The translations under genes and the position numbers were made by a program. Below the pieces are notes generated by a model, which was not told the origin of the DNA, made no database searches, and saw only the letters and a program-made list of their open reading frames with translations. Positions 1 to 64,000 of a stretch of DNA of 64,000 bases are shown here, one piece after another. How positions within the stretch are numbered: position 1 is the first letter of the stretch; each line of letters starts with the position of its first letter. The stretch comes from an uncultured virus (IMG/VR IMGVR_UViG_3300036770_003021). Lineage: Duplodnaviria > Heunggongvirae > Uroviricota > Caudoviricetes. Location: positions 62,001 to 126,000 of IMG/VR virus record IMGVR_UViG_3300036770_003021. One strand, 5' to 3'.

Positions 1-95
1 GCGCCTGTATTCACAAAATCAAATGGATGTGCCATATGACCTCCGGCACCACCTTCTTGTATTACTTCATTCAAAATATTATTCAGCTTTATCAT
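1..95 (-). CDS. partial (runs off window) conserved large-phage protein
   Basis: Manual translation MIKLNNILNEVIQEGGAGGHMAHPFDFVNTG..., open to the window edge; not in ORF track. Confidence 0.7.
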   Translation of the reverse strand, partial: MIKLNNILNEVIQEGGAGGHMAHPFDFVNTG

Positions 96-861
96 ATGTT
101 TTTAAAAATGTTTTATCAAATACAGGAATTGCTTTTTTGTAAGAACTTTTAGTTTCATCTAGACTATTATTAGTAAATTGCCAATTCCAAAATAATTGGT
201 CTGGTGTTTTGAATCCAAAAAACTGAAGTACTTCTTTTTGTGTTTGTGTAACATCTTTACCGTGCCAGTTTTGTCCAACGGCAATAAATCCGGCTTCAAT
301 ATCTTTTACTACATTCTTTTCTCCTAATGTAGAGTGTCTATTCTCAATCCAAGTTAGTCTTTCAATTAGTTTCTGATAATAACCATTGGCTTGACCCCAT
401 CTAACACTTGCAAAAAATACAACACAGTCGCTTTGAAACAATTCTTTGGTAATTTTCCAAAGTTCGTCATTTTTATTATTTAAACTAGCCCAACAACGAT
501 GATATCCACTTGGATTTTTATTATCATCTTTGAGTAAAGCTCCTTTTACACCACAATGATTGCCGTCATATTTTAGATTGCTACTTACATTGCCTTCACA
601 AGGAGCTATATTTAAACTAGGCACTTCTATTAACGTTACTTTATCTTTACCAAGTAATTCTTGTATCTTAATTGCTAATTGAGTGCTTTTTGGAACATCG
701 TCTTTATGACCACTCCATCTATTACTAGTAGTTAGTAATAGTACTTTGTTTTTGGCGCGTAAATAGTCTATTGTCTTTTTGTATTTACGAGCATAAAGAT
801 CCATATCTTGCTCGCTTTGAGGAAGTTTGGCTTCTAATAATAAATCGTTTAAACTGATCAT
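79..861 (-). CDS. flavodoxin-like / NADPH-dependent FMN reductase family protein
   Basis: VLLLTTSNR...STQLA, PCEGNVS, DCVVFFASVRWG motifs. Start moved to MISLNDLL (861) to avoid overlapping the upstream gene. Confidence 0.65.
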   Translation of the reverse strand: MISLNDLLLEAKLPQSEQDMDLYARKYKKTIDYLRAKNKVLLLTTSNRWSGHKDDVPKSTQLAIKIQELLGKDKVTLIEVPSLNIAPCEGNVSSNLKYDGNHCGVKGALLKDDNKNPSGYHRCWASLNNKNDELWKITKELFQSDCVVFFASVRWGQANGYYQKLIERLTWIENRHSTLGEKNVVKDIEAGFIAVGQNWHGKDVTQTQKEVLQFFGFKTPDQLFWNWQFTNNSLDETKSSYKKAIPVFDKTFLKTYDKAE

Positions 862-880
862 TTTGATAATTGGTATAAAA

Positions 881-1480
881 TTATTTGTTTGTTTTTTTAA
901 CGCAGTTGGGATATTTTTTACCAAACAATGTTTTCATACCTTTTTGCGTATATCCCTTCCAACATTTCTCTTCTATATTATTTTCAACCACCCCATATCC
1001 AGAACCATATGGAGATGATTTACCAGATTCTGGATTGGACGTTTCTTTATTTAATTTTATTGTTTTTGCTTTTGAAGCCTCTTTACGTTGTATAGCATAG
1101 TCTAAAGCACTTTTTAATCTGCTTTTAACATCTGGATCTTTAGCATTTTGATAAGCTGCTCTAACTCTCTGATGTATAAGATTTATAATTTGAGATTGTC
1201 TTTTGTGACTTTTTGATTTAAAACCACTACTAGCTAGTGTATCTTTAATGTCTTGTGATGTTCTAAATTTTACCCGAACAGTATCCTTCGGATTTTCATC
1301 AGTATACAATCTTCTATCAGATCCTTTTGGCTTTTTACCAGTTCCAACTTTTGGATCAGACTCAGATAAAACATTTGTATCATTAATCACAGTATCGATT
1401 AATTTTAAAAGAGATGGATCTACGGCTTCTTTAATTTGTGGCTTGGCTAAATCTTCAACAATTTGCGTTAATCGTATCAT
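881..1480 (-). CDS. hypothetical phage (probable head-associated) protein
   Basis: 199 aa ORF with C-terminal CWKGYTQKGMK...PNCV motif and MIRLTQIVE leader. Confidence 0.6.
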   Translation of the reverse strand: MIRLTQIVEDLAKPQIKEAVDPSLLKLIDTVINDTNVLSESDPKVGTGKKPKGSDRRLYTDENPKDTVRVKFRTSQDIKDTLASSGFKSKSHKRQSQIINLIHQRVRAAYQNAKDPDVKSRLKSALDYAIQRKEASKAKTIKLNKETSNPESGKSSPYGSGYGVVENNIEEKCWKGYTQKGMKTLFGKKYPNCVKKTNK

Positions 1481-1496
1481 AATATATAAATAGTAA

Positions 1497-3008
1497 TTAT
1501 TTTCGATTCCAGATAAATTTCATATGTCCACAATCCCAAATTCTATCATATCCATTAATCTGCATATTTTGCCACTCACTCAAATTAATATCAAATTTTT
1601 CAAGTTTTTCTTTTAATTTATGTTTTTGAAAATGATTTCTTTCAATTGGTACACCTTTGTTTTTGTAAAAATAATGATAACCAGGTAGAGTGTCATCTAC
1701 AAATGACATACCAATTTGTTTATATAAATTACCTGTAAATAATCTTTTATCACTATATGTTACAATAGAATTTACATCATAATTTTTTATAAAATGATTG
1801 AATAATTTAGAAGCACCTCCTATTACATTTGTATTTAATATATTACAATACCTAGATAACTCATATTGATATTTTTTGTCATATCTAGATTTAACAAAAG
1901 TCATTAGTGACACCAAAATATTATTATAATATAATCCTAATCTTATAGATGATGTATCATTTCCCTGTATATGATTATCAGTCAAAAATGCAGATTTTTC
2001 ATCATTAATCACTTGTTTTATTTCACATTTACGTGCAAATATTTTTTTGGACTTACCAATTTTACTTAATAAAATGCTTTTTATTATATCTTGTTTACAT
2101 CTCCATTCCCAATCCCATATATGCATCAATTGAATATTTTTATCAAGTGACAACTTAGTTTTATGTAAATGATAATGTTTATCTTTACCACCAGCAAGTT
2201 CACTGTGCCAATATATACCATCACATTCTATGCCTAAATTCAAATGTGGTACTAAAATATCAATTTCGTCTCCGTCTAATATATTTCTATCGTGTTGTTT
2301 AGTCACAACTTCGTGTGAATGTAAAAAATTTAATATTTCAGACTCAATGGTAGATTTAAACCTATTATGTGGATTACAGATTAAACATCTGGGTATATTA
2401 CCAGAATATAAATTATCTTCAAACTCATTATTACATACACAACATTTAAATTTATATATATTATTATAGTCTGTGCCTACGTATTCATCTTTCTTAAATA
2501 ATGGGACAACTACACCTTTCAATCTATTTCCTTCAAAAATATTATGTAAAGATTCTTGTATTTTCTGAATACGTCGTTTTTCTTTCACGTGTAACAATTG
2601 AGATACATTATCAATATTATTATTTTCTAAATATTGTTTATATTTTTTGGATTTAAAACCAATATCACCATTTGACAAACGTTCTTTTGTTTTTTCAAGA
2701 GTATTTGGAGACACATTCATACCATACTTTTGATTGTTTGTTTTTAACATTTTTTCTCTGTTATTGAAATTAGCATCTCCATATTTTTCTAATTTTGTTT
2801 GTTTTGATTTTTCAAAATTATTATAATTTTCATCGCCATATTTCGATTTCAAAGTATTTTTCATCTTTGTTATCATATTATCATACGAACCGGCTTCTCT
2901 TTTTTTCTTTATTTTTTCTTTAACACTTGGTAATTGTGATGGATGATACACGCCGTATTTCTTAAAAAATGATTCTCTAATTTTTTTACCTCGTTCAGTC
3001 ATAAACAA
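1497..3008 (-). CDS. putative homing endonuclease (KYG repeats, Zn ribbon, PD-(D/E)XK/Vsr-like core, C-terminal GNAT-like region)
   Basis: Repeated xKYG motifs, CxxC pairs, EIDILVP...GIECDGIYWHS, ELSRYC...GGASKL...YSD. Confidence 0.7.
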   Translation of the reverse strand: MFMTERGKKIRESFFKKYGVYHPSQLPSVKEKIKKKREAGSYDNMITKMKNTLKSKYGDENYNNFEKSKQTKLEKYGDANFNNREKMLKTNNQKYGMNVSPNTLEKTKERLSNGDIGFKSKKYKQYLENNNIDNVSQLLHVKEKRRIQKIQESLHNIFEGNRLKGVVVPLFKKDEYVGTDYNNIYKFKCCVCNNEFEDNLYSGNIPRCLICNPHNRFKSTIESEILNFLHSHEVVTKQHDRNILDGDEIDILVPHLNLGIECDGIYWHSELAGGKDKHYHLHKTKLSLDKNIQLMHIWDWEWRCKQDIIKSILLSKIGKSKKIFARKCEIKQVINDEKSAFLTDNHIQGNDTSSIRLGLYYNNILVSLMTFVKSRYDKKYQYELSRYCNILNTNVIGGASKLFNHFIKNYDVNSIVTYSDKRLFTGNLYKQIGMSFVDDTLPGYHYFYKNKGVPIERNHFQKHKLKEKLEKFDINLSEWQNMQINGYDRIWDCGHMKFIWNRK

Positions 3009-3062
3009 TACTCCTTATCTAATAGATAAATATTACACAAAACTTTAAAAAGTCAAAAAAAG

Positions 3063-3094
3063 AAAACCTCGCTTATTCCTAAGCGAGGTTTTTT
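3063..3094. terminator. intrinsic terminator after tail sheath
   Basis: AAAACCTCGCTTA-TTCC-TAAGCGAGGTTTT hairpin flanked by A/T runs. Confidence 0.8.
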
Positions 3095-3107
3095 AAGTTA
3101 TTGATTA

Positions 3108-6100
3108 TCAAACATTAAAAGATGCGCCCGTTGGGAGTATGTTGAAATCAAGTATAATAAACTCAGCTGTGCGAGTTGGTTGGATATAGATTTGACCATA
3201 TAGAATATTTCTATCAATCAAGTCAGGGGTATTGTTTTCAGCATCCATCTTGACTTGGAATGCGTAGATACCGTTACGTTGTTGTACTGATTCCAAGTAT
3301 GGAGTTACAATACTCAAGAAACGATTTCTTGTAGAAGCAACATTTTGTTCAAATACCAAGTAGTTGCTTGAACTTGCGATAAACTTCTTCAAGTTGATCA
3401 ACAAACGACGTACATTGATACGATCCAAAGCACTTGGAGCAATTTGTAGAGTCTTTTGACCCCATACACAAATGCCTTGGCCTGGGAATGCTGCGATTGG
3501 ATTTACACGACCTTCATATAGTTCATCACGTTCACTGTGAGTTACTCTGTCGAGTACTTGTACAGCGGTTGGAATACCACCACGGTTTAGACCGGCTGGA
3601 GCATACCATTCAGCAGCAGCATTATCGTTAGCAGCATAAACTGCTGGTAATACTACTGAAGGTGGAACACTAATAATCTTGTTGGTATTAGTATCTAGGA
3701 TCTTAACCCAAGGATAATAAGTACCTACATAGTTACTATCAATTGTAGCTACAGTGTTAATTGCGGCATCAATCAATCCTACAGTTTGGTTACTTGCTGG
3801 GAACACTACGTTATCCATAATGTAGAAACAGTCTTGACGAGTTTCGCACATATCGATTACTAGTTCAGTTACGTAACTGTGTTGTTCACGGAAGATACCT
3901 GGAGTTACGATCAAGTTGATATCAAATTCATCTGGATTACCGATTGCAGCAATTGCTTGCTTATAAGCAATACTACCTGGACTATTGATATTTGTACAAT
4001 CTAGACCTTGTGTATTACCAGCGGTAATGTCACTGCCTACATTGATTGGAATTGCTGGCCATTGACCTTCAAATCCACCTTGGAAACCTACGATGAACTT
4101 ACGTAGTTTAACGTATGTAGATTCATTTACGGCATCATATGTACTTGGGATACTACCACTCAATGTTGGTGATAGTAGTGAACCAGTACTCACATATGTA
4201 CCTTGAGCATAGAATTTACTGTTCGTAGTACCCCAAACTTTATCTTCTAGATCGAAGTCAATGTTTGTACCATTGCTATCTGAAGCACCATAATATGGTA
4301 GTGGCTTGAAGTATTGTTTAGTGTTATTTTCTACACCAACGCCAAATGAAGATGTTGGATATAGTGCTTGGATTTCAGTATCAGTTCCTGGAACACTACC
4401 GAATACTGTACCAGATGGATACTTACCAGGTCCGAGACCATAGATACTTGCTTTACTGTATTGTACAGCAGGTACATAGTTGCTTGCGGTACTATCAATT
4501 GGAGTACTATATGATTCAAATCCGTATGGTACGCAACTTACTGGGTAAGAAACGTCACTGGCTTCGATTCTGATATACTTACTCAAATTATTGAAATCGC
4601 CAAATTGAATTAACTTACCAGCATAAGTGATATATGCGTATCTGTTACCAATTCTACGAGCAACATAATTTGCGGATTCTGGATCCAAATTCAAGTTTTG
4701 GAAGATTTCCAAATACTTTGGTTTCTTATCAGTATCGCTATAAGCACGTACTGCTAGTGTGAAACTACCCCATTCGCTGCCTGGAACTGTTCCTGCCAAC
4801 TTAACATTACTAATTTCAATCTTGAACTTAGTGTTGCTCAATGTACCGTCACTCAAAGTGTGAACCTTGAACAACTGGAACTTGGTTGGAGAAGCAGCTA
4901 CATCAGCGCTACCTTTAAATGGAGCAATCTTTTGACTGTAGATCCAAGGAGTAGAAGCATTGGTGATACTGAATTGACTATCACCGTTATTCAAATCAGT
5001 GCTATATTGATCAACAAACTTTAGAGGTTCGCCAACAATTGAACTTCCTGATAGGTTACTTGTACCAACTTGTAGTCTCCAACCATAAGCGCTGGTCTTT
5101 TCAGCTACGAACTTCTTGATGCTATCTTCGAATAGTACGTAGTTGTAAGCGGCTTCAACTTTTTGACCAGCAATTTGTTTGTTAGGATTACCAACAGTTG
5201 GGTCTACGCCAAATACATCTTTGATGTAATTATTGTCGTTTTCATTCAAACTGAAGTCGTAGTAACCGTATGTACCAGCACTTGTACCACCGGCTGGATT
5301 TGTGTAACTATACTTCAATGCCAAGTTGTAAACATTTTCGTTAGGATTAATTACACCCTTGTATGGGAATGTGCTACTTGTTAGTTGAGTCAATGTTGAG
5401 GTATTGAAACCAAATACTTGATAATCACTTGTGAATTGTGATGAAGCATTTTGGGTGTTTGCCAATACTGACAAGATCATCTTTTGACGACCTGTTAATA
5501 CTGGATTACATTGATCTGCGCTTGGATTATCTTGATTTGTGAATCCGCCATTATATTTACCAAAGGAACCACTTATCACACCTCTTACTTGTAGACCAGC
5601 TACACAAGTTCCAACACCACGTAGTGAATGGAAACTACCACTTTGAAGTGTCAATGGTGTGCCTGCTTGAACATTGAAGTTGGTTAGGTTATAAGCGATA
5701 GTACTATTGAAATAAGATGAACTTACTAGATCAACGGTTGTTGTACTTTCGTCGAATGCGGTAGCTACAGCGGTTTCATTATCAATATTTGTGCCTTGTA
5801 AACTTGATGTTAACAAGAAGAATGAAGTTCCAACTGGTTTTGCATTGCCGTTTGCCAATGTACTGGTTGTAAACTTACGTACTAATATTCCTGATGAAAC
5901 TGTACCAATGTCTACTACTTTACCAGCATACAAGATGCTACCACTCAATGATCCAACTCCATCAACGTCTGTTGCGGTAACAGTACTAGTTGCTGCAGCA
6001 GATCCAAACTTAACGTTTAATGATCCACTGATAATCATTCTGGAGATATCAATTCGTTGTACCAATTGAATAGAAGAACTCAATCCAGCGCCACTCAAAC

Positions 6101-7022
6101 TTGCAGTTGCAAATGAGAAGGATGGATTTGCGTCATAATTAGCAAAAACCAAACCAAATGTATTTGGTGCGGTAAATGAAGCGGTTAAGTAACTATTATT
6201 TGAACTATCAAATGTTAGTTTGTACTTACTTGAACCACCGCCACCGACAGTAACGCTACCGCTTATACGTGATTTTTCAAAATCAAATGCGGCTAAAGCG
6301 TGATCTACTGAAGATCCTGCTTTTGCAACTTTACCGTTTCTAGCTACAACTGAACTACTAAATAGTTCATAATGTCTAGTAGAAGTTACTTTAAATACTT
6401 TACCCAAACTGGATGAAGTTGACAAAGAAGCAGATAGTGCATTTACACCTGCCAAACTACCCAAACTTGCTAAGAAAGAAGCAATTTCTGCTGTAGTTAC
6501 TCTAGAAAATGTAGCTGAACCGGTTATTGTACTTCCAGTTGAACCCTTGATTTCAGCTGATCCTGTAATGTTGATTGCGGAACTGCTTTGTTGATACTTA
6601 ACGTTTGATACATAGTTAGTAGTATCAATGTACATAAATGAAGCTGTTGTGATAGCACCTTTATCAGCATTTCTGGTCCAGATACCTGGTTGAGCATATA
6701 CGATTAATGGATTCTTCTGCCAGTAACCAGTAAGACCACCTACACGAACTACGGTAACGATGCCTTGTTGTAGTAGATATTCTTTGGCGGTGTATGGTCC
6801 ATAATACACACCGTCAGCGACACCAAATCTTGTTTCCAAGTCGGCTACGTCGGTTATTGTATTTGGAAAAAACGCTGGTCCATCAGCGAATGGAGCTACT
6901 ATTGCTCCTCCAATGTTTGCTACTCCTTGAGCCAGACCGGAGAGGTCGTTTTCACGTGTGAATACACCTGGGCTTACTATATTTTGTGTTGGGGCGAATC
7001 TACCGCCTTCTTGTATTGGCAT
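3108..7022 (-). CDS. contractile tail sheath protein with large insertion
   Basis: N-terminal VSPGVFTRENDLS; C-terminal WYAPAGLNRG, WGQKTLQ...LDRINVRRL, IQPTRTAEFI. Confidence 0.95.
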   Translation of the reverse strand: MPIQEGGRFAPTQNIVSPGVFTRENDLSGLAQGVANIGGAIVAPFADGPAFFPNTITDVADLETRFGVADGVYYGPYTAKEYLLQQGIVTVVRVGGLTGYWQKNPLIVYAQPGIWTRNADKGAITTASFMYIDTTNYVSNVKYQQSSSAINITGSAEIKGSTGSTITGSATFSRVTTAEIASFLASLGSLAGVNALSASLSTSSSLGKVFKVTSTRHYELFSSSVVARNGKVAKAGSSVDHALAAFDFEKSRISGSVTVGGGGSSKYKLTFDSSNNSYLTASFTAPNTFGLVFANYDANPSFSFATASLSGAGLSSSIQLVQRIDISRMIISGSLNVKFGSAAATSTVTATDVDGVGSLSGSILYAGKVVDIGTVSSGILVRKFTTSTLANGNAKPVGTSFFLLTSSLQGTNIDNETAVATAFDESTTTVDLVSSSYFNSTIAYNLTNFNVQAGTPLTLQSGSFHSLRGVGTCVAGLQVRGVISGSFGKYNGGFTNQDNPSADQCNPVLTGRQKMILSVLANTQNASSQFTSDYQVFGFNTSTLTQLTSSTFPYKGVINPNENVYNLALKYSYTNPAGGTSAGTYGYYDFSLNENDNNYIKDVFGVDPTVGNPNKQIAGQKVEAAYNYVLFEDSIKKFVAEKTSAYGWRLQVGTSNLSGSSIVGEPLKFVDQYSTDLNNGDSQFSITNASTPWIYSQKIAPFKGSADVAASPTKFQLFKVHTLSDGTLSNTKFKIEISNVKLAGTVPGSEWGSFTLAVRAYSDTDKKPKYLEIFQNLNLDPESANYVARRIGNRYAYITYAGKLIQFGDFNNLSKYIRIEASDVSYPVSCVPYGFESYSTPIDSTASNYVPAVQYSKASIYGLGPGKYPSGTVFGSVPGTDTEIQALYPTSSFGVGVENNTKQYFKPLPYYGASDSNGTNIDFDLEDKVWGTTNSKFYAQGTYVSTGSLLSPTLSGSIPSTYDAVNESTYVKLRKFIVGFQGGFEGQWPAIPINVGSDITAGNTQGLDCTNINSPGSIAYKQAIAAIGNPDEFDINLIVTPGIFREQHSYVTELVIDMCETRQDCFYIMDNVVFPASNQTVGLIDAAINTVATIDSNYVGTYYPWVKILDTNTNKIISVPPSVVLPAVYAANDNAAAEWYAPAGLNRGGIPTAVQVLDRVTHSERDELYEGRVNPIAAFPGQGICVWGQKTLQIAPSALDRINVRRLLINLKKFIASSSNYLVFEQNVASTRNRFLSIVTPYLESVQQRNGIYAFQVKMDAENNTPDLIDRNILYGQIYIQPTRTAEFIILDFNILPTGASFNV

Positions 7023-7101
7023 AATATTAATATCCTTTCGAAGTTATATTTAAAATATAAATATAACCGAAAAATCGAAGAACCAACTATTTATTATAAC
7101 T

Positions 7102-9246
7102 TTAAATTTTTTGTTCTATTAATAGTTGATCTATGGTATCCATAACCATTTTTGGAGTTATTTGTTTGGTACATTCAAACTCTTCTCTCTTATCAGATTT
7201 TGGACACCACTTCCAATTTCCCTTGTCAAATAACGAATCATTCCAACATCCTGTACACACCGAGTGGTTTTGTACTCTATAAGGAGTATCAAATTCAGTA
7301 TATGGATATGAGAACCCGCTAATTAATACTACTGGCTTTTTAACTGCCCAAGCTAACCAAGACAATCCTGATGGTAAACCTATAAAAAACTCACTGTGAT
7401 ATATTTGATTCATACGATCAACCAGTGGTTTATCTCCTGTAAAATCTAACGCATTGGAAGGCATACTATTCATATAGTCTGATCCATTTCCAAATGTTTT
7501 GTGTTTATCTATGCATATTACTTCAAATCCCTTTGATTTAATATATTCAACAACACGTTCCCATCCGCCTTTATTGTTCCAATATTTGGCTTGACACGTA
7601 CTTTGTGTTGCAATTGTGACATATCTCTTTTTGAGAGGTCTTTCTTTGATTTCAAAGTCAAGCAATGGTAATTCTGGTTCATATGGCAATCCCAAATAAT
7701 CACTTGCTATTTTTTGTAAAGGTTGTTTTCTGGGATCCGTTTTACATCTATCATTATTAGGTCCATTTTCGTCTACATAATATCCCAACTTATAAGTTGC
7801 AAACACATCTGAAATAGGCTTGTTATTGTGAACAAACTTAATTGATGGGTATTTGTTTTCAAAAATATTTTTCAAAGGCAACTTGACATAAAGATCACAT
7901 TCGTGCTTCTTTCTAAATTGTTCGATTATAGGCATCCAAGCCAATTGATCTCCCAAAGAGTAACTTTCGTATTCAATTACTACTTTTTTGTTTTTTAAAT
8001 TTAATTTGTATGTTTCGACCAATTCATTAGTCTTATTGTCTTTGATATGAATTTCATAAGGAATGTAATATGTAAAATTACAACTTCCCCACCAATTGTG
8101 TTTTAAATTGGTTTCGTATTTAATACTATTGTCATCACCATTATAGAATGTTATGTGGAAACTTTGATCTACATCTACTGGGTTATCTACTTCAATCTTG
8201 GCATTATCATTGAATGAATATTTAAACACAGCATTTGTTTTAATACTCTTTTCATTCTTTTTAAGATTTTCATAAACATCAATATGTTTGATAGCAAACA
8301 ATCTTTCAGTATATTGATCATATAAATCGATTAATTGGTCTACTCGGTTGAAATAGGAATTTTCCTTAGCACATTCCAAAGCTTTGGTTTGATATCGACT
8401 ATAATCAGATGTGATTTGTTGTATTGCGGATTTTATTTGTTCTACATTTCGTTCAACGACAACCATACCTTTATATGATTTTTCCTCAAACGTACCTACC
8501 ACAGGTAAACCACAACTCATTGCTTCTAACAACGTTAGATTTGGATGCCCTGCTTCCAATTCCGATGGATGTATGAATATAGAATGGTCATTATATAAAT
8601 CGATCAACGATTCTTCATTTAAATCAAATACTTTTGTCAATTTATCATACTGATTTAATTCTTCATCTAATATATCAAAGAACTTTTTATTATTAGATGG
8701 TCCAGCAATAGTAATTGGATATCCTAATTCTTTAGCCGCTTTAATCGCATATGTGAATCCTTTTCTGTCATATGATTGATTATTGGCATAACCATTATTT
8801 GCAACACACAACAGTTTATTTACTGGAATTTTTTTATTTTTATGTTTAAACACATCGGTATTTACCGCGTGGGAAAAATAACGTAATTTTTTACTTCCGA
8901 AATAATCAACCAAATATTTGGCAGGACAAGTAGATATTACACTATTTTCAATTGCTTGTAAATTCTCTTTATATACAGATGAATCTTTGCCATACAAATA
9001 AGCGTGGTGATCGTGTAAACTAAAGATATAAGGTATGCCTCTTTTATGACATTCATTTGCCAGATTTGCTACGTGTATATGTACGATTATATCGTCTGAA
9101 TATTTAATTTCATTCAAATACTTTATCTGACATTCTAATCCCTTTTTGTTTAACAGTTGATGATAATCCCAAATGATTTTTTCAACTGCACCCCATCCAT
9201 TAGGCGGAATAGGCAATAACCCTAAATTAACTTGTATAATTTTCAT
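7102..9246 (-). CDS. GT4-like glycosyltransferase fused to autotransporter O-heptosyltransferase (TibC/Aah-like) domain
   Basis: IPPNGWGAVE and EAMSCGLPVV (GT4); SLGDQLAW, KYWNN..GW, FIGLPSGLSWLAW, CTGCWN...CP...ECTKQIT. Confidence 0.8.
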   Translation of the reverse strand: MKIIQVNLGLLPIPPNGWGAVEKIIWDYHQLLNKKGLECQIKYLNEIKYSDDIIVHIHVANLANECHKRGIPYIFSLHDHHAYLYGKDSSVYKENLQAIENSVISTCPAKYLVDYFGSKKLRYFSHAVNTDVFKHKNKKIPVNKLLCVANNGYANNQSYDRKGFTYAIKAAKELGYPITIAGPSNNKKFFDILDEELNQYDKLTKVFDLNEESLIDLYNDHSIFIHPSELEAGHPNLTLLEAMSCGLPVVGTFEEKSYKGMVVVERNVEQIKSAIQQITSDYSRYQTKALECAKENSYFNRVDQLIDLYDQYTERLFAIKHIDVYENLKKNEKSIKTNAVFKYSFNDNAKIEVDNPVDVDQSFHITFYNGDDNSIKYETNLKHNWWGSCNFTYYIPYEIHIKDNKTNELVETYKLNLKNKKVVIEYESYSLGDQLAWMPIIEQFRKKHECDLYVKLPLKNIFENKYPSIKFVHNNKPISDVFATYKLGYYVDENGPNNDRCKTDPRKQPLQKIASDYLGLPYEPELPLLDFEIKERPLKKRYVTIATQSTCQAKYWNNKGGWERVVEYIKSKGFEVICIDKHKTFGNGSDYMNSMPSNALDFTGDKPLVDRMNQIYHSEFFIGLPSGLSWLAWAVKKPVVLISGFSYPYTEFDTPYRVQNHSVCTGCWNDSLFDKGNWKWCPKSDKREEFECTKQITPKMVMDTIDQLLIEQKI

Positions 9247-11255
9247 TGTGTAATATCAATAGAACCGTTAATATCTATGTCTTCTAATCTTCTAAATGAC
9301 TTTTTATAACTTCTCAATAAAATTTTATTTTGATCATATAAATTGTTTTCAATTTCATAGAAATTATTGTTTTCAAACTCGTTTGCTAAATAAAAACAAA
9401 CCTTTTCTGATACCGTGTAGGAATAATTGTTAACTACTTCTCCGTTCTTTTTTATTATTATCTCATTTATACGATCATCCAATTTATTATTGATATATGT
9501 TAATACTCCAAACTTATTTGTGTTCTTCATCCTCAGAACCGATAAATATTCTACCATTGAGAATAAATTATTTTTACTATTGCTTAAATAAGATTCTTCG
9601 TTGTTCGTGTAATCTATATGAAGATCGTTCTTATTAGATATTAGTTTATTATAATAGAATTGTTCCAATCCATTTGATATATTTTTCTTCGTAACAAATT
9701 CCATATATTCTTCTGGGGTATAGTAATCAAAATTATCCAAGAAAAACTGAGTATTAATCCCGTGAAATACTGTTTTGAATGTGTCACCTTCTAACGCCTT
9801 ATCATAAAAGAAAAAGGCTTTCTTATTAATTAAGATTTCATCTACATCATATAACTTTGAAAAATCTGATTCTGAAATGATCATATCATAATTGAAGCAA
9901 ATTGCATTTTTGTATCCGATTTTATTTGCCAATGATATGCCATTGTAATAGTTTAATAATACAGCAAGACCGTGATAATTATCACAATCAGAAGGTGGAA
10001 AAAATAAATTGATCTTGGTATTATCTGTGTTGTATGTCCATCTATTATAGAAATTATGTTTTAAAATTGGATTGTTTGAATCATATACATAATGATCAGC
10101 CGCTTTTTGCAAATCAACACTAGCAGGATAATGAGATGACAACAACACTTTATAACCGGCTTTTTTAGCTTGATTAATTGATTCCAAAGTTGTGTCTTCT
10201 ACAGCTTTAAAATTGGGATGTGTTGATATGATAACCACCGTGTTTTTATTTGCGGATTTCTTTATATTAACAATCTCTATTTCAGAATCTGAAATCATCC
10301 CCAATTGATTCTTTATGAGTTTAACATTACGATTAAAATTGGTTTCGTCTAGATACTTGATATTTTCAAATACCTTGTATCTATCAAGGTAAACAGGCAA
10401 ATTGTACAATAGAGATGGTATATTATAGGATATAGCCTCTTTAATTACAATAGGTGCTGTCTCTTTATCAGTTGCGTGGCCTCTGCTAGTGAACAAAAAC
10501 AAATCCATACAACTGTAGAAGTTTTCTACATCTTTGCGTTCACCCCAAACTTTTACATTACTTGGTAAGTTATCCAACAAAGGTTGCCAATAATTTTTGA
10601 AGTTATCAGCCATATTCCCCAGACAATGAAATTGAACATTTTCTTTTTCCATTGCACGGGCATATTCTATAAATTCTTTTTGATTTTTTCTAGGAGTAAA
10701 CAACCCAACGTGTAATACGTGTTTTTTACTTTCATCTAGTCCCAAAAATTTCAATCCTTCAGATCTATCTTTTCTACATTTTACAGAAATTGGATATTCA
10801 ATAACTGTAGTATTTATGCCTAAAGATTCGACATTTTGTTTTTGATAATTACTTACGAATGTAAATTTATCTGGAAAAACACGCTTTCTTCTTGGATCAA
10901 AACTACTATCGTGCGAAGTTTCCACAATTAGATATTCTCGGTCTTTATTATAGAGTTTAGTAGCCAAGTTAACATCCATAAAGTATTCTGGCATTTCCTC
11001 CAAATGAATAATGTCAGGTTTTATATTGTCAACTAGTTTTAGTAACTCAAATTTATTTGATGATAATGTGTAAAACCTCTTACCGCAAATTTTCTGAAGC
11101 TGCTTTCTTTGAACAACTAAAACTCCACCAGTAATATCATCATATTCTACACAATATATTTCATAATCATTAATTAATGATTGTATTTTTTTCAATAAAA
11201 ATTGAGGTAGTCCTCCAGTAGAAAGATGTGGAGCTATAAACAATATTTTTTTCAT
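9243..11255 (-). CDS. GT-B glycosyltransferase, multidomain
   Basis: PHLSTGGLPQ, VGLFTPRKNQ, DLFLFTS...E..PIVIKEA. Confidence 0.8.
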   Translation of the reverse strand: MKKILFIAPHLSTGGLPQFLLKKIQSLINDYEIYCVEYDDITGGVLVVQRKQLQKICGKRFYTLSSNKFELLKLVDNIKPDIIHLEEMPEYFMDVNLATKLYNKDREYLIVETSHDSSFDPRRKRVFPDKFTFVSNYQKQNVESLGINTTVIEYPISVKCRKDRSEGLKFLGLDESKKHVLHVGLFTPRKNQKEFIEYARAMEKENVQFHCLGNMADNFKNYWQPLLDNLPSNVKVWGERKDVENFYSCMDLFLFTSRGHATDKETAPIVIKEAISYNIPSLLYNLPVYLDRYKVFENIKYLDETNFNRNVKLIKNQLGMISDSEIEIVNIKKSANKNTVVIISTHPNFKAVEDTTLESINQAKKAGYKVLLSSHYPASVDLQKAADHYVYDSNNPILKHNFYNRWTYNTDNTKINLFFPPSDCDNYHGLAVLLNYYNGISLANKIGYKNAICFNYDMIISESDFSKLYDVDEILINKKAFFFYDKALEGDTFKTVFHGINTQFFLDNFDYYTPEEYMEFVTKKNISNGLEQFYYNKLISNKNDLHIDYTNNEESYLSNSKNNLFSMVEYLSVLRMKNTNKFGVLTYINNKLDDRINEIIIKKNGEVVNNYSYTVSEKVCFYLANEFENNNFYEIENNLYDQNKILLRSYKKSFRRLEDIDINGSIDITQ

Positions 11256-11258
11256 AAT

Positions 11259-12218
11259 TTACTTATTTAAGTATACGGTGTTCATATGTGATAGATTATG
11301 ATCCAAGGCATTATCTTTGTGACTTAACTTGTATCCTAAATTCTTAAATCTATCAATTATTTTAAGTAGATTTACGCCGTCATTGCAATGAAATTCAAAG
11401 AATATACTTCTAACATTTTTGAAGAAATTGTCACTTGTATTTTCAAAAAACTCATATTCAGCTCCTTCTATATCAATTTTTAAATAAGTTGGCAATTCCA
11501 AATTATTATCTATTACAAACTTTTCTAAATTAATAGCATCAACTTCAAATTCACCTTCGTTTCTAATTCTGGAAGCAACTGTAGATTCTGTGGTACCAAA
11601 TCTTACTTTTTTAAATTCACTTGAAATCGCATTATTAAACACTTTTGTGTTTTTACCATATCTGTTCAAATTATCGTTAAGATACTGTGAGAGTTCTGGA
11701 TGTGGTTCAAATGCATATATTTGTTTGATATCAAAATTGGAACACGCAATAGAAAACGCACCAATATTAGCTCCCAGATCATAAACAACATCTCCATCTT
11801 TGATACTGAAATTTGATGTAAAATAATCATCGTAGAAAAATGTATGGTAAGATGGATAGGTAGTATCACCTTGTTTAGATTTTAGATCCAAACATCTAAA
11901 TTTTTTAGTCCCGTGATAATTTTTACTGAATAGTAAAGTATTATCTACGTCGTGTATTTCTATGCAAATGCCAGGATGATTTTTATTTAAAATTTCTTTT
12001 ATATAAAAAATGTTATAATTATACGTCCACATATCATGCCCCACTGTACAGTGGTGATACATAATATGTGAAATAAGATTGGAATCTAAACTTCGTATTG
12101 TTATTATAAACTCATAATTAACCGATGAATCATTGATGGTTTTAAACACACCTTCATCCGTAATAATAATTGTTAATTTTCCAAACTTTTCCAAATAGAT
12201 ATCGTCGATAATAGGCAT
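11259..12218 (-). CDS. FkbM family methyltransferase
   Basis: VVYDLGANIGAF, YAFEP, LKIDIEGAE, FFEFH. Confidence 0.9.
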   Translation of the reverse strand: MPIIDDIYLEKFGKLTIIITDEGVFKTINDSSVNYEFIITIRSLDSNLISHIMYHHCTVGHDMWTYNYNIFYIKEILNKNHPGICIEIHDVDNTLLFSKNYHGTKKFRCLDLKSKQGDTTYPSYHTFFYDDYFTSNFSIKDGDVVYDLGANIGAFSIACSNFDIKQIYAFEPHPELSQYLNDNLNRYGKNTKVFNNAISSEFKKVRFGTTESTVASRIRNEGEFEVDAINLEKFVIDNNLELPTYLKIDIEGAEYEFFENTSDNFFKNVRSIFFEFHCNDGVNLLKIIDRFKNLGYKLSHKDNALDHNLSHMNTVYLNK

Positions 12219-12219
12219 A

Positions 12220-15200
12220 TTAAATATATACTACCTTACTAAAGCCATTCTCTTTTTTTATTTCCACTTGGTTATCAACCATATCACGCATTTGATCCAA
12301 ATGACTGATTACCCAGATAAAATCAAATTGATGTTTCAAATAATTAAACAAAGCTCCCATTTGACCCAAATGATCACTATCAGCACAACCAAATCCTTCA
12401 TCAATACAAATAATATTTGGTCTTGGTAGATTACTAATATTAATCAACGAAACTCTGATAGCAAGCCCACTTACGAATTTTTCCATTCCACTTGCCATTT
12501 CAAGTGGCCAACGTTTGTCTTCGTAAACGATATTGGTCATAATGTTTTTTCCATCAGTTTGAAGAGTAACTGTAAAGTCTACTAACTGTTGAAGAATATT
12601 ATTAACTTCCTTTTCAATCTCAGGAAGAGTCTTGGTTATAATTTCATATGGAATTCCATCACGGCTAACCACATTTGTATAATGTTTGTAAGCTTCATAA
12701 CTCGACTCTAATTCTTTTACCTTTTGCAATTGTTCAGTAACAGTTTTATACTGAACTTCTAACTTTCCTTTTTCAGTTAATGAGGAAAAAAGCTTGGAAT
12801 TAATAGATTTAATATTAACGTCGATAGATTTAATCAAATCTTTCTGAGTGTTGATGTCAGACATCAACTTGTTATTATTCTCAATAATATCTTTATTTGT
12901 ATAAAAAGTTGAAATGTTATCTGTTACAGTCTTAAGTTTGGTTTGAATCTTAATAAGATCATTTTCCAACTTAAGAATTGTATTTGAAATAACACTCTTG
13001 CTTTTTTCAAAAGCAACTTTATCGTTATTTACTTTTTGACAACGTTTGAATTTTGTTTCAATGTCGCCATAACTCTCCAAAGATGACTTTATTGTATTAT
13101 ACTCGTCTACAATAACCTTGCTTTTGATTTTATCATTCTCCAATTCAGCTTTGACTTTTATTGCATCTTTTACGAATACATTGTTTACGCAATATGAACA
13201 GTTAGGATCATATTTGTGATCTTCCAACTTCTTCAATTTGTCCATTTTATTTTTCACAACAAGCTTAAGATTATTTAATTCATTGGTCTTGTTATCAAAA
13301 TTTTGTTTGACAACTTTATAAAGATCATAATCACGATCAATATTTTCGCAGTCTGATATGGATGAAGACAGATTGGTAATATTTGTTTCTACATCAATTA
13401 GTTTATCTTTTTGAAGTTTAATATTAAGATTGGTTTCATTAATCTGACCTTCAAGTTCAATTTTGTTACTTTCCAATTTAACAATATCAAAATCAAAACT
13501 TACAGTCTTAGTAATTTTATTGGATAATTCTAATAAGAGATTGTTATAAGAATCCTTTAACAATTCTTGATTTTTTACTTCTTCGTTAAACTCTTGAATC
13601 TTGGTATTAGTATAGTCTATACTGCCAGATACAGTTTCCAACTCTTGAATAAGTTGGTCTTTACTTATATTCTTTAATAAAGTATTTGTTTCTTTGAACT
13701 TATCATTTGCTATAGTATATAATTGATCGAATACATCCAATCCCATAAACTGACACAATAAATCTTTTCGTTCGGTCTGTCCAAGATCAATAAAAGACCC
13801 AGCTTTACTGTTTTGTACACTTAAAACAGTAAGAATAAAATCTTCATATGTACCAACGTAATCGCGAATAATATCGTTCGTGCTTCTACGAGCTTCTCCG
13901 TTCAATGGAACTTCTTTGTCATTTTCTTTTTTGTAGAATTTGACTTCAACTTTGACATTGCCTTTTTTGTCTGCTTTACCTTCACGTTCAATAAAATAAT
14001 CAACTCCATTTACCTCAAAATTAAACTTACAACGAAAGCTCATTTTTTGAGTATTAAGCACGTGTGATGCTTTGTAACCCTTGCTGAACTTATCAAAAAC
14101 ACAAAATGCAAGCGCATCCATAATGCTTGATTTACCACTAGCATTTGGTGCAAAAAGTCCGATAGTACCGTTTAGTTTAGCAAAATCTATTATATTGCCT
14201 TCGCCATAACTAAACATATTGTCGAATTCAAATTTCTTTGGTTTCCAACGAATATTCTTTGGAGCTTTATCTTTTGGTATTTCTTTATTAATGGTCTTGT
14301 TTAGATCCTTGACCATTTCTATTAGATTCTTATCTACATTTTTTGATAACAATGTGTCTTCTACTAATTTGTTTTGGTAGTCAACATCAAAAATGTTATG
14401 TACATCAAACACTTTTCCAGAGTTCAAAATTGTATCTTTTGATACATCGTCGGCACGAACATAGGTGGTTTCGATTAACGTAGATTTGGTTTTGATGTCA
14501 TTTAAAATCTCCTTTACTTGTGAAGGAATGGACTCGCGACAGATAACACGCAGTGTGGATTTCTTTGGGATGTTAGAAATATCCGTAATCAACTGACCCT
14601 TGTCAACTTCCACTGTATAATACCCATATTCATTTACTAGTTCGTAGTGTTTGAATAATTTACGCTTCAAGTCCCACATAATGAAACCGTGACCTTTAAG
14701 CTCCTCACCGTGGTTTTGTTGAATCATCGATCCTGCATATACAACAACTGGCAAAGATTCATTGTCATCATATTCTTGTAGAATTTGATGTTTGTGAATA
14801 TCACCAAGCATAGCAATGTGATGTCCATCAAAAGTTTCATTGGTTACAGATCGGCTACTAACAGTGTACCCAATATCAGTAACAGCATTATATACTGGTC
14901 CGTGAAACAAAGCAATGTGATGGTCTGTTTCATCACGATATTTCGATGGGATATTTTCGTATTTAATGTATTTTTCAGGAACATCCCAATCAAAAACACT
15001 AAAGTTATTAAACAAAATATTTTCATATCTATAAACATCTGTATTTCTGAGATAAAATAGATTAGGATGATTCAAAGCATCCACAATTGGTGTAATACAA
15101 TCTAATCTAGATTTATTAGCCAATGTAGCATCGTGATTGCCAGCCGTTAAAATAACAGGAACTCTATCTGCGCAATTTTTTAGAAAATCACTTCCAATTT

Positions 15201-15411
15201 TAACACATTCAGGACTCAAATCGGATTTATTATGAAACAAATCACCGGCTATAACCAAGATAGCATCTAGTGTTTTTGCTTTATCAAGTGCTTTGTAAAG
15301 CTTTTCAAAAACCAAAGTATATTCGTCGTGACGTTTTGTTAAACGAATATGAATATCCGCAATATGCACCACCGAATTAATTTTTTTATCTGTATTTTTT
15401 AATACGATCAT
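12220..15411 (-). CDS. fused Mre11/SbcD nuclease - Rad50/SbcC ATPase (gp47-gp46-like)
   Basis: HIADIH, AGDLFH, GNHD, LGDIH; Walker A APNASGKS, zinc hook CSYC, signature ASGME, Walker B IDEGFG. Confidence 0.9.
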   Translation of the reverse strand: MIVLKNTDKKINSVVHIADIHIRLTKRHDEYTLVFEKLYKALDKAKTLDAILVIAGDLFHNKSDLSPECVKIGSDFLKNCADRVPVILTAGNHDATLANKSRLDCITPIVDALNHPNLFYLRNTDVYRYENILFNNFSVFDWDVPEKYIKYENIPSKYRDETDHHIALFHGPVYNAVTDIGYTVSSRSVTNETFDGHHIAMLGDIHKHQILQEYDDNESLPVVVYAGSMIQQNHGEELKGHGFIMWDLKRKLFKHYELVNEYGYYTVEVDKGQLITDISNIPKKSTLRVICRESIPSQVKEILNDIKTKSTLIETTYVRADDVSKDTILNSGKVFDVHNIFDVDYQNKLVEDTLLSKNVDKNLIEMVKDLNKTINKEIPKDKAPKNIRWKPKKFEFDNMFSYGEGNIIDFAKLNGTIGLFAPNASGKSSIMDALAFCVFDKFSKGYKASHVLNTQKMSFRCKFNFEVNGVDYFIEREGKADKKGNVKVEVKFYKKENDKEVPLNGEARRSTNDIIRDYVGTYEDFILTVLSVQNSKAGSFIDLGQTERKDLLCQFMGLDVFDQLYTIANDKFKETNTLLKNISKDQLIQELETVSGSIDYTNTKIQEFNEEVKNQELLKDSYNNLLLELSNKITKTVSFDFDIVKLESNKIELEGQINETNLNIKLQKDKLIDVETNITNLSSSISDCENIDRDYDLYKVVKQNFDNKTNELNNLKLVVKNKMDKLKKLEDHKYDPNCSYCVNNVFVKDAIKVKAELENDKIKSKVIVDEYNTIKSSLESYGDIETKFKRCQKVNNDKVAFEKSKSVISNTILKLENDLIKIQTKLKTVTDNISTFYTNKDIIENNNKLMSDINTQKDLIKSIDVNIKSINSKLFSSLTEKGKLEVQYKTVTEQLQKVKELESSYEAYKHYTNVVSRDGIPYEIITKTLPEIEKEVNNILQQLVDFTVTLQTDGKNIMTNIVYEDKRWPLEMASGMEKFVSGLAIRVSLINISNLPRPNIICIDEGFGCADSDHLGQMGALFNYLKHQFDFIWVISHLDQMRDMVDNQVEIKKENGFSKVVYI

Positions 15412-16319
15412 AATTTAACTGTTAATTTTAACTTATACAACAAGCTTTCATCCATTCTAACACAACTATCTATGGTTTGCCAAGTTTTTTTATGACCCAA
15501 TTCATTTGGATCTTTACCGTCAAGTCTTACCAAATGTGTAGTTATATCATTTGCAATTAAAAATTCACAAATTTTCAAACTTGATGCCAATGCATCGTTG
15601 TCCAACAAAACATTTACTCTGGGTGGTTTGTTTTCTACCAATTTTAGTTTGAGTGATTTAGATAAAGTTTTACCAAACAAAGGAATAACATTATACTTTA
15701 CGGACATAGCATCAAACACACCTTCTACCAAAGTTACTGGTTGATTAAAGTCTGTATATAGTTCAAATCCTATAATATCTTTGCTACCATCACAGAGTCT
15801 ATATTTAAGATATCCATCGTAAAATGATCTACCACAGTAAAAGTTGAGCTTTCCTTGACAATCATATGACGGTACAATGATTCTATTGATAAAATTTCCA
15901 CTCGTACAATACCCAATGTTATATCTAACTATATCTAAAGTAGATATATTACGGTTTAAACAGTAACTCAATGCGTGCTTGTACTCAATATCATTATTCG
16001 GTTTACACAAAGGTTTAAACTCTTCAGGCAAACTTAATATCTTTTTTTCTTCTTTTACTACAACATTGGTTCGTTTGGGTCCATCTTTACACAAAATGTC
16101 ATAATATTCTTTAGGAGCCTTTATCTTTTTTAATAGACTATGAAAACTTTTGCCACTAAACCCACATACCCAACATTGGTAAAATCCAGTTTTTGTATTG
16201 ATGTTTAACTTACGTTTGTGATGACTGCAACTGGGACAAAAAACAAGAATTTCTTCACCGCCTTTTTGGATGTGAATTTTTTGCTTAAATAATCTTGATA
16301 ATGTGTCAACTACAGTCAT
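15408..16319 (-). CDS. DNA primase (Zn finger + TOPRIM)
   Basis: CPSC...CWVC, LVEGVFDAM, LDNDA, KDPNE. Confidence 0.88.
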   Translation of the reverse strand: MTVVDTLSRLFKQKIHIQKGGEEILVFCPSCSHHKRKLNINTKTGFYQCWVCGFSGKSFHSLLKKIKAPKEYYDILCKDGPKRTNVVVKEEKKILSLPEEFKPLCKPNNDIEYKHALSYCLNRNISTLDIVRYNIGYCTSGNFINRIIVPSYDCQGKLNFYCGRSFYDGYLKYRLCDGSKDIIGFELYTDFNQPVTLVEGVFDAMSVKYNVIPLFGKTLSKSLKLKLVENKPPRVNVLLDNDALASSLKICEFLIANDITTHLVRLDGKDPNELGHKKTWQTIDSCVRMDESLLYKLKLTVKL

Positions 16320-16348
16320 TTAGATTAGTATAACACCAAAATTTGAAA

Positions 16349-16861
16349 TCACAACTTTTTATATAATGAGCAGACTATACCATCGTACATATCACCGTTT
16401 CTTTCGTCCCAATTGCCTTTTTTATTAAGAACCGCAAACTTAACTACATCTGGACAAAGTGATTCTAATTCTGATTTTACAAAATCTTTTGATTTTACAC
16501 CTTTAATTCTACATTTGCCAAACAACTGTTTGCGCATAGTGTTAACTGATAATAGATTTACCTTGATCTTGAAGTGTTCTTCGATAATATATGCAAAGAC
16601 AGCATTGTGTCTGGCTAATGTAATGATGACTTGTTGACTGGTAAAACCACCAGCAAATCCGCTTAAAGCGGCTTCTAAGTTAATGGTGGCAATATCTTTG
16701 ATTAAAGGCTTTTTTTCCAATTCTGATATAACAAAAAACGTTTTTTCTTTGGTAGTTTCGAGTTTTTTTGTGTCAATATAACCAGCGTCCAAGACTCTTC
16801 CGTCTTTACTCAACGCCCAACCTGTAACTGATGTTGATGAATCTAAACCTAATATAACCAT
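16349..16861 (-). CDS. RuvC-like Holliday junction resolvase
   Basis: ILGLDSSTSVTGW, LE, DMYDG acidic residues. Confidence 0.8.
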   Translation of the reverse strand: MVILGLDSSTSVTGWALSKDGRVLDAGYIDTKKLETTKEKTFFVISELEKKPLIKDIATINLEAALSGFAGGFTSQQVIITLARHNAVFAYIIEEHFKIKVNLLSVNTMRKQLFGKCRIKGVKSKDFVKSELESLCPDVVKFAVLNKKGNWDERNGDMYDGIVCSLYKKL

Positions 16862-16873
16862 TTAAAATACATA

Positions 16874-17182
16874 TCAACGAAAATATCGTTTCGTATTAAA
16901 TCCTGGCAAAGTGTCTGAGTAATTTAAAGCTTTAGTGTTAAAATTTTCTTCTTGATTATCTATTGATGTAAGAAATCCTGGATTAACTGTATATTGACGA
17001 GATTTTTGTGAATAACCCATTGATCCTTGTAGTCCATCTAACATAGTACCGCCAGGTATAAATCTTGTAGCTTTATATGCATTAAACGCACCGCCAGCTT
17101 TTTGTTTGGCTAGAAATCTAGCTTCTAAGCTTGTCTTTAATGATTCACGGTCAATTACTTTTGCGTCTGGTGATGTTGCCAT
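16874..17182 (-). CDS. hypothetical protein
   Basis: 102 aa ORF in operon context. Confidence 0.65.
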   Translation of the reverse strand: MATSPDAKVIDRESLKTSLEARFLAKQKAGGAFNAYKATRFIPGGTMLDGLQGSMGYSQKSRQYTVNPGFLTSIDNQEENFNTKALNYSDTLPGFNTKRYFR

Positions 17183-17211
17183 ATGTTTGTTCTATTTTAT
17201 AATAAATATAA

Positions 17212-19788
17212 TTAAGTGTCCCATTTAACAGAAATATTTATTGGAATTTCCCCAGTATTTTTAATTGGTTGTGCCAATTTAGCAACCGCAACCAAATCAC
17301 ATCCACTATACAATCCCACAGTTGTTATGTACGGTGCCAAATAAGATCCAGTTGGATCAATAGAAGAACTATATTGATACTTGAAGAAGTCTTGTTTTAC
17401 GTAATTTTTAATTGACTTGCCTGTTTGATTATCTAAAAATCTAATAATGTCGTCGTAATTATTACGATTGCTTAGTGTATTCAAAAAAGACTTGTAGTTT
17501 GTGAAATTCAACTTATTGATGAAATATTTCCACATCATTTTACCATCGTAAATGTCTACTTTTCCATCGTTATCAACATCTAGATTTTTCTCAGCCAATA
17601 TGTTTTTCAATTCAGGAGTTAACAAATTGGTATTATAGTTTAAATATGATGATGTATAAAATCCAAAAATATTTTGTTCAACGTCATTTGAAATCATATT
17701 CAAATACCATTTTTCAGAGCCTGGTACCACATTTTTGTAGTTTATATATCTTAAAATTATATCCAAATTTTCAAAGTTAAAATTGCTCTTATTAATTACA
17801 CAATAATTTATAAGCGATGAAGTTGTAGCAGTTGGATTCGTTGATATATTAAACTCTCCTGGCAATATAGTACACACATATTGTTTTTCGTAAGTGGTTA
17901 TGAGTGTCTTATAATCCATATACAACGATGAATAATCTGGATCTATAGGATCTCTTGTCAACAAATTCAAAACGCTACCTGTATTGTTAATTACCAAACT
18001 ATTATTGTTATAAAATATATTGCCTACAGGATAATTTGTTTTCAAATCTAAGTTGTCATAAATATAAGCTTTACCAACGATGTCTGAATATGAATCAGAT
18101 TCCATTTGTAGTGCAATTTTTGTAACTACACTGCCACTTCCATACACTGTATCCTCTATTTGAAAATATACAACATCGGATGTTTCAGTACAATTTTCTG
18201 GGCTGAATGAAGATGTATTTACATAACTAGGATCATCATAACTTCCAGACTCAGTTATTAAAGGAACACTTAAATACAAATCTTCATTTAGTGGAATAGG
18301 AGACCCCACCACTAAATTAGGATCTGATAAAGCAACGGAGTATCCAAAAGCACTAAATGGTTTATTGTACTCTTTTCTTTTAGCAATTGGATCTGTAGTA
18401 ATTTGAGTTACGATTGAATTACTTACATTATAATACAAACATTGTCCACAATAACTTGATTCACCGTAATCATTTACATCATAAAACTTATCATAGTATT
18501 TGATTGAGCTAGATATATAAAGAGAACTGAATGGAAAATATGGTTTGGGAGATCCAATCAATACTTTATTATTGTGTGTAGAAACTGAATAACCCATCAT
18601 ATTATCTTTGAAGGTTATTTCATCGCCATAAATCTTTTTAATAAACAAATATTGATTTGATCCTGTTGGACACAAACCATTTTCGTAAATATAAGTCGCA
18701 CCTCTTTGTCTTAAAACATTAGATCCTGAATATTCGTAGTATAAAAGATCATTTGGTGATCCGATTGCTAATACGTTTTTATGTAAAGATACAGAATATC
18801 CAAATCTGTTATTTTTCTGTGCAGCAGATAAACTTCCTGAAGGATATAAATCAAATTCAAATCCTTCCAACTTTAAGTATTCAGATCCTGTTATGTTTTG
18901 AAACCTTTGTGAAATTCTCCATCCACCTGATCCAGATGTGAATAGAAACACTTTACTAGCTGACACTTGATTACATCCGACCACCAATTTATCTTCAGCA
19001 TATTTGTCTATACAAACACTAAATCCAAATGAAGATTGATATGGATCAGATACAACACTGCTGCTTAGTTTTTGTACCAAATTATAACTGTTATTTACAT
19101 TCTTAAAAACATAAACACATCCTCGGCCGTTATTATAACCTGGAGCACCAACTGCTAAATAATTATTTGATATACTGACTGATTTACCAAACTGTATATT
19201 GCTTGACGATGTTAAATAAGCGATAGGAGTTGAACTTATTTCGTATATACTTGTGGATTCTTTTGTATATTCTGTGGATTTTGACTGAATGCTTCCACTT
19301 TCATATACATAGTTGGGATCTATTTCGTATATGTTTACTTGGTTTTGACTAAAAAAGTTTCTGTTGTCTATACTCTGTGTAAAAGAAACATCACTTGCTG
19401 CTAGAAAATAATCACATACGTCAAGTGCTTCGCCATATTTGCTTTGATAAACAAACTTTGTAGAGTTTTCAATTGTTAAATAACTACAAGATGCATCTGT
19501 ATTTGGCAAACTGCCACTATTAGCAATTAAAGAACTTGTATTAACTGTACTGCTACTTTGTTCGGTGTAATATGGTGTTAGTAAATTTTCATTTTCATTA
19601 AACAAAGTTTTAATTACTTCATAATTTGATTGAAATTGATTTTTACGAACCAAAAATATTTGTCCTCTACGAGAAAATCCTTCCGCATATTGCCAATTTT
19701 TAGTTGGTGGATTTCCTATTGCTATTATGTTACCATTCGTAGCAACAGAGGTACCATATCTTTCGTTATATATGTTAATTAAACTCAT
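17212..19788 (-). CDS. virion structural protein with FG-GAP repeats, EF-hand/dockerin-like motif and tail-collar-like C-terminus
   Basis: FGxSV...VGAP repeats; DVDNDGKVDIYD; PYITTVGLY...VAVAKLAQPI. Confidence 0.7.
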   Translation of the reverse strand: MSLINIYNERYGTSVATNGNIIAIGNPPTKNWQYAEGFSRRGQIFLVRKNQFQSNYEVIKTLFNENENLLTPYYTEQSSSTVNTSSLIANSGSLPNTDASCSYLTIENSTKFVYQSKYGEALDVCDYFLAASDVSFTQSIDNRNFFSQNQVNIYEIDPNYVYESGSIQSKSTEYTKESTSIYEISSTPIAYLTSSSNIQFGKSVSISNNYLAVGAPGYNNGRGCVYVFKNVNNSYNLVQKLSSSVVSDPYQSSFGFSVCIDKYAEDKLVVGCNQVSASKVFLFTSGSGGWRISQRFQNITGSEYLKLEGFEFDLYPSGSLSAAQKNNRFGYSVSLHKNVLAIGSPNDLLYYEYSGSNVLRQRGATYIYENGLCPTGSNQYLFIKKIYGDEITFKDNMMGYSVSTHNNKVLIGSPKPYFPFSSLYISSSIKYYDKFYDVNDYGESSYCGQCLYYNVSNSIVTQITTDPIAKRKEYNKPFSAFGYSVALSDPNLVVGSPIPLNEDLYLSVPLITESGSYDDPSYVNTSSFSPENCTETSDVVYFQIEDTVYGSGSVVTKIALQMESDSYSDIVGKAYIYDNLDLKTNYPVGNIFYNNNSLVINNTGSVLNLLTRDPIDPDYSSLYMDYKTLITTYEKQYVCTILPGEFNISTNPTATTSSLINYCVINKSNFNFENLDIILRYINYKNVVPGSEKWYLNMISNDVEQNIFGFYTSSYLNYNTNLLTPELKNILAEKNLDVDNDGKVDIYDGKMMWKYFINKLNFTNYKSFLNTLSNRNNYDDIIRFLDNQTGKSIKNYVKQDFFKYQYSSSIDPTGSYLAPYITTVGLYSGCDLVAVAKLAQPIKNTGEIPINISVKWDT

Positions 19789-19789
19789 A

Positions 19790-20488
19790 CTATGTATTCA
19801 ATAAATAATAACCCAAACCATAAGTACCACGGTTTTCTACAGTATCTTTACTCCCAGTCGTAAATTCATAACTATTAATAAAATAAGTACCGCCTAGTAT
19901 TAAGTTGTGATTTCCGTCATCTTCTATATTTGAAACTATATCGCCGGATTGATTGTATATTACCACAGAATTTCTTTTTATGCCATCGCCCGTCTGAGAA
20001 ACAGACAATTTATATAAAGAAAAATCATTTGTCAAATCTAGTTTAGTTCTTTGATTGTCGTAATCATCAAATCCAAAGATATTATAACTGTTATTATAGT
20101 CGTTATAATACATCTTATCTACGGTATTATAAACTTGACCTTTATACGTACCATTAACATTTACAGGATTGACAACAGGATTCCATTTAGCACTTGAAGA
20201 TGGATAGAAAACAGAACTGGAATTTACATATTTACCCACTGAAAAATCTATCTGAGAAGCCTCTTCAAATTGAGTCATCGATAAATATATATCATCAAAA
20301 TAAACACCTTCACAACTTCCAGATTTATTATTGTCACAAGAAAAATAGGATAGTTGTATTGGAAATACACTATCATCGGTGCCGTCTGTACCAGATAAAA
20401 GATTATTTAAAACGTTATTAAACGTCTTTTCTTTAGAAACAGTAAATCTAGTAACTAATACGTCTTGAGTTTTAAAAAATTTGATCAT
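19790..20488 (-). CDS. putative virion structural protein
   Basis: 232 aa; shares the DDGNHNL motif type with neighbouring structural ORFs. Confidence 0.55.
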   Translation of the reverse strand: MIKFFKTQDVLVTRFTVSKEKTFNNVLNNLLSGTDGTDDSVFPIQLSYFSCDNNKSGSCEGVYFDDIYLSMTQFEEASQIDFSVGKYVNSSSVFYPSSSAKWNPVVNPVNVNGTYKGQVYNTVDKMYYNDYNNSYNIFGFDDYDNQRTKLDLTNDFSLYKLSVSQTGDGIKRNSVVIYNQSGDIVSNIEDDGNHNLILGGTYFINSYEFTTGSKDTVENRGTYGLGYYLLNT

Positions 20489-20524
20489 TCTATTATAAAT
20501 AGAATAAAAACAAACTATTATAGA

Positions 20525-21643
20525 TTAGAAATCTATTCTCACCTTAATTAGTAACTCATTATCAAATGATTTCATCGTTGGTTGACTAATTTTACCAATT
20601 GCTAACAGTTCATTATTATCATTATACAAACCAACTGAAGTAATATAGGTTCGTGGATTATTAATTAAATCTTGATAGATAATAGTTCCTTTAGTCAAGC
20701 CATCTGTACCATCTGAAACAAAAGTTGGATTGTTACTATAGTTAAACTCTTTGTTCTTCACACGAACGAAATAATTTGTAGACGGCACAAATTCAGACTT
20801 TCTCACGCCCATCGTTAAATTAGATCTTCTGATTGCGTTATAAAAATCTCTGGTCCATACTTTCCAATATCCACTTCGATTTGTAGAAGTTACACTATTG
20901 GAATAGTTAGCGCGATTCAAAATCTGTTGTCCTGCGGTAATACCCACGTATTTATCTAGATTTATAGCATTAAACACTATAACTCCATTTGATGGATAAA
21001 CCAACCCTATTCCGGCATATACTGGAGATCCATTCTTTAAATAAGGAGTAGCAATACCATTTACAATTGATCCAGAGATCAAATTGTATGAGTTCTGTTG
21101 TTTATTCACTACTTGAGAATCATCAATAAAGGTAAATTTCTTAGGTGCGATTGAGCCACTAAATGTAATTTGTATTTGGCCTGGGTCAATTTGATCCTTG
21201 AATTTATCAGCGGCATAGCTAATTACATAAATTGCTTGGCTTTCAACAGTTTTATCGACGCTTCCAGATGCGAAGGTAAACAAATTGTCGCCTGGTTGTA
21301 AAAGTGTGTTTTTGTATTGAGAGTAAATGACCTTAGTTTCATTGGTCAATACAGGAGTTGAGTAAGTCGTTACGTCAAAACGAGAACTTCCACTATTAGC
21401 ATAGTCACCATATGCAACATCAAAGTATAAGTCTCCGCCGGAATAAATGTCTAAATAATACTGACCGTTTCTTACATCGTATGGACTGGAGCCAGTGAGT
21501 TGATTAGCTTGACCAGTAACACCTGATTGTGTCACAAACGTAGATTGACTAACAAATAAACTACCAGTTCCGAATAAACCAGAAGATACTTGATTAATTC
21601 TACCTACTACGATGTCATCGTTATTAAATTTACTAAATATCAT
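20525..21643 (-). CDS. virion structural protein (baseplate/tail-collar-like C-terminus)
   Basis: TYITSVGLYNDNNELLAIGKISQP...IKVRIDF, paralogous to the end of 17212..19788. Confidence 0.65.
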   Translation of the reverse strand: MIFSKFNNDDIVVGRINQVSSGLFGTGSLFVSQSTFVTQSGVTGQANQLTGSSPYDVRNGQYYLDIYSGGDLYFDVAYGDYANSGSSRFDVTTYSTPVLTNETKVIYSQYKNTLLQPGDNLFTFASGSVDKTVESQAIYVISYAADKFKDQIDPGQIQITFSGSIAPKKFTFIDDSQVVNKQQNSYNLISGSIVNGIATPYLKNGSPVYAGIGLVYPSNGVIVFNAINLDKYVGITAGQQILNRANYSNSVTSTNRSGYWKVWTRDFYNAIRRSNLTMGVRKSEFVPSTNYFVRVKNKEFNYSNNPTFVSDGTDGLTKGTIIYQDLINNPRTYITSVGLYNDNNELLAIGKISQPTMKSFDNELLIKVRIDF

Positions 21644-21645
21644 AA

Positions 21646-22287
21646 TTATGTTGTTGTTGGAACTTTAACTGTCACTGTAATTGATGTATTACCGCCACTT
21701 TCATTTCCAATAATTGTAATATTAGTGGTTGTGGTTTTAGACAATCCTGCGTTTGGTACAAATCTAAATTTATTACCAACAACTACTTGTGATGTTTGTG
21801 AAGTTAGATCTCCTGAGAAAGTAGGAATTGTGGCACTTGTTGAATTTAAACTATTTGTTTCGGTCACAATCAAAGTTCCAACGTTCTTATTGGCCAAAAT
21901 GGCTGTATATCCAAGTGTAACATTATAAGTTGGATTTGTACTTGGACTAATTAAACTTTCCCCAGTATAGTCTCTTGGAACAGTGATTTCTGAGATATTC
22001 AAGATAATAGTAGGTACAGATGTTACACCATCGTTTAGAGTTACCAACTTATACTTCATTGACTGTGATTCATCAGTAATAGGTTCTTGAATTGGAGTGT
22101 TACGAATTGCAATGTCGTAATATGCACTGCCTAGTGGATGATTTGGATTGAATTGAGTATAGTCAATTTCATCATCCGCCAAAGCAAAGGCTGTGATATT
22201 CAAACCGCCTGTTTTTGCGAGTATTTCTCTTCCCTTTTTAGTCAATACAGCATTCACTGTAAGAATGTTGTTATTTAAATATGCCAT
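21646..22287 (-). CDS. virion structural protein (tail-collar-like N-terminus)
   Basis: AVLTKKGREILA...ITAFALADDEIDY. Confidence 0.6.
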   Translation of the reverse strand: MAYLNNNILTVNAVLTKKGREILAKTGGLNITAFALADDEIDYTQFNPNHPLGSAYYDIAIRNTPIQEPITDESQSMKYKLVTLNDGVTSVPTIILNISEITVPRDYTGESLISPSTNPTYNVTLGYTAILANKNVGTLIVTETNSLNSTSATIPTFSGDLTSQTSQVVVGNKFRFVPNAGLSKTTTTNITIIGNESGGNTSITVTVKVPTTT

Positions 22288-22333
22288 ATATAATAATTAT
22301 TGATAAGTTTTAAATTTTACTCAAAAATATGAA

Positions 22334-25300
22334 TTATAAATTCATTATGTATCTTTCCAAACTTGCACTGGTCTGTAAAGAAGCTGTTAGTGGTAGTTGT
22401 GTAAACAATGAATCTGGACTTCCTATAGAACCAGTTGTATCACCATAAGCAGGTGCATTGTTGGTTTCTATATTCAAACTTAAAAATCCAGGTATTGTTA
22501 TAACTGGTTCACTTCCGTTTGTAATACCACTTCTGTCTACGGTACTATTTTTATCATTTTTACCCTTTGTATAAGTATAATATGTGATATTACCGCCATT
22601 ATTTAATTTTAGTCCGTTTACCAGTTGTGTTTTGGAACTGCTTAACGCTTGATACTGTGTTCTACTACCGACAAATGAGAATTTACTCAAATGTCTATTG
22701 GAATATCCACTATTAAAAGCATCGCCTTTATAGTAATTTTTTAAGTATTTACTTCCTGTGACAGACCCAGATCCAATAACTTGAACTTCATTGAACGAAG
22801 AGGTAAATGTTACCACAAATCCAGTGTTATTAACAGATTGATAATAATCTTTTTTGCCTACATTAACTGTATCACGTACATTATATCCATTTGAATCAAC
22901 ATATACGTACTTTCCATATTTTGCGTAAATAAAATCACGACTATCTATTACGTCTTTTATTTCAAGACGGGAATAATTATAAGTATTTTGATCTTGGGTG
23001 ATATCGTTAACACGTGAACTGGTTATTATAGTAAAGCTAGATGTATTGTTTGTGTTTAACAAGGACGATGTAAATGATGCTTTATTGTTAAAGTACAAAT
23101 CAAATTGGTTGTTTGTTACGAATTCTACGTCTCTGTAGTTAAATTTTTTACGTTCAAATAAACTTGGTTCCAATAGAACACCTGTTAATAAATTAGATCT
23201 TGCTGGTTTTAACTTACTTACGACATCAAATATTGAAAAGTCGATATAAAATTTGTATGTACTGTAAAATTCTTGAGGGTATATGTATTTCTCATTTATT
23301 TTACCAAACTCACGTTGTAATGTGTCCAACCCAACATAATTTTGTTTAGTTAAGTTTTCTGGCTCACCAATGATATCAGCTATACCATCCAACCCTATGA
23401 AATTCTCTATTTTTTGATTTAAATAATTATATGGACTTATGAAAAATCCAGAGAGTATTGAATCATCACCCAAGTTATCTTGAATTCTGGTAGAATAATC
23501 ATAAGGAGTAAGATTAGATAAAGCAGTCTCTGTTATTTTATTTATCTTGCTATTGATCTTATAGTTAGGACCAAAGTTGTTAGTATTAACAGTTTGTTTT
23601 ATATTAATCTTATCAAACTGATATGGAAATTCGTCTATTAATACATTTGAACAAGTTGGGTAACTAAAATACTTTTCTTTTTGTCCAAAATTATATGCAT
23701 TGAATTGAGTTTGATAATAAATGTTTTGATTATCTACTGTTTTACTAATAGAACTAGGTGAATATAAATTCACAGGAGTATCAAAACTCCACAAATAAAA
23801 CAAATTGGAATAAACATTTTCTTTATCTGGAATTGATATTGAATCCAAGTTATATGAATGTTCATCGAAATATTGATTATCAAGAGGATCTCTTAAAACT
23901 TTTATTTTATCTAGATTTCCTATAAATGACACAGATGATGAATAATTGCCAATATAATAACTTCCCGAAGAAAAGTTTTTATTTACAGTATGACTTATAA
24001 CTTTACGTTTTGTTGCTGAAAAGTTTTTGGTACTTCCATCATATTGATTTGTAGACAAACTATAAATATATGGAATCAATTCTTTGGTGGAGTTAACGTA
24101 GTATGATGAAGTTAGTGTTGTTTTCTGTGAAGCTAATGTTACAAAATCTCCATCGTCTTCTATTACAAAGTCACCATCGTCTTCTATAATAAACGGTGTA
24201 ATTTGATTTGTAATCTTGCTTGAACTTACATTTAATTTGTCAAAATCTCCTGGCACAGGCTCACGCTTTAACATCACTGTAAAAATTTCCCCGTTTAATA
24301 GAGGTAACTCATTTAATGTTAAACTTGAAGTTGTATTTCCCAATTCGTATGGGTGAATTTCAAATACCAACTGACCTGAATTAACTTGCTTTGATTTTTT
24401 AATGTATAAATCCCAATCAGATTTTTTATTTCTGTATTTGGACATCAATTTGATCTTATCTCCAAAGTCATAGTTTGTAGATTTGAATCTAAAAGAAAAT
24501 TCAATTGTAGATATACCATTAAATCGGGAAGTATATTCAGTGCTACTAGTAAAAGTATTGATATTAGATCCCGAAGCATAATAACTACTGGTTGTGTAAA
24601 CAAAGTCACTGCTTGTATGTTCAAAATTCAAGAAATTGTTTTCCTTGAAATCGGTCATATAGATTATGTCATCGTAAACAAAGTAATTATCACGGTTTGA
24701 AAAAGCATCTGCGCTTCCATATTCTCTGGTAGTTATTATTCCAGCTGGAATTCCAAACATAGTTCGGATCATTTCGAATGAATTTACAGTTCCTTTGGAT
24801 TTATAAACAGAAGAAATGTTATTGGCAAATCTGTTTAATATAGATTTTGCGTAATCAAAATAAGAAGAAGAACTATACCCAGCAATATCTTGATTATTAA
24901 AATATAATTGATTCAAATCACTTTGAGTAAACTTATCAATATCAATATTCCAACTAAAACTATTGAGTAGTTCGTCTATATAATTTTTTGGGTAATAATT
25001 TGAATCGTTATTTGAAATTGGATATGACTTAGGAAACTTCTTTATAAACACCAAGATGTTATCAAAAAAATGTCCCACCATTGCTGTAAATTTAATATAA
25101 TCAGCGGAATCGGAATCTTCCTTTACATATGCCGGAAGTTGATACACCAAGCTATTATAGTTGTCTGAATCATATACAATAGCTTCTTCAATTTTATCAT
25201 CTATACTAGATGAGTTAAAAAACAAATAAGACTCATATTCATCAAATGTATCCAACAAAGCAATTTGTTGAGCAGTTTTTTGGCTAACTAGCTCTCCATA

Positions 25301-26848
25301 TGAAGAAGAAATTATACCACTTGTATTTAAAGATGATGTAATCGTAGACTTTTTAATATAGTCAAGTTGATTATAATCTTTAATCTTATTCTTAGCTATT
25401 TTAGTGCGTAGTTCGGCAGAAGAATAATTGATGAAATTATTAAAATCTGTATAATCGATATATAAATCATTATACTTTTCTTTCAATCTTATTTTGGATT
25501 TATCTAGTGTGAAAGAATCGTTGCCATCATATTTTTCTGTAGAAGGACTGACTTTAGATATTTGTACATCAAAGTTTATGTCATTTAAAAATACCTTTCT
25601 TGATATCTTTGAAGAAAACAAGTTAACTTTGAAATAAAGAGGAGCAATTGAAATATTTGATATCCAACAAGTGGTTTTTACATTATATTGTAAAGGTAAA
25701 GGCGCATCTAGTTTTACTTGTACATTAACTGCGCCATCAGTTGGATTTAAATAATTTGTATGAGTTAAAATCTTGATCAAATTGCCATTATCAAAATTTA
25801 AAGCATTTTTATAAAGACCGTAGTATTTGATTCGGTAATTTTCTAACAATTTAGTTACATTGGGCAATATCCAATCTGTATAAATTGTTTGTTCAAATAA
25901 ACCAAGTATGTTTTGTAGATCAATGTCATTTATAGAACTCTTTTGTAATATTCTATCTTGAGATACCTTTAATGTGATAATTCTAAATGATTCCAATACT
26001 TCAGCTTCTGTAAACTCTGTATTGTTGTAAGTGTAAATGAAATTATTGATTTGTTCTTGAACACCTGTAAATTTGTTTGTTTGTAAAATTGTTGAATCTG
26101 TATCACCGTTCAACTTAATAATACTATTATATCCAACATATGTTGAATTAACAAACTCTTGTAGTTCTGCTTCACTTTTTAGACCCAACTTCAAACAGAT
26201 GTCTGTGTAGTTGTATTTGTCTTTGTTAGATAGAAAATCTTTTTCAATTGGATTATTATTAATGATTGCAGTTAAGTCTTGATAAATTCTCAACAACAAA
26301 TATTTTTTATCCGCGAATGTTGAAATTTTAATTGCGTCTAATCTAGATGTTTCATTCTTATTTACATCAAATGCGTAAGATAAACGTATCTCAGTTCTAC
26401 TAGGAGATATTTCTTTTATAACCAATCTATTTGTTGGATTACCGGCTATATTTCTAACTGGGTTATACAACAAATAATATAAACCAGGACCAACTCCATT
26501 TACATTTAAGTCGAATTGTGGATGTAATAGAATATCGTTTTTGTACGATACCACATTCGTAAATGGGTTTGCAAATCTATATGATCTTAATACGTTATTA
26601 ATGTCTCTGTAACTACCTTGCAATACAGAATATGTTACAGATGGAACTACTCTGTTGAAATTTATAAGTTGTTGGTTATTATTATACAGTGTAAATTCAA
26701 ACAAATCATCATCGGATTCACCGTAAAATATATCCTCACTGATTAGTTGTTGTTCGTATAAAGCCTGTAAATCAGTGGAAAAATAAGATGCGCTTGTAAG
26801 ACCCTTATTTAAATCGTTATCATTTATTGTTAAATAGTCGTAAGGCAT
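22334..26848 (-). CDS. large baseplate-associated structural protein
   Basis: 1504 aa within the baseplate module; YKSKGT...MFGIP...REYG wedge-like segment. Confidence 0.6.
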   Translation of the reverse strand: MPYDYLTINDNDLNKGLTSASYFSTDLQALYEQQLISEDIFYGESDDDLFEFTLYNNNQQLINFNRVVPSVTYSVLQGSYRDINNVLRSYRFANPFTNVVSYKNDILLHPQFDLNVNGVGPGLYYLLYNPVRNIAGNPTNRLVIKEISPSRTEIRLSYAFDVNKNETSRLDAIKISTFADKKYLLLRIYQDLTAIINNNPIEKDFLSNKDKYNYTDICLKLGLKSEAELQEFVNSTYVGYNSIIKLNGDTDSTILQTNKFTGVQEQINNFIYTYNNTEFTEAEVLESFRIITLKVSQDRILQKSSINDIDLQNILGLFEQTIYTDWILPNVTKLLENYRIKYYGLYKNALNFDNGNLIKILTHTNYLNPTDGAVNVQVKLDAPLPLQYNVKTTCWISNISIAPLYFKVNLFSSKISRKVFLNDINFDVQISKVSPSTEKYDGNDSFTLDKSKIRLKEKYNDLYIDYTDFNNFINYSSAELRTKIAKNKIKDYNQLDYIKKSTITSSLNTSGIISSSYGELVSQKTAQQIALLDTFDEYESYLFFNSSSIDDKIEEAIVYDSDNYNSLVYQLPAYVKEDSDSADYIKFTAMVGHFFDNILVFIKKFPKSYPISNNDSNYYPKNYIDELLNSFSWNIDIDKFTQSDLNQLYFNNQDIAGYSSSSYFDYAKSILNRFANNISSVYKSKGTVNSFEMIRTMFGIPAGIITTREYGSADAFSNRDNYFVYDDIIYMTDFKENNFLNFEHTSSDFVYTTSSYYASGSNINTFTSSTEYTSRFNGISTIEFSFRFKSTNYDFGDKIKLMSKYRNKKSDWDLYIKKSKQVNSGQLVFEIHPYELGNTTSSLTLNELPLLNGEIFTVMLKREPVPGDFDKLNVSSSKITNQITPFIIEDDGDFVIEDDGDFVTLASQKTTLTSSYYVNSTKELIPYIYSLSTNQYDGSTKNFSATKRKVISHTVNKNFSSGSYYIGNYSSSVSFIGNLDKIKVLRDPLDNQYFDEHSYNLDSISIPDKENVYSNLFYLWSFDTPVNLYSPSSISKTVDNQNIYYQTQFNAYNFGQKEKYFSYPTCSNVLIDEFPYQFDKINIKQTVNTNNFGPNYKINSKINKITETALSNLTPYDYSTRIQDNLGDDSILSGFFISPYNYLNQKIENFIGLDGIADIIGEPENLTKQNYVGLDTLQREFGKINEKYIYPQEFYSTYKFYIDFSIFDVVSKLKPARSNLLTGVLLEPSLFERKKFNYRDVEFVTNNQFDLYFNNKASFTSSLLNTNNTSSFTIITSSRVNDITQDQNTYNYSRLEIKDVIDSRDFIYAKYGKYVYVDSNGYNVRDTVNVGKKDYYQSVNNTGFVVTFTSSFNEVQVIGSGSVTGSKYLKNYYKGDAFNSGYSNRHLSKFSFVGSRTQYQALSSSKTQLVNGLKLNNGGNITYYTYTKGKNDKNSTVDRSGITNGSEPVITIPGFLSLNIETNNAPAYGDTTGSIGSPDSLFTQLPLTASLQTSASLERYIMNL

Positions 26849-26849
26849 A

Positions 26850-27326
26850 TCAAGAAGTTAATGGTAAAAATGGGTAATCATCATCGAAATCCGAAGCAAC
26901 TTTTCCTTGTCCCAATTGGATTCGTAAACCAATAATTTGGTTTTTCATAGCTGCAATAACTTGTTTATCGTCATTGTTTTCGTATTTTTCTACTAATTCA
27001 TTTACCGTTTGATTTAAAATTCTGTTCTCGACCAGCACGTTATTATATTGTGTTATAACATCTGTTAAATTTCTCTTTTCTTCAACCGCAGTTGTTTGTA
27101 ATTCAGTAAAATCCGATTGTGAAGTATCAACGATTTTGTTTTCATTATATAAAAAACTTTTTATTGGTACTTTTATATAGTTGTATTTACCTTCAAGCGA
27201 CTGTGATATGTTATAAACCAATTGATCATTTCCAAAATCATCAAAATTGTTTTGGAAAGTACCAAAGTCTTTAAATGTTTGTACATCACTTAAAGATACA
27301 TTATATACTAATGGTATATTTGCCAT
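26850..27326 (-). CDS. hypothetical protein (coiled coil)
   Basis: 158 aa ORF in operon. Confidence 0.6.
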   Translation of the reverse strand: MANIPLVYNVSLSDVQTFKDFGTFQNNFDDFGNDQLVYNISQSLEGKYNYIKVPIKSFLYNENKIVDTSQSDFTELQTTAVEEKRNLTDVITQYNNVLVENRILNQTVNELVEKYENNDDKQVIAAMKNQIIGLRIQLGQGKVASDFDDDYPFLPLTS

Positions 27327-27327
27327 A

Positions 27328-28995
27328 CTAACGCGTTATTTTAAATATTTTTCCGGTATCAACGATGTCAACTGTCCCATCTTTGTACTCTACCTTAATA
27401 AATACTGTCAAATATCGTTCTTGAGGCAATCCATTTGTATTTAATTTAAAATAATTACCATACGTAGCATCGCAACTTAACTTGGTATAATTATCGAAAT
27501 TAATCAAAACTTCCTCAGACTCAGCATCTTTAACCATATAATATGAAGATGTTGGCAGATACTTAGGAGTAACCATAGCTGGTTGTTGATATGCTTTATT
27601 AAATGTTTTGAGAGGATATTTATCTCTAGCGAACACAAATATTTTAGCAACACTACCAGCTTTATATGTACTATTTAACTGTTGCAATGTAACCAAGTTT
27701 TGTATGGAAGAAGATACTGGTTTTAAACTACCTGTATTAAATACAGTATCATCCCAACCCATATCAATATATGGGCTGTAAATTGTATTGGTATCTTTGC
27801 TGAAAAATTGTAACAGCCCGTTGGTTGGTTGAAGAGGAGGTGTACTTATTTCAAATGAAGTCAATAACATTAGTCCGTTATTTGGAACACATCCACATAA
27901 CCAAGAACGAACGATAGTAGTGATGTCCATTGATATATCACTTTGTTGTCCGTAACTAAATGATTGACTGCAAATTAATCCATTATTTACCAACGAAGGA
28001 AAAGCTGTGGAATTACAGATCCACTTTGGTTTGTTTGTATAAGATGCTGGTACTTTGTAATACCAAGTTCCGCCTTGATTTTGAAAACTAGCACTGGAAT
28101 ATGATGCGGTCAATAAATAATTTACTTGTTGATAACTATTTGTTATTTTACTACCGTACCACAAATTGCTTCCTGAGTAAGATCTATTGTTCCAAGTAGC
28201 TCCCAATTGGGAACCATCGTCGGCATATCTACCATTTCCATTTTCCCAACTCTGACTTATAGGATAAGCATAAATAGAGTAGTTTAGTGGTAGATTTCTC
28301 ATACCACAGGCTTTTAAATTCAACGTAAATTTTAATTTTGAACTACTGATTTCATTTTTAGAGATTGATTGACTTAATGTGGTTAAGTCAAACTTGATCA
28401 TAGTTCTACTAAACTCTGGATAATTAAGATATGTGGCTGTTGATGGACGAGTAAAAGATCCACTATATTGTCCTTTAAAATATCCAGCGAAATTTACCAC
28501 ATCAACATAATAAGATACACTTGAGGTATTTGTGTTAATAATTGATTTAAAACTTGAACTGGAGAAACTACCACTGAAAGATCTGCTTACACAGTTTGAT
28601 CCTGTAATACTTCCTACAAATCTGCCAGATGCGGATATAGCTGATCCGGAAATATAAAGAGATTTTCTAGGAGCAGTAGTAACATTTGATAATCTGCCTG
28701 TGAAATTAGCAATAAATGACGTATTTGGTATTACAGATGAAGTAAGACTATATGCATACCATTTACTACCAGAGTAGATAAATAGTGAAGATGTAGTATA
28801 AGCTAACCATCCATTATTGCCATATGAAGAGGCAGTAAGAGGAGGCGTGTGCCAATTTGGATCTGTATAAACCGTTGTTTTGCCTGAGTTAGAGGCGTAT
28901 ATCTCTAACACTTCGTCCAACCCAAAATTTTTGTTTTGGTATTTGTCGGAATTGTTAATATAAGTGTCTTGAGATGGATAAATAAAAATATGCAT
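27328..28995 (-). CDS. virion structural protein (DNRLRE-like)
   Basis: DTYI...NFGLDEVLE, SRTMIKFD, PISQSWENGNG, NNGLML. Confidence 0.6.
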   Translation of the reverse strand: MHIFIYPSQDTYINNSDKYQNKNFGLDEVLEIYASNSGKTTVYTDPNWHTPPLTASSYGNNGWLAYTTSSLFIYSGSKWYAYSLTSSVIPNTSFIANFTGRLSNVTTAPRKSLYISGSAISASGRFVGSITGSNCVSRSFSGSFSSSSFKSIINTNTSSVSYYVDVVNFAGYFKGQYSGSFTRPSTATYLNYPEFSRTMIKFDLTTLSQSISKNEISSSKLKFTLNLKACGMRNLPLNYSIYAYPISQSWENGNGRYADDGSQLGATWNNRSYSGSNLWYGSKITNSYQQVNYLLTASYSSASFQNQGGTWYYKVPASYTNKPKWICNSTAFPSLVNNGLICSQSFSYGQQSDISMDITTIVRSWLCGCVPNNGLMLLTSFEISTPPLQPTNGLLQFFSKDTNTIYSPYIDMGWDDTVFNTGSLKPVSSSIQNLVTLQQLNSTYKAGSVAKIFVFARDKYPLKTFNKAYQQPAMVTPKYLPTSSYYMVKDAESEEVLINFDNYTKLSCDATYGNYFKLNTNGLPQERYLTVFIKVEYKDGTVDIVDTGKIFKITR

Positions 28996-28996
28996 A

Positions 28997-30982
28997 TTAT
29001 ACTACCAATCCTTTAATGTCATTGTCTGGATATTTTATTTCAAATACAGATGGGTCTTTTGATGGATAAAGAATATTGTTTTGTGTAGCAATACTTACAT
29101 TATATGCTACGGGAGAATAATCACCATCATCAATTGTCAAATTTTTGATCTTCAATTCAATAACAGATTGAACGCCTTCGTTTTTCATTATTTCAAAATT
29201 AAGCTGACTGAGATTTATTGGTTGATTAAAACTCATATTATCAATGTTCAAAAAGCTTTTAACGGATTGAATACAATTATTTAAAACATCTCGTTTATTG
29301 AAACCATTGAAAACAGTAATCTTAAACTCCAATCCCAAATTAATAATATATCCGTCTATAATGTTAATTTTATCTGTTAATATTTTGAAATTATTCAAAT
29401 AACTTATTAAGTTCTGTAATGTAGCAGGATTTAGTTTGGTTAAATTTTTATTAACGTCGTATCCCAACAAATAAAGATTGTTGGTAAATGGATTACTTGC
29501 TTCTAAAAACTTTCTTCTATCCAATGGATTTAGTGGATTTAGATCCAATGTTTCATTTCCATTTTCATTCACTATACCTTTAATTAGTTGGTTATATTGA
29601 ATGCGTCTATTTGAATTGCTTTCAACATATGCTTTAGAGATATTACCTAAATATGTTGGTAATGAATACACTCTAAGTAAAATATCTTCTGATGTAACCA
29701 TTCTGTTTTGAGCGGAAAAATTCAATATTGCACTTTGACGTATTTCTTCGTCTGTTTCAGCATTGTTACCACCTGTAGATGACTGTGGATTATTTACTCT
29801 CAATGAGTTTTTTATATTATTCAATAAAATAACTTCGCTGTCAGTCAAACTAGTGACATCATTTAAATAATCGGTACTAGCAATCTTATTTATTTCGTCG
29901 GAATTTACATTTGAATCCAAACCACCACCTACAACATAAGTAACTGTTAATGTTGTGTTTGATGGAGATACACCATAAGAATTTGCTTTCAATACGTTTG
30001 TCCCATCCAAAGATATATTGAGATTTTTTAAATTGGATAGAGCTACACCAACGTTGGTTGGATTTGGTATGATAACAGTATTTTCGTAATTTTCTGTATT
30101 TGCTCCAAATTGGATGTAAGTGAAGTTGTTTTGATCTATTGTTGTTATAAATCTGCGTTCAGTTCTTAAATACTTTAAAATCTTAGGCGTTTCATTTCTA
30201 TATGGAGACAGTGTTTGATTATTAAGCGGAACGTTATCAACTAAAATAGGAATGGTATCTTGTGCCAAGTATTGGGTTTCATAATAGTTAATACCATTTG
30301 AATCAACCACACTTATTATTTTGACAACATTCGTTTCATCCAGCTTAATTTTTAAGAAAGATTGGGGGTCACCAATACTAAAAGTCTTAGACGTAATTCT
30401 GCCTGAATAACACTGTGCTGTTTTCTTTATCAAATAAAACAATGGAGCACCTGTATTGTCACGATTGTAAACACTTATTTCTCTTGGTGAGAATAGTGTG
30501 TCTTGACTAAAATCTACACTTTCTTCAACGATAAATGATACACCAGATACACTGGATAGTTGTGTATATGGTTTCAAAATCAAACAATATCTTTCGTCTG
30601 GTATATATTCGCCATTAACTCCTGATGTACGAGTTGCTGGTAATAATTGAAATAATTCTACGTATGTAGAAGATACTGAAGACACTTTTGGTTTATAACC
30701 CAAAAATTGTGCTTGATTTATAATGTTCTTACGTTCACCCGCGAATTGAATAAAACTTTCTTTGAATTGATAATCAGTGTAGTAAGATAGTACATCGCCA
30801 ACAAAGCTAGCTTGTTCAATAAAAATTTGTCCTGGCGAACTTTCACTGAAGTCCTTGTAACTTTGTGGATAATACTGTTTGGTAAAATCGATCAGTTGTT
30901 GCTTTAACGAAGTAAAATCACGATTTAAATACAAAACGTCTTTTGTATTAGCTTTGAATGTTTTGTTAATTAGTTGTTGCAT
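28997..30982 (-). CDS. baseplate wedge subunit (T4 gp6-like)
   Basis: RDFTSLKQQL, DFSESSPG, GDVLSYY, GG...ETDEEIR...AQNRMVT. Confidence 0.85.
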   Translation of the reverse strand: MQQLINKTFKANTKDVLYLNRDFTSLKQQLIDFTKQYYPQSYKDFSESSPGQIFIEQASFVGDVLSYYTDYQFKESFIQFAGERKNIINQAQFLGYKPKVSSVSSTYVELFQLLPATRTSGVNGEYIPDERYCLILKPYTQLSSVSGVSFIVEESVDFSQDTLFSPREISVYNRDNTGAPLFYLIKKTAQCYSGRITSKTFSIGDPQSFLKIKLDETNVVKIISVVDSNGINYYETQYLAQDTIPILVDNVPLNNQTLSPYRNETPKILKYLRTERRFITTIDQNNFTYIQFGANTENYENTVIIPNPTNVGVALSNLKNLNISLDGTNVLKANSYGVSPSNTTLTVTYVVGGGLDSNVNSDEINKIASTDYLNDVTSLTDSEVILLNNIKNSLRVNNPQSSTGGNNAETDEEIRQSAILNFSAQNRMVTSEDILLRVYSLPTYLGNISKAYVESNSNRRIQYNQLIKGIVNENGNETLDLNPLNPLDRRKFLEASNPFTNNLYLLGYDVNKNLTKLNPATLQNLISYLNNFKILTDKINIIDGYIINLGLEFKITVFNGFNKRDVLNNCIQSVKSFLNIDNMSFNQPINLSQLNFEIMKNEGVQSVIELKIKNLTIDDGDYSPVAYNVSIATQNNILYPSKDPSVFEIKYPDNDIKGLVV

Positions 30983-31383
30983 TATATATTATTGTTTGTG
31001 ATAATTACTTCGGTTGTAGACTTCAGTTCTTTATAACTAAAGGCTACTTTTATAAATATTTTATTGTAATCATTATTTACAGCATCATTTTCTACTAATT
31101 GAACTTTAACATCTTCCACTATTACCCCATTCATAAATCTATTTACGTCATTTTGAATAAGATTTACCAACATAGGCAACATTTCTTGTAATTCATTCTG
31201 TTCAAACAACACTTTATATAAAGAAGACCCAAACGCATTGTTAAACCTACGTTCGCCAGGTCGTGTTAATAAAAGATTCTTTATATTACTCGAAACTTGG
31301 GAAATAGTATCCACATTGGTTTCAAAATAACCATTTTGACCCAATCTGAAAGGTATTTTAAGTCCTAGTGCTTTTTTAGACAT
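30982..31383 (-). CDS. baseplate wedge/sheath initiator (T4 gp25-like)
   Basis: NIKNLLLTRPGERRFNNAFGSSL..LFE. Confidence 0.88.
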   Translation of the reverse strand: MSKKALGLKIPFRLGQNGYFETNVDTISQVSSNIKNLLLTRPGERRFNNAFGSSLYKVLFEQNELQEMLPMLVNLIQNDVNRFMNGVIVEDVKVQLVENDAVNNDYNKIFIKVAFSYKELKSTTEVIITNNNI

Positions 31384-31385
31384 AA

Positions 31386-31859
31386 TTAAATCTTAGATTT
31401 TTTCTTCTCTATAGCACTCATCAACTTAGAATAATCTCGGGTCATAGCGGAATATACAGATTTAACTGGTTCAGGAGCATTCTCGGGAGCTTTTGTTTCT
31501 GTAATTACTTGAGAGGAAGTTGATCCATACCCACCCATCATACTAACCATACCACCTTCTTGTGGTACTCCTCCTGTAGTCTGATTTAATATGTCATTCA
31601 ACATTGGATTGTTTGTATATTTAACATATTTCTTCGCAGGCTTAGTTTCAACTTCTGCTACTGATTCATTCATAGATTCAAGTTCATTCAAAATTTCAGC
31701 TTCTAGATCAGAATCTGCAGATTTTGTCTTTTTTTGAGGCTTTGATGAATTATTCGCAAATATTTCTGATAATTGACTTTTCAACTCAGTCTTTAATACG
31801 TTGCGAACTTCTTGTTGTACTGTTTTTTTAATAAACTCTTTAAGCACTTCTATTTTCAT
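31386..31859 (-). CDS. hypothetical protein
   Basis: 157 aa ORF; NPMLNDILNQT motif. Confidence 0.65.
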   Translation of the reverse strand: MKIEVLKEFIKKTVQQEVRNVLKTELKSQLSEIFANNSSKPQKKTKSADSDLEAEILNELESMNESVAEVETKPAKKYVKYTNNPMLNDILNQTTGGVPQEGGMVSMMGGYGSTSSQVITETKAPENAPEPVKSVYSAMTRDYSKLMSAIEKKKSKI

Positions 31860-31881
31860 ATTGTTTATATATATATAATTA

Positions 31882-33627
31882 TTAACCCAGAGGAGATTTA
31901 GGTAAATTTAATAAATCTGTTGCGCCTTTTGGATACGACGGTCTTGGTATTTTAATTGTTTTAATACGTGGAGTACTAGGTGGTTTTGGTATATTTGGCT
32001 TAGGCATTCCTTTTTGAACACTAGCTAATTTAGCTGCAGCTGCACCAACGGCTCCTCCAGAAACTGCTCCAATTACAGCACCTTTTCCGCCTCCAACTAT
32101 TCCTCCTATTCCAGCTCCCAATCCACCGCCGGCTAAAGCTCCTCCTGTTACACCTCCAACGGATAATCCAGCACCAAGTGCAGTTCCACTTAATCCACCT
32201 ATTAATGCACCTTTGCCACCCCCAGCTAATGCACCTACACCGGCTCCAAGAGCACCACCTAACAATCCACCTTTTAATCCTTTAGCTAATTCAGAAGTAG
32301 ATTCAACCACACCTGTTTTGGCATTTACAAATTTAGTATTTCCAGCTATAGATTCAGGACTATATTTATCAGGAGACCAATCCTTACCCAAGCCGTCTGG
32401 TTTAATGCCTTTAGGATTTAGTTTATCAAATACTTTACCGGCTACACCACCAGCAACCAATCCAGCACCAGCTCCAATCAATGCACCTTTTCCGCCGCCT
32501 GCTAATGCACCTATACCGGCTCCTAAAGCACCTCCTCCAATCGCACCTTTAACACCAGATGATAAATTACTAAGTACACCACCTGCAGATTCTTGAACAC
32601 CACCAATTGCACCTTGTGCCTGACCAGCTGCACCTTCTAATGCACCTTGTGCCTGACCAGCTGCTCCCTGTACTTGACCAGCTGCACCTTCTAATGCACC
32701 TTGAGCTTGACCAGCTGCGCCTTGTACTTGGCTAGTCAATCCACCGGCCGCACTTTGTACTTGAGATGCAGCATTACTTGCTACGCCTTGCGCTTGTGAT
32801 GCTGCTTGTTGTGCTGCATTTGCGTCTAACCCTTTTACTTCTTGGGACGGTAGTTTTAAATTAGGATTGTCTACTACAGGAGCTTTATTTGCTACACCAT
32901 TAATTGATTGTGTAGGAGGTCCAGGTAACGCCGGATCAGGATCAGGTAAAAAACAAGCAGGAACATTCTCTTTTTTCCAAGTTCCAGACGAAATATTTTT
33001 ATCTAAATCAGATTTGATCGATTTCAAAAAGTCATTGATTTTAGTTTCAGCTCCTTGTAAATTAGAATCGTAACTTGATTCGGGTAGTCTATTATAATTT
33101 GTCTGAAATTCAAAATATGAACTGAAAAATAAGGCGGCCAAAGATTTGGTCAATAAAGTAGGATCTCCGCCCAACGACGACACTTGAGCAATACAATCTA
33201 ATTTATCTCTAACCGTTTTTTTAAAAATATCCGTTTCTTCTAAATTTATTATAATATTACCTTTCATCGTGGTTATACCCGCGATGGGCGTTTTTATTTG
33301 ATATGCGTCGGTGATATATAAATTATTTATTGAAATTATTCTAGCAAGTTTTTTAGTAAGATCTTTTTTATAAGTGCCAGAACTAAGTTTAACATATCCG
33401 TTTTGTTCCAGAGATGTTAAATCCGTATAATTTTTATAAAATTCATCCCAAGTAAGGATTTGTTTTGGATTCGGAATGGCGTCATTATAGTTAATGGAAT
33501 CTACATAAAAATCATAATTATACTTATATTTTTTATATGATGGTATGAATAAAAAATTTCCACTTGGCAATGTTCTGCCAGAACTTGGTTGTAAATTGCC
33601 AAATATGTCTACTACTTGTAATGCCAT
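31882..33627 (-). CDS. glycine-zipper / Ala-Gln repeat protein
   Basis: Three GxxxGAGxGxxxGGGKGAxIG units; QGAAGQA repeats; Pro-rich tail. Confidence 0.65.
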   Translation of the reverse strand: MALQVVDIFGNLQPSSGRTLPSGNFLFIPSYKKYKYNYDFYVDSINYNDAIPNPKQILTWDEFYKNYTDLTSLEQNGYVKLSSGTYKKDLTKKLARIISINNLYITDAYQIKTPIAGITTMKGNIIINLEETDIFKKTVRDKLDCIAQVSSLGGDPTLLTKSLAALFFSSYFEFQTNYNRLPESSYDSNLQGAETKINDFLKSIKSDLDKNISSGTWKKENVPACFLPDPDPALPGPPTQSINGVANKAPVVDNPNLKLPSQEVKGLDANAAQQAASQAQGVASNAASQVQSAAGGLTSQVQGAAGQAQGALEGAAGQVQGAAGQAQGALEGAAGQAQGAIGGVQESAGGVLSNLSSGVKGAIGGGALGAGIGALAGGGKGALIGAGAGLVAGGVAGKVFDKLNPKGIKPDGLGKDWSPDKYSPESIAGNTKFVNAKTGVVESTSELAKGLKGGLLGGALGAGVGALAGGGKGALIGGLSGTALGAGLSVGGVTGGALAGGGLGAGIGGIVGGGKGAVIGAVSGGAVGAAAAKLASVQKGMPKPNIPKPPSTPRIKTIKIPRPSYPKGATDLLNLPKSPLG

Positions 33628-33630
33628 ATA

Positions 33631-35307
33631 TTAATCCTCAAATTCAAATTCAACTTGTACTGGACCTTCACGACGATTTCTACCTTTGAAATCACCCACA
33701 ACTCCAGCACCTGTAACAGTATTAATTTCTACTGGGTCTTTACACTCGCCGCCACTACCAGGTGGTTTAACTCCATTGCTACCTGGAGCATATCCTCCTC
33801 CTGTAACAAATACTCTTCTACTCAAAGTTTTATGCAAATTATCTCTTAATAATTTAAGCTTGATTTGTTGTACTGGTATTTGAGTTTGATCTGGATTAGC
33901 ATCCTTTGTATTTTCAGGCGTTGCATCTCCTGATCTAGGATGCGTGTGTGGATGTGGGTGTACGTGGTGATGCCAATGTACGTGGTCTAATAACCAATTA
34001 CATAAATCGTACATCCAATCTACAGTTGTTTGACCTAGTAATACTGGTTCATTTGTTTCACCATATTGACCCAAAAATATTTGTGGCGCATTTATACAAG
34101 CGGTATTATTTGTAGTTATAACTACATTATCATTAGCATCTACTGTATATTCACTATCAGTAGCTACAGCATAACGTTTTTTGCTAAAATGGAACGTTTC
34201 TGCGAATCTACTACTCAATATCAATCTATCAGTGTTTATTACAATTTGATCGCCGTCTAAAACAGGAAATTTAAATGTAGTGGATCCTTTTGGATTGTAT
34301 CTAACTTGTTCTTCAGTTGGCTCTCCGTTTGACGTTTTGCCAAATATACTTTTATAAACTGTAGTTTTCCAATCGCTTTCTGTTTTTCCACTTGTTATTT
34401 GTATTGTGCTGCCATCATTGTTAATATCTTCATCTATTTGTCCACCAAAATTTTTCTCAGATGGAGTTATTTTTGGAATAGGTGGTAACTTGGGATGTAA
34501 TTGTTGTGGTTCGTCTAAAGAGATATTTCTTTGTCTATTTCTAATAGTAATCTTTGGATTTCCATATCCACCACCACTAGATTCTTTTAATAAATTGCTG
34601 TTTAATGCGTAGGATGGATATGATCCTTTATCATTAAGTCTATTATTATCATAAGCACTAAAACGAATTGATTGACCAAATCTACTTTCTATTGCTGTAT
34701 CTCCTTCGTTTTTTCTAATCAATCTTATAAATGGATTGGAAATGAAATATTCCCCAACATACCCAATGTTATTGTATTTTGAATAAATTGGAGCTGATGT
34801 ATAAGTAGCTCTATTTCCGTCAAAGTAAAAAGGCACAGCAGGCTTTCCATTTTCACTATATACTGTTTCTACAGTGTAATCTATATTGGTTGGAAAGTTG
34901 AATTTATTTAAAGGTTTGCTGTAATAGTAGTTATTGCCTACTTTTTGAACCAATACAAGTTCATTGACCAATGGATATTGCGTAATAGTTTGATCCAAAG
35001 GTATAGCCCAAGGCAATTTTTCCACCGATGACTTTTTTTCTTGTGATAAGATTCTTACTTTGGCCCGTCCTATGTACGAAAAATCCACATCGTTTTCTTT
35101 GGCTGGTTCATTCTTATAGTTAAGAGGAACTGTTTGTGGATTTATTTTTTGTTTATATTCGTCCTGCAATTTTACGTGATTTTCATTGAAAATCACATCA
35201 ACTACAACGGCGAGTTGTATAGGTGAACGAATATCAACCAAATCTTTTATTTGTTGATCGTTTAACTGTGGAGATTTATTTGATTTGGATACATCCGTAA
35301 CTACCAT
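33631..35307 (-). CDS. baseplate central spike/hub (gp5/gpV-like)
   Basis: OB-fold-like N-terminus (YPLVNELV), ESRFGQSIRF, EPVLLG, His-rich tip. Confidence 0.65.
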   Translation of the reverse strand: MVVTDVSKSNKSPQLNDQQIKDLVDIRSPIQLAVVVDVIFNENHVKLQDEYKQKINPQTVPLNYKNEPAKENDVDFSYIGRAKVRILSQEKKSSVEKLPWAIPLDQTITQYPLVNELVLVQKVGNNYYYSKPLNKFNFPTNIDYTVETVYSENGKPAVPFYFDGNRATYTSAPIYSKYNNIGYVGEYFISNPFIRLIRKNEGDTAIESRFGQSIRFSAYDNNRLNDKGSYPSYALNSNLLKESSGGGYGNPKITIRNRQRNISLDEPQQLHPKLPPIPKITPSEKNFGGQIDEDINNDGSTIQITSGKTESDWKTTVYKSIFGKTSNGEPTEEQVRYNPKGSTTFKFPVLDGDQIVINTDRLILSSRFAETFHFSKKRYAVATDSEYTVDANDNVVITTNNTACINAPQIFLGQYGETNEPVLLGQTTVDWMYDLCNWLLDHVHWHHHVHPHPHTHPRSGDATPENTKDANPDQTQIPVQQIKLKLLRDNLHKTLSRRVFVTGGGYAPGSNGVKPPGSGGECKDPVEINTVTGAGVVGDFKGRNRREGPVQVEFEFED

Positions 35308-35308
35308 A

Positions 35309-35650
35309 TTATTCGCCTTTACTAATTGTTATAACTTCATCCATTAACTGTTTACGTTCGTCTTCACTTAATACCATTGAATTGCCTTCGCCAGTAGCTT
35401 CACCTTTTGCTACCAATCTTTGTATAACTGCGGCTAATTTGACCAATTGTTCATCGTTTTTAACGCCTACATCATAATAGTCTTTTATCATAGGCACTAC
35501 GATAGTAGCGTCGTTAACAGTTTTAATTAAACTTCTTAACTCAGATATTAAAATATCAATTTGATCTTTCTTGCTCTCTGAATTTTTCACTATGTCTTTA
35601 CAAAGACCAGAAAAATTCTTTCCTTTATAAATTTCAAAATTTAAGTCCAT
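35309..35650 (-). CDS. hypothetical conserved phage protein
   Basis: 113 aa; VKNDEQLVKLA. Confidence 0.65.
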   Translation of the reverse strand: MDLNFEIYKGKNFSGLCKDIVKNSESKKDQIDILISELRSLIKTVNDATIVVPMIKDYYDVGVKNDEQLVKLAAVIQRLVAKGEATGEGNSMVLSEDERKQLMDEVITISKGE

Positions 35651-35666
35651 ATATCTATAAATAGAA

Positions 35667-35689
35667 AAACCACTCTATTTGAGTGGTTT
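35667..35689 (-). terminator. intrinsic terminator
   Basis: AAACCACTC-TATTT-GAGTGGTTT hairpin. Confidence 0.65.
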
Positions 35690-35701
35690 ATTTGTTTTGT
35701 A

Positions 35702-36706
35702 TTATATTTTTCCGTTATCAATGTAATTTTTCATAACTATATTTTGATATGATTTCATTTTATTGATAATTTTAGTAATTTGTTGTGTTTTACAATTACT
35801 TAGTTCTCTGATGTAAAGATATAGTGTTTTTTTATTGAAATTTTCAATTCTTTCGCTGTTTCTAAATAATTCTATAACTGCATATGCTATATTGAGATCT
35901 TTTTGTTTGGTGAATATTTTTGTTATATTTCTTTCCCAATAGTTAATTAACAATTTCATAAACTCTTGTGTCTGAATAGTCTTATGATGTGCATCTTCTG
36001 TTTGCAAACAAACACTATCTTCACCTGGAGTTTCACTAATATCTACGTGTTGATTAAATCTTTTATAATTGTTATTGTTATGGAATATCAAGTAATTTTT
36101 AGCTACAATACTAAAATAACTAAATGCCTTACCTTTACCAGCTTCAAATTTGTGAATATTTGAAACCAAGTGTGCTACGGTTTCTTTTTGAATCTCTAAT
36201 GGACTGTTGTCAAAATAAGTAAATTTAAATGTGTTAAAAATATTTTCTACCAATTTATCAAAGCTGTATTTTATACGAGTTTCGTAAATTTCATTTCTTT
36301 TTACGTTGTCGGTTTCGGAATTGTATTCGATGATAGCTTCTTCGGTTTTTTTAGAAAAGTAAATTTTTTCTTTTTTATTGCGACCTCTACGTTTTTTTCT
36401 TACTTCTGTAAGTTCTTCAACTTCTTTATTAATCGCGTCCAATTCATTAATTACTATTACATCTTTGCTTGTTATGGTACGGGGTACATTGATCTCAGAT
36501 AAATTTTTAGATTCATATGTAATGTCTAATTTTAATTTATTTACCTTTTTGGGTTTTTTAACTATCTTTTTTACAGATGTTATTTTTGTTGGCTTCTTTA
36601 TTTTTTTATTAACACTTTTTACCATAGCAGATACTTTACGTTTTTTAGGATTTACTACTTTAGTCACTTTTTTGGTAATGACTTTACTTTTTTTTATTTT
36701 TTTCAT
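35702..36706 (-). CDS. phage sigma factor (gp55-like late sigma) with Lys-rich N-terminal extension
   Basis: Region-2-like HKFEAGKGKAFSYFSIVAKNYLI. Confidence 0.65.
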   Translation of the reverse strand: MKKIKKSKVITKKVTKVVNPKKRKVSAMVKSVNKKIKKPTKITSVKKIVKKPKKVNKLKLDITYESKNLSEINVPRTITSKDVIVINELDAINKEVEELTEVRKKRRGRNKKEKIYFSKKTEEAIIEYNSETDNVKRNEIYETRIKYSFDKLVENIFNTFKFTYFDNSPLEIQKETVAHLVSNIHKFEAGKGKAFSYFSIVAKNYLIFHNNNNYKRFNQHVDISETPGEDSVCLQTEDAHHKTIQTQEFMKLLINYWERNITKIFTKQKDLNIAYAVIELFRNSERIENFNKKTLYLYIRELSNCKTQQITKIINKMKSYQNIVMKNYIDNGKI

Positions 36707-36719
36707 TCAAGTAATAATG

Positions 36720-37001
36720 TCAAACGTTGTCGGTTTCTTCTTCTTTTACTTTTTTATTCAAAGATTCAATGATTTGTTTCAAATCCGTGAAAAGAAAACC
36801 AACATCGTCATCTTTTTCAAATATACCACGGTTATCAACATCTTTCAATTTATTAAAAGTACTTTCTACAGAATTTTTAAAGTTTATAATCCAGTCTTCA
36901 AGTATATCTATTTGATTAAATGATTTTTTTAATGTGATTAATAAAAACACATTAGCTGATACGGATACCAATAACAGTATTAATAATAAAATTTCAATCA
37001 T
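36720..37001 (-). CDS. small membrane protein
   Basis: N-terminal hydrophobic helix; FEKDDDVG. Confidence 0.65.
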   Translation of the reverse strand: MIEILLLILLLVSVSANVFLLITLKKSFNQIDILEDWIINFKNSVESTFNKLKDVDNRGIFEKDDDVGFLFTDLKQIIESLNKKVKEEETDNV

Positions 37002-37137
37002 TGTCTATAGGAGATTCATCATCTACTTCAACGAATTCAGATATGTAATCTAAAGCGTCATTTAAGGTTTTCCAACACGATTCATCGTATGATCTTTTGA
37101 TCAATTTGTACAATTCTTTAAGCTCAGTTTCATCCAT
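36994..37137 (-). CDS. small acidic hypothetical protein (47 aa)
   Basis: Manual translation MDETELKELYKLIKRSYDESCWKTLNDALDYISEFVEVDDESPIDND; fills the gap and overlaps the next start. Confidence 0.55.
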   Translation of the reverse strand: MDETELKELYKLIKRSYDESCWKTLNDALDYISEFVEVDDESPIDND

Positions 37138-37202
37138 ACTTATAACTACATATATATGGATGATCTACAAAACGAATAAAAAAATTATTTTAATTGTAAT
37201 TG

Positions 37203-38258
37203 TTAAAAACTAAACATGCCTCTTACACCAGTTTTGCCTTTTCGTTCAACAACCTTCTCTACTATCTTTTCAACCTCAACTGGTTTCTCTATTATTTTTT
37301 CCACTATCTTTTCCACTTCCACTGGTTTTTCTACGATTTTTTCCACTATCTTTTCAACATCTACTGGCTTCTCGACTATCTTTTCAACAACAGATGGAGT
37401 CGGAGATATGTTTTTATCATTAGAGTCAACCGTATTTTTTTCTTGTTTCTTATATAGTTCGTAATTTTTGTCTTCCTCTACGTAGGTTTTATTGCTACTT
37501 ATATTATATGCTAATAACAATATAACTGCAAGTGGATCAAATACTGTAATAAGCACTACTATGAACCATTTAACTACTGTTTGAATTGTAGTGTTGAATT
37601 GATCCGCAACAAATTTAAATGTGGTAATATCCTTCTTTTGACTATTATCCACTTTTAATTTGTAAATGTTATCATCTATAGAACTTACTTTGGTACTATA
37701 AGTTTTAATCTTTTCATTTTCCCCCTCCAATTGTTTGTTTAAATCCCCAATCTGATCATTAATCTGATTTTGAATATTTTGCAATTGTATTGGATTTCTT
37801 GCAATTAATACATTTGTAAGTACTTCGTTCAATCTAACCTCTTGACTACTTCTCAAACTATAAAGTTTTTCAATTGTCTTTTTAGTAGACTCCATCTTAC
37901 TAAGTTCTTCTTTTTTCTGAGACTCAAGTGTGACAATCTTATTCATAGATAACTCGGTCTCCAATGAAGATTTTTGAAACGCAGCTGTTAAAAATCCAAA
38001 TACACCTAGAGATGTAATTGCCATTAAAGCAAATACAGCAATTATCATATAGGTTCTCATTAATATATTGGCTTTATTCCAATATCTGAATAACCACGAT
38101 GTTGTTACAAGTTTACCTAGTTCCAATGAACCAGCCATAATCATTGCAGCAATAGTTGCTCCTGAAAATAACAATCCAATACCATATACACTAAAATAGG
38201 CAGCACACCCGGCGATTAAAAGTGACGTTGCCATTACCAAATGATGAAATTTTATCAT
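37203..38258 (-). CDS. membrane protein with coiled coil and VEKIVEKP repeats
   Basis: Several TM helices, FDPLAV motif, C-terminal repeats. Confidence 0.75.
   Translation of the reverse strand: MIKFHHLVMATSLLIAGCAAYFSVYGIGLLFSGATIAAMIMAGSLELGKLVTTSWLFRYWNKANILMRTYMIIAVFALMAITSLGVFGFLTAAFQKSSLETELSMNKIVTLESQKKEELSKMESTKKTIEKLYSLRSSQEVRLNEVLTNVLIARNPIQLQNIQNQINDQIGDLNKQLEGENEKIKTYSTKVSSIDDNIYKLKVDNSQKKDITTFKFVADQFNTTIQTVVKWFIVVLITVFDPLAVILLLAYNISSNKTYVEEDKNYELYKKQEKNTVDSNDKNISPTPSVVEKIVEKPVDVEKIVEKIVEKPVEVEKIVEKIIEKPVEVEKIVEKVVERKGKTGVRGMFSF
37245..37390 (-). repeat. coding tandem repeat (VEKIVEKPVE)n
   Basis: Imperfect repeats visible in DNA and protein. Confidence 0.85.
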
Positions 38259-38282
38259 ATCTATAAATATATAAAAATAAAA

Positions 38283-38308
38283 AACCCCGTTAATTTAATA
38301 ACGGGGTT
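38283..38308 (-). terminator. intrinsic terminator after hsp20
   Basis: AACCCCGTTA...TAACGGGGTT plus U-run on minus strand. Confidence 0.8.
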
Positions 38309-38328
38309 AATATAACCTTGATTGAATA

Positions 38329-38811
38329 TTAATCAATCTTTACTTTTTTCGTGACAGGAATCGTTGGTTTCACCTTTAATAATGTAACCTTTAACAATCC
38401 ATTTTCAAACTTTGCGGTGGGATTCGCTCGATCAATTTGATCTCCTAAAGTAAAACTACGTTTGAAACTACTGTGTTTTAGTTCTCTACGAATGTATTTT
38501 CCTGTAGACTCCTTATCATCCACGTTTTTGATCTTTTGACCACTGATAGTAAGTACGTTTTCTTGTACATCTACAGATACTTCGTCTTTAGACAAACCTG
38601 GAATTTCCGCTAGAATTTCCACACGGTCATTATAATCAATAACATCTACGCGGGGATAACTTTGTTTTTCAAAAAAACCAACACCTAATTCTTTGTTTAA
38701 TTCTGGGAAGTGAGCCGCAAATACTTCATCAAATACGCGGTCAAATGGTGTTAAAAATTCATCACGATCAATGTGTCGCAATGCAAACGGACTATATTTT
38801 ACTACTGACAT
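38329..38811 (-). CDS. hsp20: small heat-shock protein Hsp20
   Basis: YPRVDV, AEIPGL, LTISG, RRE...FKRSF, AKFENGLL. Confidence 0.95.
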   Translation of the reverse strand: MSVVKYSPFALRHIDRDEFLTPFDRVFDEVFAAHFPELNKELGVGFFEKQSYPRVDVIDYNDRVEILAEIPGLSKDEVSVDVQENVLTISGQKIKNVDDKESTGKYIRRELKHSSFKRSFTLGDQIDRANPTAKFENGLLKVTLLKVKPTIPVTKKVKID

Positions 38812-38943
38812 ATATTTACCTTTCTTTTTAATAATTCTATTGAACTTATTAACCTAATAGCCTCATTCGAGCACTATAGTGAATAACACATCCGTGTCGT
38901 TCAACAATATATATAACCAAATTTTGAAAAATGTCAATATTTT

Positions 38944-40899
38944 TTATCCTACAGACGAAACTCCACCTGTTTGACACAAATTAATATAGTTTTCGATGGA
39001 CACAATATTATTGTTTCTTCTCAAGAACAATATGTAAAAGCTTGCACTACCCAATATTGAATTTGTTGTTACAACTGTATAAGTACCTGAAAATTGTCCC
39101 GATGCACCAGTGGTACACGCATAGTCTTGACCTCCGGCTGGATCTAATGTCCACGAAATGTTAATAGTATATCCGTCTTGAGTTATAGTCGAAGGTAATG
39201 TACAGCCTGAATTTGGCAAAGCATTAACAACCGCTTTAGCAAAAGTTTTATCTGCAGATGTACCTGTTTTGTAGGCAATTGTTACTACTGTTCTGGTTTT
39301 TATCTGTGTCCAACTCTCCAACATACTTGGATTATAACTAATACACCCGAGATTACTTGTTACAGGTGTAACCACTGGAGGTACTACCGGAGAAACCACA
39401 CAAGAATTCTTATCAAAGTTAGCTATAATTTCACAATTTTGAGATTGAGGTGAATATCCCAATGGCAAAGTCAAACTCACAGAACCCTTTGCATTAAAAG
39501 TTTTTGGTTGAAGTGTGTTTTGATAATTAGCAAGTCCAAAACCAATGCTAATTTTACGTATTCCGTTCGCTGGAATAGAAAACATTCCTGATGGACTAAC
39601 ATCAACAGTGTTAATCAATGCGTTTAATGATGTTCCATCTAAATTGGTCCAAGTAGGACTAATGGTAGCCAACATTTCCGCATTATTATTATTTGTTATT
39701 ATGAAACTGCCGCTGTGTTTTACTTGTGTAGTTGCGGTTGGGTTACAAACTGGTTGAGTATAACCATCTCCACAGTCCAAGTAACCACATCTTGGTCCTG
39801 TAAATGATATATTTGTTGGAAAATTTCCAACAGTTGCTGGTGGAGACGTACAAGAGGATGCATTTGAATCTTGTGTACCCAAAATATAAAGTGTTATTTG
39901 ACCAAATGTAGATGTATTTTCGAATGCATATTCATAAGTAACATTTGTTCCACCCAAACTAGTTGCTGTAACCAAACCTGTATAAAAATATCCAAGTGAT
40001 CCGTCAGGTGTATTTGATTTTTGCAAAATCAATCCGTCAAATGTCAAAGTTCTATTGTATCCTAAATTATCTCTGTAAGATATAACAGGCAAAAGTTGTC
40101 CACTCGATTTGTATGTTGTTATGTTTGGATTTTGTAACAAACTATTTAAGTTATTTAATATGTTTGATAAATCAGTTATTTTAGTGTTTGTATATCCATT
40201 TGCAGTTTTATCGCCGTTGATTTTTTGAAACAGTAATGAACTTGCAGTGGGTAAATCCGCAGCTGTTATTGTGTATGTATAAGTTGTACTATCCGTTACA
40301 GTACTGGCACAAGTGCCTATAAACATACTGGACGTAAATGCATTCGATAAACAATCTTTTGATACCAATTTATAAGCTTTCGTATCTACCAAATTATAAA
40401 ACAATTCAATATTATCGCCTGATTTAGCATAAGAAAAAACTTTATTCCATCCAGAATCAACAATTGGAGTAGTAACATCAGATTTGGAATACAACGTGTA
40501 TTGATAAACTTTATCTTGTATGTTGTTGGTTAAAAAGTTGTTGTTTTGTATAACGCTCGGTGAATAAATTTTAACAGTTGCTACTCCTGTAGACGCAGCT
40601 ACTTTAAAAGAACTGCTTATATAAGATGCGCCATAAAACTCACTAAATTTTATTGGTCTTCTATTGTCTTTGTTTATAAACCCAACTCCCAAAGCTTTTG
40701 TGATATTAATCGTACTTGAATCAGTATTGGAATTACCAATTCTATTTTCCATCTGGTAATAACTCTGTGATATAGAAAAATTACTTGATCCTGGATTATA
40801 AAAGTTACTTAATAAACTATTGATAGATAAATTTTCACTATTGTTGGTTTCACTTTTAAAACTAAGCGGCCCAAATCTATTTAATATATTGACAGGCAT
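38944..40899 (-). CDS. putative tail fibre-associated structural protein
   Basis: Thr/Ser/Cys-rich; PIKFSEFYG motif typical of proteins next to fibre genes. Confidence 0.55.
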   Translation of the reverse strand: MPVNILNRFGPLSFKSETNNSENLSINSLLSNFYNPGSSNFSISQSYYQMENRIGNSNTDSSTINITKALGVGFINKDNRRPIKFSEFYGASYISSSFKVAASTGVATVKIYSPSVIQNNNFLTNNIQDKVYQYTLYSKSDVTTPIVDSGWNKVFSYAKSGDNIELFYNLVDTKAYKLVSKDCLSNAFTSSMFIGTCASTVTDSTTYTYTITAADLPTASSLLFQKINGDKTANGYTNTKITDLSNILNNLNSLLQNPNITTYKSSGQLLPVISYRDNLGYNRTLTFDGLILQKSNTPDGSLGYFYTGLVTATSLGGTNVTYEYAFENTSTFGQITLYILGTQDSNASSCTSPPATVGNFPTNISFTGPRCGYLDCGDGYTQPVCNPTATTQVKHSGSFIITNNNNAEMLATISPTWTNLDGTSLNALINTVDVSPSGMFSIPANGIRKISIGFGLANYQNTLQPKTFNAKGSVSLTLPLGYSPQSQNCEIIANFDKNSCVVSPVVPPVVTPVTSNLGCISYNPSMLESWTQIKTRTVVTIAYKTGTSADKTFAKAVVNALPNSGCTLPSTITQDGYTINISWTLDPAGGQDYACTTGASGQFSGTYTVVTTNSILGSASFYILFLRRNNNIVSIENYINLCQTGGVSSVG

Positions 40900-40913
40900 A
40901 TATCCTATATATA

Positions 40914-42404
40914 TTAAGATTTAATCTTATTTTTTAGTTCTTGAACTTCTTTGTTGAGTTCTTGAATAGATTTCAACAACAGTGCTATCAATGGATTATA
41001 TTTTACAACTTTGTATCCCTCAAGATTTTCCATTACCAAATCAGGATACAATTCTTCAATTTGTTGAGCAATAACTCCGAAATCTTGTTTGCCATTAGAC
41101 TTCCAATTGAATTCAATTGCATTGATTTGTTCCACTTTTTTCAGTGCATTTTCAATTGGTCTAATATTATCCTTGAGTCTGATATCAGATGTAGCAAATG
41201 TAGAAAGTGCAACTATATCGCCTCTAACATCCAACTGTCCGCTTCCACTAACACGTAATAATTTGGTTTGTGAACTACCAGATGTAATTAAAAACACATT
41301 TGAATTTGGATTGTATCCAGATGGCCATCCAGTGGACCCACTTAAATGCAAATGTAATTGAGCATTTACGTTGTCGGAACTCACTATATTTCCAACACTT
41401 AATAATCTTTGTCTGATTCCCAAAACTCCCCAACCAGATTTTCCTGATTGCCAAGTTACATCTTTGCCTGGTAAAGCTGATGTATTTACGTGAGATCCAG
41501 AATAATAAAATGCAAAATTAGCAGATGTTCTTAAATAATTGTTTGAGGTTTGTAATCCTATACCATATATGGATTGACCCGATGAAGAATTTTGAATCAA
41601 ATGCTCACCTACAGCGGAAAATTGTAATGGGTTGTTTACAGTAACTCTACCTGAACCCATACTTCCCAAATTATTAATACTACTATTTCTCACCAGATAA
41701 TTAGTAGATCCTATAGCAGTGCCTGTTGTCCAGTATGTAAATTGATTTGCAGTACCAGTGCCTGTTATGTTTCCTCCTGAATTCAAAGCATAAGAAGCGG
41801 TTTTAGCGCAACTAGCCGTACCATAAAATGCAACTTTTCTATTTGCGTTGTAATGATTTGATGCACTAATGTAACCCTTGATGCTAGCAGAAACACTTCC
41901 TGAGAAACGTCCTCTTGAAACACCACTAAAACTACCAGTTAATTTAGAGTTTTTACTAATCAATGAACCATATAAACTTCCACTGAAACTTCCACTAGCA
42001 CTTGCTTTCTTAGTCAATATATAACCATAAAAACTACCGCTCAATGATCCTGAAGTATTGGATTTTCCCGTTGTTAGTCCGTTAAAACTGCCTGTAAAAC
42101 TACCTGTATTGGTACCGTTGAAGTTTCCACTAAAACTACCGGAGTGATCACCTTGAAAACTACCAGTAAAACTTCCTGTAAAAGTACCACTTAATGTTTT
42201 TGCAGATCCAGAAAAACTTCCGGTATAAGATCCTGTTACAGATGATAAAAATGTTACAACGTCCCCAAATGTGCTTTTTCTGGAGTATAAATCGTTGGAA
42301 GAACCAGATTCAATTGTTAAAATTAAATCTTTAGACGTTAACGTGTTGTATCGTACCAGATCGCTAACTTTTACTTGTTGTATTAAATTACAGGTAGTTG
42401 ACAT
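40914..42404 (-). CDS. tail fibre with C-terminal peptidase S74 intramolecular chaperone
   Basis: SDIRLKDNI...GVIAQQIE...LIALLLKSIQEL; (T/S)GSF repeats. Confidence 0.85.
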   Translation of the reverse strand: MSTTCNLIQQVKVSDLVRYNTLTSKDLILTIESGSSNDLYSRKSTFGDVVTFLSSVTGSYTGSFSGSAKTLSGTFTGSFTGSFQGDHSGSFSGNFNGTNTGSFTGSFNGLTTGKSNTSGSLSGSFYGYILTKKASASGSFSGSLYGSLISKNSKLTGSFSGVSRGRFSGSVSASIKGYISASNHYNANRKVAFYGTASCAKTASYALNSGGNITGTGTANQFTYWTTGTAIGSTNYLVRNSSINNLGSMGSGRVTVNNPLQFSAVGEHLIQNSSSGQSIYGIGLQTSNNYLRTSANFAFYYSGSHVNTSALPGKDVTWQSGKSGWGVLGIRQRLLSVGNIVSSDNVNAQLHLHLSGSTGWPSGYNPNSNVFLITSGSSQTKLLRVSGSGQLDVRGDIVALSTFATSDIRLKDNIRPIENALKKVEQINAIEFNWKSNGKQDFGVIAQQIEELYPDLVMENLEGYKVVKYNPLIALLLKSIQELNKEVQELKNKIKS

Positions 42405-42406
42405 AA

Positions 42407-42949
42407 TTACTTCCAGGCGTAAATTTTAAGATACCATTTGGTTGTATCGATATTATATTGACTTATTACACTGGTGCTACTGTTATAGTCGTAAACAGTA
42501 ATGCTGGTATAAGTTGGGACAATTAGTAACACAGTACTAGAACTCGAAACGATACTGCAAATTGGTTTTGTTTGGTTATTGAAAAAAGATGTTACGTCAA
42601 CTTCTTGGTTAATAACAAATCTTCCATCATTACTATTACATTTTAAAACTACTCGGACCAAAGAAGGTACAGCAGAAAATCCGTGGGAAAATGAAAGAAC
42701 ATTTCCAGATGAATAATATGATACGCTATTACTATCAGTTGTGGTATTAAATAAAGAAGTGGTATATCCAGATATACCATCTGAGTTAGCATAATCTTTT
42801 AAATCAGATAAAGTGGATTTTCTAGAATATTTTGAACCACCTGTATTTTCAATAACCATCAGTTGATCTGCATCTTTGATACTAGAATAAGTTGCTAGAT
42901 CGCTGACCTTTATTAGTTGTACATTTAAACTGTTACACGGAGTTGACAT
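42407..42949 (-). CDS. short tail fibre-related protein
   Basis: N-terminus paralogous to 40914..42404; HGFSAVP motif. Confidence 0.6.
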   Translation of the reverse strand: MSTPCNSLNVQLIKVSDLATYSSIKDADQLMVIENTGGSKYSRKSTLSDLKDYANSDGISGYTTSLFNTTTDSNSVSYYSSGNVLSFSHGFSAVPSLVRVVLKCNSNDGRFVINQEVDVTSFFNNQTKPICSIVSSSSTVLLIVPTYTSITVYDYNSSTSVISQYNIDTTKWYLKIYAWK

Positions 42950-42968
42950 ATTTTATAAATATAAAGTA

Positions 42969-45341
42969 TTAAGAGTAAGAAGCTCCTATTCGATTAATAA
43001 GAATTTCACTGCCCATCAATACAATTGAATACAAGTCTCTAGACCCATTTGATGGATTTGATGCCGAACCACCTGGCCACTTTAAAGAATTAGGTGTACC
43101 GGTGCTCCACGTAAATGAAGTGCCACCGCTATTGTTATAAAAATACAAATAACACACCTTCTTCTGAGTCAGATTTACATTAAACGTTTGAGATGCTGTA
43201 GCCGTTACATAAATCATATCATAATCATCAAAACTCAAATTAGTAGTTGCAGCTGCAACAGTAGCACTTACAGTTGTATAATCTTTTTGGTAATTACCCT
43301 TGAAAGATCCTGTGATAATAGCCGCATCTGTCTTGGAAATAATTGAGCCATTATCAACTTTAATATTTCCATAAGAATACATTTTACTGCCACTGATAGA
43401 TCCATAAGCACGCATATCACCGCTACTGGATACATAAAATGTATTGGCAAAACTACTTGATCCATATTGTACTAATATAGCGGTTTGTTTGTTTTCTACT
43501 CCAACTGGAGCACCTCCCACGAATTTACCAGCTAATACCGATCCAGCAACGTTTGCGGCTTCATTGCTACCACTAAACATTCTGATTTGCAACTTAGCAC
43601 GTAGATACTTATTTATAGAACCACTTGGCTCTGCAGGAGGTGTTACACCTATACCAACTGAACCATCTCTAGCAGCTGAATCCGTATTAATATATGGCCA
43701 GAAGTAAAAACCATTACGTATTTGTTTCAATGCGGCCATTGTACCAGATGAATCCGAAGTTCTCGATGTAATGGTACTATTTTTAAGATGATATGATCCT
43801 GTGGTAATACTCAATGTCAAACTGCCACTGGAAACGGATTGTATAAACCACTGATCTTGATTTGGATATCCAGTTGATCTGTTTTTATTTTGCAATACAA
43901 AACCAGCTGAACTTAATGTACCAGATCCTCTATTTACTACTACAAAATTTGATTGAGCGTATTTAGCAGACGCAGATACATAAAAATTTATTTGACCAAA
44001 CTCATTTTTATAAAATAGAGGAGATGTTGTTAATCTGTTGCCATCAAAATATGGTACAGCGCTTGAACTATTTAAAGATCCTTTTAACAAATAAGAGGAT
44101 GTTAGTGATGTAGTTGAAGAATCCGCAGTTATAGCATTTAAAGCATTATCTACAGTCCCAAGTACAGTTGAAGCTCTTAATGCGTATGAAGCACTAGTGG
44201 TTCTGGTAGAATAACTACTACTAATAGCTTTACTTGATGTTAATGCATAACTACTTGAAAAAGATGAGTATTTTTGATTGCCATTATAAGAATAACTAGA
44301 TGTACCATTTACTCTTAGGTTTGACCAAACTAAATACGAAGCGGTATCTGCAGTAGTTGACATACACATACTTGATGTTTGTGCGTAACTACTAGATAAA
44401 GATGATAGTTCCCCATTTCCGTTGTAAGAATAACTAGCTGTGCCTACAAATGATGGTGACTCAATATATACACTTGAATATATACTAGCTGCAGTAATAT
44501 TGTTAAATGCACTTGTACCAGTAGTAGCAGTAACGTTGCCTGTTAACTTACCTTTTAAACTACCTGTGAGTGAGATATTACCACTACCAGAAAATACTCC
44601 TGAAAATCCATTTGCAGAATAAATCTTTGAACCAGATATGACATTTGGTACAGTAGTTCCAATTGGACTATTATTAATAGTTACTCCGCCAATAGAACCA
44701 CCATTTATAGTTGCGTTGTCTATTTCACCATTTACAGCATATAAATTGTTATTTACATCTACATTGTTAAATGAACTTTTACCTATACCAACCGTTACAT
44801 TGCCTAGTAAACGTCCTTTTAAACTGCCTGTTATACCAACACTAGCTGTGAGTTGTTCTATATTAAATGGAGTATTTTCAAGAGTTAGACCATTAGGGTA
44901 ATCTAAAACTGTTATTTCACTGTTAATACCATTTCCAGTGAATGTAATATTGCCACCGCCGCCAATAGATTGATTAAACTCTATCGTCTTTGCATATATT
45001 CCCAAAAACGTTGGCGCTGATGGATTGTATCCAATAGTAAGATAATCACTTACTATGGCTCGTTTAAATACATTGGGTATTTTCTGACTTATTACAGAAT
45101 AGTTATCACCTTCAAAACTTCTAAATGAACCCGTGTATGTATTATTTGGTCCTACAAAATTCAAGTTGTTGAATGTTGTTAGAAGATTTGCTGTTTTTTG
45201 TACAAAACTACTAACAGTAGACTTTTTTGTAGAGTTGCTACTTACATTTTGTATGATTAAATAATCATTATTACCGATAGTACCAGCTGTTAGTGTTGGT
45301 AATTCGGGAACAGTTCTACCTTGATTGGATACTATCGCCAT
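42969..45341 (-). CDS. tail fibre protein
   Basis: TASYA/SSSYA repeats; C-terminal LKWPGGS...DLYSI. Confidence 0.7.
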   Translation of the reverse strand: MAIVSNQGRTVPELPTLTAGTIGNNDYLIIQNVSSNSTKKSTVSSFVQKTANLLTTFNNLNFVGPNNTYTGSFRSFEGDNYSVISQKIPNVFKRAIVSDYLTIGYNPSAPTFLGIYAKTIEFNQSIGGGGNITFTGNGINSEITVLDYPNGLTLENTPFNIEQLTASVGITGSLKGRLLGNVTVGIGKSSFNNVDVNNNLYAVNGEIDNATINGGSIGGVTINNSPIGTTVPNVISGSKIYSANGFSGVFSGSGNISLTGSLKGKLTGNVTATTGTSAFNNITAASIYSSVYIESPSFVGTASYSYNGNGELSSLSSSYAQTSSMCMSTTADTASYLVWSNLRVNGTSSYSYNGNQKYSSFSSSYALTSSKAISSSYSTRTTSASYALRASTVLGTVDNALNAITADSSTTSLTSSYLLKGSLNSSSAVPYFDGNRLTTSPLFYKNEFGQINFYVSASAKYAQSNFVVVNRGSGTLSSAGFVLQNKNRSTGYPNQDQWFIQSVSSGSLTLSITTGSYHLKNSTITSRTSDSSGTMAALKQIRNGFYFWPYINTDSAARDGSVGIGVTPPAEPSGSINKYLRAKLQIRMFSGSNEAANVAGSVLAGKFVGGAPVGVENKQTAILVQYGSSSFANTFYVSSSGDMRAYGSISGSKMYSYGNIKVDNGSIISKTDAAIITGSFKGNYQKDYTTVSATVAAATTNLSFDDYDMIYVTATASQTFNVNLTQKKVCYLYFYNNSGGTSFTWSTGTPNSLKWPGGSASNPSNGSRDLYSIVLMGSEILINRIGASYS

Positions 45342-45361
45342 AATATATTAATAATTATTAA

Positions 45362-46072
45362 TCACCCAACATTTTTTAGTTTTTTTAATATAAATTTTAC
45401 TAAACCGCTTCTAACAATATCATCTTCATCGAATTTAAATACATAAATTCCGTTATTTCTACTTTCTTCATCATCGAAGATGTTCATCATTGGCACAAAT
45501 CCACTTTTACCATTGATATCACTTTGATCGGGGTCACCACATATAAACAACTTACTAAATTCTCCAACACGGGTAATTAATGTGGTCAATTCTTTCTTAC
45601 TCATATTCTGAGCTTCATCAGCTACAATACATTTAGCGTTCCAACTCAAACCACGTAAGAAATTTATTGGAAAACCGTGAATACGTTCTTCTTTTTTTAA
45701 CTTATCAATATCGTGTTTTGGCAATAATTCTTCTAATTTATCTATTAGTGGTTGAATGTAAGGACTCATCTTTTCATCCATTTCACCTGGTAAAAATCCC
45801 AATTTACTATCACTACTTTCTACGATACTTCTGACGTATACGATTTCACTTACTCTTTTTTGGTTTATCAAATTTAAACCGGCTAATACAGATGTATATG
45901 TTTTTGAAGTTCCAGCTGGACCTGAAATGAAGACTAGTTTAGTTGTTTTATTTTGTAGTAAATTTAATAATTCAATTTGTTTTGGCGTAAGAGTTCGGTC
46001 ATCAATTTTTATTGTTTCTCTAATTTTTTCGTTTTGATGAACCTTTGGGCTTGTGTCTTTTTTCTTGCTCAT
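45362..46072 (-). CDS. phoH: PhoH family ATPase
   Basis: GPAGTSKT, LGFLPG, FLRG, DEAQN, GDPDQSD, DIVRS. Confidence 0.95.
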   Translation of the reverse strand: MSKKKDTSPKVHQNEKIRETIKIDDRTLTPKQIELLNLLQNKTTKLVFISGPAGTSKTYTSVLAGLNLINQKRVSEIVYVRSIVESSDSKLGFLPGEMDEKMSPYIQPLIDKLEELLPKHDIDKLKKEERIHGFPINFLRGLSWNAKCIVADEAQNMSKKELTTLITRVGEFSKLFICGDPDQSDINGKSGFVPMMNIFDDEESRNNGIYVFKFDEDDIVRSGLVKFILKKLKNVG

Positions 46073-46373
46073 TTTTGTTGGTTAGTTGTTGTTTAATGTT
46101 TAAAACACGACCACAATGTTCATATTTCTCAGACGAAATATAATATTCGTAAATATTATTTAGATTATCTTCAAATGAATTGCGGTCTAATACTACTATG
46201 AAATCAGAATCTTTAAAGTTAAAGACCTCTATCGCATTCAAATTGTTGTCTACCGCATAACATATTGATGAAACAATTTGTTCCATCAATTTAATTTTAT
46301 TAGATTTAATTAAACTCTCCATCTGATCATAATCAGATGGCAAAGTTAATGAAGAGTACTTATCTGTCATCAT
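46020..46373 (-). CDS. hypothetical protein
   Basis: 117 aa; EKYEHC motif. Confidence 0.6.
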   Translation of the reverse strand: MMTDKYSSLTLPSDYDQMESLIKSNKIKLMEQIVSSICYAVDNNLNAIEVFNFKDSDFIVVLDRNSFEDNLNNIYEYYISSEKYEHCGRVLNIKQQLTNKNEQEKRHKPKGSSKRKN

Positions 46374-46395
46374 ATATAAGTATATAACAAAAAAT

Positions 46396-46421
46396 AAAGA
46401 CGTTACCGAAGTAACGTCTTT
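46396..46421. terminator. intrinsic terminator
   Basis: AAAGACGTTAC-CGAA-GTAACGTCTTT. Confidence 0.8.
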
Positions 46422-46444
46422 TCATAACCAATTTATCTAACCTT

Positions 46445-46678
46445 TTACTTTTTCTTCTTCTTTTTAACAGGTTTGTCACTATCGTTTTCGACCGTTTCTG
46501 TTTGTGTCACGGTTGAATTTAATTGTTGTAACCTTCTGTTAGAAGCGTTTTTCCAAGAACGAATTGTTTCTTGAGAAGCATCTGTGTAAGTTTTGCCAAG
46601 TTGCAACAAATCCAACACTTCTTTCTCAGAACCAGCTGCTACAATTCTTTGTTTTAACCCAAATGTAGTACCACTCAT
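46445..46678 (-). CDS. hypothetical protein
   Basis: 77 aa ORF. Confidence 0.6.
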   Translation of the reverse strand: MSGTTFGLKQRIVAAGSEKEVLDLLQLGKTYTDASQETIRSWKNASNRRLQQLNSTVTQTETVENDSDKPVKKKKKK

Positions 46679-46869
46679 TATTTACCTTTCGTTTCTACAA
46701 TTTCAATTTTAGAACCATCCGGCCATCGTTTAATAATTGATGACCAATGTTCATACTCCGTTCTAGCCTCATCCTTGGAAGTATATTCCAAATCGGAAAC
46801 TCTTCTACCGTCTCGTAGAATTACGTACTTAATATTATTATCTGTCAAACTGTCGCTTTTCGCTGTCAT
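46678..46869 (-). CDS. hypothetical protein
   Basis: 63 aa ORF coupled to the next gene. Confidence 0.6.
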   Translation of the reverse strand: MTAKSDSLTDNNIKYVILRDGRRVSDLEYTSKDEARTEYEHWSSIIKRWPDGSKIEIVETKGK

Positions 46870-47021
46870 ACTAATTTATAATTTAATATTTGAATGTGGT
46901 AATATAACTACGGATTCTAAGATTACCAGCCTTAGAACATAACGTAATAATATATACAAAACGTATATACGTCAAGTTTATTTTAATCAGTTTTTATTCA
47001 CGTATACATATTTATATAAAT

Positions 47022-48761
47022 ATGATAGCTTTATTGGAAGAAAATCAACTGTTAAATCCAAATTTATCTAAGCAAGAGATTTACAATTTAAAAAAATTAG
47101 AATTCACATTCAATCGAATGTTGAAGGAATTATCAATTCTTCAAGAATGCATAGAAACTAACAATTTACATTTAGCAGAATTTAAATTGAGTGTTGGTAC
47201 ACGTAAAGTATTAAAAGAAATACGTGAAAACAATCAACAAATTTCTGATATATCATTGTTAGTAGAAGCTTCCACAGATCCAGTATCAACAGCAGATACT
47301 TCAAAAAATATACTATCACTAATCAATAAATTTCACACAGATAATAAACAATACTTAGATAACGTTGATTCTGATGAAAGATTAAAAGACACATCTGTAC
47401 CAAAAAATATTGGTGCCGAACCAAGTATTATTCAAAAGGCAGCATTAAAAACAAAAGAATTGGGTGGTAAAGCAGGTCAGATTGCAATGACTTTATTTCA
47501 ATCAATTGTGGTAAATGCACTCAATCGATTTGTAAATTGGTCATCTGCATTAAAATCAGATATTTTAGACGCTAAAAAACAAGGATCGGCTTGGCAAATG
47601 ATAATGACCAAATTGGGTCCAAGTATGAAGATTGCAAAAAGAGCAGCTGATGGCACCATAACATATGAAAGTGATTCTTCAGGAACATCGATGCTCAATA
47701 AATTACAAGATTTTACAAAGTTGAATCCAAAATGGACTAATACCATAATTGGTCTATTAATTAACATTACAAAAATGTTATCAATATCATTAACAGGTGC
47801 TACTGTAGGCACATCTTTGGTAATCGGTGTGTTAACTGGATTATTAGTAAGAACAATTGTTGGTCACTATCTCAAAAAAGAATCTTGGAAAGATGCATTA
47901 AAAAATGCATTATTAGTTACAGGTTTATCTTTAGTTGGTGGCGCACTTACAAAAGGACTATTTAGCTACTTCAAAGGTGGTGGATTTATTGACGGCGCTA
48001 AGTCTTATTTTACAGGAGTTCCAGGCGCTGACATATCAGATCAAAATATTACCAGTGGAAATATTAAAGTATCTGAGGCTGATATAACAAAATTAATGGT
48101 TGCCACTAGACGAGGTGGTGATGAAAAATTACTTACTATTATTAAAAACACTCCAGCATTGTACAAAGCTTTTAAAGAAGAATCGGAGAGTTATCCTGAT
48201 ATAAAAACATTCATTAGGTTCCAGGACCGATCTGACCTCGCAGACATTATTAATGGTGCGGGCGGAATACCTAAAGAATCATTGACTAAATTAGCAACAG
48301 GTATAGCAGATACTGCTACTCAATCATATACTGACAAACCTCTAAAAGAAATTGGCAAACTTGCTTTACAAGGTGACAATAAAGCTATGGATGCTTACTT
48401 GCAAAAATTTATGGCGACCAAATCTCTGGGTGTGGATCAGTATAGAATCTTGAAAAAAGCTATGGATGCCGGAATAATTGATAGAAATCAGTTTTTTTCA
48501 GGAGTTGGACCACGAACTCTCAATCTGACTGCTGAGTTAAGAGGACATATACCAATATCTATAAATGGCGTAAGTGTTATTGATAAATTGACACCAGACG
48601 AAGCAAAAACTGCATACACTGCAATGAGTATGGCTAAGCAAATGGGGAATCCAGTTGATGAAGATGTTTTAGCTAAGTTGGCAACAAAAGCTGGAAAATC
48701 AGTTACTCCGACAGTACAAGAATCAGCATACAAGTCGATTATTAAAAAACTATATATATAA
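47022..48761 (+). CDS. hypothetical protein with central hydrophobic helices
   Basis: 579 aa ORF preceded by TATTTATA. Confidence 0.7.
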
Positions 48762-48762
48762 T

Positions 48763-50547
48763 ATGAATGATATGAATTATACTAAAGAGTTATATACTCA
48801 ATTTTTAAATGAAGCTGGTTTTTTTGATAAATTAAAAGGATCTGTAGGTTTGGGAGGTAAAAAACAATTGTCTTCTAATGATCTTCAGATATTAGAACAA
48901 AATATAAATTCCCTACTAACCAATATCGCAAATGAAATTGGTTCGACCAAAGAAAATCTTATTAACGACTTAACAAATGGCCCTAGTAAAGATTTAGTTA
49001 CGCCAGAAATAATTCAGTACGCAACACAATTAACAAACTTATTAAATAAAATCAAATCAGTAGCCGGAACCGCAGGCACTACAGGTACCGCAGGCACAAC
49101 AGGTACAACAGGTACAACAGGTACAACAGGTACAACAGGTACAACAGGTACATCAGGCACTACAGGTACAACAGGTACAACAGGCACTACAGGTACAACA
49201 GGTACAACAGGTACATCAGGCACTACGGGTACAACAGGTACAACAGGTACATCAGGCACTACGGGTACAACAGGTACAACAGGTACATCAGGCACTACGG
49301 GTAGATCCGAAAGACCTGGATATCAAACTAAACAAATTGATGATTTAAATTTTGGTGATGATATTGGTGGTGGTACTATACTAAAACAAATAAATGTAAA
49401 TAAAATAAAACAAGATTTTGATAATTTATACAACAATTTGCCTGTAGATGCGAAGAATGTTTTAAATAATATAACAAATGATAGCAAAATATTACCTAAA
49501 AACATACAATTGCCTATTAGACCTCCTGTCATAACAGAAATAGATGAATTATCTTATTGGGATGATACTAATAAAAAACAAGAATTTATAAACAAGTTTG
49601 AAACAATAACTAACTCAATTGTATCGTCTTTAGGTATTAAACCATATGAACATAAAAAACTTTATATTATTTTACATAAAAATGGTATTGGTGATATTTT
49701 TAATAAATTATTTGCAGCATATATTGCATTAAAAGCTAATAAACCTATAAAAGATGCTTTTACATTAACAGGCACAACAGACACTTCAGGCACTACTGGC
49801 ACTACAGGTACAACTGGCACTACTGGCACTACTGGCACTACTGGCACTACTGGCACATCAGGTACAACTGGCACAACTGGCACTACTGGCACAACTGGCA
49901 CAACTGGCACAACTGGCACAACTGGCACATCAGGTACTACTGGTACTACTGGTACTACAGGTACTACAGGTACATCAGGCGTAGATGAAGATATGTTAAC
50001 CACGGACGAAATAAATAAATTCGGAGCTTATTATTCACAATTAATAAGACTTCAATCTGAATTTGAAAAAAATCTTGGTAAAAATTTGCAAACAAATAAA
50101 GATGTAAATAAATACTTTACTACTTTAAAAAACACATTGGGATCTTTAAAACTACTTGATTTTATCTCAATAGAAAACAAACCTATAGCTAAAAAATTAA
50201 AGAAAAAATTTATTAAAAGATTTTTGTGGGAACTAAATAATACACCATCTATATCACAAGTTAAAGATTTAATAGGAAAGATAAATGAACAAGAATCAGT
50301 TGGATCGGGAAATACATCAACCAATATATTGGCACAATCTACATCTATAATCGATGTTATAAAGAAAAGTTTACCAGCTATGGTAATGTTATTAAAAGAA
50401 CTTTCCAAAGTCAAAATGTCTACACAAGAAGACAAAATGTTGATGGGCATTTTAAAGAAGTTTTTAAAAGCAGTTGTTAATAAGAACACACAAGATTTAG
50501 TAATAGATCCAAAAGTGAAAAGATCAATCGATTCATTATCAAAATAA
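48763..50547 (+). CDS. protein with two collagen-like (Gly-Thr-Thr/Ser)n tracts
   Basis: 594 aa ORF with GTT/GTS triplet runs. Confidence 0.75.
49066..49303 (+). repeat. 9-bp coding tandem repeat (GGTACAACA)n
   Basis: Directly visible. Confidence 0.95.
49771..49980 (+). repeat. 9-bp coding tandem repeat (GGCACWACT)n
   Basis: Directly visible. Confidence 0.95.
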
Positions 50548-50605
50548 TATTATACAAATATAATAACTGTGACACATCATTATTGAATATGTATCTAAAA
50601 ATATT

Positions 50606-50890
50606 ATGAGTGAAGTTACTAAATTTACAGAACAAGAAATGCAAGAAATCGCAATCGTTCAATCCAAATATCAACAAAAAATATTTGAACTTGGTCAATT
50701 GCAATTAGAAGAAATTGAATTGGAACAAACAAAAACAGAATTAACTGAACGTAGATCAGCTATTCTAACAGAGTGGAAAGACATTCAAAAACTAGAAGAA
50801 AACTTACTAAATAGTCTGGCTACAAAATATGGAGATGGTAGTCTTAATTTAAAAGATGGCACATTTAAGCCAGCTCCAAAAGAACAATAA
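50606..50890 (+). CDS. hypothetical coiled-coil protein
   Basis: 94 aa; KYGDGSLNLKDGTF. Confidence 0.7.
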   Translation: MSEVTKFTEQEMQEIAIVQSKYQQKIFELGQLQLEEIELEQTKTELTERRSAILTEWKDIQKLEENLLNSLATKYGDGSLNLKDGTFKPAPKEQ

Positions 50891-50892
50891 TA

Positions 50893-50922
50893 AAAAAGCC
50901 GGTCTTAATTGACCGGCTTTTT
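50893..50922. terminator. bidirectional terminator between convergent genes
   Basis: AAAAAGCCGGTC-TTAATT-GACCGGCTTTTT. Confidence 0.85.
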
Positions 50923-50925
50923 GTT

Positions 50926-51111
50926 TTACTTAGTTGGATCACCTATAGACGCATCTTCGACAATCGCTTTAATTTCATTTTCGATTTCTTTCATGCGTTC
51001 TTTGTAGCCAGCAGCTACATCTTTAAAATCTTTCTTTACATGCAAAAGATTTTCGGTTAGTTCATATACTTTCTTTTCGGCTTCAGCCTTTGTTAATTTA
51101 ATATTACTCAT
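50926..51111 (-). CDS. hypothetical protein
   Basis: 61 aa ORF. Confidence 0.6.
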   Translation of the reverse strand: MSNIKLTKAEAEKKVYELTENLLHVKKDFKDVAAGYKERMKEIENEIKAIVEDASIGDPTK

Positions 51112-51136
51112 AACTTTAATATATATTTAATATACA

Positions 51137-51358
51137 ATGAATGACGTAAATTTTCAAGATATAAAAATTAAAGATCACCATATAACAATCTGGGCTGATA
51201 GATTTATTGTTTTAAGACACCCAGAAAAATGTGATTTATATGAAGACGAAACTTGTAGAGAGAAAATGTTAGATTATCTACAAAAAGAAGGATATATAGA
51301 TCCAGAAAAATGCAACTGTTTAGTATTTGATAGTTACATTGACTTTGAACCGCAATAA
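51137..51358 (+). CDS. hypothetical protein
   Basis: 73 aa ORF. Confidence 0.6.
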   Translation: MNDVNFQDIKIKDHHITIWADRFIVLRHPEKCDLYEDETCREKMLDYLQKEGYIDPEKCNCLVFDSYIDFEPQ

Positions 51359-51385
51359 AAAACCCCAAGCATAACTTGGGGTTTT
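51359..51385. terminator. bidirectional terminator ending the tRNA/tmRNA transcript
   Basis: AAAACCCCAAG-CATAA-CTTGGGGTTTT. Confidence 0.85.
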
Positions 51386-51390
51386 AAAAA

Positions 51391-51777
51391 TGGTGGAGAT
51401 GGCGAGGAGTCGCACCCCGCGTCCATAAAAAATTATTACTGCCAGACTACACGCTTATATATTTTATATTGTTAGGGGTTAATAATGAAAAATATCTAAA
51501 AATATTACCCTTAAGATTTACTAATATCTTGACCATTTACGCAAATCAAATATTTGGTCCAGTCCAATAATTTACACCCAACACAAATATCAGACTTCAT
51601 TGTATTGAATGTGCAACAACTTAGGCTGCAAGGGCTACAACGTCATCGTAAGAGAAGTCATAGCTAACTACGTTATCTTCAGCAGTTAATGTTTCGATAG
51701 GTGTATTAAAGAGGCCAACTATCATCCTCTACGTGCCTAACAATAGATATTTATCTATGTCAAATCTACGCATCCCC
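51391..51777 (-). ncRNA. ssrA: tmRNA; tag (A)AEDNVVSYDFSYDDVVALAA at 51621-51683
   Basis: GGGGATG/CATCTCC-ACCA acceptor with G3-U; T-arm; resume context TTAACT-GCT; ALAA-stop end. Confidence 0.93.
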
Positions 51778-51800
51778 ATAAAATTTTAAAGAACTGAAAT

Positions 51801-51874
51801 TGGAGCGGGTAGCCGGAATCGAACCGGCACATCGACCTTGGCAAGGTTGCAGGCTACCACTACATCATACCCGC
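51801..51874 (-). tRNA. tRNA-Gly(GCC)
   Basis: Manual cloverleaf, loop TT-GCC-AA, CCA. Confidence 0.92.
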
Positions 51875-51923
51875 GCTCTCTATAATATATAGTTGAAATC
51901 AATCAATATACATTAATTTAAAA

Positions 51924-51998
51924 TGGTGGACCGTAAGAGAATCGAACTCTTCCCTAAAGCTTGCAAAGCTCCCGTGCTACCACTATCACCAACAGCCC
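51924..51998 (-). tRNA. tRNA-Ala(TGC)
   Basis: Loop TT-TGC-AA, G3-U70, CCA. Confidence 0.9.
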
Positions 51999-52010
51999 AT
52001 ATCTATAAAG

Positions 52011-52039
52011 ATCTTACACCAATATATAGTGTATGTCAA
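52011..52039 (-). promoter_or_regulatory. sigma70-like internal promoter
   Basis: TTGACA-N17-TAAGAT upstream of Ala/Gly/tmRNA. Confidence 0.55.
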
Positions 52040-52049
52040 ATCAAAAATT

Positions 52050-52267
52050 CAACCCTATCCTATCTGGATCAGATTCGTCCGGGTCAGACATACAGGGGTG
52101 TATCGTGTCCCTCACGCTGTTGGAGTCAATCCCCAACACGCACATTGTTCTATCCCAGACACCTTGGCGGTTTTATGGGCATATTTAACCCACAGATTAT
52201 TAGCCGAACACAGCCGTTGGTTATTGTTTCGGACCTAGCCAAGTTCAAACCTCTACCGTTGTCTGGT
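52050..52267 (-). ncRNA. unidentified structured RNA (~215 nt)
   Basis: GC-enriched; nested helices CCAGACA/TGTCTGG, CTTGGC/GCCAAG, CCGAA/TTCGG, TGTTGG/CCAACA. Confidence 0.55.
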
Positions 52268-52275
52268 ATATAAAA

Positions 52276-52351
52276 TGGTCGGAATGACAGGACTCGCACC
52301 TGCAACCTCCTAGCTCCAAACCAGGCCGTCTACTATTGACATTACATTCCG
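52276..52351 (-). tRNA. tRNA-Pro(TGG)
   Basis: CCTGG-TT-TGG-AG-CTAGG, CCA. Confidence 0.88.
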
Positions 52352-52358
52352 ATTAAAT

Positions 52359-52434
52359 TGGCAGGGGATAAGGGAATCGAACCCCTACAGACGCGGGTCC
52401 AAAGCCCGCCGCGCTACCACTACGCAAATCCCCA
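52359..52434 (-). tRNA. tRNA-Gln(TTG)
   Basis: GCGGG-CT-TTG-GA-CCCGC, CCA. Confidence 0.9.
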
Positions 52435-52447
52435 GTTGAACTTCATA

Positions 52448-53131
52448 TTAATTTATAATAATACCATAAGATTTACACCATTTTCTCACAGCATTATCTG
52501 ACACACCATATTTTTTACCTAAACTCACCATTGTATTTTCTTTTACTTCTTTTTCCAAAATTTCTTTGGTTGGTCTATCTGTTTTTCTTTTTTCATATCT
52601 TGGTTGATGTCTCCAATCAGGATTTATTTCTGATGGTTTAATGCGGTGTTTATTTAGAGAACGACCCGCAAATGTAGATGTTTGACTATGACAATTCGGA
52701 CATAAAAATTCTAAATTTTCAATTCTATTATCATCTGATATTCCGTTTTTATGTTCTAATTGAAGAGTTAATTTTTCATTTTCCCAAATGCCATTATTTT
52801 TACATTTTGCACATTCATATTTTATTATATTAAATTTAATTAAACGTTTTTTTAAATCTGTTCTATTACAACGAGAATTTGTTGTCAATTTTTTTAATAA
52901 ATCTTCTTTTGTAACTTGTCTTGTCCAATTACTTGATTGTGTCCTAGAAAGGAAATGACTGGTATCAATTTGTAATTCAACAATTCTTTTTTTACAAGTT
53001 TTAAAATTTCCACCTTTATTTTCCATACCAAAGTGTTTTAGTAACTCAGACATAGTTTTGCTATTTTTTACTAAAGTTGTAAATTTTTCGTTTGAAACTT
53101 TCCAGATAATACTTGTTCTATTTTTACTCAT
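52448..53131 (-). CDS. HNH homing endonuclease
   Basis: CAKC, LQLEHKNG...DNRIENLEFLCPNCH, C-terminal HTH. Confidence 0.9.
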   Translation of the reverse strand: MSKNRTSIIWKVSNEKFTTLVKNSKTMSELLKHFGMENKGGNFKTCKKRIVELQIDTSHFLSRTQSSNWTRQVTKEDLLKKLTTNSRCNRTDLKKRLIKFNIIKYECAKCKNNGIWENEKLTLQLEHKNGISDDNRIENLEFLCPNCHSQTSTFAGRSLNKHRIKPSEINPDWRHQPRYEKRKTDRPTKEILEKEVKENTMVSLGKKYGVSDNAVRKWCKSYGIIIN

Positions 53132-53191
53132 ACATACATAAATATGTAAGAACAGAATGAAAGTTCAATTTTTAATATTAAATTTATTAAA

Positions 53192-53266
53192 TGGCAGGGG
53201 ATACCGGTTACGCTCCGATTCTCTCAGATTCAAAGTCTGATTTGCTACTATTACAATCAATCCCCG
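53192..53266 (-). tRNA. tRNA-Gln(TTG), second copy
   Basis: TCAGA-CT-TTG-AA-TCTGA, CCA. Confidence 0.85.
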
Positions 53267-53277
53267 GTTACTAAAAA

Positions 53278-53352
53278 TGGTGCAGTAGGAGAGAATTGAA
53301 CTCTCATTTCAAGTTTGGAAGACTCACGTAATAGCCATTATACCACTACTGC
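53278..53352 (-). tRNA. tRNA-Gly(TCC)
   Basis: TGAGT-CT-TCC-AA-ACTTG, CCA. Confidence 0.88.
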
Positions 53353-53437
53353 ATTTTAATAAATTATTAGATGTTCAGTCATCAAATATTTGATGTGTAC
53401 TATGAACCACGGACAGGTAATCTAATTTCTCATAGCG

Positions 53438-53528
53438 CGGAGGCGAAGGGTGCTGCCCCCTCAGTGGCTTTTTAAACCACGGCAATTTAGCAAATTGCTG
53501 TAGAAACCTAACTATCTACGTCACCTCC
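53438..53528 (-). tRNA. tRNA-Ser(GCT)
   Basis: GCAAT-TT-GCT-AA-ATTGC, long variable arm, no encoded CCA. Confidence 0.82.
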
Positions 53529-53612
53529 ATAAAATCTTTGACAATCTCCGATTTCTTCACGGGACGATATTATCAGTCCTCGGCTCCATTGTCAAGTGGA
53601 GTTGTATTAAAA

Positions 53613-53704
53613 TGGCGGTTGATGTCCGTACTGCCCGGACCTTCGTCTTTCAACGAACCTAGTTTTCAAGACTAGTGCAGCCAGCTTATATCTGCCTATC
53701 AACC
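53613..53704 (-). tRNA. tRNA-Ser(TGA)
   Basis: CTAGT-CT-TGA-AA-ACTAG, long variable arm, CCA. Confidence 0.87.
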
Positions 53705-53712
53705 GTATAAAT

Positions 53713-53797
53713 TGGTGGGCATAGAGGGACTTGAACCTCCACGGATTTCTCCCCGAGCTTCTAAGACTCGTGCGTCTGCCAATTTCGCCATATGCCC
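53713..53797 (-). tRNA. tRNA-Leu(TAG)
   Basis: CGAGT-CT-TAG-AA-GCTCG, variable arm, CCA. Confidence 0.92.
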
Positions 53798-53803
53798 ATA
53801 AAA

Positions 53804-53877
53804 TGGTCGGCCACGCCAGAATTGAACTGGCTCCACATGCTCCCAAAGCACGGATGCTACCGTAACACCTGTGACCG
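53804..53877 (-). tRNA. tRNA-Pro(TGG), second copy
   Basis: CGTGC-TT-TGG-GA-GCATG, CCA. Confidence 0.87.
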
Positions 53878-53899
53878 TTTGATTTGTTAATCAAAAAAA

Positions 53900-53974
53900 T
53901 GGTAGGCGGTAAAGGATTTGAACCTCTGGCCTTGACCGTGTAAAGGTCCTGCTCTTCCACTGAGCTAACCGCCC
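53900..53974 (-). tRNA. tRNA-Val(TAC)
   Basis: GACC-TT-TAC-AC-GGTC, CCA. Confidence 0.93.
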
Positions 53975-54122
53975 ATTTAAAATTTGTTGGATTGTGTACC
54001 TATCGTTGGTAGCCCTTATTTCTAAGGACCGGCGTCTCCTATTCCTTGGCTCGCCTCTACGGTTTTGATCTCAGTTCAAACTTTCTAAAGACTGTTGATG
54101 TTGTTTACATCGTTATATTTCT

Positions 54123-54150
54123 AATTTACCACACCTTCTCATTTTGTCAA
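54123..54150 (-). promoter_or_regulatory. sigma70-like promoter heading tRNA array 1
   Basis: TTGACA-N10-GTGTGG-TAAATT. Confidence 0.7.
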
Positions 54151-54162
54151 CACCTAAAAATC

Positions 54163-54225
54163 AAAAACCCGTCATTCTTTTTTTGAAGTGACGGGTTGGT
54201 TCTTTTAGGAGCAAACAACCTCGCC
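54163..54225 (-). promoter_or_regulatory. attenuator 1: antiterminator (54216-54225 with 54190-54198) overlapping terminator (54163-54197)
   Basis: GGCGAGGTTG pairs with CAACCCGTC; alternative AACCCGTCA(C)TTC/GAATGACGGGTT plus U-run. Confidence 0.7.
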
Positions 54226-54226
54226 T

Positions 54227-54280
54227 TCAACTTCCGGATGGGAGTTGACTGGCTTGACTAGGTTGTGAAATTAAATTCAT
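54227..54280 (-). CDS. putative leader peptide 1, MNLISQPSQASQLPSGS
   Basis: 17-codon ORF just upstream of attenuator hairpins; codons match array 1 amino acids. Confidence 0.7.
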   Translation of the reverse strand: MNLISQPSQASQLPSGS

Positions 54281-54327
54281 ATTGTTACTAATATATAGTA
54301 TTCAAAATACAAAATCAACAAAATTTT

Positions 54328-55236
54328 TTAAAAAGTTTTAAATCCACTCAAATCGAACTCGTTAACTTTATATCCAACACTTAGTGATGATATTGTATTA
54401 TTTATTTCGGTTATATAACTAGGAATACTTGTTCCAACACCAGCAGAACTTCCTAATGTCATATACCAACCACCTATCAATACTATTTCATTATTAATAA
54501 TAGTAGAGACAATATTGCCGCTGTCACCACCAATTAAAGCTTCAAAATATTGCGCTCTATTAGGATCTTTTGATAGATTTATTACTGTGTTATTTGATCC
54601 ATATGAACCATTAATACCTCCAAATTCTCCAATCAAAGCTTTTCTTTCTTGATCAGAATATAGTATTGGGAAATTAATTTTGTTCACATCAAAATATTTG
54701 GTGTAATTAGCTGGCAATACACTGTATACTTTTAATGAATCATCAACTTCTTTATCCAACTCACCAATTAAAATGTCTGTATTACCCACTCGTTTTGTTT
54801 TGACAACATTGTAAGTAAGTGTAACGTTATTATTATTTACAAAGAAAATAAGAAATGGAGTTGATGAATAAGGCACGTGATTTGCAAATAATACATGTTT
54901 CTTAGTTATAAGTGTTCCGCCGCCAACTCCTCCTAAAGGTACAATACAAGAAGAATATCCCGTCAAATTAATACTCTTTGCCCAACAATTATTGTTTCTA
55001 GGCCAATTATAAGGATTAACATATGGAGTTAAAATATTCTTGTCTTTCTTTTCTTTAATTAAATTGTCAAAGTTAGAATTGATATGTGACAACAAATCCA
55101 ACTTTACTACATTTGTTGTTCCAGTTATTCCTGATGATGATGCTTGTGATGATAAAGCATCTTTCTTTGCCTGATCAATTATTTTTTGTAACAAAATTGC
55201 GTGTTCCGCTAATAAACTTTCCATTATAGTAGGCAT
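54328..55236 (-). CDS. trypsin-like serine protease
   Basis: GTLITKKHVLFANH, DILIG, GGDSG catalytic triad motifs. Confidence 0.75.
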   Translation of the reverse strand: MPTIMESLLAEHAILLQKIIDQAKKDALSSQASSSGITGTTNVVKLDLLSHINSNFDNLIKEKKDKNILTPYVNPYNWPRNNNCWAKSINLTGYSSCIVPLGGVGGGTLITKKHVLFANHVPYSSTPFLIFFVNNNNVTLTYNVVKTKRVGNTDILIGELDKEVDDSLKVYSVLPANYTKYFDVNKINFPILYSDQERKALIGEFGGINGSYGSNNTVINLSKDPNRAQYFEALIGGDSGNIVSTIINNEIVLIGGWYMTLGSSAGVGTSIPSYITEINNTISSLSVGYKVNEFDLSGFKTF

Positions 55237-55278
55237 AAAATAAATCTTTCTTTATTTATAAATATGCGCAAAATAAAA

Positions 55279-55302
55279 AACCCGCTTATTTCTAAGCGGG
55301 TT
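55279..55302 (-). terminator. intrinsic terminator
   Basis: AACCCGCTTA-TTTC-TAAGCGGGTT plus U-run on minus strand. Confidence 0.8.
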
Positions 55303-55327
55303 CACATTTGTAATTCTACAATTACTA

Positions 55328-56026
55328 TTAGAAGGTCAATTTCAAACCACCAGAATATACAATGTCACCACTAAATTCACGGGTTGCCCAATTGTACTTG
55401 GTAGTATTAAAGTTGTTGTCATACCATCCAGCACTTACAAATGGAGTAAATACACCAAATGAAGTTTCAAACGGACGAGTCAATGCCAACTTTGCATTTA
55501 CAGCGGTATAATCTTCTACCTTACCATACTCAACTCCAGGAGTTACAACAAATCCAAATGGAAGTTTTTGAGCACGTTCTGCACCAACAAATACACCACT
55601 TTGCTTCAAGTCTACATCATAATATCCACGAACATATGGTGTAACAATCTTGTTTGGTAGTGCCAACTTAACACCAAATTCAGTGCTGTTGGGAATACCA
55701 AAGTTACCAGCTTGGTGACGAGTTACAGTAGTATCCAATCGTGCGGAAAATACATCCTTCCACACATTTACTTCTTTTCCAGCACCCAAAGTCCAATGAG
55801 ACTGATCTAGGTCGCCATTGGCCAAAAGAGTACCACCCAAATATACATCCGCATACTTTAAACTCTTTACAGCACCTACACCCACAAATGGCGTGCCTTC
55901 AGAACGAGCTACACCGTTAACGATGTACTGGTTGTTATAACCAGCCTCTACTGAGATGTTAGAATTATCTCCAGCAGTAACTGCTAGAGCGGTCAACAAT
56001 GACACTAATACTAATACTTTCTTCAT
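55328..56026 (-). CDS. outer-membrane beta-barrel protein (porin-like)
   Basis: Signal peptide, amphipathic beta-strands, C-terminal GGLKLTF BAM-type signal. Confidence 0.75.
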   Translation of the reverse strand: MKKVLVLVSLLTALAVTAGDNSNISVEAGYNNQYIVNGVARSEGTPFVGVGAVKSLKYADVYLGGTLLANGDLDQSHWTLGAGKEVNVWKDVFSARLDTTVTRHQAGNFGIPNSTEFGVKLALPNKIVTPYVRGYYDVDLKQSGVFVGAERAQKLPFGFVVTPGVEYGKVEDYTAVNAKLALTRPFETSFGVFTPFVSAGWYDNNFNTTKYNWATREFSGDIVYSGGLKLTF

Positions 56027-56164
56027 ATTTTTAACTATCCTTTTTGTTTGTTTTGTTATTTACACCACACTAATTCAGATTACAAAAAAATAACCATCTT
56101 TAATGCGTTTTGGGACCGTCCCAAATATTGTTGTATATAAATAGTTTTATATTTTTATAATAAA

Positions 56165-56488
56165 TTATTTATTTACCGCTGACTTTTTGAGTTTTTTATA
56201 CAAAGCTTTGTCTTTCTCAGGCAAATAAACATACGACGCTTTTTGTGACTTTTTATTTTCACCCAAAACACTAAGCGTATCTTCACTTACCTCCAACACT
56301 TTACCAATAGCATTTTTAATAAACCTAAAACTATCAGTACCAGATATTTCTATACAAATGCCGTAATTTAAACTTTTATATTGTACATCAGTAGCTCCAT
56401 AAAAAGAACACAAAATGTCTTTAATTTTAGCCTTCTTGTCTTCACTAAAGACCAGATTAGCCATATCAATTTTACTTAATTCATTCAT
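56165..56488 (-). CDS. hypothetical protein
   Basis: 107 aa ORF. Confidence 0.6.
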   Translation of the reverse strand: MNELSKIDMANLVFSEDKKAKIKDILCSFYGATDVQYKSLNYGICIEISGTDSFRFIKNAIGKVLEVSEDTLSVLGENKKSQKASYVYLPEKDKALYKKLKKSAVNK

Positions 56489-56499
56489 ACTATACTTTT

Positions 56500-56527
56500 A
56501 TTATACTTGTTAATGTCACATTGTCAA
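56500..56527 (-). promoter_or_regulatory. sigma70-like promoter
   Basis: TTGACA-N16-TATAAT. Confidence 0.7.
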
Positions 56528-56589
56528 TAAAAAATAAAACGATTAATTTTTACATTAATCGTTGTACTTTATATAAATTTATTTAATTT

Positions 56590-57003
56590 TTACTTTGATT
56601 TTTTCATCAACTGCAACGCCTTTTTTAACTTTGGGTCTTGTTGAGCTTTTGATTGTAACCAAGCATTGTAATTGCTTTTTTCACTACGAGCGTCTTCACT
56701 GTCTCTATATAGTTTAGCATATTTCTTTACAATGTCTCTAAATGGATCACCACTTTCTTTAAGTCTGGCAATTTTATCTTTCAACATCTGTTTGTATTTC
56801 TCAATAGAACCATAATCTTTTGCTCTACTTGGATCAGGATTTTTTAACAAATTTTCCAAGTCTTTGATGTCTTTAGCTTTATCAGTTTCAGATAAAGTAG
56901 CAGTCAATTTATCACTCTCTACTTCAGCTGCATTGTCAAAATCTTCAACTAAAATTTCCTTGGTCAAACTTTTGATTAACTTTTTTAAATCGTTCTTGGT
57001 CAT
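56590..57003 (-). CDS. hypothetical protein with head-protein-type leader
   Basis: MTKNDLKKLIKSLTKEILVE. Confidence 0.65.
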   Translation of the reverse strand: MTKNDLKKLIKSLTKEILVEDFDNAAEVESDKLTATLSETDKAKDIKDLENLLKNPDPSRAKDYGSIEKYKQMLKDKIARLKESGDPFRDIVKKYAKLYRDSEDARSEKSNYNAWLQSKAQQDPKLKKALQLMKKSK

Positions 57004-57038
57004 ATGTTATAAATATAAAAATTGTAAAATAGGTACAC

Positions 57039-57209
57039 TTATTTTTGTTTTATGCTTTCACTCCAACCAACTCTGTGTTTGGTCATCCAATCTACCAACG
57101 CTTGTTCAAATCCTATATCGTTTCCAAGTTTTTCACTCTCTATCCATTTATGTTTTTCAATTTCTTTTTTCAATTCCAAAAACTTTTGATAGAGATTACT
57201 TTTTTCCAT
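57039..57209 (-). CDS. small DUF4032-like protein (56 aa)
   Basis: Manual translation MEKSNLYQKFLELKKEIEKHKWIESEKLGNDIGFEQALVDWMTKHRVGWSESIKQK. Confidence 0.7.
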   Translation of the reverse strand: MEKSNLYQKFLELKKEIEKHKWIESEKLGNDIGFEQALVDWMTKHRVGWSESIKQK

Positions 57210-57271
57210 ACCCAAATAAATAGAAAATAAAATGGAGTATTGTGTAATATACGAATTAATTTTAAAATTTT

Positions 57272-57362
57272 TGGAGCACGATCAAGGTTACGCTCCTTGC
57301 ATATGTATTTTCATACAATGATGTTTTGCAGACATCTCAGTTCTCTAGCTCTGTCATCGTGC
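57272..57362 (-). tRNA. tRNA-Cys(GCA) with long variable arm
   Basis: GATGT-CT-GCA-AA-ACATC, U73, CCA. Confidence 0.8.
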
Positions 57363-57373
57363 TTTATATAAAA

Positions 57374-57448
57374 TGGTTGTCACGGTAGGACTTGCACCCA
57401 CAATCTTCTGGGTCAGAACCAGCTGCGATTCTATTACGCTACGTGACA
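57374..57448 (-). tRNA. tRNA-Gln(CTG)
   Basis: CTGG-TT-CTG-AC-CCAG, U1-A72, CCA. Confidence 0.75.
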
Positions 57449-57450
57449 AT

Positions 57451-57525
57451 TGGAGCCTGCAATTGGTTTTGACCCAATATCTATCAATTTACGAAATTGA
57501 TGCTTTACTATTAAGCTATACAGGC
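57451..57525 (-). tRNA. tRNA-Thr(CGT)
   Basis: TCAAT-TT-CGT-AA-ATTGA, CCA. Confidence 0.85.
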
Positions 57526-57531
57526 ATTAAA

Positions 57532-58335
57532 TTATTCGTCCGCATTTGAACCAAAAATACGCTTCCAAAAACCCACTTTTTTAGGTTTTTCCTCTTGTTT
57601 TGATTCATCTACTTGATTAATTTCTTTTGATAAATTATTTGAGTGCTGATTTGAAATTTTCATCAAAACTTCCGCACCTTTTGGCCACTCACCCAATTTG
57701 TTTTTAAATTCATAACCACTTTTTTTCATATTTTGTCTCAAATTTTGAGCCAAAAGTGCATTTTCTCTCTTCAATTCCTCTATAATTTTTTCATACTCAA
57801 CAATCTTGTTCTTCAAGAAATCTCTTTCTTTTGTAAGCTCTTCAATCTTAGCCACAAGCTCATTTTGATCTTTATCAGTCTTTGCAACTTTAAGCTCATC
57901 ACTCAAATCTACGATCTCTTTAGTCATTTTTACAAGCGTATTACGCAATGATTTTAAATCAGATTCAAGCGCAGATTTTTCTTGGGTCAAATCTTTAATC
58001 TTTATGTCTTTTTCATCAGATGATAATTTTAACTTCTCAGTAATATTCTGTAACTGAGTTAAATTAGTATGCAATATACTCAATTTATTGTCATAACTCT
58101 TCAATAATGAAGTCATTTCCACATTTTTTTGATTTAAATTGGTAATCAATAAACTTTGATTTACAACAATCTCAGACTGATTAGCAACTTTTTTAGACAA
58201 AACTTTATTGTCTTTATTTAATGAACTAAATAATGCGTATAATCCAAAAATTACCAATACAATTACAGCAATTATTGAATATAATACCTTTTTATTAGTA
58301 AACGAAAATGTTTGGGGAGAGTTTGTAGATTCCAT
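57532..58335 (-). CDS. membrane-anchored coiled-coil protein
   Basis: N-terminal TM helix, long heptads, C-terminal GFWKRIFG amphipathic helix. Confidence 0.75.
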   Translation of the reverse strand: MESTNSPQTFSFTNKKVLYSIIAVIVLVIFGLYALFSSLNKDNKVLSKKVANQSEIVVNQSLLITNLNQKNVEMTSLLKSYDNKLSILHTNLTQLQNITEKLKLSSDEKDIKIKDLTQEKSALESDLKSLRNTLVKMTKEIVDLSDELKVAKTDKDQNELVAKIEELTKERDFLKNKIVEYEKIIEELKRENALLAQNLRQNMKKSGYEFKNKLGEWPKGAEVLMKISNQHSNNLSKEINQVDESKQEEKPKKVGFWKRIFGSNADE

Positions 58336-58388
58336 AAATTTATTTTATTATATATATAATACCCTCACACTTAAATATATTTTTAAAA

Positions 58389-58462
58389 TGGAGCCTCCAG
58401 CAGGTACCGCCCCTGCGTTTCATCATTACCAATGATGTGTAATACTTTTATACTATGAAGGC
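58389..58462 (-). tRNA. tRNA-Thr(GGT)
   Basis: CATCA-TT-GGT-AA-TGATG, CCA. Confidence 0.87.
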
Positions 58463-58467
58463 AAAAA

Positions 58468-58545
58468 TGGCACACCCGGCAGGATTCGAACCTGCAATCT
58501 TCTCGTTAGAACCGAGTCGCTTTAGTCCAGTTTAGCTACGAGTGC
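58468..58545 (-). tRNA. tRNA-Arg(TCT)
   Basis: CTCG-GT-TCT-AA-CGAG, CCA. Confidence 0.88.
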
Positions 58546-58687
58546 GTTAAAATTACCCACCACTGTTCGAACAATGGTGGCACCAACACGATAGTTTGCT
58601 AATAGGCTTATTCGGTTTGTGTTCGTCGTCAACACAAATCCCGCTATCTCTTTTACCACACGACCTGCTTCATAGAGTTGGTGAAAA

Positions 58688-58761
58688 TGGTTGACCGTGC
58701 CGGTTACGCTCCGGCGTAGGACGATTATCAGTCGTCTATTCTGCTATTGAATTAACGGTCA
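58688..58761 (-). tRNA. tRNA-Ile(GAT)
   Basis: GACGA-CT-GAT-AA-TCGTC, CCA. Confidence 0.87.
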
Positions 58762-58768
58762 ATTGAAA

Positions 58769-58844
58769 TGGCGAGGTATATGGGTGCTGCCCCCACTATC
58801 TTTTCCGTGACAGGGAAATGAGTCTGCTGTTCCTCTTATACCCC
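58769..58844 (-). tRNA. tRNA-Asp(GTC)
   Basis: TTTCC-CT-GTC-AC-GGAAA, CCA. Confidence 0.87.
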
Positions 58845-58935
58845 AAAAAATTGGTGCTGTGCTCTCCACGCCGTCTCTGTGTTTTACCGATTGTACCGGT
58901 CGGCAGTCACTTATGGGGCCAGTTACCCATTAAAT

Positions 58936-59014
58936 TGGTGGAGCCAGTGGGTAATGCTCCCACACGAATCGTCCGGTTAAAAGCCGGCTGCCCGTCTATT
59001 GTGGCTTTGACTCC
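58936..59014 (-). tRNA. tRNA-Lys(TTT)
   Basis: CCGG-CT-TTT-AA-CCGG, CCA. Confidence 0.85.
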
Positions 59015-59108
59015 ATAAATTGGTGGGTCTTTCCCTCTGTCACTCTTTAATCCCTAGGATTTCAACCCCGGCAAATATCGGTTACGAGTTACCGCTAGAC
59101 TTATAAAA

Positions 59109-59184
59109 TGGTGGAATCATCGGGATTTGAACCCGAATCACGATATTAAGAGTATCGTAGTCTAGCCAATTGACTTATGATTCC
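59109..59184 (-). tRNA. tRNA-Lys(CTT)
   Basis: CGATA-CT-CTT-AA-TATCG, CCA. Confidence 0.92.
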
Positions 59185-59226
59185 ATTATTAAAAATTTCT
59201 TCTTACATTGTCAACGAACTATAATC

Positions 59227-59254
59227 ATCTTACCACACTTTATAACTTCGTCAA
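59227..59254 (-). promoter_or_regulatory. sigma70-like internal promoter in tRNA array 2
   Basis: TTGACG-N10-GTGTGG-TAAGAT. Confidence 0.7.
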
Positions 59255-59272
59255 CAGCTTTTTAAAAAAACT

Positions 59273-60022
59273 TTAAACGTTACTTTGTTTCTTTGGATAT
59301 GGTTGAATTGACTTAATCAATCCACCCAATATTCTTTTACCATCACTAGAATTTTGTCCGGATAAAATATAAATGTACATATGTTTTCCAGTAGCAGTTC
59401 TTATTTCAAATGGACTATTAGGATTGGTTCTTGCATCATTTGCTGCATCTTTACCAGTTTCAAAACCATACTTCTTTATTTGTGGTAATCTATACACCCA
59501 CTTGTTTTCTTTTTTATCCCACAAACGTTTTGTATCTTTACTCTTGCCTAAATAAATTGCATTTGTTGCTTGATATATAGATCCAGTATGTCCCTGTCCA
59601 CTATCAGCCCGTGTAATAACAACCTTTAATTCGGGATAATCCTGTTTAATCTTTTTATTACCCAAACCAATTACATACGACGCCAAGTTGCTTAACTCAG
59701 GTATTTGTTTTGCCTCAGGTTTCAAATATAATCTCAATAACTCAAATACTTCATTCTTTTGCAATAAACTGTTGCCCTCTGCATCTACAGCTATTTCTTC
59801 ATAATCTTGTGGCTTGGTGGTTTGTCCATAAACAATCACTCCTACCATATCCACATTACCATCTGTCTTCTTGTACATCACACCATAATTAGCAGCCACC
59901 GCCGTAGGATATGTCTTTAAATAATGCTGCTTAATAAAATTCAATACTTCAGATTTACTCTTGGGTTCCAAATATACACTATCTTTCAAACCCTCCAATA
60001 TTAATTCTTTCAATTTAATCAT
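59273..60022 (-). CDS. Mom-like (GNAT-fold) DNA modification protein
   Basis: FIKQHY, ELLRLY, ADSGQGHTGSIYQATNAIYLG. Start moved to MIKLKEL (60022). Confidence 0.75.
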   Translation of the reverse strand: MIKLKELILEGLKDSVYLEPKSKSEVLNFIKQHYLKTYPTAVAANYGVMYKKTDGNVDMVGVIVYGQTTKPQDYEEIAVDAEGNSLLQKNEVFELLRLYLKPEAKQIPELSNLASYVIGLGNKKIKQDYPELKVVITRADSGQGHTGSIYQATNAIYLGKSKDTKRLWDKKENKWVYRLPQIKKYGFETGKDAANDARTNPNSPFEIRTATGKHMYIYILSGQNSSDGKRILGGLIKSIQPYPKKQSNV

Positions 60023-60055
60023 ATGATATAAATATCTGCATGCATCGTCAAAAAA

Positions 60056-60131
60056 TGGTCCCAATTGTTGGTTCCGCCCCAACCTCTCAAGTTCTTCAGA
60101 CTTGCGCTTTCACTAGGTTAGCTTAACTGGG
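60056..60131 (-). tRNA. tRNA-Phe(GAA)
   Basis: CAAGT-CT-GAA-GA-ACTTG, CCA. Confidence 0.85.
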
Positions 60132-60232
60132 ATTATAAATCTATTGACAAGTCAAAGGAATCGAACCTTTTCGGAACAGAGTCGCCCGCTCCTTTACCAC
60201 GCCCTGCGCACTAGCACCTGTCAAAAACTAAA

Positions 60233-60333
60233 TTGTGTGGTTGGAATCGAACCAACGGCCCGTGCTTATTCACACTTTTACGGTGTCATTTACCATCATA
60301 GTGAGCACTGATCTACCCCTGAACTACACACAA
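60233..60333 (-). tRNA. tRNA-like gene with 37-nt expanded anticodon loop; identity undetermined
   Basis: Acceptor TTGTGTG/CACACAA, D-arm, GTGCT/AGCAC stem, T-arm GTTGG-TTCGATT-CCAAC. Confidence 0.65.
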
Positions 60334-60340
60334 TCTAAAA

Positions 60341-60727
60341 TTAAATTTTGTTTTTTGTTTTTTGCCATTTTTCTACACAATATTCGTGGTATTCTTTTTT
60401 GCAAATTTCACATCTACATTTATGATTTATATAACCAGATTTACCGTGTTTCCAAGATTCTCTATTAATTAAATAATCTTTGTTATCTAAACTTTTCTTC
60501 AAATGACACGGATAACATAATAATTGACATTTGTGTATTTCTCTTACAAAGACTTCTATATTTGTTGTAAACATAGAAGATATTTCATTCACTTTCGTTC
60601 TTGGATCTATATGGTCAAATTGTAAATCTTTTTCAGAATTACATTTACAACATTTACCTCCAAGCATTTCAAGTCCAAGTTGTTTTCTTTTTTTTCTATA
60701 GTTTTGTATATATTCTTTTGTAGGCAT
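60341..60727 (-). CDS. HNH endonuclease
   Basis: CCKC, LQFDHIDP, CQLLCYPCH, HG..GY..HKCRCEIC. Confidence 0.85.
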   Translation of the reverse strand: MPTKEYIQNYRKKRKQLGLEMLGGKCCKCNSEKDLQFDHIDPRTKVNEISSMFTTNIEVFVREIHKCQLLCYPCHLKKSLDNKDYLINRESWKHGKSGYINHKCRCEICKKEYHEYCVEKWQKTKNKI

Positions 60728-60807
60728 AAATTTCTCCTACAAATAAATATCATTGAATTAAACTAAAGTTACAAAAAGTTACAATGTTGTAATTGTTGTT
60801 AATAAAA

Positions 60808-60893
60808 TGGTGGGGTATGTAGGTAATGCTCCTACCCAGCCCGAAGGCAACGGTTTTACAGACCGTTCTGCGTCTTTATCAGTATAATACCCC
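60808..60893 (-). tRNA. tRNA-Tyr(GTA)
   Basis: ACGGT-CT-GTA-AA-ACCGT, variable arm, CCA. Confidence 0.87.
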
Positions 60894-61031
60894 AAAAAAT
60901 ATATAATGTATGATGAACAATGAAATTATTTAAATTTCTTAAGGCACTTTATGTTCATACTATTGCAATTTGATCAACTGCCTAACCCTCAATCAGCATA
61001 CTCCATACATCATATAAAACTATTGAAAGAG

Positions 61032-61154
61032 CTCCAGAGGAGGGTTTCGAACCCCCAACCCTGCGGTTAACTTTGGCCTTGTGAGATTTGCACTCTCTAT
61101 TAAATAATACTTTATGGCCCACAGCCGCATGCTCTACCATTGAGCTACTCTGGA
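61032..61154 (-). tRNA. tRNA-Asn(GTT) interrupted by a 51-nt insertion in the anticodon loop
   Basis: Canonical Asn body; removing 61072-61122 restores TGCGG-CT-GTT-AA-CCGCA. Confidence 0.8.
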
Positions 61155-61162
61155 ATTGAAAA

Positions 61163-61240
61163 TGGCTCCAGCCCTTGGCTCCGCCCCAAGCTCGACACGG
61201 TTTAACAGACCGCCGGTTACACTAAGTTTCCTTGACTGGA
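61163..61240 (-). tRNA. tRNA-Asn(GTT)
   Basis: GCGGT-CT-GTT-AA-ACCGT, CCA. Confidence 0.82.
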
Positions 61241-61384
61241 ATTAAAAATTAAATTTGAAAGTGTGGATTCTCTTACCACCACTTAGGGCGGACTGCCCAG
61301 TTCTGACTTCAACAGACTCTCTTTCAAAAAATGTTTACTGGATTTCACTATGCTTGTTCCACCTACTAACTATAACCTCGTCAG

Positions 61385-61414
61385 ATTATAACCTTCAATG
61401 TCTATCAGTGTCAA
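61385..61414 (-). promoter_or_regulatory. consensus sigma70 promoter inside array 2
   Basis: TTGACA-N18-TATAAT. Confidence 0.55.
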
Positions 61415-61431
61415 TACATTACTTACTACTT

Positions 61432-61508
61432 CAACTATTGATTCAGATTCGAACTGAATGACTACTGCATACAGCGCAGTTGCTTTACCAATTAAGCTAC
61501 GTTCGTTG
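61432..61508 (-). pseudogene. tRNA-like element with intact D, anticodon and T arms but disrupted acceptor stem
   Basis: TAGCTTAATTGGTAAAGC; ACTGC-GCTGTAT-GCAGT; TTCAG-TTCGAAT-CTGAA; no CCA. Confidence 0.6.
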
Positions 61509-61531
61509 CCTTCACCTAATGTATTTAAAAA

Positions 61532-62203
61532 TTATTTATATACTCTACCTTTAACATATCCGTTTGTCAAGTATGTTTGTAGTTGTTCTTTTTTAATTTT
61601 AAGATTTTTATTTGTTTCAGAATGATATACCCAACAAGTTCCATATTGGGAATTTTTTGCACCGGATTGTGCTACTTTTAGTTTTTCTCCGATTTTCTTT
61701 TTTGTATCTTCTTTATGTTTTTTACCGGTCCAATGAAAAGCATTTTGTTTCCATTTTTCCTTTAAAGATGTTGATACTTTCTGTTTCCATTCTTCAAATA
61801 ATCCTTTTTCAATTAAAAATTCTTTTATCTTATCTCCTGTCAACAAATTCTTTTTCCTAATCTCAATATTTTTATGATGTATATTTTTTCCAGATTCGTT
61901 TATATAAGAATAACCGCCATAACCACCTTCCATTATATTGTAAGTATTATTCGATTCAATAAATAATTGGTTTACAATTTCTCTTTCTTTGGAAAACATT
62001 TCTTCAGCGGTATCAAATATAAATAAAATTTCTTTAATAAAATTTTCTTCACCATATTTTTGTATTGCTCTTTTTAGAAGTTTTCCAGAACCCATATAAT
62101 TGTCCTGCAAATTTTTTGTTTTATGCATTCCAATGTAAATTTTTTGGTTCAATTTATTTGTAATCTTATATATCGTGTATTTATATTGAGCGTTCGTGTC
62201 CAT
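61532..62203 (-). CDS. GIY-YIG (Seg-like) homing endonuclease with NUMOD3-like motif
   Basis: TIYKITN...YIGMH, YMGSG, YNI..GG, GKKHKEDTKKKI. Start moved to MDTNAQ (62203). Confidence 0.9.
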   Translation of the reverse strand: MDTNAQYKYTIYKITNKLNQKIYIGMHKTKNLQDNYMGSGKLLKRAIQKYGEENFIKEILFIFDTAEEMFSKEREIVNQLFIESNNTYNIMEGGYGGYSYINESGKNIHHKNIEIRKKNLLTGDKIKEFLIEKGLFEEWKQKVSTSLKEKWKQNAFHWTGKKHKEDTKKKIGEKLKVAQSGAKNSQYGTCWVYHSETNKNLKIKKEQLQTYLTNGYVKGRVYK

Positions 62204-62252
62204 AATAATAAATATAGACACGAACTCAAATAATATTATTTTTTTTGAAATG

Positions 62253-62327
62253 CATCCACCGTAAGAATCGAACTTACCCACGGGCTTTTGGAGAGCCTGT
62301 CGCCTAATCCTTGGAACATTGGCGGAT
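62253..62327 (-). tRNA. tRNA-Trp(CCA)
   Basis: GGCT-CT-CCA-AA-AGCC; full CCA not encoded. Confidence 0.8.
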
Positions 62328-62337
62328 ATACTATAAA

Positions 62338-62414
62338 TGGCAGTCGCATTGGGATTTGAACCCTATTCTCCATCTTGAGAGGATGGTGTCCTATCACACA
62401 TAGACGATGCGACC
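62338..62414 (-). tRNA. tRNA-Glu(CTC)
   Basis: CCATC-CT-CTC-AA-GATGG, CCA. Confidence 0.88.
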
Positions 62415-62519
62415 GTTAAATATTGTGACGAGATTACCCCAGTAGGAATTACCCGGCATGCAAGGGCTCCTTCAATCTTTTGGGTTTAAGTCTCTTTGTT
62501 GCCCTCGTCACTTTTAAAA

Positions 62520-62597
62520 TGGTAGCCCCACGGGGAATTGAACCCACGATTTGTAGATTGAAAGTCTACCGTCCTATACCCATTAGACGATGAGGCC
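62520..62597 (-). tRNA. tRNA-Glu(TTC)
   Basis: GTAGA-CT-TTC-AA-TCTAC, CCA. Confidence 0.9.
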
Positions 62598-62608
62598 ATT
62601 ATATAAAT

Positions 62609-62686
62609 TGGTGCTTCAGTGAGGATTCGAACCCCAAACTCAACGTTCGTAGCGTTGCGTGATAAATCCATTTTCACCACCGAAGC
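62609..62686 (-). tRNA. tRNA-Arg(ACG)
   Basis: CAACG-CT-ACG-AA-CGTTG, CCA. Confidence 0.9.
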
Positions 62687-62692
62687 ATAAAT

Positions 62693-62768
62693 TGGTTACC
62701 CCACTTGGATTTTCACCAAGGTTGATGTCTCAGAGAACACATCCGTCCTAAACCTAGACGATAGGGTA
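62693..62768 (-). tRNA. Glu-type tRNA with 10-nt anticodon loop
   Basis: D-arm CGTCTAG..AGGACG as in the Glu tRNAs; GATGT-GTTCTCTGAG-ACATC; CCA. Confidence 0.6.
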
Positions 62769-62776
62769 ATTAAAAT

Positions 62777-62852
62777 TGGGGTGAATAAGGAGATTTGCAC
62801 TCCCTTTGATTGCTTCACAGGCAATGCTCTTACTACATAGAGGATATTCACC
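62777..62852 (-). tRNA. tRNA-His(GTG)
   Basis: ATTGC-CT-GTG-AA-GCAAT, G-1/C73, CCA. Confidence 0.87.
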
Positions 62853-62864
62853 ATTACTATAAGC

Positions 62865-62946
62865 TGGAGCCGTTGACAGGATTCGAACCTGCGATGATTT
62901 TCCAGTTTACAAAACTGGTGTTTTCAACCACTCAACTCACAACGGC
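62865..62946 (-). tRNA. tRNA-Thr(TGT)
   Basis: CCAGT-TT-TGT-AA-ACTGG, CCA. Confidence 0.87.
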
Positions 62947-62959
62947 GTTAAATTTTCTT

Positions 62960-63173
62960 TACTTCAACATTCACAGTAATCACCTCAGTAATACTGTCAT
63001 CGCCCTATGGGTTCTGTATTCCAGCATAACACCCACGGACCAATCAATTGATTTTCCCAGACTTTACCCTATCGTCAATTTCTTGACTCACTGGAGGAGG
63101 TTCAACAGATGGAGTTTCAAACCTTCCTTACTCTTTATTCAGTCTATCACAGCTTTCGCCATTGTCAACTGAC
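62960..63173 (-). ncRNA. unidentified structured RNA (~210 nt) at the head of array 2
   Basis: GNRA hairpins ATGGC-GAAA-GCTGT and GTCAA-GAAA-TTGAC; TCAGTT/GACTGA; TGGGT/ACCCA. Confidence 0.5.
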
Positions 63174-63230
63174 TTTTAAAATTTCTTTTTCGTCATCCAA
63201 TGAACTACTTACTTCGTTCACTGTTTAACT

Positions 63231-63258
63231 ACTTTACCACACATCCAAAGAACGTCAA
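63231..63258 (-). promoter_or_regulatory. sigma70-like promoter heading tRNA array 2
   Basis: TTGACG-N10-GTGTGG-TAAAGT. Confidence 0.7.
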
Positions 63259-63268
63259 CCCAGAAAAT

Positions 63269-63347
63269 AAAAAAACCGTCACTTTTTTTCGGTGACGGTT
63301 GATATTGTTTGGGTTTCAGATCTACATTTACACAATATCAGCCGCCA
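63269..63347 (-). promoter_or_regulatory. attenuator 2: antiterminator (63332-63347 with 63293-63308) overlapping terminator (63269-63300)
   Basis: TGGCGGCTGATATTGT pairs with ACAATATCAACCGTCA (15 of 16); alternative AACCGTCAC/GTGACGGTT plus U-run. Confidence 0.8.
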
Positions 63348-63411
63348 TACCTCTATCTTCACGATTTGTAAAGGTATTCCAACGCTTAATATTTGTATAA
63401 TGTACTTTCAT
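63328..63411 (-). CDS. putative leader peptide 2, MKVHYTNIKRWNTFTNREDRGMAADIV
   Basis: 27-codon ORF overlapping the antiterminator arm; codons match array 2 anticodons. Confidence 0.78.
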   Translation of the reverse strand: MKVHYTNIKRWNTFTNREDRGMAADIV

Positions 63412-63444
63412 TACGTTAATATATATCAAGAAATTTACTAAACG

Positions 63445-63594
63445 TCAATATTTTTTTGCAAAATTCTTTATAACCTTATAACAACTATAAAAACAATACA
63501 GTGTCAAAGCACTCAAAGCACCCACTCCAAAACTCATACCAATTGTTATAACCCAACCAATTATATTACGTTGCTCTTCGCTCAATGTAAACAT
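63445..63594 (-). CDS. small membrane protein (49 aa)
   Basis: Manual translation MFTLSEEQRNIIGWVITIGMSFGVGALSALTLYCFYSCYKVIKNFAKKY. Confidence 0.5.
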   Translation of the reverse strand: MFTLSEEQRNIIGWVITIGMSFGVGALSALTLYCFYSCYKVIKNFAKKY

Positions 63595-63670
63595 ATCGCA
63601 CAATACATACTTGTTTTTCAATCATTAAACTTATTATATTAAATTAAAATTATAAACAACTATTAACGCA

Positions 63671-64000
63671 ATGGTATCTATATCTGTTATGCACAATTTT
63701 ACCATAGACTATACAGACGGACTTGTTATAAACAACAACTACAACGATGTTGAATTCGCCAAAGACAAACAATCACACTACATGGTCAAAACTTACTTTG
63801 TGCACAAAAAAATAAAACGCAGCCTACAATCTCACCCAGATCAATTGGGCATCACAGCCACCATAGAAGAAACACACTCATCTTCAGATAAAACACTGCT
63901 CACAACCAATAACTGCAACCTGGGATGTTGGCTAATGCCAAGCTTTGTAAAACACTTTGTTCCATATCACGTAGACATTTATTACAACGACAAATTGTAT
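63671..64000 (+). CDS. partial hypothetical protein (runs off window)
   Basis: Open frame from ATG 63671/63689 to the window end. Confidence 0.55.
   Translation, partial: MVSISVMHNFTIDYTDGLVINNNYNDVEFAKDKQSHYMVKTYFVHKKIKRSLQSHPDQLGITATIEETHSSSDKTLLTTNNCNLGCWLMPSFVKHFVPYHVDIYYNDKLY

Follow-up and report, generated by a model that had tools for sequence, protein, structure and literature searches.

The genome of an uncultured lake phage, represented by a contig of 134,039 bases, carries two tRNA arrays on the minus strand, each with one leader module ahead of it. All coordinates given here are those of the minus strand and are counted within the window, i.e. the whole stretch of 64,000 nucleotides that was analyzed; relatives were drawn from IMG/VR. 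Array 1 (51801–53974) encodes Val-UAC, Pro-UGG (two copies), Leu-UAG, Ser-UGA, Ser-GCU, Gly-UCC, Gln-UUG (two copies), Ala-UGC and Gly-GCC, serving seven amino acids (V, P, L, S, G, Q, A). In the window, both of its tRNA-Ser genes have a non-canonical form; ARAGORN and Rfam missed them, and they were read by eye. In relatives, ARAGORN calls this same tRNA set. A phage tmRNA gene (51391–51777; RF00023, 104.9 bits, E = 1.4e-40) lies at the end of this array. Array 2 (57272–62946) comprises tRNAs for Thr, His, Arg, Glu, Trp, Asn, Tyr, Phe, Lys, Asp, Ile, Gln(CUG) and Cys; homing-endonuclease and other genes lie scattered between them. Several of these tRNAs are non-canonical: Ile-GAU, Thr-GGU and Lys-UUU were obtained with relaxed ARAGORN settings, Tyr-GUA and Asp-GUC by eye.

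Both modules present the same order of parts, namely a promoter (P1), a near-leaderless mini-ORF, an intrinsic terminator, a second promoter (P2) and the tRNAs. The original prediction had described a promoter box, a tiny ORF and a terminator as the common upstream layout of the arrays; P1, mini-ORF and terminator were indeed located before each of them, but P2, between terminator and tRNAs, had been overlooked. In module 1, P1 (54290–54318; scan score 9/12) is followed by leader ORF 1 (54227–54280; 17 codons plus stop), a terminator with a 9–10-bp stem, a 14-nt loop and a T-run (54156–54197), and P2 (54123–54150), a sigma-70-type promoter with an extended -10 element (10/12, TG present). A simple terminator scan does not list this terminator because its loop is longer than the scan rule allows. 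In module 2, P1 (63418–63448) was read by eye, with a -35-like hexamer at 63443–63448 and an AT-rich -10 box at 63418–63425, and is absent from the list of the simple promoter scan. It precedes leader ORF 2 (63328–63411; 27 codons plus stop) and a terminator with a 9-bp stem and a T-run (63264–63300), which the simple scan lists on the plus strand only. Directly behind follows P2 (63231–63258; 9/12, TG present) and, further towards the array, a third promoter, P3 (63141–63168; 10/12, TG present), both again of the sigma-70 type with an extended -10 element. In relatives, the P1 hexamers of both modules are kept, while the spacer varies.

Both terminator hairpins appear in folds (z = -4.45 for module 1 and -3.52 for module 2), and the hairpin occurs at just two sites in the contig, i.e. 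in the two modules. The two modules can be aligned over the terminator and the roughly 60 nt that follow, in agreement with the earlier observation of related stems, and P2 of module 2 is homologous to P2 of module 1. The two putative attenuators are probably paralogous.

No Shine-Dalgarno sequence is found at either leader ORF, so that their translation must be leaderless. In module 2, the ATG lies 6 nt past the -10 box, from which a leaderless mRNA is predicted. The same -10 box, with an ATG 3–13 nt downstream, precedes several other genes of this phage, and short or absent 5' leaders therefore look usual in it.

Leader peptides and their arrays

The leader codons had been proposed to list the tRNAs of the array behind them, and at the amino-acid level they do. 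Codons 5–17 of leader 1 encode only Ser, Gln, Pro, Ala, Leu and Gly, as stated originally, with tRNA-Val as an additional member of array 1; 14 of the 16 residues after Met fall within the array-1 set. Likewise, array 2 supplies a cognate tRNA for 18 of the codons 2–20 of leader 2 (three of these tRNAs from relaxed ARAGORN, two read by eye), and 16 of the 17 residues in its sensing zone (codons 2–18) lie outside the array-1 set. The match is also closer than chance would give: of the 973 ATG-started ORFs of 12–40 codons on the contig, only leader 1 has a run of 13 array-1 residues and only leader 2 one of 17 residues from the other set. In ORFs of at least 100 amino acids, 351 of 43,564 13-residue windows consist entirely of array-1 residues, and 132 of 43,040 17-residue windows have at least 16 residues outside this set. 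Stretches rich in S, P, Q, A and G are not rare in the proteins of this phage (2,059 of 43,433 14-residue windows).

A search for the module in relatives gave 112 pattern matches, of which 25 both satisfied a filter requiring a P2-like promoter after the hairpin and held a leader of either type; 19 leader ORFs were picked by an automatic rule. The relatives yield 11 distinct array-1-type and 10 distinct array-2-type leader peptides, and the ORF is retained in all of them. Array-1-type leaders draw 172 of 198 residues from the array-1 set, a share that rises to 151 of 154 between codon 5 and the penultimate codon. Array-2-type leaders differ in length by whole codons, and their sensing zones have 148 of 159 residues outside this set. 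These biases are confined to the reading frame: residues of the array-1 set make up 87% of array-1-type leaders in frame versus 46% and 37% in the other frames, and 9% of array-2-type sensing zones versus 46% and 36%. The array-2-type zone additionally shows 10 synonymous changes among 27 single-base codon differences, where 4.9 are expected, while array-1-type ORFs show no synonymous excess in a crude tree test (9 of 32 versus 8.9 expected).

That the leaders are short ORFs which arose by chance upstream of ordinary terminators is conceivable insofar as the sequence is AT-rich and full of promoter-like sites (67 found by scan versus 60.3 expected), and insofar as the codon windows were chosen after the sequence had been seen. 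With run lengths that no other small ORF attains, and with ORFs and bias that persist, in frame only, in 21 distinct peptides, we regard this explanation as extremely improbable.

The match does not extend to the choice of codons, which is no better than genome usage among synonyms: there are 47 strictly decodable codon states versus 41.7 expected, and 54 versus 60.1 with extended wobble, i.e. no enrichment at the codon level. The amino-acid match of each leader to its own array is retained across divergent subfamilies, in frame only, but co-variation of leader and array is absent on a finer scale. For instance, the leader of locus L078 has lost its AAG and CGU codons, as well as GAU in its zone, yet its array retains Lys-CUU, Arg-ACG and Asp-GUC; in L026 and L132, the leader has gained Asn and Tyr codons with the array unchanged. 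In L077 and L091, the leader-1 core makes up the end of a longer ORF (about 65 codons), and in seven of seven more distant loci with tRNA arrays, the module is missing.

These observations bear on the idea that the modules are real ribosome-dependent attenuators which do not sense the supply of particular tRNAs, but respond to the overall capacity for translation or to the coupling of transcription and translation, and which owe their amino-acid bias to another cause. Leaders that mix many codons without runs of one would fit such a role, as would the lack of codon-level enrichment and of fine co-variation, and the tmRNA gene behind module 1. It would not account for two complementary sets that match two arrays in divergent subfamilies, nor for the composition of the last nine codons of array-2-type leaders, where stalling could not favor the antiterminator and where 52 of 90 residues lie outside the array-1 set, which equals background. 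We therefore consider it improbable.

Alternative folds of the leader RNA

Folds place mutually exclusive pairings between each mini-ORF and its terminator. In module 1, segment 1 (54260–54266, codons 6–7) has segment 2' (54215–54225) as its partner, which begins 2 nt past the stop codon and pairs either with segment 1 or with the 5' arm of the terminator. In module 2, segment 1 (63379–63405, codons 3–11) forms an anti-antiterminator with segment 2 (63332–63347), which comprises the last codons of the ORF and serves as the 5' strand of the antiterminator; segment 3 (63293–63308) has two alternative partners, namely segment 2 and, for its last 8 nt, the 3' arm of the terminator. The anti-antiterminator, with its 5' strand inside the ORF, reaches -19.1 kcal/mol (z = -2.21) in module 1 and, for its upstream part alone, -23.5 kcal/mol (z = -2.45) in module 2.

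An antiterminator that overlaps the terminator, as originally predicted, is found in the folds of all 14 array-1-type and all 14 array-2-type variants, always using the terminator 5' arm. When array-2-type leaders are folded without the 3' arm, 7–9 nt of the 5' arm pair with the end of the ORF in all 14, with antiterminator energies between -13.8 and -23.0 kcal/mol (-18.0 kcal/mol and z = -3.34 for module 2 in the window). When a stalled ribosome is mimicked in the array-1 type, 9–13 nt of the arm are paired in 14 of 14 variants, and in 13 of 14 full-length folds, the terminator coexists with the segment 1:2' pairing. Hairpin and T-run are present in every variant folded, irrespective of type. 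On the single sequence of the window, the module 1 antiterminator is not better than in shuffled sequences (z = -0.55), and in single-sequence controls, the energy gained by adding the terminator arm is no greater than with shuffled leaders (P = 0.41 and 0.54).

Across subfamilies, the antiterminator changes along with the terminator, in that divergent stems have a matching segment 2. This is the case for the array-2-type loci L179 and L191 as well as for the array-1-type loci L183, L202, L248, L262 and L209. Moreover, five different peptide endings, in two reading frames, overlie a conserved segment-2 RNA motif, and in one variant the stop codon lies inside it.

Promoters behind the terminators

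P2 is conserved in relatives, and all 12 divergent variants inspected by eye have a promoter behind the terminator; at L078, it is P3 that directly follows the terminator. With a conserved promoter behind every terminator, the arrays do not depend on read-through, which can only add to a basal level and cannot switch an array on. The proposal that read-through induces the matching replacement array is to this extent not supported. An attenuator would also be expected to have no promoter behind its terminator; here, there is P2 in both modules and P3 in module 2. Contigs from RNA libraries extend to 54172, upstream of the P2 start, which is a weak hint of read-through; such contigs show neither ends nor ribosome occupancy.

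The arrangement invites an explanation without any sensing, in which independent mini-genes or small RNAs are followed by an insulating terminator-promoter cassette that drives the tRNAs, and in which the peptides or the RNAs of about 130–150 nt serve some separate function. Genes for sRNAs typically consist of a promoter, a transcript of this length and a strong terminator; the cassette formed by terminator and P2 is repeated, and array-2-type peptides keep their residue order well in the N-terminal part. Similar cassettes are described for T4-type phages (PMC2839356): these PeSL elements combine a stem-loop, which terminates upstream transcription, with a strong sigma-70-like promoter, and each genome has about 50 of them upstream of orphan ORFs. 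The modules resemble PeSLs in their terminating stem-loop, their sigma-70-type promoter and their repetition within a genome. They differ in being just two copies instead of dozens dispersed near orphan ORFs, both before tRNA arrays, and in that the end of the preceding mini-ORF pairs with the stem. The explanation also leaves open why segment 2 tracks the terminator 3' arm across subfamilies and why complementary amino-acid sets coincide, in frame only, with the two arrays. We thus consider it possible, but rather unlikely.

Proposed mechanism and related systems

In our view, the modules are probably (at roughly 0.55) ribosome-mediated attenuators tuned to the tRNAs of their own arrays, and the original reading is partly supported. 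From their parts, conservation, alternative pairings and composition match, we infer translation of the mini-ORFs, stalling and regulated read-through. P1 would start a nearly leaderless mRNA carrying the mini-ORF. With no ribosome loaded, segments 1 and 2 would pair and the terminator would form; it would likewise form when a ribosome reaches the stop codon and covers segment 2, and P1 transcripts would then end ahead of the array. A ribosome stalled within the first 15–18 codons would hold segment 1 and leave segment 2 free to pair with the 5' arm of the terminator, and transcription would continue into the tRNA genes. Since the sensing codons of each leader appear to be drawn from the amino acids of the downstream array's tRNAs, read-through would go up when these tRNAs are scarce and down as phage tRNAs accumulate. 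P2 would provide the basal supply and the attenuator a conditional share on top; array 1 also carries the phage tmRNA. If this is true, the phage probably raises its tRNA output when the codons of an array are read slowly. A literature search found no published account of such tRNA-array attenuators.

The closest parallels are the enterobacterial leader-peptide attenuators of the trp, his, pheA, thr, leu and ilvGMEDA amino-acid operons. They too have a short leader ORF with segment 1 inside, exclusive 1:2, 2:3 and 3:4 pairings, an intrinsic terminator at the end of the leader, and sensing codons that relate to the product of the downstream genes; in the multivalent leaders of thr and ilv, several amino acids are combined. 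Unlike them, the modules are phage-encoded, precede tRNA and tmRNA genes instead of enzymes, have a predicted leaderless start without Shine-Dalgarno sequence and a second promoter after the terminator, and sample 6–7 or about 12 amino acids, as opposed to runs of one to three. T-box riboswitches likewise sense tRNA status through a terminator/antiterminator switch. However, they bind uncharged tRNA directly, need no ORF, and control synthetase and amino-acid genes and not tRNA genes, whereas the modules rely on a mini-ORF and precede tRNA genes.

At the lambda PR' promoter, a short terminated transcript (6S RNA) ends at tR' until Q protein modifies RNA polymerase. As in the modules, a long transcription unit is preceded by a promoter and a strong terminator with a short transcript in between, and a constitutive promoter could similarly yield a short terminated RNA here until a phage protein or RNA modifies the polymerase. 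Such factor-dependent antitermination requires neither a leader ORF nor alternative RNA pairing, yet both are conserved, which makes it very unlikely.

Phage tRNA sets can replace depleted or cleaved host tRNAs (eLife 2023, PMC10264068; Nature 2024, PMC11464382); the available parts of these accounts do not describe how the expression of phage tRNAs is controlled. Any link of this locus to tRNA-targeting defense, or of the modules to anticodon nucleases, is conjecture. A scan of positions 50000–64000 against Rfam (E up to 1) gave no match to the Trp, His, Thr, Leu and Phe leader families or the T-box within the modules; outside of them, it returned tRNA, tmRNA and sub-threshold chance hits.

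Two modules ahead of two tRNA arrays

Both tRNA arrays of this phage are preceded, on the minus strand, by a module consisting of a promoter (P1), a mini-ORF for a putative leader peptide and a hairpin with a T-run, at the positions where the original prediction had placed them; the observation behind that prediction is thereby confirmed for both. In module 1, a promoter scan locates P1 at 54290–54318, the leader ORF of 17 codons was read from the sequence at 54227–54280, and folding places the hairpin and T-run at 54156–54197. In module 2, the leader ORF (27 codons, 63328–63411) was likewise read from the sequence, and the hairpin and T-run (63264–63300) were identified by sequence reading and folding. 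The terminators are related, as predicted: each of them, together with the 60 nt behind it, is homologous between the modules, and the hairpin has no other copy in the contig. These 60 nt form a promoter that had been overlooked (P2; sigma-70-type with an extended -10, at 54123–54150 in module 1 and 63231–63258 in module 2, both minus), and the scan found one further promoter in module 2 (63141–63168, minus). Between this last promoter and the first tRNA of the array lies a conserved structured RNA element (62947–63140), which in this phage stands ahead of array 2 only and in most relatives also ahead of array 1, behind module 1 (e.g. L003:1250–1390, an IMG/VR locus).

In both modules, the ATG follows the -10 box after 6–9 nt, so that the predicted mRNAs would be leaderless or begin with a leader of 2–3 nt, and a Shine-Dalgarno sequence is absent. 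A P1-type -10 box also stands closely ahead of the ATG at several other genes of the contig; AT-rich boxes lie 3–13 nt before protein-gene ATGs at window positions 51111–51125, 12230, 38273 and others. Leaderless or very short-leader mRNAs may therefore be common in this phage.

The single contig that contains the window (at 62001–126000) comprises 134,039 bases with 34% G+C, and the region around the modules carries tail-fibre, homing-endonuclease and Mom-like genes. A PHROGs search with 12 neighbouring proteins returned names for the endonucleases, the Mom-like protein and the tail fibre only, none of them bearing on the modules. In the GenBank phage collection the region has no relatives: megablast returned nothing, and the matches of a sensitive blastn search were confined to homing-endonuclease genes and a few tRNAs. 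Relatives are numerous among IMG/VR contigs, and near-identical DNA was found in lake, freshwater and subsurface metagenomes.

All tRNA genes called at default thresholds in the contig lie on the minus strand at window positions 51801–62946. ARAGORN at default settings reports 18, and Rfam gives 24 tRNA matches at or above the gathering score as well as a tmRNA (51391–51777, minus, 104.9 bits), which is the last gene of array 1 here and in relatives; additional tRNA-like genes with unusual T-loops are seen only with relaxed settings or by eye. Array 1 provides tRNAs for Val, Pro, Leu, Ser, Gly, Gln (UUG) and Ala, with the tmRNA at its end. Its two tRNA-Ser genes and some others are non-canonical in the window, where they were assigned by eye; ARAGORN recovers the same set unaided in relatives. 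Array 2 provides tRNAs for Thr, His, Arg, Glu, Trp, Asn, Tyr, Phe, Lys, Asp, Ile, Cys and Gln (CUG), and the two arrays combined serve 19 amino acids.

The non-canonical genes, about a dozen, were recognized by their cloverleaf folds on the minus strand (53436–53703, 53195–53265, 52279–52351, 57272–57362, 58392–59014, 60059–60131, 60806–60885 and 61165–61240). They have normal 7-nt anticodon loops and T-loops that depart from the canonical T-Psi-C pattern, are missed by ARAGORN at default settings and score low or not at all with Rfam. The identities of nine of them rest on a by-eye reading of the anticodon loops, and one of these nine was matched in a BLAST comparison with the ARAGORN-called tRNAs of 11 relatives. 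Their T-loops may reflect an adaptation, such as an escape from tRNA-targeting enzymes, or these genes may be decaying copies. Enlarged anticodon loops also occur: tRNA-Asn(GUU) (61032–61154, minus) carries a 51-nt insert, tRNA-Phe(GAA) (60232–60333, minus) one of about 30 nt, and a tRNA-like gene at 62693–62768 (minus), kept in relatives, is read by ARAGORN either with a four-base anticodon or as a tRNA-Gln with a 3-nt insert.

Alternative RNA folds around the terminators

IMG/VR pattern scans anchored on the terminator, P2 and the conserved RNA element that precedes the first tRNA recovered many further modules, which fall into several subfamilies with quite different leader sequences and terminator stems. 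In array-2-type modules, the last ORF codons (segment 2) pair with the stretch before the terminator and its 5' arm (segment 3), and this antiterminator helix reaches -18.0 kcal/mol in the window (z -3.34; the energies of the 14 array-2-type variants include a lower 9-bp stem that is able to coexist with the terminator). When the 3' arm is omitted from the fold, 7–9 arm nucleotides are paired in the helix in all 14 variants; with the whole sequence, the fold changes to the terminator and an anti-antiterminator formed by segments 1 and 2. Two relatives (L179 and L191) have a changed terminator stem with a matching change in segment 2. The segment-2 motif persists in two reading frames and under five different peptide endings, in one variant with the stop codon inside the motif, so that the constraint there acts on the RNA.

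In array-1-type modules, the equivalent segment (2') follows the stop codon directly, where a terminating ribosome would be able to reach it. Folds that mimic a stalled ribosome pair 9–13 arm nucleotides in 14/14 variants, and the unrelated terminator stems of different subfamilies are accompanied by a matching segment 2'. Taken as a single sequence from the window, the module-1 antiterminator does not outscore shuffles (z -0.55), and the energy gained by adding the terminator arm did not differ significantly from that of shuffled leaders. Among close variants, RNAalifold found compensatory changes in 2/31 and 1/28 pairs, a low yield that follows from their near-identical sequences; the covariation of the switch is visible with divergent variants only.

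Amino-acid composition of the leaders

The codons of each leader had been predicted to list the tRNAs of the array behind it. The seven amino acids of array 1 (V, P, L, S, G, Q and A) account for 14 of 16 residues in leader 1, with a longest run of 13, and for 5 of 26 in leader 2, where four of the five lie within the last seven codons. No other of the 973 small ORFs in the contig reaches the run length of either leader, and the other two frames of the leader DNA have an ordinary composition. Compared with real protein segments, the leaders stand out less: 4.7% of 14-aa windows match or exceed the array-1 content of leader 1, and in 0.3% of 17-aa windows this content is as low as in leader 2. 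Judged from this window by itself, the pattern is thus unusual, not overwhelming.

The relatives extend it. Their array-1-type leaders comprise 11 distinct peptides of 17, 18 or 24 codons, in which 172 of 198 residues belong to the array-1 set (151/154 from codon 5 to the penultimate codon, a range modelled on that of the original prediction). The ten distinct array-2-type peptides were assessed over a sensing zone, mechanically defined as the codons at which a stalled ribosome leaves segment 2 free, and there 148 of 159 residues lie outside the set; their last nine codons are at background (52/90). Both biases are specific to the reading frame, with array-1 residues making up 87% in frame vs 46% and 37% in the other frames of array-1-type ORFs, and 9% vs 46% and 36% in the array-2-type zone. 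Sequence divergence at constant composition would be expected of a sensor that responds to amino-acid or tRNA identity, and is the strongest support for the proposed reading.

This match holds for amino-acid composition but does not extend to codons or to fine co-variation: agreement between the synonymous codons of array-1-type leaders and the anticodons does not exceed what genome usage gives, and small leader changes in relatives come without matching array changes. In two relatives (L077 and L091), the same promoter precedes a longer ORF of about 65 codons, which ends with the leader-1 core, and in 7/7 more distant loci the tRNA arrays have no module and coding sequence reaches the first tRNA. 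Substitution patterns give modest evidence for translation of the array-2 type and no synonymous excess for the array-1 type in a crude minimum-spanning-tree test, which is noisy because the groups mix subfamilies.

Parts and logic of both modules are those of trp/his/thr/ilv-type leader-peptide attenuation. Six of seven features of such attenuators are present at the sequence level; the seventh, the absence of a downstream promoter, is not, as P2 follows every terminator. The arrays would accordingly have a basal supply, to which read-through from P1 can only add. In an Rfam search, the modules belonged to no leader or T-box family. Promoter/stem-loop cassettes are known from T4-type phages (PMC2839356) and resemble the terminator-promoter unit, which occurs here only twice. 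Full-text searches of the literature outside subscription journals brought up no paper on an attenuator or a leader peptide that precedes tRNA genes in a phage.

The explanation favoured here, at a probability of about 0.55, is that both modules are ribosome-mediated attenuators, each with sensing codons limited to amino acids that its own array serves. In this reading they would add conditional transcription to a basal promoter. In current work, phage tRNAs are taken to act as codon supplements or to replace tRNAs that host defence has destroyed. A more ambitious extension, less likely than not, is that the genetic code is divided between two paralogous leaderless attenuators of the phage, which together would monitor the decoding of 19 amino acids and exert feedback on the corresponding tRNA halves and on the tmRNA, as a virus-encoded supply sensor for many tRNAs that tops up those in short supply. 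Such a shortage could follow host shut-off or anticodon-nuclease cleavage; that the modules are linked to depleted host tRNAs or to anticodon nucleases is conjecture. A leader-peptide attenuator before tRNA genes would carry the classic mechanism of amino-acid operons over to the tRNA pool itself. It would report tRNA shortage during infection in a direct and testable way and supply a compact natural sensor part of about 200 nt that combines promoter, mini-ORF and switch; the complementary amino-acid sets of the two leaders would provide a built-in internal control, with which the idea can readily be tested.

RNA-library contigs and further elements

Relatives of the region are present as contigs, which cannot show transcript ends or levels, in four freshwater and river metatranscriptome runs. 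Cover is very uneven: tmRNA and tRNA stretches have high values and the endonuclease and Mom-like genes almost none, a pattern more in keeping with RNA than with carried-over DNA. The bin over leader 1 is covered in two of the four runs, and that over leader ORF 2 (63306–63700) has next to no cover in any. Contigs from two studies start at 54172, inside the 3' arm of terminator 1 and about 55 nt upstream of the predicted P2 transcript start; being assembled contigs, not transcript ends, they are a weak hint that some transcripts cross this terminator.

Cover extends to stretches with several of the non-canonical tRNA-like genes, and the tmRNA has the highest or near-highest depth. In two runs, contigs skip exactly 51 nt of tRNA-Asn(GUU) (61069 to 61121), so that either the insert is removed or a relative without it was sampled. 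Three homing-endonuclease genes lie between tRNA genes (one GIY-YIG, 61532–62203; two HNH, 60341–60727 and 52448–53131; all minus), and contigs of all four runs join 61531 to 62252, which means that the GIY-YIG gene is missing from relatives. Between the arrays, a covered ORF of 232 aa (55328–56026, minus) has an N-terminus that resembles a signal peptide; it has no PHROG match and is followed by a strong terminator (55278–55303). In three of the four libraries, contig depth peaks by a wide margin (252–438) on a non-coding stretch at 61236–61649 (minus), which lies behind a perfect consensus promoter (61385–61414), has no Rfam match and may be an abundant small RNA.

Follow-up and report, generated by a model that had tools for sequence, protein, structure and literature searches.

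The element described here is located in the genome of an uncultured giant freshwater phage, from which we analyzed a window of 64,000 nt (positions 62,001 to 126,000 of IMG/VR record IMGVR_UViG_3300036770_003021). All parts of the proposed switch lie on the minus strand, between a gene for a 302-aa protein and an array of tRNA genes followed by a tmRNA gene, and in the direction of transcription the locus reads as follows:

54328–55236, minus strand: upstream gene for a 302-aa protein (from the ORF listing), outside the switch
54290–54318, minus strand: predicted promoter P1, TTGATT (54318–54313), a 17-nt spacer and TATATT (54295–54290)
54227–54280, minus strand: leader ORF of 17 codons plus TGA, MNLISQPSQASQLPSGS, with the ATG at 54280 and the TGA at 54229–54227
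54123–54150, minus strand: predicted promoter P2, TTGACA, a 16-nt spacer and the extended -10 TGgTAAATT, directly 3' of the terminator
51391–53974, minus strand: downstream array of Val TAC, Pro TGG, Leu TAG, Ser TGA, Ser GCT, Gly TCC, Gln TTG, an HNH-like ORF, Gln TTG, Pro TGG, Ala TGC, Gly GCC and tmRNA
about 53702–53612, minus strand: Ser TGA gene, from its own fold (class II cloverleaf, odd T loop) and position
about 53532–53438, minus strand: Ser GCT gene, from its own fold (class II cloverleaf, odd T loop) and position
52039–52011, minus strand: further promoter-like site from the sigma70-like scan

Within the array, ARAGORN calls the tRNA genes Val TAC, Pro TGG, Leu TAG, Gly TCC, Gln TTG, Ala TGC and Gly GCC, and Rfam adds two more at 53195–53265 and 52279–52351, whose anticodons, read by eye, are Gln TTG and Pro TGG, together with the tmRNA at 51391–51777 (104.9 bits). 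Neither Ser gene is called by Rfam or by ARAGORN, relaxed thresholds included, so their assignment as Ser TGA and Ser GCT rests on the folds, as both form the cloverleaf on their own, and on their positions, where relatives hold canonical Ser tRNAs. The array order behind the cassette (Val-Pro-Leu...) is identical in six of six records examined, whose arrays are nearly alike. The upstream gene had been labelled a protease in the initial annotation. We have dropped this label, as its sole basis is a GDSG-like motif seen by eye and the 302-aa protein matches no Pfam family, no PHROG and no PDB relative (best E 0.31). The element is found behind a relative of this gene in only 5 of the 16 loci encoding one. 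Among annotated phages, a distant blastn search with 53000–56500 returned tRNA matches only (21 records, each with at most 4% of the query).

The leader ORF is absent from the ORF listing because its 17 codons fall below the 20-aa floor. After the ATG, located 9 nt downstream of the P1 -10 hexamer, it reads AAT TTA ATT TCA CAA CCT AGT CAA GCC AGT CAA CTC CCA TCC GGA AGT. It has no Shine-Dalgarno sequence, a motif that is rare in genes of this phage generally (GGAG in 3 and AGGA in 10 of 97). A 27-aa ORF with a TTG start at 54147–54230 lies in another frame, overlaps the terminator and was taken as spurious. Anchoring on the ORF gave 45 distinct upstream sequences, in which the -10 TATATT is found 41 times and the -35 TTGNTT 37 times, the spacer measures 17 nt in 37 and the distance from the -10 to the ATG is 8–9 nt in 40, and the P1 hexamers are kept while the spacer sequence differs between variants. 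P2 is a closer sigma70 match than P1 and is present in every listed cassette, a conservation that is partly by construction because P2 formed part of the pattern used to search for relatives. As P2 follows the terminator, the switch can add to expression of the array and cannot gate it, in line with what the initial annotation had proposed, and the bulk of array transcription may bypass the switch, since P2 is the better match, lies past the terminator and is conserved.

By itself the sigma70-like scan is no evidence for a promoter, since it returns 32 sites against 32.2 expected from shuffles. Short ORFs are likewise plentiful, with 1289 of 12–35 codons in the genome, and both counts would fit a chance ORF with chance complementarity beside a plain terminator. 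We consider such a coincidence hardly credible. Amid varied flanks, 112 related loci of phage or metagenome origin keep the mini-ORF unit, and the upstream contexts form 19 clusters among 111 loci, so that the unit stays with the array while the upstream gene changes; the neighbouring protein is merely 69–82% identical in relatives, which are therefore not near-identical genomes. Together with the fold, the codon match against shuffles and a second module, all given below, this confirms that the element is real and more than chance.

The reading frame itself is well preserved. All 22 distinct variants keep it open, 21 of them with 17 codons and one with 18, and the alignment of 47 distinct sequences contains zero out-of-frame indels, the only length change being +3 nt. 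For this comparison the relatives were re-scanned with an ORF-free pattern; the back-translated pattern is biased to synonymous variants. Among the variant codon types of the core, 11 of 22 are synonymous against about 23% by chance (our own estimate), and 4 of the 11 non-synonymous ones fall outside the set of array 1 (AAT, TTA, TTG, TAT). The variable ORF columns number 5, 10 and 8 at codon positions 1, 2 and 3, with no enrichment at the third. TCA, CAA and AGT in the core hardly vary at the nucleotide level, and two AGUCAA repeats, 9 nt apart, are almost invariant. The open frame, the in-frame length change, the synonymous excess, the general scarcity of Shine-Dalgarno sequences and promoter-like motifs that adjoin start codons elsewhere in the phage genome make translation of the leader ORF plausible, as does the longer ORF that some relatives have in this frame (see below), whereas the lack of codon-position periodicity speaks against it.

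Four regions of the RNA can form competing helices around the end of this ORF:

54260–54266, minus strand: region 1, ACAACCU (codons 5–7), which pairs with region 2
54227–54248, minus strand: hairpin 1, UCAACUCC...GGAAGUUGA, within the last ORF codons, stop included
54214–54225, minus strand: region 2, the antiterminator 5' arm GGCG-A-GGUUGUU, which includes GGCGAGGTTG (54225–54216) and begins one base past the stop
54189–54198, minus strand: region 3, CAACCCGUCA, antiterminator 3' arm and terminator 5' arm
54156–54197, minus strand: intrinsic terminator, AACCCGUCA / UGACGGGUU plus U-run, from folding and pair counts

In the terminator AACCCGTCA (54197–54189) pairs with TGACGGGTT (54174–54166), followed by TTTTTGATTTTT to 54156. 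Its 9-bp G+C-rich stem is 100% paired in 47 sequences, with a dG of -13.7 to -16.1 kcal/mol, and it is present in the MFE structure of the full-length leader; a simple terminator scan had missed it because the stem is interrupted. For a 151-nt stretch the fold reaches z = -5.1, and none of 200 shuffles is as stable. The 1:2 helix (ACAACCU with AGGUUGU) is 97% paired in the 47 sequences and forms, together with hairpin 1 and the terminator, the unaided RNAalifold consensus. As region 1 duplicates region 3, the 1:2 helix competes with the 2:3 antiterminator, which is 83.6% paired in the 47 sequences and, with a 1-nt bulge, shares CAACCCGUC with the terminator, making these two mutually exclusive. 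Within the antiterminator, GGTTG of region 2 is near-invariant and region 3 invariant, and the pairs formed by the variable linker are kept as well (59–92 in 47, 60–91 in 40 and 61–90 in 45 of 47 sequences). Each of the 14 linker types lengthens the antiterminator into the CGUC(AC) of the terminator arm, the natural linkers being on average 2.6 kcal/mol better than random ones; the linker of the window is equalled by 2.5% of random linkers. The 1:2 helix had been absent from the initial annotation and completes the four-region set of a trp-type attenuator.

The antiterminator is backed by conservation and one-sided changes, not by double covariation. So little variation exists in the 1:2 helix, the core of the antiterminator and the terminator that covariation is almost absent, and for the 1:2 helix and the antiterminator about half of the shuffles contain as many doubly changed pairs; shuffle and slide controls discriminate on the percentage paired and not on double changes, and covariation tests are underpowered here. 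The conservation of the helices could instead reflect coding or a bound factor. Hairpin 1 is 88.7% paired, and in two of its pairs both partners have changed (one from CG to UA in 4 sequences; the other, mismatched in most sequences, is UA in 6 and CG in 5), with 5 more double changes in an alternative register. It may possibly act as a polymerase pause hairpin.

Folding of the nascent RNA suggests how the helices might follow one another. Before region 3 emerges, the MFE structure is the 1:2 helix with -19.1 kcal/mol, and once region 3 is out the antiterminator becomes the MFE of the nascent RNA, with -20.4 versus -19.1 for 1:2. When a ribosome footprint of 30 nt is masked, the antiterminator is kept with A-site codons 4, 6, 8, 10, 12 and 14 and lost with codons 16 and 18 (stop), a pattern that corresponds to the logic of trp-type attenuation. 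Coordinates and footprint folding both bear out the earlier statement that the antiterminator arm begins within the footprint of a terminating ribosome. In ribosome-free equilibrium folds the terminator wins every time, and the choice between the helices would therefore be a kinetic one.

A second module was found in the same window ahead of another tRNA array (Thr/His/Arg/Glu/Trp...):

63231–63448, minus strand: second module, with a promoter TTGACG (63448–63443), an ORF at 63411–63328 (MKVHYTNIKRWNTFTNREDRGMAADIV), a terminator to 63270 and a second promoter at 63258–63231

Its leader is different, and 1:2, 2:3 and 3:4 helices are formed in three variants. The two leaders differ in the codons that they sample. 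Of the leader 1 codons, array 1 reads 13, array 2 reads 2 and one has no match in either; for leader 2 the corresponding counts are 5, 20 and 1 (Fisher p = 5.5e-5 for the match over both modules); at the level of sequence, leader and array of module 2 are thus complementary to those of module 1. None of the seven amino-acid swaps among the variants of leader 2 (K/R, H/Q, N/H, N/D, R/C twice, D/C) introduces a residue outside the set of its array. The leader of one relative (L044) contains Asn and Tyr codons that have no partner tRNA in its array.

The match of leader 1 to array 1, claimed before from the codons, proved to be 13 of 16 codons, and 0 of 20,000 composition-preserving, stop-free shuffles reach this value; the other two frames over the leader contain 7 of 17 and 5 of 17 readable codons. 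Against real proteins the match is much weaker than against shuffles: 2.6% of the 16-codon windows in the long ORFs of the phage and 12 of its 1289 small ORFs reach 13 of 16, and the same nulls give 3.6% and 49 of 1289 for leader 2. Furthermore, 4 of the 13 matches presuppose that U34 reads a whole four-codon box, the match being 9 of 16 otherwise. Codons 2–4 (AAT TTA ATT) misfit array 1. Leader codons can be read by host tRNAs as well. With regard to the letters themselves, the leader codons, antiterminator arm, hairpin, promoter-like sites and array of the initial annotation are all present on the minus strand as described.

In some relatives the frame of the leader is the C-terminal end of a longer ORF, of 56–66 aa in L142, L056, L158 and L123 and of 35 aa in L128, and the tail of this small protein that is homologous to the leader is rich in Ser, Gln and Pro. 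For this reason the composition of the leader may be inherited and not selected. The 56–66-aa form matches no PHROG and has no copy within the window's own genome. One could therefore regard the leader as the residual tail of a gene for a small protein that formerly extended to this terminator, with ordinary 3'-end hairpins, a constitutive terminator and a codon match that is a by-product of a disordered Ser/Gln/Pro-rich tail, as the real-protein null for array 1 would allow. We judge this improbable, since a remnant would decay and the start codon, a promoter at a fixed distance and the open 17-codon frame are nevertheless kept throughout the loci and variants described above, and since module 2 shares the design without a known tail history. 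In addition, the stops of the long forms lie in or next to the segment complementary to the terminator arm (GTGACG versus CGTCAC in L142 and L128; for L128 the nascent RNA was folded too), and this position suggests that a translation-sensitive termination was ancestral to the short leader.

Antitermination by a factor that binds the AGUCAA repeats, be it an RNA or an RNA-binding protein of phage or host, with the ribosome uninvolved would be an even less probable explanation. The two repeats are near-invariant and the competing helices would serve such a factor equally well, but no candidate factor is known, module 2 keeps the same helices without AGUCAA repeats, and the conserved ATG, frame and stop as well as the fixed distance of 6 nt from stop to region 2 would be unexplained. 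A cmscan of 50500–64000 against Rfam with E up to 1 gave tRNA, tmRNA and weak unrelated hits only and no T-box, PyrR or known leader family, those for Trp, His, Leu and Thr included.

The strongest alternative, though in our view an unlikely one, is an independent small unit, in which an RNA of ~120 nt from P1 to the terminator serves as mRNA of a mini-protein or as dual-function sRNA with a 5' seed, and the terminator insulates the P2-driven array without regulated read-through. Promoter, ORF and terminator are conserved together, P2 follows directly after the terminator, contigs from RNA libraries cover the unit, and the near-invariance, which includes many synonymous sites (TCA, CAA, AGT), resembles that of a seed. 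As for the criteria of Hfq-type sRNAs, promoter and terminator are present, and the conserved 5' part lies mostly in the 1:2 helix or hairpin 1. Such a unit would leave unexplained why all 14 linkers are complementary to the terminator 5' arm, why region 1 duplicates region 3 with the resulting competition of 1:2 and 2:3, and why the two leaders are complementary just as their arrays are. Radical swaps (S/Y, S/V, P/L, Q/L in one leader; R/C, D/C, N/H in the other) also speak against a folded or receptor-read peptide.

On balance we find it somewhat more probable than not that the element works as a leader-peptide attenuator, which would add read-through transcription into the tRNA/tmRNA array. 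This interpretation had been proposed in the initial annotation and is supported by the P1 hexamers being kept, the ORF being intact in all 22 variants, the competition of the helices, a fit of the leader codons to the array that far exceeds what composition accounts for, and the second module. Transcripts from P1 would start on the AUG or no more than about 3 nt from it, and those arriving from upstream genes may behave likewise. If the leader is not translated, region 1 (ACAACCU) would pair with region 2 (GGUUGU), leaving region 3 free for region 4, and transcription would stop at ~54160; a ribosome that reaches the UGA would cover region 2 and result in termination as well. A ribosome stalled on codons 3–11 (Ser, Gln, Pro, Ala) would instead cover region 1 and free region 2, which could then form the antiterminator with region 3, so that the polymerase passes P2 and goes on to transcribe the tRNA and tmRNA genes. 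Slow decoding of the leader, 13 of whose 16 codons its own array can read, would raise the supply of the matching tRNAs, amounting to a feedback on decoding capacity. We infer the start site, the translation of the ORF and the kinetic choice between the helices, as well as the supply of the matched tRNAs as the signal that is sensed, from the arrangement described above.

Leader-peptide attenuation is the textbook control of amino-acid biosynthesis, with trpL, hisL, leuL, thrL, pheL and the multivalent ilvGMEDA leader in enterobacterial operons. The phage element shares with the trp-type attenuators a promoter-proximal short ORF, the 1:2 helix, the 2:3 antiterminator and the 3:4 intrinsic terminator, a region 1 inside the ORF, a region 2 covered by the ribosome terminating at the stop, and codons related to the product, and like the ilv leader it is multivalent. 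In contrast to them it is located in a phage and ahead of tRNAs and tmRNA instead of biosynthetic enzymes, samples 6–7 amino acids 1–4 times each instead of having a run of one codon, has no Shine-Dalgarno sequence and a predicted 5' leader of at most about 3 nt, and is followed by a second promoter past the terminator. T-boxes bind uncharged tRNA directly via the specifier loop and the T-box bulge and require no ORF. As proposed here, the phage element would likewise couple tRNA status to the choice between terminator and antiterminator before translation-related genes, but the search with E up to 1 found no T-box match and the bulge in the phage antiterminator is merely 1 nt. In E. coli pyrBI and pyrE the distance between ribosome and RNA polymerase in a leader ORF also decides on termination. 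There a close ribosome blocks the terminator, whereas here a ribosome at the stop codon would favour it, and the phage element has an explicit antiterminator and a 1:2 helix. Literature searches at the level of listings and abstracts gave no account of leader-peptide attenuation for tRNA genes or in phages.

If this holds true, the virus would gauge its decoding capacity directly and top up the matching tRNAs and tmRNA, which bears on the reason for the tRNA arrays of large phages and on the response of these phages to host tRNA depletion. More tentatively, and with rather less confidence than for the single element, we propose that polyvalent leaders govern the supply of tRNA and tmRNA in large phages. 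One leaderless 'test' ORF per tRNA block would sample the codons of that block, and slow decoding, whether from a loss of host tRNAs, from defence nucleases that cleave them or from a mismatch in codon usage, would flip a trp-type switch, directing extra transcription to the scarce tRNA set and, for array 1, to the rescue RNA; in this lineage the sensor itself would have arisen by reduction of a small protein to its C-terminal tail. Such leaders could also serve as small sensors that report the supply of tRNAs codon by codon, and the locus would illustrate in detail how a regulatory leader can evolve out of a protein-coding tail.

We also considered whether the RNAs from the interval between P2 and the first tRNA belong to the switch and set this idea aside, since their folds are not more stable than those of shuffles (z = -2.1, 0.07 and +2.05). 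In RNA-library data 54338–54800 is covered by no contig from four RNA runs, this gene being too diverged among relatives for placement at 90% likeness. Contigs do cover 54143–54270, which bridges the terminator, and 54213–54330; being contigs, they do not reveal ends or levels and may include DNA.

The elements ahead of the first tRNA array (array 1), which we call module 1, all lie on the minus strand and are arranged as follows.

end at 54328, minus strand: upstream gene encoding 302 amino acids (ORF read)
54318-54313 and 54295-54290, minus strand: sigma70-like promoter P1, TTGATT and TATATT with a 17-nt spacer (promoter scan)
54280 (ATG) to 54229-54227 (TGA), minus strand: leader ORF of 17 codons (sequence)
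54225-54216, minus strand: antiterminator 5' arm GGCGAGGTTG, one base past the leader stop
54197-54189 and 54174-54166, minus strand: terminator arms AACCCGTCA and TGACGGGTT with a loop between them, T-run to 54156 (sequence)
54150-54145 to 54123, minus strand: promoter P2, TTGACA, 16 nt and TGgTAAATT (promoter scan)

The leader ATG stands 9 nt from the -10 of P1 with no Shine-Dalgarno sequence upstream of the ORF, and is followed by the codons AAT TTA ATT TCA CAA CCT AGT CAA GCC AGT CAA CTC CCA TCC GGA AGT. The 151 nt around this ORF fold with a z of -5.1, and none of 200 shuffles was as stable. The initial annotation had placed an antiterminator arm just past the TGA and a promoter downstream of the terminator (54123-54150), and both were borne out, P2 directly 3' of the terminator being the better promoter of the two. 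The array starts at 53974, about 140 nt beyond P2. The promoter scan gave no more sites than in shuffles and a simple terminator scan did not detect the module 1 terminator; these two scans carry no weight by themselves.

Relatives of the upstream 302-aa protein (the 'protease') are encoded at 16 loci with 69-100% identity, and only in 5 of them is the element found behind this gene. A scan with the back-translated leader pattern gave 23 loci, and because it favoured synonymous variants we also used a pattern made only from the terminator 3' arm and P2. The latter gave 29 viral loci, 21 of the module 1 type (two fused to a longer ORF, two cut by contig ends) and eight of a second type, as well as at least 121 loci in metagenomes, part of which are unrelated G+C-rich chance matches. 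Anchored on the ORF, the mini-gene occurs in at least 112 loci. Among the matches listed there are 45 distinct 60-nt upstream sequences, with TATATT as -10 in 41, TTGNTT as -35 in 37, a spacer of 17 nt in 37 and a distance of 8-9 nt from -10 to ATG in 40 of the 45, and the DNA farther upstream falls into 19 clusters among the 111 loci listed. In all six records read, Val-Pro-Leu... follows the cassette of P1, ORF, terminator and P2. From these comparisons the unit goes with the tRNA array and not with the 'protease' gene, which speaks against a mere constitutive terminator of that gene, the scenario named in the initial annotation as its refutation.

We compared 47 distinct ORF-to-terminator sequences in an alignment. 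The terminator (regions 3:4) is 100% paired and near-invariant. The antiterminator (2:3) has an invariant GGUUG:CAACC core and, past one bulged A, a variable 6-nt linker pairs with CGUC of the terminator 5' arm, with pair 61-90 in 45, 60-91 in 40 (CG 27, UG 13), 59-92 in all 47 (GU 27, AU 20), 58-93 in 20 and 57-94 in seven sequences. All 14 linker types give an antiterminator that takes in part of the terminator arm (dG -7.0 to -12.9 vs -13.7 to -16.1 for the terminator), and the observed linkers outdo random ones by a mean of 2.6 kcal/mol. The anti-antiterminator helix 1:2, formed by ACAACCU (codons 5-7) and AGGUUGU, is 97% paired, and RNAalifold on the alignment alone returns this helix, hairpin 1 (late ORF codons) and the terminator. 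Compensatory changes are confined to hairpin 1 (CG to UA in four sequences, plus UA/CG at the second pair); helix 1:2, antiterminator and terminator barely vary and are backed by conservation, not covariation, with which the shuffle controls agree.

For nascent RNA transcribed as far as nt 80 the MFE structure comprises helix 1:2 and hairpin 1 (-19.1 kcal/mol), and when region 3 has emerged there is little difference between the antiterminator (-20.4) and helix 1:2 (-19.1) states. With a ribosome modelled as a 30-nt masked stretch, the antiterminator is the MFE structure for A-site codons 4, 6, 8, 10, 12 and 14 and is lost at codon 16 or the stop, and the ribosome-free full-length RNA folds the terminator. 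The modelled geometry is the trp pattern. Without a ribosome, 1:2 and 3:4 would form and transcription would stop; a ribosome on the stop codon would cover region 2 with the same outcome, and one stalled over region 1 would let 2:3 form and permit read-through, with a kinetic step between the helices that we infer. The observation is confirmed, its interpretation is supported by computation and the function is proposed. We slightly favour module 1 as a ribosome-read attenuator adding read-through into the array, and suggest rather tentatively that it specifically senses the matched tRNAs.

Array 1 consists of Val TAC, Pro TGG, Leu TAG, Ser TGA, Ser GCT, Gly TCC, Gln TTG, an HNH-like ORF, Gln TTG, Pro TGG, Ala TGC, Gly GCC and tmRNA. 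The list in the initial annotation was right with a reservation for the two Ser genes, since seven tRNAs are called by ARAGORN and two further tRNAs (anticodons read by eye) and the tmRNA (104.9 bits) by Rfam, and both Ser genes are called by neither. Folded alone they form class II cloverleaves whose T loops are unusual, at sites where relatives carry canonical Ser tRNAs. The source record has 134 kb, an estimated completeness of 48% and a G+C content of 34%, and contains the module 1 element once.

A like-built unit, module 2, precedes array 2 (Thr/His/Arg/Glu/Trp...).

63448-63231, minus strand: module 2, with promoter-ATG spacing as in module 1, a 27-codon ORF (leader 2), a terminator and a second promoter

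The terminator and second promoter appear to be homologues of their module 1 counterparts. Folding of the nascent RNA of three variants yields an antiterminator with the final codons of the ORF as its 5' arm, and in the full-length MFE structure ORF codons 3-9 pair with that arm as a 1:2 helix, together with the terminator.

For the codon match we assumed that U34 reads whole four-codon boxes, a mode of decoding established for reduced tRNA sets. On this basis array 1 reads 13 codons of leader 1 and array 2 reads two, with one read by neither, the respective numbers for leader 2 being 5, 20 and 1 (Fisher p = 5.5e-5); if the assumption is dropped, the counts become 9/2/5 and 4/20/2 (p = 4e-4). 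When leader 1 is shuffled without stops, the mean match is 6.2 of 16 and none of 20,000 shuffles reached 13; the other two frames give 7/17 and 5/17, and for leader 2 the shuffle test gives P = 0.0245 over its full 26 codons and 0.0014 when limited to codons 2-19. The match is less striking against real ORFs than against shuffles: 12 of 1289 small ORFs and 2.6% of long-ORF windows reach 13/16 for leader 1, and 49 of 1289 and 3.6% equal leader 2, a null that is inflated by low-complexity proteins such as the product of a 594-aa ORF at 48763-50547 (plus strand), in which there are two long tracts of Thr-Gly-Thr repeats (TGTTGTTGT...). Non-synonymous variants remain readable by array 1 in 7 of 11 cases for leader 1, and all seven swaps in leader 2 stay in the set of its array.

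In favour of translation, the 21 distinct leader variants with 17 codons and the one with 18 are all open, and the sole ORF indel is +3 nt, with further indels in the antiterminator and terminator loops. Of the 22 variant codon types seen in codons 5-17, the core of the ORF, 11 are synonymous (chance by our estimate about 23%). The phage's genes rarely carry Shine-Dalgarno motifs (GGAG 3/97, AGGA 10/97). TATTTAT[AT] stands 2-8 nt before 25 ATGs of the 134-kb genome, and 21 of these ATGs begin ORFs of 60 aa or longer; a 107-aa ORF has a perfect sigma70 promoter (TTGACA-16-TATAAT) 11 nt upstream of its ATG. Initiation on mRNAs with a very short leader or none therefore seems to be usual, and this phage may as a rule make leaderless or near-leaderless mRNAs. 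An example of a promoter close to a start codon is located at 56527-56488. Against translation, the variable columns of the leader ORF (5:10:8 across codon positions) have no periodicity.

In five related loci the leader frame is the tail of a longer ORF, of 56-66 aa in L142 (361-540), L056 (199-396), L158 (37-204) and L123 (27-206) and of 35 aa in L128 (104-208). These small proteins (35-66 aa, M.IEKTYKLEIQGR...KEVD...), whose C-terminal tail is homologous to the 17-codon leader, have no PHROG match and no copy in the window's own genome. The stop codon of the L142 and L128 ORFs falls within GTGACG, a complement of CGTCAC in the terminator arm, which makes the mini-gene look like a shortened version of a small gene that was already coupled through its end to the terminator. 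With such a descent the Ser/Gln/Pro-rich composition of the leader could be inherited.

As modelled, module 1 would work like the leader-peptide attenuators of enterobacteria, the multivalent ilv leader being the closest, but it differs in its tRNA/tmRNA target, sampler-type leader, predicted leaderless start and occurrence in a phage, and in having a promoter past the terminator. Rfam places it in no leader and no T-box family, and a full-text literature search, judged from listings and abstracts, gave no published account of attenuator-type control of tRNA genes. Freshwater and riverine RNA-library contigs cover 54143-54270, spanning the terminator, and for a relative with a different upstream gene 54213-54330 and beyond; such contigs are uninformative on ends, strand and level and may include DNA.

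Several other features of the arrays were observed. Non-canonical T loops (GGCAGYA, GGAGCGUAACC, GGAGCAUUACC) are common among tRNA-like genes of the window (53702-53612, 53532-53438, 53265-53195, ~58846-58772, 59100-58770 and 60880-60810, minus strand), which are missed by default ARAGORN and some also by Rfam, and relatives are canonical at these sites; the window's genes could be either degenerate copies or tRNAs with a changed T arm. Homing-endonuclease-like ORFs lie within the arrays at 52448-53131 (weak HNH Pfam matches below cutoff), ~61535-62200 and ~60343-60726 (both read by eye only), all on the minus strand. A conserved stretch GGTTGAAACTCYATCTG ... GGGTGTTATGCTGRAATACAGAACCCAT between second promoter and first tRNA has no Rfam match and folds no better than shuffles; it precedes array 2 in the window (63135-62990) and array 1 in many relatives (for example 1262-1400 of locus L004). 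The phage tmRNA (51391-51777, minus strand), the last gene of array 1, has the tag ...AEDNVVSYDFSYDDVVALAA according to the ORF listing, and ARAGORN gives AEDNVISYNFTSRDAVALAA and AEDNVISYDFSYDDVAVAA for relatives. The ARAGORN call at 62693-62768 (minus strand) is a tRNA whose anticodon has four bases, CTCT, or Gln CTG with a 3-nt insert if introns are allowed, and the tRNA-Asn GTT at 61031-61154 (minus strand) has a 51-nt insertion after the anticodon and is matched by Rfam as a single tRNA of 123 nt.

Follow-up and report, generated by a model that had tools for sequence, protein, structure and literature searches.

The DNA analysed here (the window, 64,000 nt) spans bases 62001-126000 of the 134-kb IMG/VR record IMGVR_UViG_3300036770_003021, which was judged to be about 48% complete. 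Pfam searches identified T4-like myovirus genes in the window, including those for gp23 capsid, gp19, gp15, gp25, gp32, a RecA/UvsX-like protein, RNR and a T4-type terminase, and the standard genetic code fits. From 51.4 to 63 kb the minus strand carries a tmRNA gene and an array of tRNA genes (18 called by ARAGORN, 24 by Rfam), interspersed with homing-endonuclease-like ORFs. We place the phage in a T4-like freshwater lineage with genomes of about 300 kb; since it encodes a tmRNA, its host is a bacterium.

Within this array lies a tRNA-Asn(GUU) gene whose anticodon loop is interrupted by 51 nt (Table 1). The Rfam tRNA model (RF00005) matches 61154..61032 on the minus strand end to end (52.5 bits, E 4.5e-9, model positions 1-71), leaving 54 loop bases unaligned. 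ARAGORN missed the gene when introns were disallowed and, with introns allowed, called a tRNA-Asn(gtt) with a 51-nt intron, i(34,51). Insert-less alleles with identical exons (L005, L006, L013 and L016) set the length at exactly 51 nt, and removal of the insert restores the loop CT-GTT-AA. These three lines of evidence agree with a preliminary description of this DNA, which had recognised an otherwise canonical tRNA-Asn with a 51-nt anticodon-loop insertion. The GT direct repeat that it had placed at the edges of the insert is real as well, and it leaves the junction ambiguous by 2 nt, with three equivalent registers from 33/34 to 35/36 (61072-61122 to 61070-61120). The mini-introns of Lak megaphages are short and interrupt the anticodon loop in phage tRNA genes that are canonical in other respects, and the same is observed here. 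Within the insert itself, a consensus scan for promoters gave at best 9 of 12 matching positions, on the opposite strand.

Table 1. Features of the interrupted tRNA-Asn locus, in window coordinates
Feature	Position	Strand	Basis
Phe-like (GAA) tRNA-type gene with 30-nt insert after loop base 32	60232..60333	-	Rfam tRNA, 41.1 bits; ARAGORN Phe gaa, i(33,30)
Small HNH homing-endonuclease-like gene, lying between the Phe-like and the interrupted Asn gene	60344..60727	-	PHROG 4234, E 2.4e-25
tRNA-Asn(GUU) gene with interrupted anticodon loop; CCA not encoded in the window allele	61032..61154	-	Rfam; ARAGORN -i
3' exon: loop U-A-A, 3' anticodon stem, variable loop, T arm, acceptor, discriminator G	61032..61069	-	Alignment; T and anticodon stems kept by double changes
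51-nt insert/intron, rightmost register (equally 61072-61122)	61070..61120	-	Insert-less alleles; RNA contigs; comparison of 7 alleles
GGCC/GGCC closing helix, 3' strand	61075..61078	-	Minimum-energy folds; invariant in 7 alleles
T-arm-like hairpin GAGAG-TGCAAAT-CTCAC in the insert	61081..61097	-	13-nt identity to T arm of phage tRNA-His
GGCC/GGCC closing helix, 5' strand	61116..61119	-	Minimum-energy folds; invariant in 7 alleles
5' exon: acceptor, D arm, 5' anticodon stem, loop C-U-G-U in the rightmost register (ambiguous GT, 61121-61122)	61121..61154	-	Alignment to insert-less alleles; RNA joint at 61121
tRNA-Asn-like gene, anticodon GUU, T loop GGCGGAG, encoded GCCA end	61162..61240	-	Cloverleaf fold, loop CUGUUAA
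Promoter-like site TTGACA-18-TATAAT (12/12), upstream of both Asn genes	61385..61414	-	Consensus scan only
GIY-YIG homing endonuclease gene, T4 SegB homologue	61535..62281	-	PHROG 314, E 3.3e-44; 37% identity to T4 SegB over its length, E 2e-38; weak Pfam GIY-YIG

In the minimum-energy fold the cloverleaf is kept and the insert forms a separate domain, made up of the GGCC/GGCC helix and two hairpins, one of them weak and AU-paired, the other with a 4-bp stem and a 7-nt loop. Both elements noted in the preliminary description, the GGCC/GGCC pairing and the 7-nt-loop hairpin, are thus recovered by folding, with an unexceptional folding energy for the insert alone (z -1.49). The hairpin register in this fold is GAGA-GTGCAAA-TCTC; a shift of one base gives GAGAG-TGCAAAT-CTCAC, the form in which the insert resembles the phage's own tRNA-His (62777-62851, GGGAG-TGCAAAT-CTCCT). 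The two share 13 identical bases and the same 7-nt loop, and the likeness to the His T arm reported earlier is therefore genuine. The insert helices are invariant apart from a C>T change at 61081, which remains G-U paired in the T-arm-like register; because they do not vary, covariation is silent for or against them.

An uninterrupted but divergent tRNA-Asn gene had also been reported next to the interrupted one. The sequence at 61240..61162 (minus strand) does fold into a cloverleaf, and its positional counterparts in relatives are called by ARAGORN as tRNA-Asn(gtt) with a non-standard T loop, which upholds that part of the claim; the window's copy, however, is called by neither ARAGORN nor Rfam (E<=10) and has an ordinary folding energy (z +0.48). 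A second Asn(gtt) gene adjoins the interrupted one in 11 of 18 contigs.

Two more interrupted tRNA-type genes, overlooked in the preliminary description, are the Phe-like gene in the window and a Lys gene in a relative. The 30-nt insert of the Phe-like gene is present in all nine IMG/VR matches, one of which (L198) has its 'anticodon' changed from GAA to GAU. RNA contigs at a depth of 36-110 retain this insert, and no 30-nt joint was listed among them, so not every such insert is removed. The relative, G001, is a 296-kb genome rated 100% complete that carries the same interrupted Asn gene. Its three interrupted tRNA-type genes have inserts of 51 nt (Asn), 30 nt (Phe-like) and 35 nt (Lys-CUU, at 35/36 or 36/37), which on inspection lie at differing loop positions and have no boundary motif in common, so that a single enzyme acting on all of them would have to recognise structure. 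The 3' exon and insert core of the Lys-CUU gene were found in no other IMG/VR contig. An idea that insert lengths are multiples of three (51, 30) was dropped on account of the 35-nt Lys insert.

Searching IMG/VR with 26 bases of the 5' exon returned 18 loci: the 51-nt insert is present in 13, another four match these in their exons but have an uninterrupted CTGTTAA loop, and the last is a more distant insert-less tRNA-Asn. The insert is exactly absent from L005, L006, L013, L016 and L104; as L104 represents another exon type, insert-less alleles are known for at least two exon types, that of the window and that of L104. When metagenomes were scanned with the insert boundaries fixed and 25-55 bases left free between them, all 19 loci recovered had the same 51-nt interior, although some of them are the same contigs as in IMG/VR. 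A broad search for insert-less alleles used a generic bacterial-type tRNA-Asn pattern, and among the 119 loci listed, four belonged to this gene family. When 50,697 GenBank phage records were queried with 60000-62300 to find cultured relatives, the matches were confined to the endonuclease gene and included neither the tRNA nor the insert.

We then compared the distinct tRNA sequences of the family, seven with the insert and three without. Variable columns among the seven insert-bearing alleles number 2 of 51 in the insert versus 16 of 73 in the exons (Fisher p 0.0045). The four cloverleaf helices are 100% paired in all ten alleles, those with the insert included; five cloverleaf pairs are altered on both sides, and the resulting covariation score was reached by none of 500 shuffles. 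Conservation of the insert, on which the preliminary description had made its reading depend, is thus evident both in the two variable sites and in exact presence or absence among relatives. An insert that is nearly identical where present and exactly absent from close relatives is likewise a feature of the Lak introns.

The exons appear to have a bacterial counterpart. Exact copies of the first 45 bases of the insert-less gene occur in 14 genome contigs, every one from Verrucomicrobiota, and the T stems of those tRNA-Asn genes (GTAGG/CCTAC and GAAGG/CCTTC) recur in phage alleles. This identity makes the phage tRNA host-like and Verrucomicrobiota a lead to the host. In the same genome collection the insert core occurs only in a 2.9-kb contig of a Crocinitomicaceae MAG, where it has the same phage tRNA neighbours. 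The double changes in the exons could, judging from these shared T stems, stem from imported functional genes and not from selection on the interrupted gene.

The interrupted gene also sits in a homing-endonuclease locus, which the preliminary description did not mention. The SegB homologue lies about 380 nt upstream of it; the distance from the end of the endonuclease gene to the interrupted gene is about 10 nt in L011, L015 and L017, where the former is SegB-like, and about 35 nt in L012 and L019, where it is of the HNH type. The window's HNH gene is missing from one RNA contig of run X3 (joint 60326>60804). GIY-YIG or HNH genes lie within 1.5 kb of 9 of 14 insert-bearing loci versus none of four insert-less loci; as the loci are related, this excess is only suggestive. 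The upstream flank is shorter than 300 nt in two of the 14 and one of the four. A free-standing endonuclease gene that adjoins an intron without an endonuclease gene of its own is the arrangement found in trans or collaborative homing, and it is present here. When G000 and G001 are compared, 33% of G000 aligns at a mean identity of 75%, against 99.2% for the Asn gene, a pattern that fits recent horizontal spread of a cassette. According to the accessible text of the report on T4 SegB, this enzyme has its preferred target in the tRNA-Asn gene, recognises GGTTCRANTCC ... CCAR, and drives near-100% inheritance of flanking tRNA markers (PMC2330249). Its gene is located in the T4 tRNA cluster (NC_000866 annotation). 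By analogy, the target of the window's SegB-like enzyme would be the T arm and CCA and not the insert; the Asn allele of the window lacks an encoded CCA and is one base off the T4 SegB motif.

Several recognised classes of intron or mobile element can be set aside. The preliminary description had judged the insert too short for a group I intron and had seen no clear bulge-helix-bulge in it, and length, Rfam and fold concur. The group I catalytic core takes roughly 200 nt or more; group I, group II and ribozyme origins are rejected since 51 nt is too short and no intron or ribozyme Rfam family matches 59900-61600 at E<=10. Small self-cleaving ribozymes (hammerhead, twister, pistol, hatchet and others) likewise gave no Rfam match at E<=10. 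In a bulge-helix-bulge, two 3-nt bulges around a 4-bp helix place both splice sites. The fold here has a 2-bp and a 4-bp helix with a 3x2 internal loop between them; in none of the registers do both junctions fall in 3-nt bulges, and EndA was not found in five phage records. A miniature mobile DNA element (MITE, REP or IS200/605-derived) is rejected on the single copy in each of G000 and G001 and the lack of terminal repeats, the only candidate duplication being the 2-nt GT. BLAST of the three inserts against G000 and G001 returned self matches and chance AT-rich words only, and all 33 matches to the insert core or boundary pattern sit at the tRNA-Asn site.

The complete relative G001 does encode candidate joining enzymes. 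It has a homologue of T4 RNA ligase 1 (PF09511, 57.7 bits; phrog_562) and a polynucleotide kinase ORF that is followed directly by a phosphoesterase ORF, the two overlapping where they meet (phrog_505, phrog_547). The preliminary description had pointed to a ligase of the RtcB or Rnl type and an endonuclease as the enzymes to look for: RNA ligase 1 is there in G001, whereas neither RtcB (PF01139) nor the splicing endonuclease EndA (PF01974) was detected in any of five phage records, the complete G001 included. For a fungal-type pathway the sole Tpt1 match fell below the cut-off (16 bits, E 0.05, with no PDB relative) and was not counted as evidence. G001 also encodes a 2H phosphoesterase and a macro domain protein; the former could equally be an Acb1-like enzyme and was not counted either.

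Public RNA data bear directly on the splice junction. Parts of 59000-63000 are held by 24 public runs, 22 of them recorded as RNA, and we examined four (X1-X4) as Logan contigs, not reads; X2, X3 and X4 are riverine metatranscriptomes, possibly from one sampling campaign. Contigs of these three runs contain the joint 61069>61121, which skips exactly 51 nt (and may shift by 2), and no listed contig piece from them covers the insert; as Logan contigs drop rare variants, the latter is not counted as evidence. The depth of the joined contigs was 47 in X2, 470 in X3 and 6.6 in X4, compared with about 2-10 for contigs of neighbouring ORFs. In X2 and X3 the joined contig runs on to 61326-61463 across 74 intervening letters that were unreadable, and the only differences listed in 61326-61463 are at 61370 and 61393 (the piece table of X3 gives 2 other letters). 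Among 30 DNA loci holding this flank, those two differences define exactly L043, L058 and L060, all of which bear the insert, while the four insert-less loci differ from it at 4-13 sites. The upstream Asn gene of the L043 type has the insert in 7 of 7 IMG/VR contigs. Run X1 yielded only an insert-retaining contig (61031-61168) whose depth, 9.6, equals that of its flanks, which fits either DNA carry-over or unspliced RNA.

Because insert-less DNA alleles exist in related phages, the RNA joint is suggestive and not proof. We take these data as moderate support for the joined RNA arising by splicing; it may instead come from an unsampled insert-less genotype on that same flank. The CT-GTT-AA junction that the preliminary description expected of a spliced RNA is present as an exact 51-nt joint in contigs of X2-X4, but an insert-less allele could be its source and X1 retains the insert.

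Taken together, these observations lead us to a reading that we regard as evenly poised between right and wrong: the 51 nt are a protein-spliced mini-intron of the Lak megaphage kind, carried within a homing cassette. The gene would encode a host-like tRNA-Asn(GUU) in whose transcript the cloverleaf stays intact and the insert folds as its own small domain, with a 4-bp closing helix and the T-arm-like hairpin. An endoribonuclease of phage or host would excise the insert, the exon halves would be held together through the tRNA body, and T4-type polynucleotide kinase, phosphoesterase and RNA ligase 1 of the phage would then heal and join them. The interrupted gene would ride a homing cassette beside a SegB-like GIY-YIG endonuclease (HNH in some relatives), and such a cassette would explain the near-identical Asn gene in phages otherwise about 75% identical. 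Of the three options in the preliminary description, a protein-spliced intron, an anticodon-masked reserve tRNA and a nuclease decoy, the first is the best supported. It is favoured by the exact presence and absence of the insert, the preserved cloverleaf, the RNA joint and the heal-and-seal genes of G001, yet no cutting enzyme was found and the insert-less source just mentioned counts against it. Splicing is not rated higher because spread by homing could also account for the invariance of the insert in a non-functional way: even a dead gene with an insert of no use might be preserved intact by homing drive, and a second Asn tRNA is found in most relatives.

This last argument is the core of the most serious competing explanation, an insertion that acts at the DNA level and is never spliced. 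It would be a passenger or scar in a homing hot spot that inactivated this copy of tRNA-Asn and was spread by SegB-like drive, with Asn decoding left to the T-loop-variant Asn tRNA or to the host. The homing context speaks for it, given the SegB homologue adjoining the gene, the near-100% inheritance and tRNA-Asn preference of T4 SegB in the accessible part of that report (PMC2330249), and the 99.2% identity of the gene between genomes about 75% identical elsewhere. So do the spare Asn(gtt) gene in 11 of 18 contigs and the cloverleaf-foldable one in the window, the absence of RtcB and EndA from five phage records, the retained form as the only one in X1, and T-stem variants that could be imports from host-type genes. 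It sits poorly with the exact joint in high-depth RNA on a flank whose only counterparts in known DNA are genotypes with the insert, and with cloverleaves that are perfect and free of decay in 7 of 7 insert-bearing alleles. Moreover, the anticodon loop is not a required target, yet it is hit in all three interrupted genes of G001, and the single copy per genome and missing terminal repeats are unlike a mobile DNA element. On balance we consider an unspliced insertion unlikely.

Two further possibilities keep the insert in, or release it from, an RNA. The unspliced RNA could itself be the product, a tRNA-shaped molecule with a masked or extended anticodon arm. Such an RNA might titrate host anticodon nucleases or other tRNA-binding factors as a decoy or sponge, or have a regulatory role as a stable RNA, and it would be comparable to T4 species 1 and 2. 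The Phe-like gene behaves in this manner, with its insert in 9 of 9 matches, a GAU in place of GAA in L198, and unspliced RNA contigs; in T4, rnaC occupies the same genomic setting and resembles a tRNA in its acceptor and T arm, which enclose an expanded middle, and the insert of the Asn gene contains a T-loop-like hairpin. Asn is also among the GUN-anticodon tRNAs hit by colicin-E5-type nucleases, which we count in favour of such a decoy. Unlike the Phe-like gene, however, the Asn gene has insert-less alleles that are ordinary tRNAs, its abundant RNA form in three runs is the joined one, and no defence or counter-defence gene was linked to it in this analysis; we find this explanation improbable. 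Less probable still, and in our estimation a long shot, is that the usual enzymes of tRNA end processing treat the insert as a tRNA in miniature, with an acceptor-like helix and a T arm: RNase P would cut at its 5' side and an endonuclease at its 3' side, leaving 3'-OH and 5'-phosphate ends that RNA ligase 1 would join without healing. Its hairpin loop is indeed that of the phage tRNA-His, and on inspection, taking the GGCC helix as an acceptor continuous with the hairpin puts its first base at the rightmost allowed 5' junction. By the same inspection this 'acceptor' has two mismatches and the predicted 3' cut falls 3 nt past the discriminator, which is not an RNase Z site; the Phe-like and Lys inserts contain no T-loop-like hairpin, and no insert helix is backed by covariation.

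Returning to the protein-spliced mini-intron, its closest precedent is in Lak megaphages, whose 'enigmatic' tRNA introns, according to the accessible text of that report, do not differ between the genomes that have them and are missing from relatives (Devoto et al. 2019, PMC6784885). Among the work we found, short phage tRNA introns are described only for these phages, and the accessible portion of that paper gives no mechanism. As far as that text goes, the Lak introns and the present insert are alike in being short, lying in phage tRNA genes, being identical where present and exactly absent in close relatives, and belonging to no recognised class or mechanism. They differ in that our phage is a T4-like freshwater phage of about 300 kb with the standard code and another insert sequence, in that the insert here lies 5' of or within the anticodon, and in the joined RNA, exon covariation, homing-endonuclease context and T4-type RNA repair genes found here. 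T4 itself likewise has a SegB gene in its tRNA cluster, as the locus here has one, at 37% identity, adjoining tRNA-Asn (Brok-Volchanskaya et al. 2008, PMC2330249). The T4 case, as presented in the available text, has no intron, and the SegB-type site comprises the T arm and 3' end and not the insert (PMC2330249). Group I introns in bacterial tRNA anticodon loops and trans or collaborative homing, so far as the accessible parts of those sources describe them (PMC3984707, PMC2790892), resemble our locus in the anticodon-loop site and in the free-standing endonuclease beside an intron that lacks its own endonuclease gene; 51 nt, however, is far below core size and has no Rfam match.

The archaeal and eukaryal bulge-helix-bulge tRNA introns are also short, protein-dependent and located in the anticodon loop, with exons held by the tRNA body, but here there is no such motif, neither EndA nor RtcB turned up in five phage records, and the host is bacterial. 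In T4, anticodon loops are repaired after PrrC cleavage by Pnkp and RNA ligase 1, and the leftmost junction of our insert (33/34) is at what we take to be the position of the PrrC cut in tRNA-Lys. The ligase 1, kinase and phosphoesterase genes of this repair pathway likewise occur in the complete relative G001; T4 repair, however, rejoins one break and removes nothing, whereas two cuts and the loss of 51 nt are required here. Another T4 parallel is with the species 1 and 2 RNAs (rnaC and rnaD; NC_000866). These stable RNAs from the tRNA cluster resemble a tRNA in their acceptor and T arm and are expanded in the middle. They are the best analogue of the Phe-like gene; the Asn gene differs from them in that removal of its insert leaves a complete canonical tRNA and in that insert-less alleles exist.

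More broadly, T4-like freshwater phages may run a tRNA splicing system of their own, a proposal that we advance tentatively and at somewhat less than even confidence. An endoribonuclease would excise structured mini-introns at several positions, and kinase, phosphoesterase and RNA ligase 1 would rejoin the halves, so that maturation of a host-like tRNA-Asn would need phage enzymes while the intron rides a SegB-type cassette. To our knowledge, only self-splicing tRNA introns are thought to exist in bacteria and their viruses, and the one role known to us for T4-type kinase, phosphoesterase and RNA ligase 1 is to mend the damage done by host anticodon nucleases. To what is known this locus adds a T4-like lineage, a joined RNA form, covarying exons, a SegB neighbourhood and a set of candidate joining enzymes. 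It offers a better test case: alleles with and without the insert match exactly, the insert is nearly invariant within varying but foldable exons, the joined form is seen in RNA, and candidate joining enzymes are present in the lineage. Should splicing prove false, the locus would still show a tRNA-targeting homing endonuclease shaping the tRNA set of a phage. If splicing is true, it would constitute a second natural role for T4-type RNA ligase 1 and polynucleotide kinase, and an instance of enzyme-dependent tRNA splicing outside archaea and eukaryotes.

The Phe-like gene of the tRNA array has the form of a tRNA gene interrupted within its anticodon loop, and its product looks like a stable tRNA-derived RNA, not an intron-bearing tRNA, comparable in this to the species 1 and 2 RNAs of T4 (rnaC/rnaD). 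Its 30-nt insert is present in 9/9 IMG/VR matches, with no insert-less allele among these nine, and is kept in RNA contigs at a depth of 36-110. With the insert notionally removed, the loop would carry U at position 37; allele L198 has GAA changed to GAU, and acceptor-stem substitutions among the alleles are compensated. In loci L005, L006, L013, L015 and L017 the Asn gene is followed, after ~350 nt, by a tRNA-like gene that shares its acceptor and T arm with the Phe-like gene and contains a structured insert of 48 or 54 nt plus a long extra region; the ARAGORN call, Gly(tcc/ccc), is doubtful. Lys(CUU) is the third interrupted tRNA, seen in a single contig only.

Coordinates of features in the window, on related contigs (L-numbers) and in the complete relative phage G001
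Feature	Location	Strand	Evidence
Phe-like tRNA-type gene, 30-nt insert after loop base 32	window 60232-60333	-	
Interrupted Lys(CUU) tRNA, 35-nt insert at 35/36 or 36/37	L195:832-940 (G001 280832-280943)		Rfam tRNA, 55.1 bits
tRNA with oversized anticodon loop	window 62693-62768	-	ARAGORN
Weak-scoring tRNA, acceptor mismatched	window 61433-61506	-	34.9 bits
Phage-encoded tmRNA, end of tRNA array	window 51391-51777	-	Rfam, 104.9 bits
Mom-family DNA-modification genes (n=2)	window 59276-60082; L023:10991-11761	- (window)	
TnpB-like ORF	G001, L193:1879-3015		OrfB_IS605 + Cas12f-like TNB
PD-(D/E)XK endonuclease within second tRNA cluster	G001, L194:17768-18196		PF11645
Second tRNA class, non-standard T loops	window 61162-61240, 60808-60893, 60059-60131, 62777-62851; also loci L002-L019	- (window)	
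Asn gene 3' end, CCA region	window 61032-61035; homologous 3' ends in L002-L019		

Elsewhere in the array, the tRNA with an oversized loop, kept in at least seven relatives, is read by ARAGORN either with a 4-base anticodon, CTCT, or as Gln(ctg) with a 3-nt insert. Summed contig depth across the mapped stretch peaks in the bin that contains the weak-scoring tRNA (1086 in X2, a riverine metatranscriptome run), and this tRNA is followed by a perfect TTGACA-18-TATAAT site at 61414-61385. One of the two Mom-family genes sits within the array, and the tmRNA is also encoded by G001.

Members of the second tRNA class have identities (Asn, Phe, Tyr) already represented by canonical or interrupted copies. 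Their T loops read TGCGAGT, TGCAAAT, GGCGGAG/GGCGGAA, AGCATTA or GAGCGTT, their D loops lack GG, and CCA is usually encoded. At the 3' ends of Asn alleles, in loci that are related to one another and with small counts, encoded CCA is absent from 6/7 alleles adjoining a SegB-like homing endonuclease gene and present in four of the five with no such gene nearby; all insert-bearing Asn alleles lack the T of TCC in the standard motif GGTTCRANTCC. These 3'-end changes would fit self-immunity against a site of the SegB type. Because T4 SegB recognises that standard motif (PMC2330249), the non-standard T loops may represent escape from tRNA-targeting homing endonucleases.

Follow-up and report, generated by a model that had tools for sequence, protein, structure and literature searches.

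The window, i.e. the complete stretch of 64,000 nucleotides that was analysed, belongs to a large, uncultured freshwater phage (coordinates given in descending order refer to the minus strand). Upstream of its tRNA array 2, whose first gene, tRNA-Thr (TGT), was placed at 62946-62865 by ARAGORN/Rfam tRNA search, lies a candidate attenuator element of about 180 nt (att2), which recurs in conserved form in dozens of phage sequences from the environment. It starts with a promoter-like site (63448-63420) made up of TTGACG (63448-63443) and TATATA (63425-63420), separated by a 17-nt spacer whose 3' end reads TG-A; the site does not pass the rule of the promoter scan, which asks for T at position 6 of the -10 element. 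Most of 36 aligned variants keep a TTGAYR-type hexamer with this spacing; it is weak in the L229 type. Since the ATG of the leader follows the -10 element after 8 nt, the predicted 5' UTR measures only about 1-3 nt.

The leader ORF (leader 2, 63411-63328) comprises 27 codons followed by TAA (63330-63328) and specifies the peptide MKVHYTNIKRWNTFTNREDRGMAADIV. The leader alignment contained 36 variants; the conservation and helix counts refer to 32 distinct variants. Every one of these 32 has an open ORF, with the stop position kept, and the three indels found among them (6, 6 and 3 nt) are all multiples of three. Variation is greatest at third codon positions (6/5/11 variable columns at codon positions 1/2/3), and pN/pS over the first 15 codons is 0.25, a value also compatible with a peptide that has a function of its own. 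Trp, Tyr and Phe are invariant, and most variants contain Cys-x-Cys. There is no Shine-Dalgarno motif, as is the case for 82% of the ORFs in this phage; its genes often carry TATAT immediately 5' of the ATG, and so do the leaders. Judged by its pattern of conservation, leader 2 would be a translated short ORF upstream of a terminator.

Alternative helices and the terminator

The leader transcript can form three alternative helices. In the ribosome-free transcript, region 1 (63404-63387, codons 3-9) is predicted to pair with region 2 plus the stop codon. This helix 1:2 was obtained in the minimum-free-energy folds of 7/7 variants and in the RNAalifold consensus (columns 13-25 paired with 78-89); it gives no covariation evidence because its pairs are almost invariant. 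Folds and consensus also contain an inner hairpin within the ORF (63377-63349), possibly a pause hairpin, in which one pair is changed on both sides (A-U in 24 and C-G in 7 sequences). The seven C-G sequences resemble one clade, so that this double change probably represents a single event.

Region 2 (63347-63332, codons 22-27, TGGCGGCTGATATTGT) constitutes the 5' arm of the putative antiterminator, and the stop codon is located 1 nt beyond its end. The synonymous sites of its GAT ATT GT stretch are invariant in 32/32 variants. The subsequent linker (63327-63309), which forms the loop of helix 2:3, is variable, with a mean column identity of 0.63 and a length of 17-22 nt, compared to an identity of 0.98 for the adjoining 3' arm (region 3, 63308-63293, ACAATATCAACCGTCA); this non-coding arm is conserved as strongly as the ORF. 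The 16-bp antiterminator put forward in a preliminary description of this DNA is indeed formed by the last codons of the ORF, but 15 of the 16 positions are paired (14 Watson-Crick pairs and 1 G.U pair), the remaining one being a C.A mismatch. The last six bases of region 3 lie within the stem of an intrinsic terminator (helix 3:4, 63300-63269), which has a 9-bp stem, a 9-nt loop and seven T. Its arms (AACCGTCAC, 63300-63292, and GTGACGGTT, 63282-63274, with the T-run extending down to 63269) are invariant or show only wobble changes in the 32 variants, and six of the nine bases of the 5' arm are taken by helix 2:3. This terminator was missed by the scan of the minus strand because loops were limited to 8 nt. 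A DNA-level inverted repeat or bidirectional terminator was rejected, as the hairpin read on the plus strand is followed by only a poor T tail and the adjacent ORF on that strand (63671 onward) leads away from the site.

The 2:3 duplex of the window has an energy of -20.4 kcal/mol, compared to -8.6 kcal/mol (sd 2.0) when the upstream part was dinucleotide-shuffled 300 times; none of the shuffles reached the native value. Across the att2 variants (32/32), the helix has about -20 kcal/mol, versus -9.5 kcal/mol after shuffling, and no more than 1 in 300 shuffles was as stable. When the structures were ranked, helix 1:2 with the inner hairpin included was the most stable (-23.5 kcal/mol), followed by helix 2:3 (-18.0 kcal/mol) and the terminator hairpin (-12.4 kcal/mol). 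Folds calculated without region 4 switched to helix 2:3 in 7/7 att2 variants.

The effect of the ribosome was modelled as a masked footprint in equilibrium folds. The stop codon is placed as the preliminary description had it, in that a ribosome terminating there would cover region 2 in this model, and a footprint on the last ~12 codons resulted in a terminator probability of 0.98-1.00. The expectation that a ribosome stalled earlier leaves the terminator unformed was partly supported by these folds: in the window, its probability was at least 0.76 at 21 of the 27 ribosome positions (at least 0.93 at 19), and values below 0.6 were restricted to A-site codons 7-13 (window) and 9-11 (L226), whereas in L229 it never fell below 0.55. 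Since equilibrium folds thus mostly keep the terminator, the attenuator model needs kinetic trapping.

Compensatory changes in helix 2:3, to which the earlier description had pointed as a check, are present in one part of the helix. A 9-bp block is paired in 288 of 288 cells and shows none; as it hardly varies, it is uninformative on covariation. In the 6-bp block, for which helix 2:3 and the terminator compete, G.U, A-U and G-C states occur, and these are matched in the other terminator arm in one diverged relative. A single diverged lineage stands behind this three-way covariation. The att2 terminator arms of G009 read CCGCCA and TGGCGG, and its region 2 is perfectly complementary to the new region 3 (-19.2 kcal/mol, 0/300 shuffles). 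In the paralogous module (att1, see below) of G008 and G010, another terminator is combined with another region 2 and pairing is kept, with 2:3 energies of -16.2 (1/300 shuffles) and -23.8 kcal/mol (0/300), respectively. In att2 of G008, a 1-nt insertion has moved the stop codon into region 2, such that the last three residues are lost while both arms are intact.

Leader codons, tRNA arrays and the paralogous module

The preliminary description had given leader 2 as 27 aa, with codons exactly as found here in the ORF that begins with the ATG at 63411, and had mapped these codons to 14 tRNAs encoded in 57272-62946. Twelve of them were detected in this interval: Lys-TTT, Lys-CTT, His, Thr-TGT, Thr-GGT, Asn, Ile-GAT, Arg-ACG, Arg-TCT, Trp, Phe and Glu-TTC (Lys-TTT, Ile, Thr-GGT and one Phe were seen only by Rfam or by ARAGORN at relaxed threshold). 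The tRNAs for the isoacceptor pairs AAA/AAG, ACA/ACC and CGT/AGA, all said to be sampled by the leader, are present throughout. The other two, tRNA-Tyr and tRNA-Asp, were not found in the window by ARAGORN down to a 70% threshold, by Rfam at E<=1 or by BLAST with the Tyr and Asp tRNAs of relatives, and array 2 of the window contains no Val tRNA. Decoding of the leader "almost entirely by array 2" was therefore an overstatement: a cognate tRNA exists for 17 of the 26 sense codons after Met (null mean 11.2, P=0.04). Each codon is used one to three times only, without codon runs, and Ser, Pro, Ala and Gly are missing from codons 2-18 in all variants seen.

Among the relatives, leader 2 contains the respective amino-acid type of array 2 in 77 of 80 type-by-genome cells. 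This is a hand count, as are the other codon-level figures for relatives, whose null probabilities are rough binomials based on an assumed background. Leu is encoded early in leader 2 (TTG) only in G008, the sole lineage with tRNA-Leu(CAA) in array 2. In G005 and G009, ARAGORN did not detect several tRNAs whose codons are kept by leader 2. A link between the leader codons and the array behind them is thus visible as a trend only.

A paralogue of att2 is located before array 1 (att1, 54318-54160). It comprises a promoter-like site (54318-54290; TTGATT at 54318-54313, 17 nt, TATATT at 54295-54290), a leader ORF of 17 aa (54280-54227, MNLISQPSQASQLPSGS), a region 2 that begins at or just after the stop codon, and a terminator with the arms AACCCGTCA and TGACGGGTT; downstream, there is the same promoter as behind att2 and then tRNA-Val at 53974. 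Its 2:3 duplex has -12.7 to -17.6 kcal/mol, versus -7.5 kcal/mol for shuffled sequences, with at most 2 of 300 shuffles reaching the native value in 8/10 variants. In the window, 8 of 16 leader 1 codons are read by its array (P=0.08). Leader 1 peptides are of low complexity and differ in sequence and length (17, 18, 23 and 24 aa), with their composition kept: in diverged peptides, 14/16, 21/22 and 14/17 residues belong to the array 1 alphabet (V, P, L, A, S, G, Q), values reached by 560/36081, 109/35583 and 935/35998 windows of the phage's own proteins, respectively, and two more variants have 21/23 and 20/23 such residues. To judge from these sequences, the amino-acid alphabet of each leader appears to match the array that follows it across relatives. 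The alphabets are S, Q, P, A, L, G and V before array 1 and K, R, H, Y, T, N, I, W, F, D, E, C and V before array 2. Leader 1 is C-rich and leader 2 A-rich, and the match may partly reflect this base composition.

Among the genomes examined, the module precedes the tRNA array in 9/9 (att2) and 8/9 cases (att1), the one without att1 being G009. The third tRNA cluster of a complete relative (G001) is preceded by a promoter and an ORF of the 75-aa class, and a leader module was not found there. BLASTN of 62900-64000 against 50,697 deposited phage genomes gave no match. Scans with 14- and 15-base patterns returned 118 and 72 loci, mostly by chance, with 4 and 11 different contigs, respectively, matching att2 or att1 (BLAST); a 16-base pattern gave 40 loci, one of them leader-like, and a further scan 14 new loci, 7 of them unrelated.

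Downstream promoters and competing explanations

Directly 3' of the terminator lies a sigma-70-like promoter (63258-63231; TTGACG, 16 nt, TG-extended TAAAGT), which holds this position in all variants and is kept in att1, att2 and relatives. Two more promoter-like sites (63168-63141 and 63078-63051), each 90 nt from the preceding promoter, are predicted by the promoter scan. Perfect-consensus promoters are found between arrays 1 and 2 (56527-56500) and within array 2 (61414-61385), together with an 11/12 consensus match within array 2 (59214-59185). With promoters both between the terminator and the tRNA genes and inside the array, read-through would supply only part of array transcription, which counts against a controlling role of the attenuator, as do the sparse use of each leader codon and the third tRNA cluster of G001 with its promoter but no leader module.

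The promoter immediately behind the terminator would suit a general translation-status switch or insulator, an unlikely explanation that nevertheless fares best among the alternatives. The terminator would then shield the tRNA promoters from upstream transcription, with translation of the micro-ORF tuning termination; read-through would result from any shortage or stalling of ribosomes, whatever its cause, and the match in composition would be a by-product of base composition. It is in line with this explanation that tRNA gains and losses are not followed by the leader in most relatives and that the codon enrichment in the window is marginal. It leaves unaccounted for, however, that diverged leader 1 peptides retain the seven-letter alphabet of array 1, that leader 2 dispenses with Ser, Pro, Ala and Gly in codons 2-18, and that a Leu codon is found in the single lineage with Leu tRNAs in array 2.

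An ordinary small protein gene ending in an intrinsic terminator, in which the alternative pairing would matter solely for how stable its mRNA is or how well it is translated, is less probable again. The peptides would be 25-27 aa long, and those of the paralogue 17-24 aa. The low pN/pS, the invariant aromatic residues and the Cys-x-Cys of most variants agree with such a gene, and trans-acting leader peptides exist, as indicated for peTrpL (PMC7298713). Selection on the peptide does not, however, explain the invariant synonymous sites of region 2 and the equal conservation of the non-coding 3' arm, nor the co-change of region 2 with the terminator. Moreover, the frameshift that drops the last three residues spares both arms, and the leader 1 peptides are low-complexity sequences that change in order and length at constant composition.

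RNA evidence was limited to assembled contigs of four metatranscriptome runs, from which transcript ends, strand and level are not readable and which may derive from DNA. These contigs cover 62514-63276 patchily; the leader stretch is covered in one of the four runs at a depth of 9, and 62964-63057 at up to 127. One relative's contig joins 63392-63323, within the leader ORF, to 63126-63031, behind the terminator, with DNA carry-over being possible. A small regulatory RNA of ~140 nt, bounded by a promoter and a terminator of its own, with AACAATATCAA as a trans-acting seed and the ORF as a secondary feature, is highly improbable: its layout would be typical (5' stem-loop, linker, conserved stretch and U-tailed terminator) and attenuator RNAs can act in trans once released, as indicated for rnTrpL (PMC6614838), but the in-frame indels and the codon-position pattern point to translation, AACAATATCAA is exactly complementary to the ORF end in every variant, also where both have changed, the stretch is not singled out by the RNA-library contigs, and Rfam contains no family matching the site.

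Proposed mechanism and known counterparts

In view of the above, att2 is likely to be a translation-coupled attenuator of some kind. The more specific reading as a trp/his-type, ribosome-mediated transcription attenuator with a leader peptide, situated before a phage tRNA array and duplicated before the other one, is favoured with somewhat less assurance. The transcript would begin a few bases 5' of the ATG. Without a ribosome, regions 1 and 2 would pair and the terminator would form; a ribosome reaching the stop codon would cover region 2, with the same outcome. A ribosome lingering at about codons 3-17 would instead cover region 1 and leave region 2 free to pair with region 3 ahead of the synthesis of region 4, such that RNA polymerase would continue toward the tRNA genes. 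As the leaders consist mostly of the amino acids of their own array, slow decoding of these codons is proposed to raise read-through, which would amount to negative feedback on tRNA supply.

That the attenuator responds specifically to how well the tRNAs of its own array are supplied is a tentative proposal, which we are slightly inclined to doubt. The same reserve applies to the broader notion that the phage gauges its own decoding capacity by two multi-codon leader sensors, with a slow codon causing more transcription into the respective array. Such feedback may be most important at a late stage of infection, at which the host-type promoters downstream of the terminator are perhaps silent. 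If true, a virus would tune its tRNA supply to translational demand via a small cis element, and a natural attenuator would sense many codons simultaneously.

Leader-peptide attenuation is a textbook mechanism in amino-acid biosynthesis, a synthetase operon and some resistance genes; the attenuators of Proteobacteria include trpL, hisL, leuL, thrL, ilvL and pheL. We know of no instance that acts on tRNA genes or occurs in phages, and a full-text literature search returned no report of either. The module is probably a genuine attenuator that puts a known mechanism to a new use. It shares with the trpL-type attenuators of amino-acid operons (PMC1183508, PMC3082878) a short ORF before an intrinsic terminator, mutually exclusive helices 1:2, 2:3 and 3:4 with the stability order 1:2 > 2:3 > 3:4, and a stop codon placed such that a terminating ribosome can block the antiterminator. 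Unlike these, it is found in a phage before tRNA genes instead of biosynthetic genes, uses many codons one to three times each rather than a run of a single codon, has a promoter between the terminator and the downstream genes, and would operate without a Shine-Dalgarno motif and almost without a 5' UTR. A cmscan (Rfam) of 50500-64000 at E<=1 detected no leader family or T-box; the matches were tRNAs, one tmRNA and weak chance ones, with none at 63269-63448 or 54160-54318.

In the pheST attenuator of E. coli, a leader peptide likewise controls a component of translation and responds to the supply of charged tRNA. This cellular system differs in that it monitors one amino acid by a run of Phe codons and governs a synthetase instead of tRNA genes. 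T-boxes resemble the module in coupling tRNA status to terminator read-through via an antiterminator, but they bind uncharged tRNA directly, without an ORF. Finally, the Sinorhizobium attenuator RNA rnTrpL and its leader peptide peTrpL are indicated to act in trans (PMC6614838, PMC7298713), and comparable functions of the released RNA or peptide would fit the purifying selection seen here.

Leader modules and tRNA arrays

The window corresponds to bases 62001-126000 of a 134-kb IMG/VR phage record (G000; completeness rating 48%, G+C 34%) and includes genes for tail proteins (sheath and fibres) and for an SbcCD-like nuclease; the related genome G001 is a complete record of 295,831 bp. BLASTN searches with 62900-64000 gave no match in any deposited phage genome. 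All leaders, terminators, promoters and arrays discussed here lie on the minus strand. Array 1 (53974-51801) is followed by a phage-encoded tmRNA gene (51777-51391; Rfam RF00023, 104.9 bits), whose tag reads AEDNVISYNFTSRDAVALAA in G001 (ARAGORN), with similar tags in G002 and G010. Array 2 spans 62946-57272. In total, 18 tRNA genes were detected in the window by default ARAGORN, 20 when introns were allowed and 25 by Rfam. Array content varies among relatives, and genes for HNH and homing endonucleases, along with a Mom-like gene, are located between tRNA genes (52448-53131, 60341-60727, 61532-62281 and 59273-60082, minus strand); tRNA turnover driven by these elements would fit the differences in content.

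Several tRNA genes are unusual (all minus strand). The anticodon stem of the tRNA-like gene at 62693-62768, kept in G001, G002 and G010, encloses ~10 bases instead of 7; ARAGORN called it either as '???' with a four-base anticodon (ctct) or as Gln-CTG with a 3-nt insert, and it could encode a quadruplet-reading or otherwise unusual tRNA. The anticodon loops of tRNA-Asn (61031-61154) and tRNA-Phe (60231-60334) carry inserts of 51 and 30 nt, respectively, which are shared by several relatives; ordinary group I introns are longer than this. In four tRNAs (Gln, Thr, Ile and Phe; 53195-53265, 58389-58462, 58688-58761 and 60056-60131), the T-loop reads GCGTAAC, GCGGTAC or GCGGAAC where GTTCGAATC is usual, and the CCA end is encoded; they were missed by default ARAGORN and detected by Rfam and relaxed ARAGORN. 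A degenerate element at 61433-61506 (Rfam 34.9 bits, acceptor stem unpaired) may be a decayed tRNA gene.

The leader ORF of att2, the module preceding array 2, comprises 27 codons from the ATG at 63411 to the TAA at 63330-63328 and contains exactly the codons listed in the preliminary description. Array 1 is likewise preceded by a paralogous module, att1 (54318-54160), with a 17-codon ORF (MNLISQPSQASQLPSGS, 54280-54227), a promoter-like site of the same kind and a related terminator (AACCCGTCA / TGACGGGTT). Viral and metagenome contigs were scanned for patterns and related records were searched, which yielded 32 distinct att2 sequences (ATG to T-run), and an ORF-based scan added seven leader-like loci; the att1 set comprised 13 window-type sequences and nine loci of a diverged type. 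The leader 2 ORF was open in all 32 variants and contained three indels (6, 6 and 3 nt), whereas the length of the post-stop linker varied from 17 to 22 nt. Variable columns were distributed over codon positions 1/2/3 as 6/5/11, and pN/pS was 0.25 (first 15 codons of 19 distinct sequences, compared in non-independent pairs). The leaders lack a Shine-Dalgarno motif but are not exceptional in this respect, because its absence is the rule in this phage: SD-like motifs preceded 18% of 97 long ORFs in G000, compared with 9% of random places. TATAT was found within 20 nt upstream of 29% of the long ORFs (5% at random places) and of both leader ORFs. Should transcription of the leader be driven by the sigma-70-like site of att2 (TTGACG, 17 nt, TATATA), its 5' UTR would be only 1-3 nt, and the leader mRNA would therefore be nearly leaderless.

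Predicted mutually exclusive RNA structures

The proposed antiterminator was recovered: TGGCGGCTGATATTGT (63347-63332, codons 22-27; region 2) pairs with ACAATATCAACCGTCA (63308-63293; region 3) through 14 Watson-Crick pairs, one G.U pair and one C.A mismatch. The intrinsic terminator consists of AACCGTCAC (63300-63292), a 9-nt loop, GTGACGGTT (63282-63274; region 4) and seven T residues, its 5' arm including the last six bases of the antiterminator 3' arm. The 2:3 duplex of the window (-20.4 kcal/mol, compared with -8.6, sd 2.0, for shuffled sequences) was equalled by none of 300 shuffles. Helix 2:3 was found at -17.4 to -23.1 kcal/mol in 32/32 att2 variants, each matched by at most one of 300 shuffles. 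Window-type att1 duplexes reached -12.7 to -17.6 kcal/mol (shuffles, -7.5); for 8/10 variants at most two of 300 shuffles were as good, for the remaining two 5 and 13.

Three elements recurred in the single-sequence folds of 7/7 att2 variants and in the consensus fold: the terminator, an inner hairpin and helix 1:2, in which codons 3-9 pair with the stop and the codons just before it. When region 4 was omitted, all seven refolded into helix 2:3. The predicted att2 energies were -23.5 kcal/mol for helix 1:2 including the inner hairpin, -18.0 for the 2:3 hairpin and -12.4 for the terminator. The two folding states are close in energy at equilibrium, and the model therefore needs the usual kinetic argument, by which helix 2:3 would form before region 4 exists. 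To model ribosome position, the full leader was folded with an assumed 29-nt footprint held unpaired. The terminator probability was 0.98-1.00 for the ribosome-free leader and also when the A site lay on the stop or within the final ~12 codons. It fell to 0.00-0.56 in the window (A site at codons 7-13) and 0.08-0.11 in the variant locus L226 (codons 9-11), and no further than 0.55-0.85 in L229.

Covariation had been named as a check on the 16-bp helix. In the six-base block competing with the terminator, the pair formed between regions 2 and 3 is G.U in window-type sequences, A-U in those of the L229 type and G-C in G009 (locus L301), because region 3 there reads CCGCCA. The other terminator arm of G009 has changed as well (TGGCGG), and in this genome region 2 reads TGGCGGTTGAT and forms a fully paired duplex with ATCAACCGCCA (-19.2 kcal/mol, 0/300 shuffles). 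The 9-bp block, though conserved, is uninformative on this point because it contains no compensatory change; a single one-sided change (U-A to U.G in 9/32) left pairing intact, with 288/288 cells paired. Identity was 0.98 in the 3' arm and 0.63 in the intervening loop, and the synonymous sites of GAT ATT GT were invariant. In the consensus fold, the inner hairpin contains a single compensatory pair (A-U in 24, C-G in 7), probably reflecting one event. A 1-nt insertion in att2 of G008 creates a TGA stop inside region 2, with loss of the last three residues; despite the shifted stop, both antiterminator arms are intact (-20.7, 0/300 shuffles). The diverged att1 modules of G008 and G010 have a different terminator (AACCGTTGGTC / GATCAACGGTT) and also a different region 2, positioned at or just after the stop and still complementary to the altered arm of the terminator (-16.2, 1/300 and -23.8, 0/300 shuffles, respectively). 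Comparative evidence supports the attenuator architecture well, and its dependence on leader translation is probable.

Leader codons and array tRNAs

The preliminary description had assigned the leader 2 codons almost entirely to array 2. Its observation is confirmed except for this wording and two tRNAs: 12 of the 14 named tRNAs lie within 57272-62946, whereas neither tRNA-Tyr nor tRNA-Asp was detected by relaxed ARAGORN, Rfam (E<=1) or BLAST with the corresponding tRNAs of relatives, and 17/26 post-Met codons have a cognate tRNA in array 2 under liberal wobble rules. Windows of the phage's own ORFs averaged 11.2 such codons (P=0.04); for leader 1 and array 1, the values were 8/16 and 4.6 (P=0.08). 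The figures for relatives were counted by hand from tRNA lists and leader sequences. In G001, the array behind each leader supplies cognate tRNAs for 12/16 leader 1 and 19/24 leader 2 codons. Excluding the odd tRNA at 62693-62768, its homologues and long-insertion ARAGORN calls, the array 2 amino-acid types also occurring in leader 2 numbered 9/11 in the window, 11/11 in both G001 and G002, 8/8 in G005, 10/10 in G006, 12/12 in G008, 5/5 in G009 and 11/12 in G010, counts that are not independent because the genomes are related.

Codons 2-18 of leader 2 never specify Ser, Pro, Ala or Gly, whose tRNAs occur only in array 1. Leu (TTG) appears there in the G008 lineage only, and G008 is the sole genome with tRNA-Leu(CAA) and tRNA-Leu(TAA) in array 2. 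The leader 1 peptides differ from one another in length as well as in sequence, yet 14/16 (MNLISQPSQASQLPSGS), 21/22 (MNLSVQSSVASGQPSPSLLPSAS), 14/17 (MRNSLQPSLSVAGQPSLT) and 21/23 (MNLLSVQSVVASGQPSPSALPSAC) of their residues belong to the seven amino-acid types represented in array 1; 560/36081, 109/35583 and 935/35998 phage-protein windows equalled the composition of the first three, respectively. Base composition may account for part of this match. Moreover, tRNA losses from the arrays of G005 and G009, and from that of the window itself (Tyr, Asp and Val), have left the leader unchanged, which counts against a link to the tRNAs. That the leader senses the tRNAs of its array is a tentative proposal, to which we give slightly less than even chances.

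Downstream promoters and relation to known attenuators

A conserved sigma-70-like promoter immediately follows the att2 terminator (63258-63231), with two further promoter-like sites downstream in 90-nt steps; the same promoter (GTTGAC, 11 nt, GTGTGGTAAA) lies directly behind the att1 terminator. Perfect-consensus promoters are located inside array 2 (61414-61385) and between the arrays (56527-56500), and an 11/12 match inside array 2 (59214-59185), all on the minus strand. With promoters in these positions, read-through can therefore add to array transcription, not gate it; speculatively, it could gate the array if they were silent at some stage. An effect of the module on the tRNA genes is plausible, with less confidence than its dependence on translation. 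A further point against control of the array is the third tRNA cluster of G001, where a promoter was present and no leader/terminator module was found.

Metatranscriptome contigs from four runs cover parts of 62514-63276, and one contig of a relative links the leader ORF (63392-63323) with 63126-63031; these contigs reveal neither strand nor transcript ends and may include DNA. Coverage by RNA-library contigs was deepest at 62964-63057 (minus strand; one run reached a summed depth of up to 127), directly upstream of tRNA-Thr, where a stable hairpin (GTCCGTGGGT ... ACCCATAGGGC) is encoded; a small RNA or a leader fragment that persists may be the source. Sequences behind the post-terminator promoters share a hairpin motif, GGGGTTGAAACTCTATCTGATGTCCCC in att1 relatives (L150, L010 and others) and AAGGTTTGAAACTCCATCTGTTGAACCTCC in att2, behind the second promoter (63130-63100, minus strand).

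The module matched none of the Rfam leader and T-box models, and full-text searches of the accessible literature turned up no description of a comparable element in front of tRNA genes in a phage. Leader attenuators of trp, his, leu, thr, ilv and phe have the layout seen in att2 and att1. The mechanism would be of the same class, set in a new genetic context of phage and tRNA arrays, and the phage leader samples many codons instead of repeating one.
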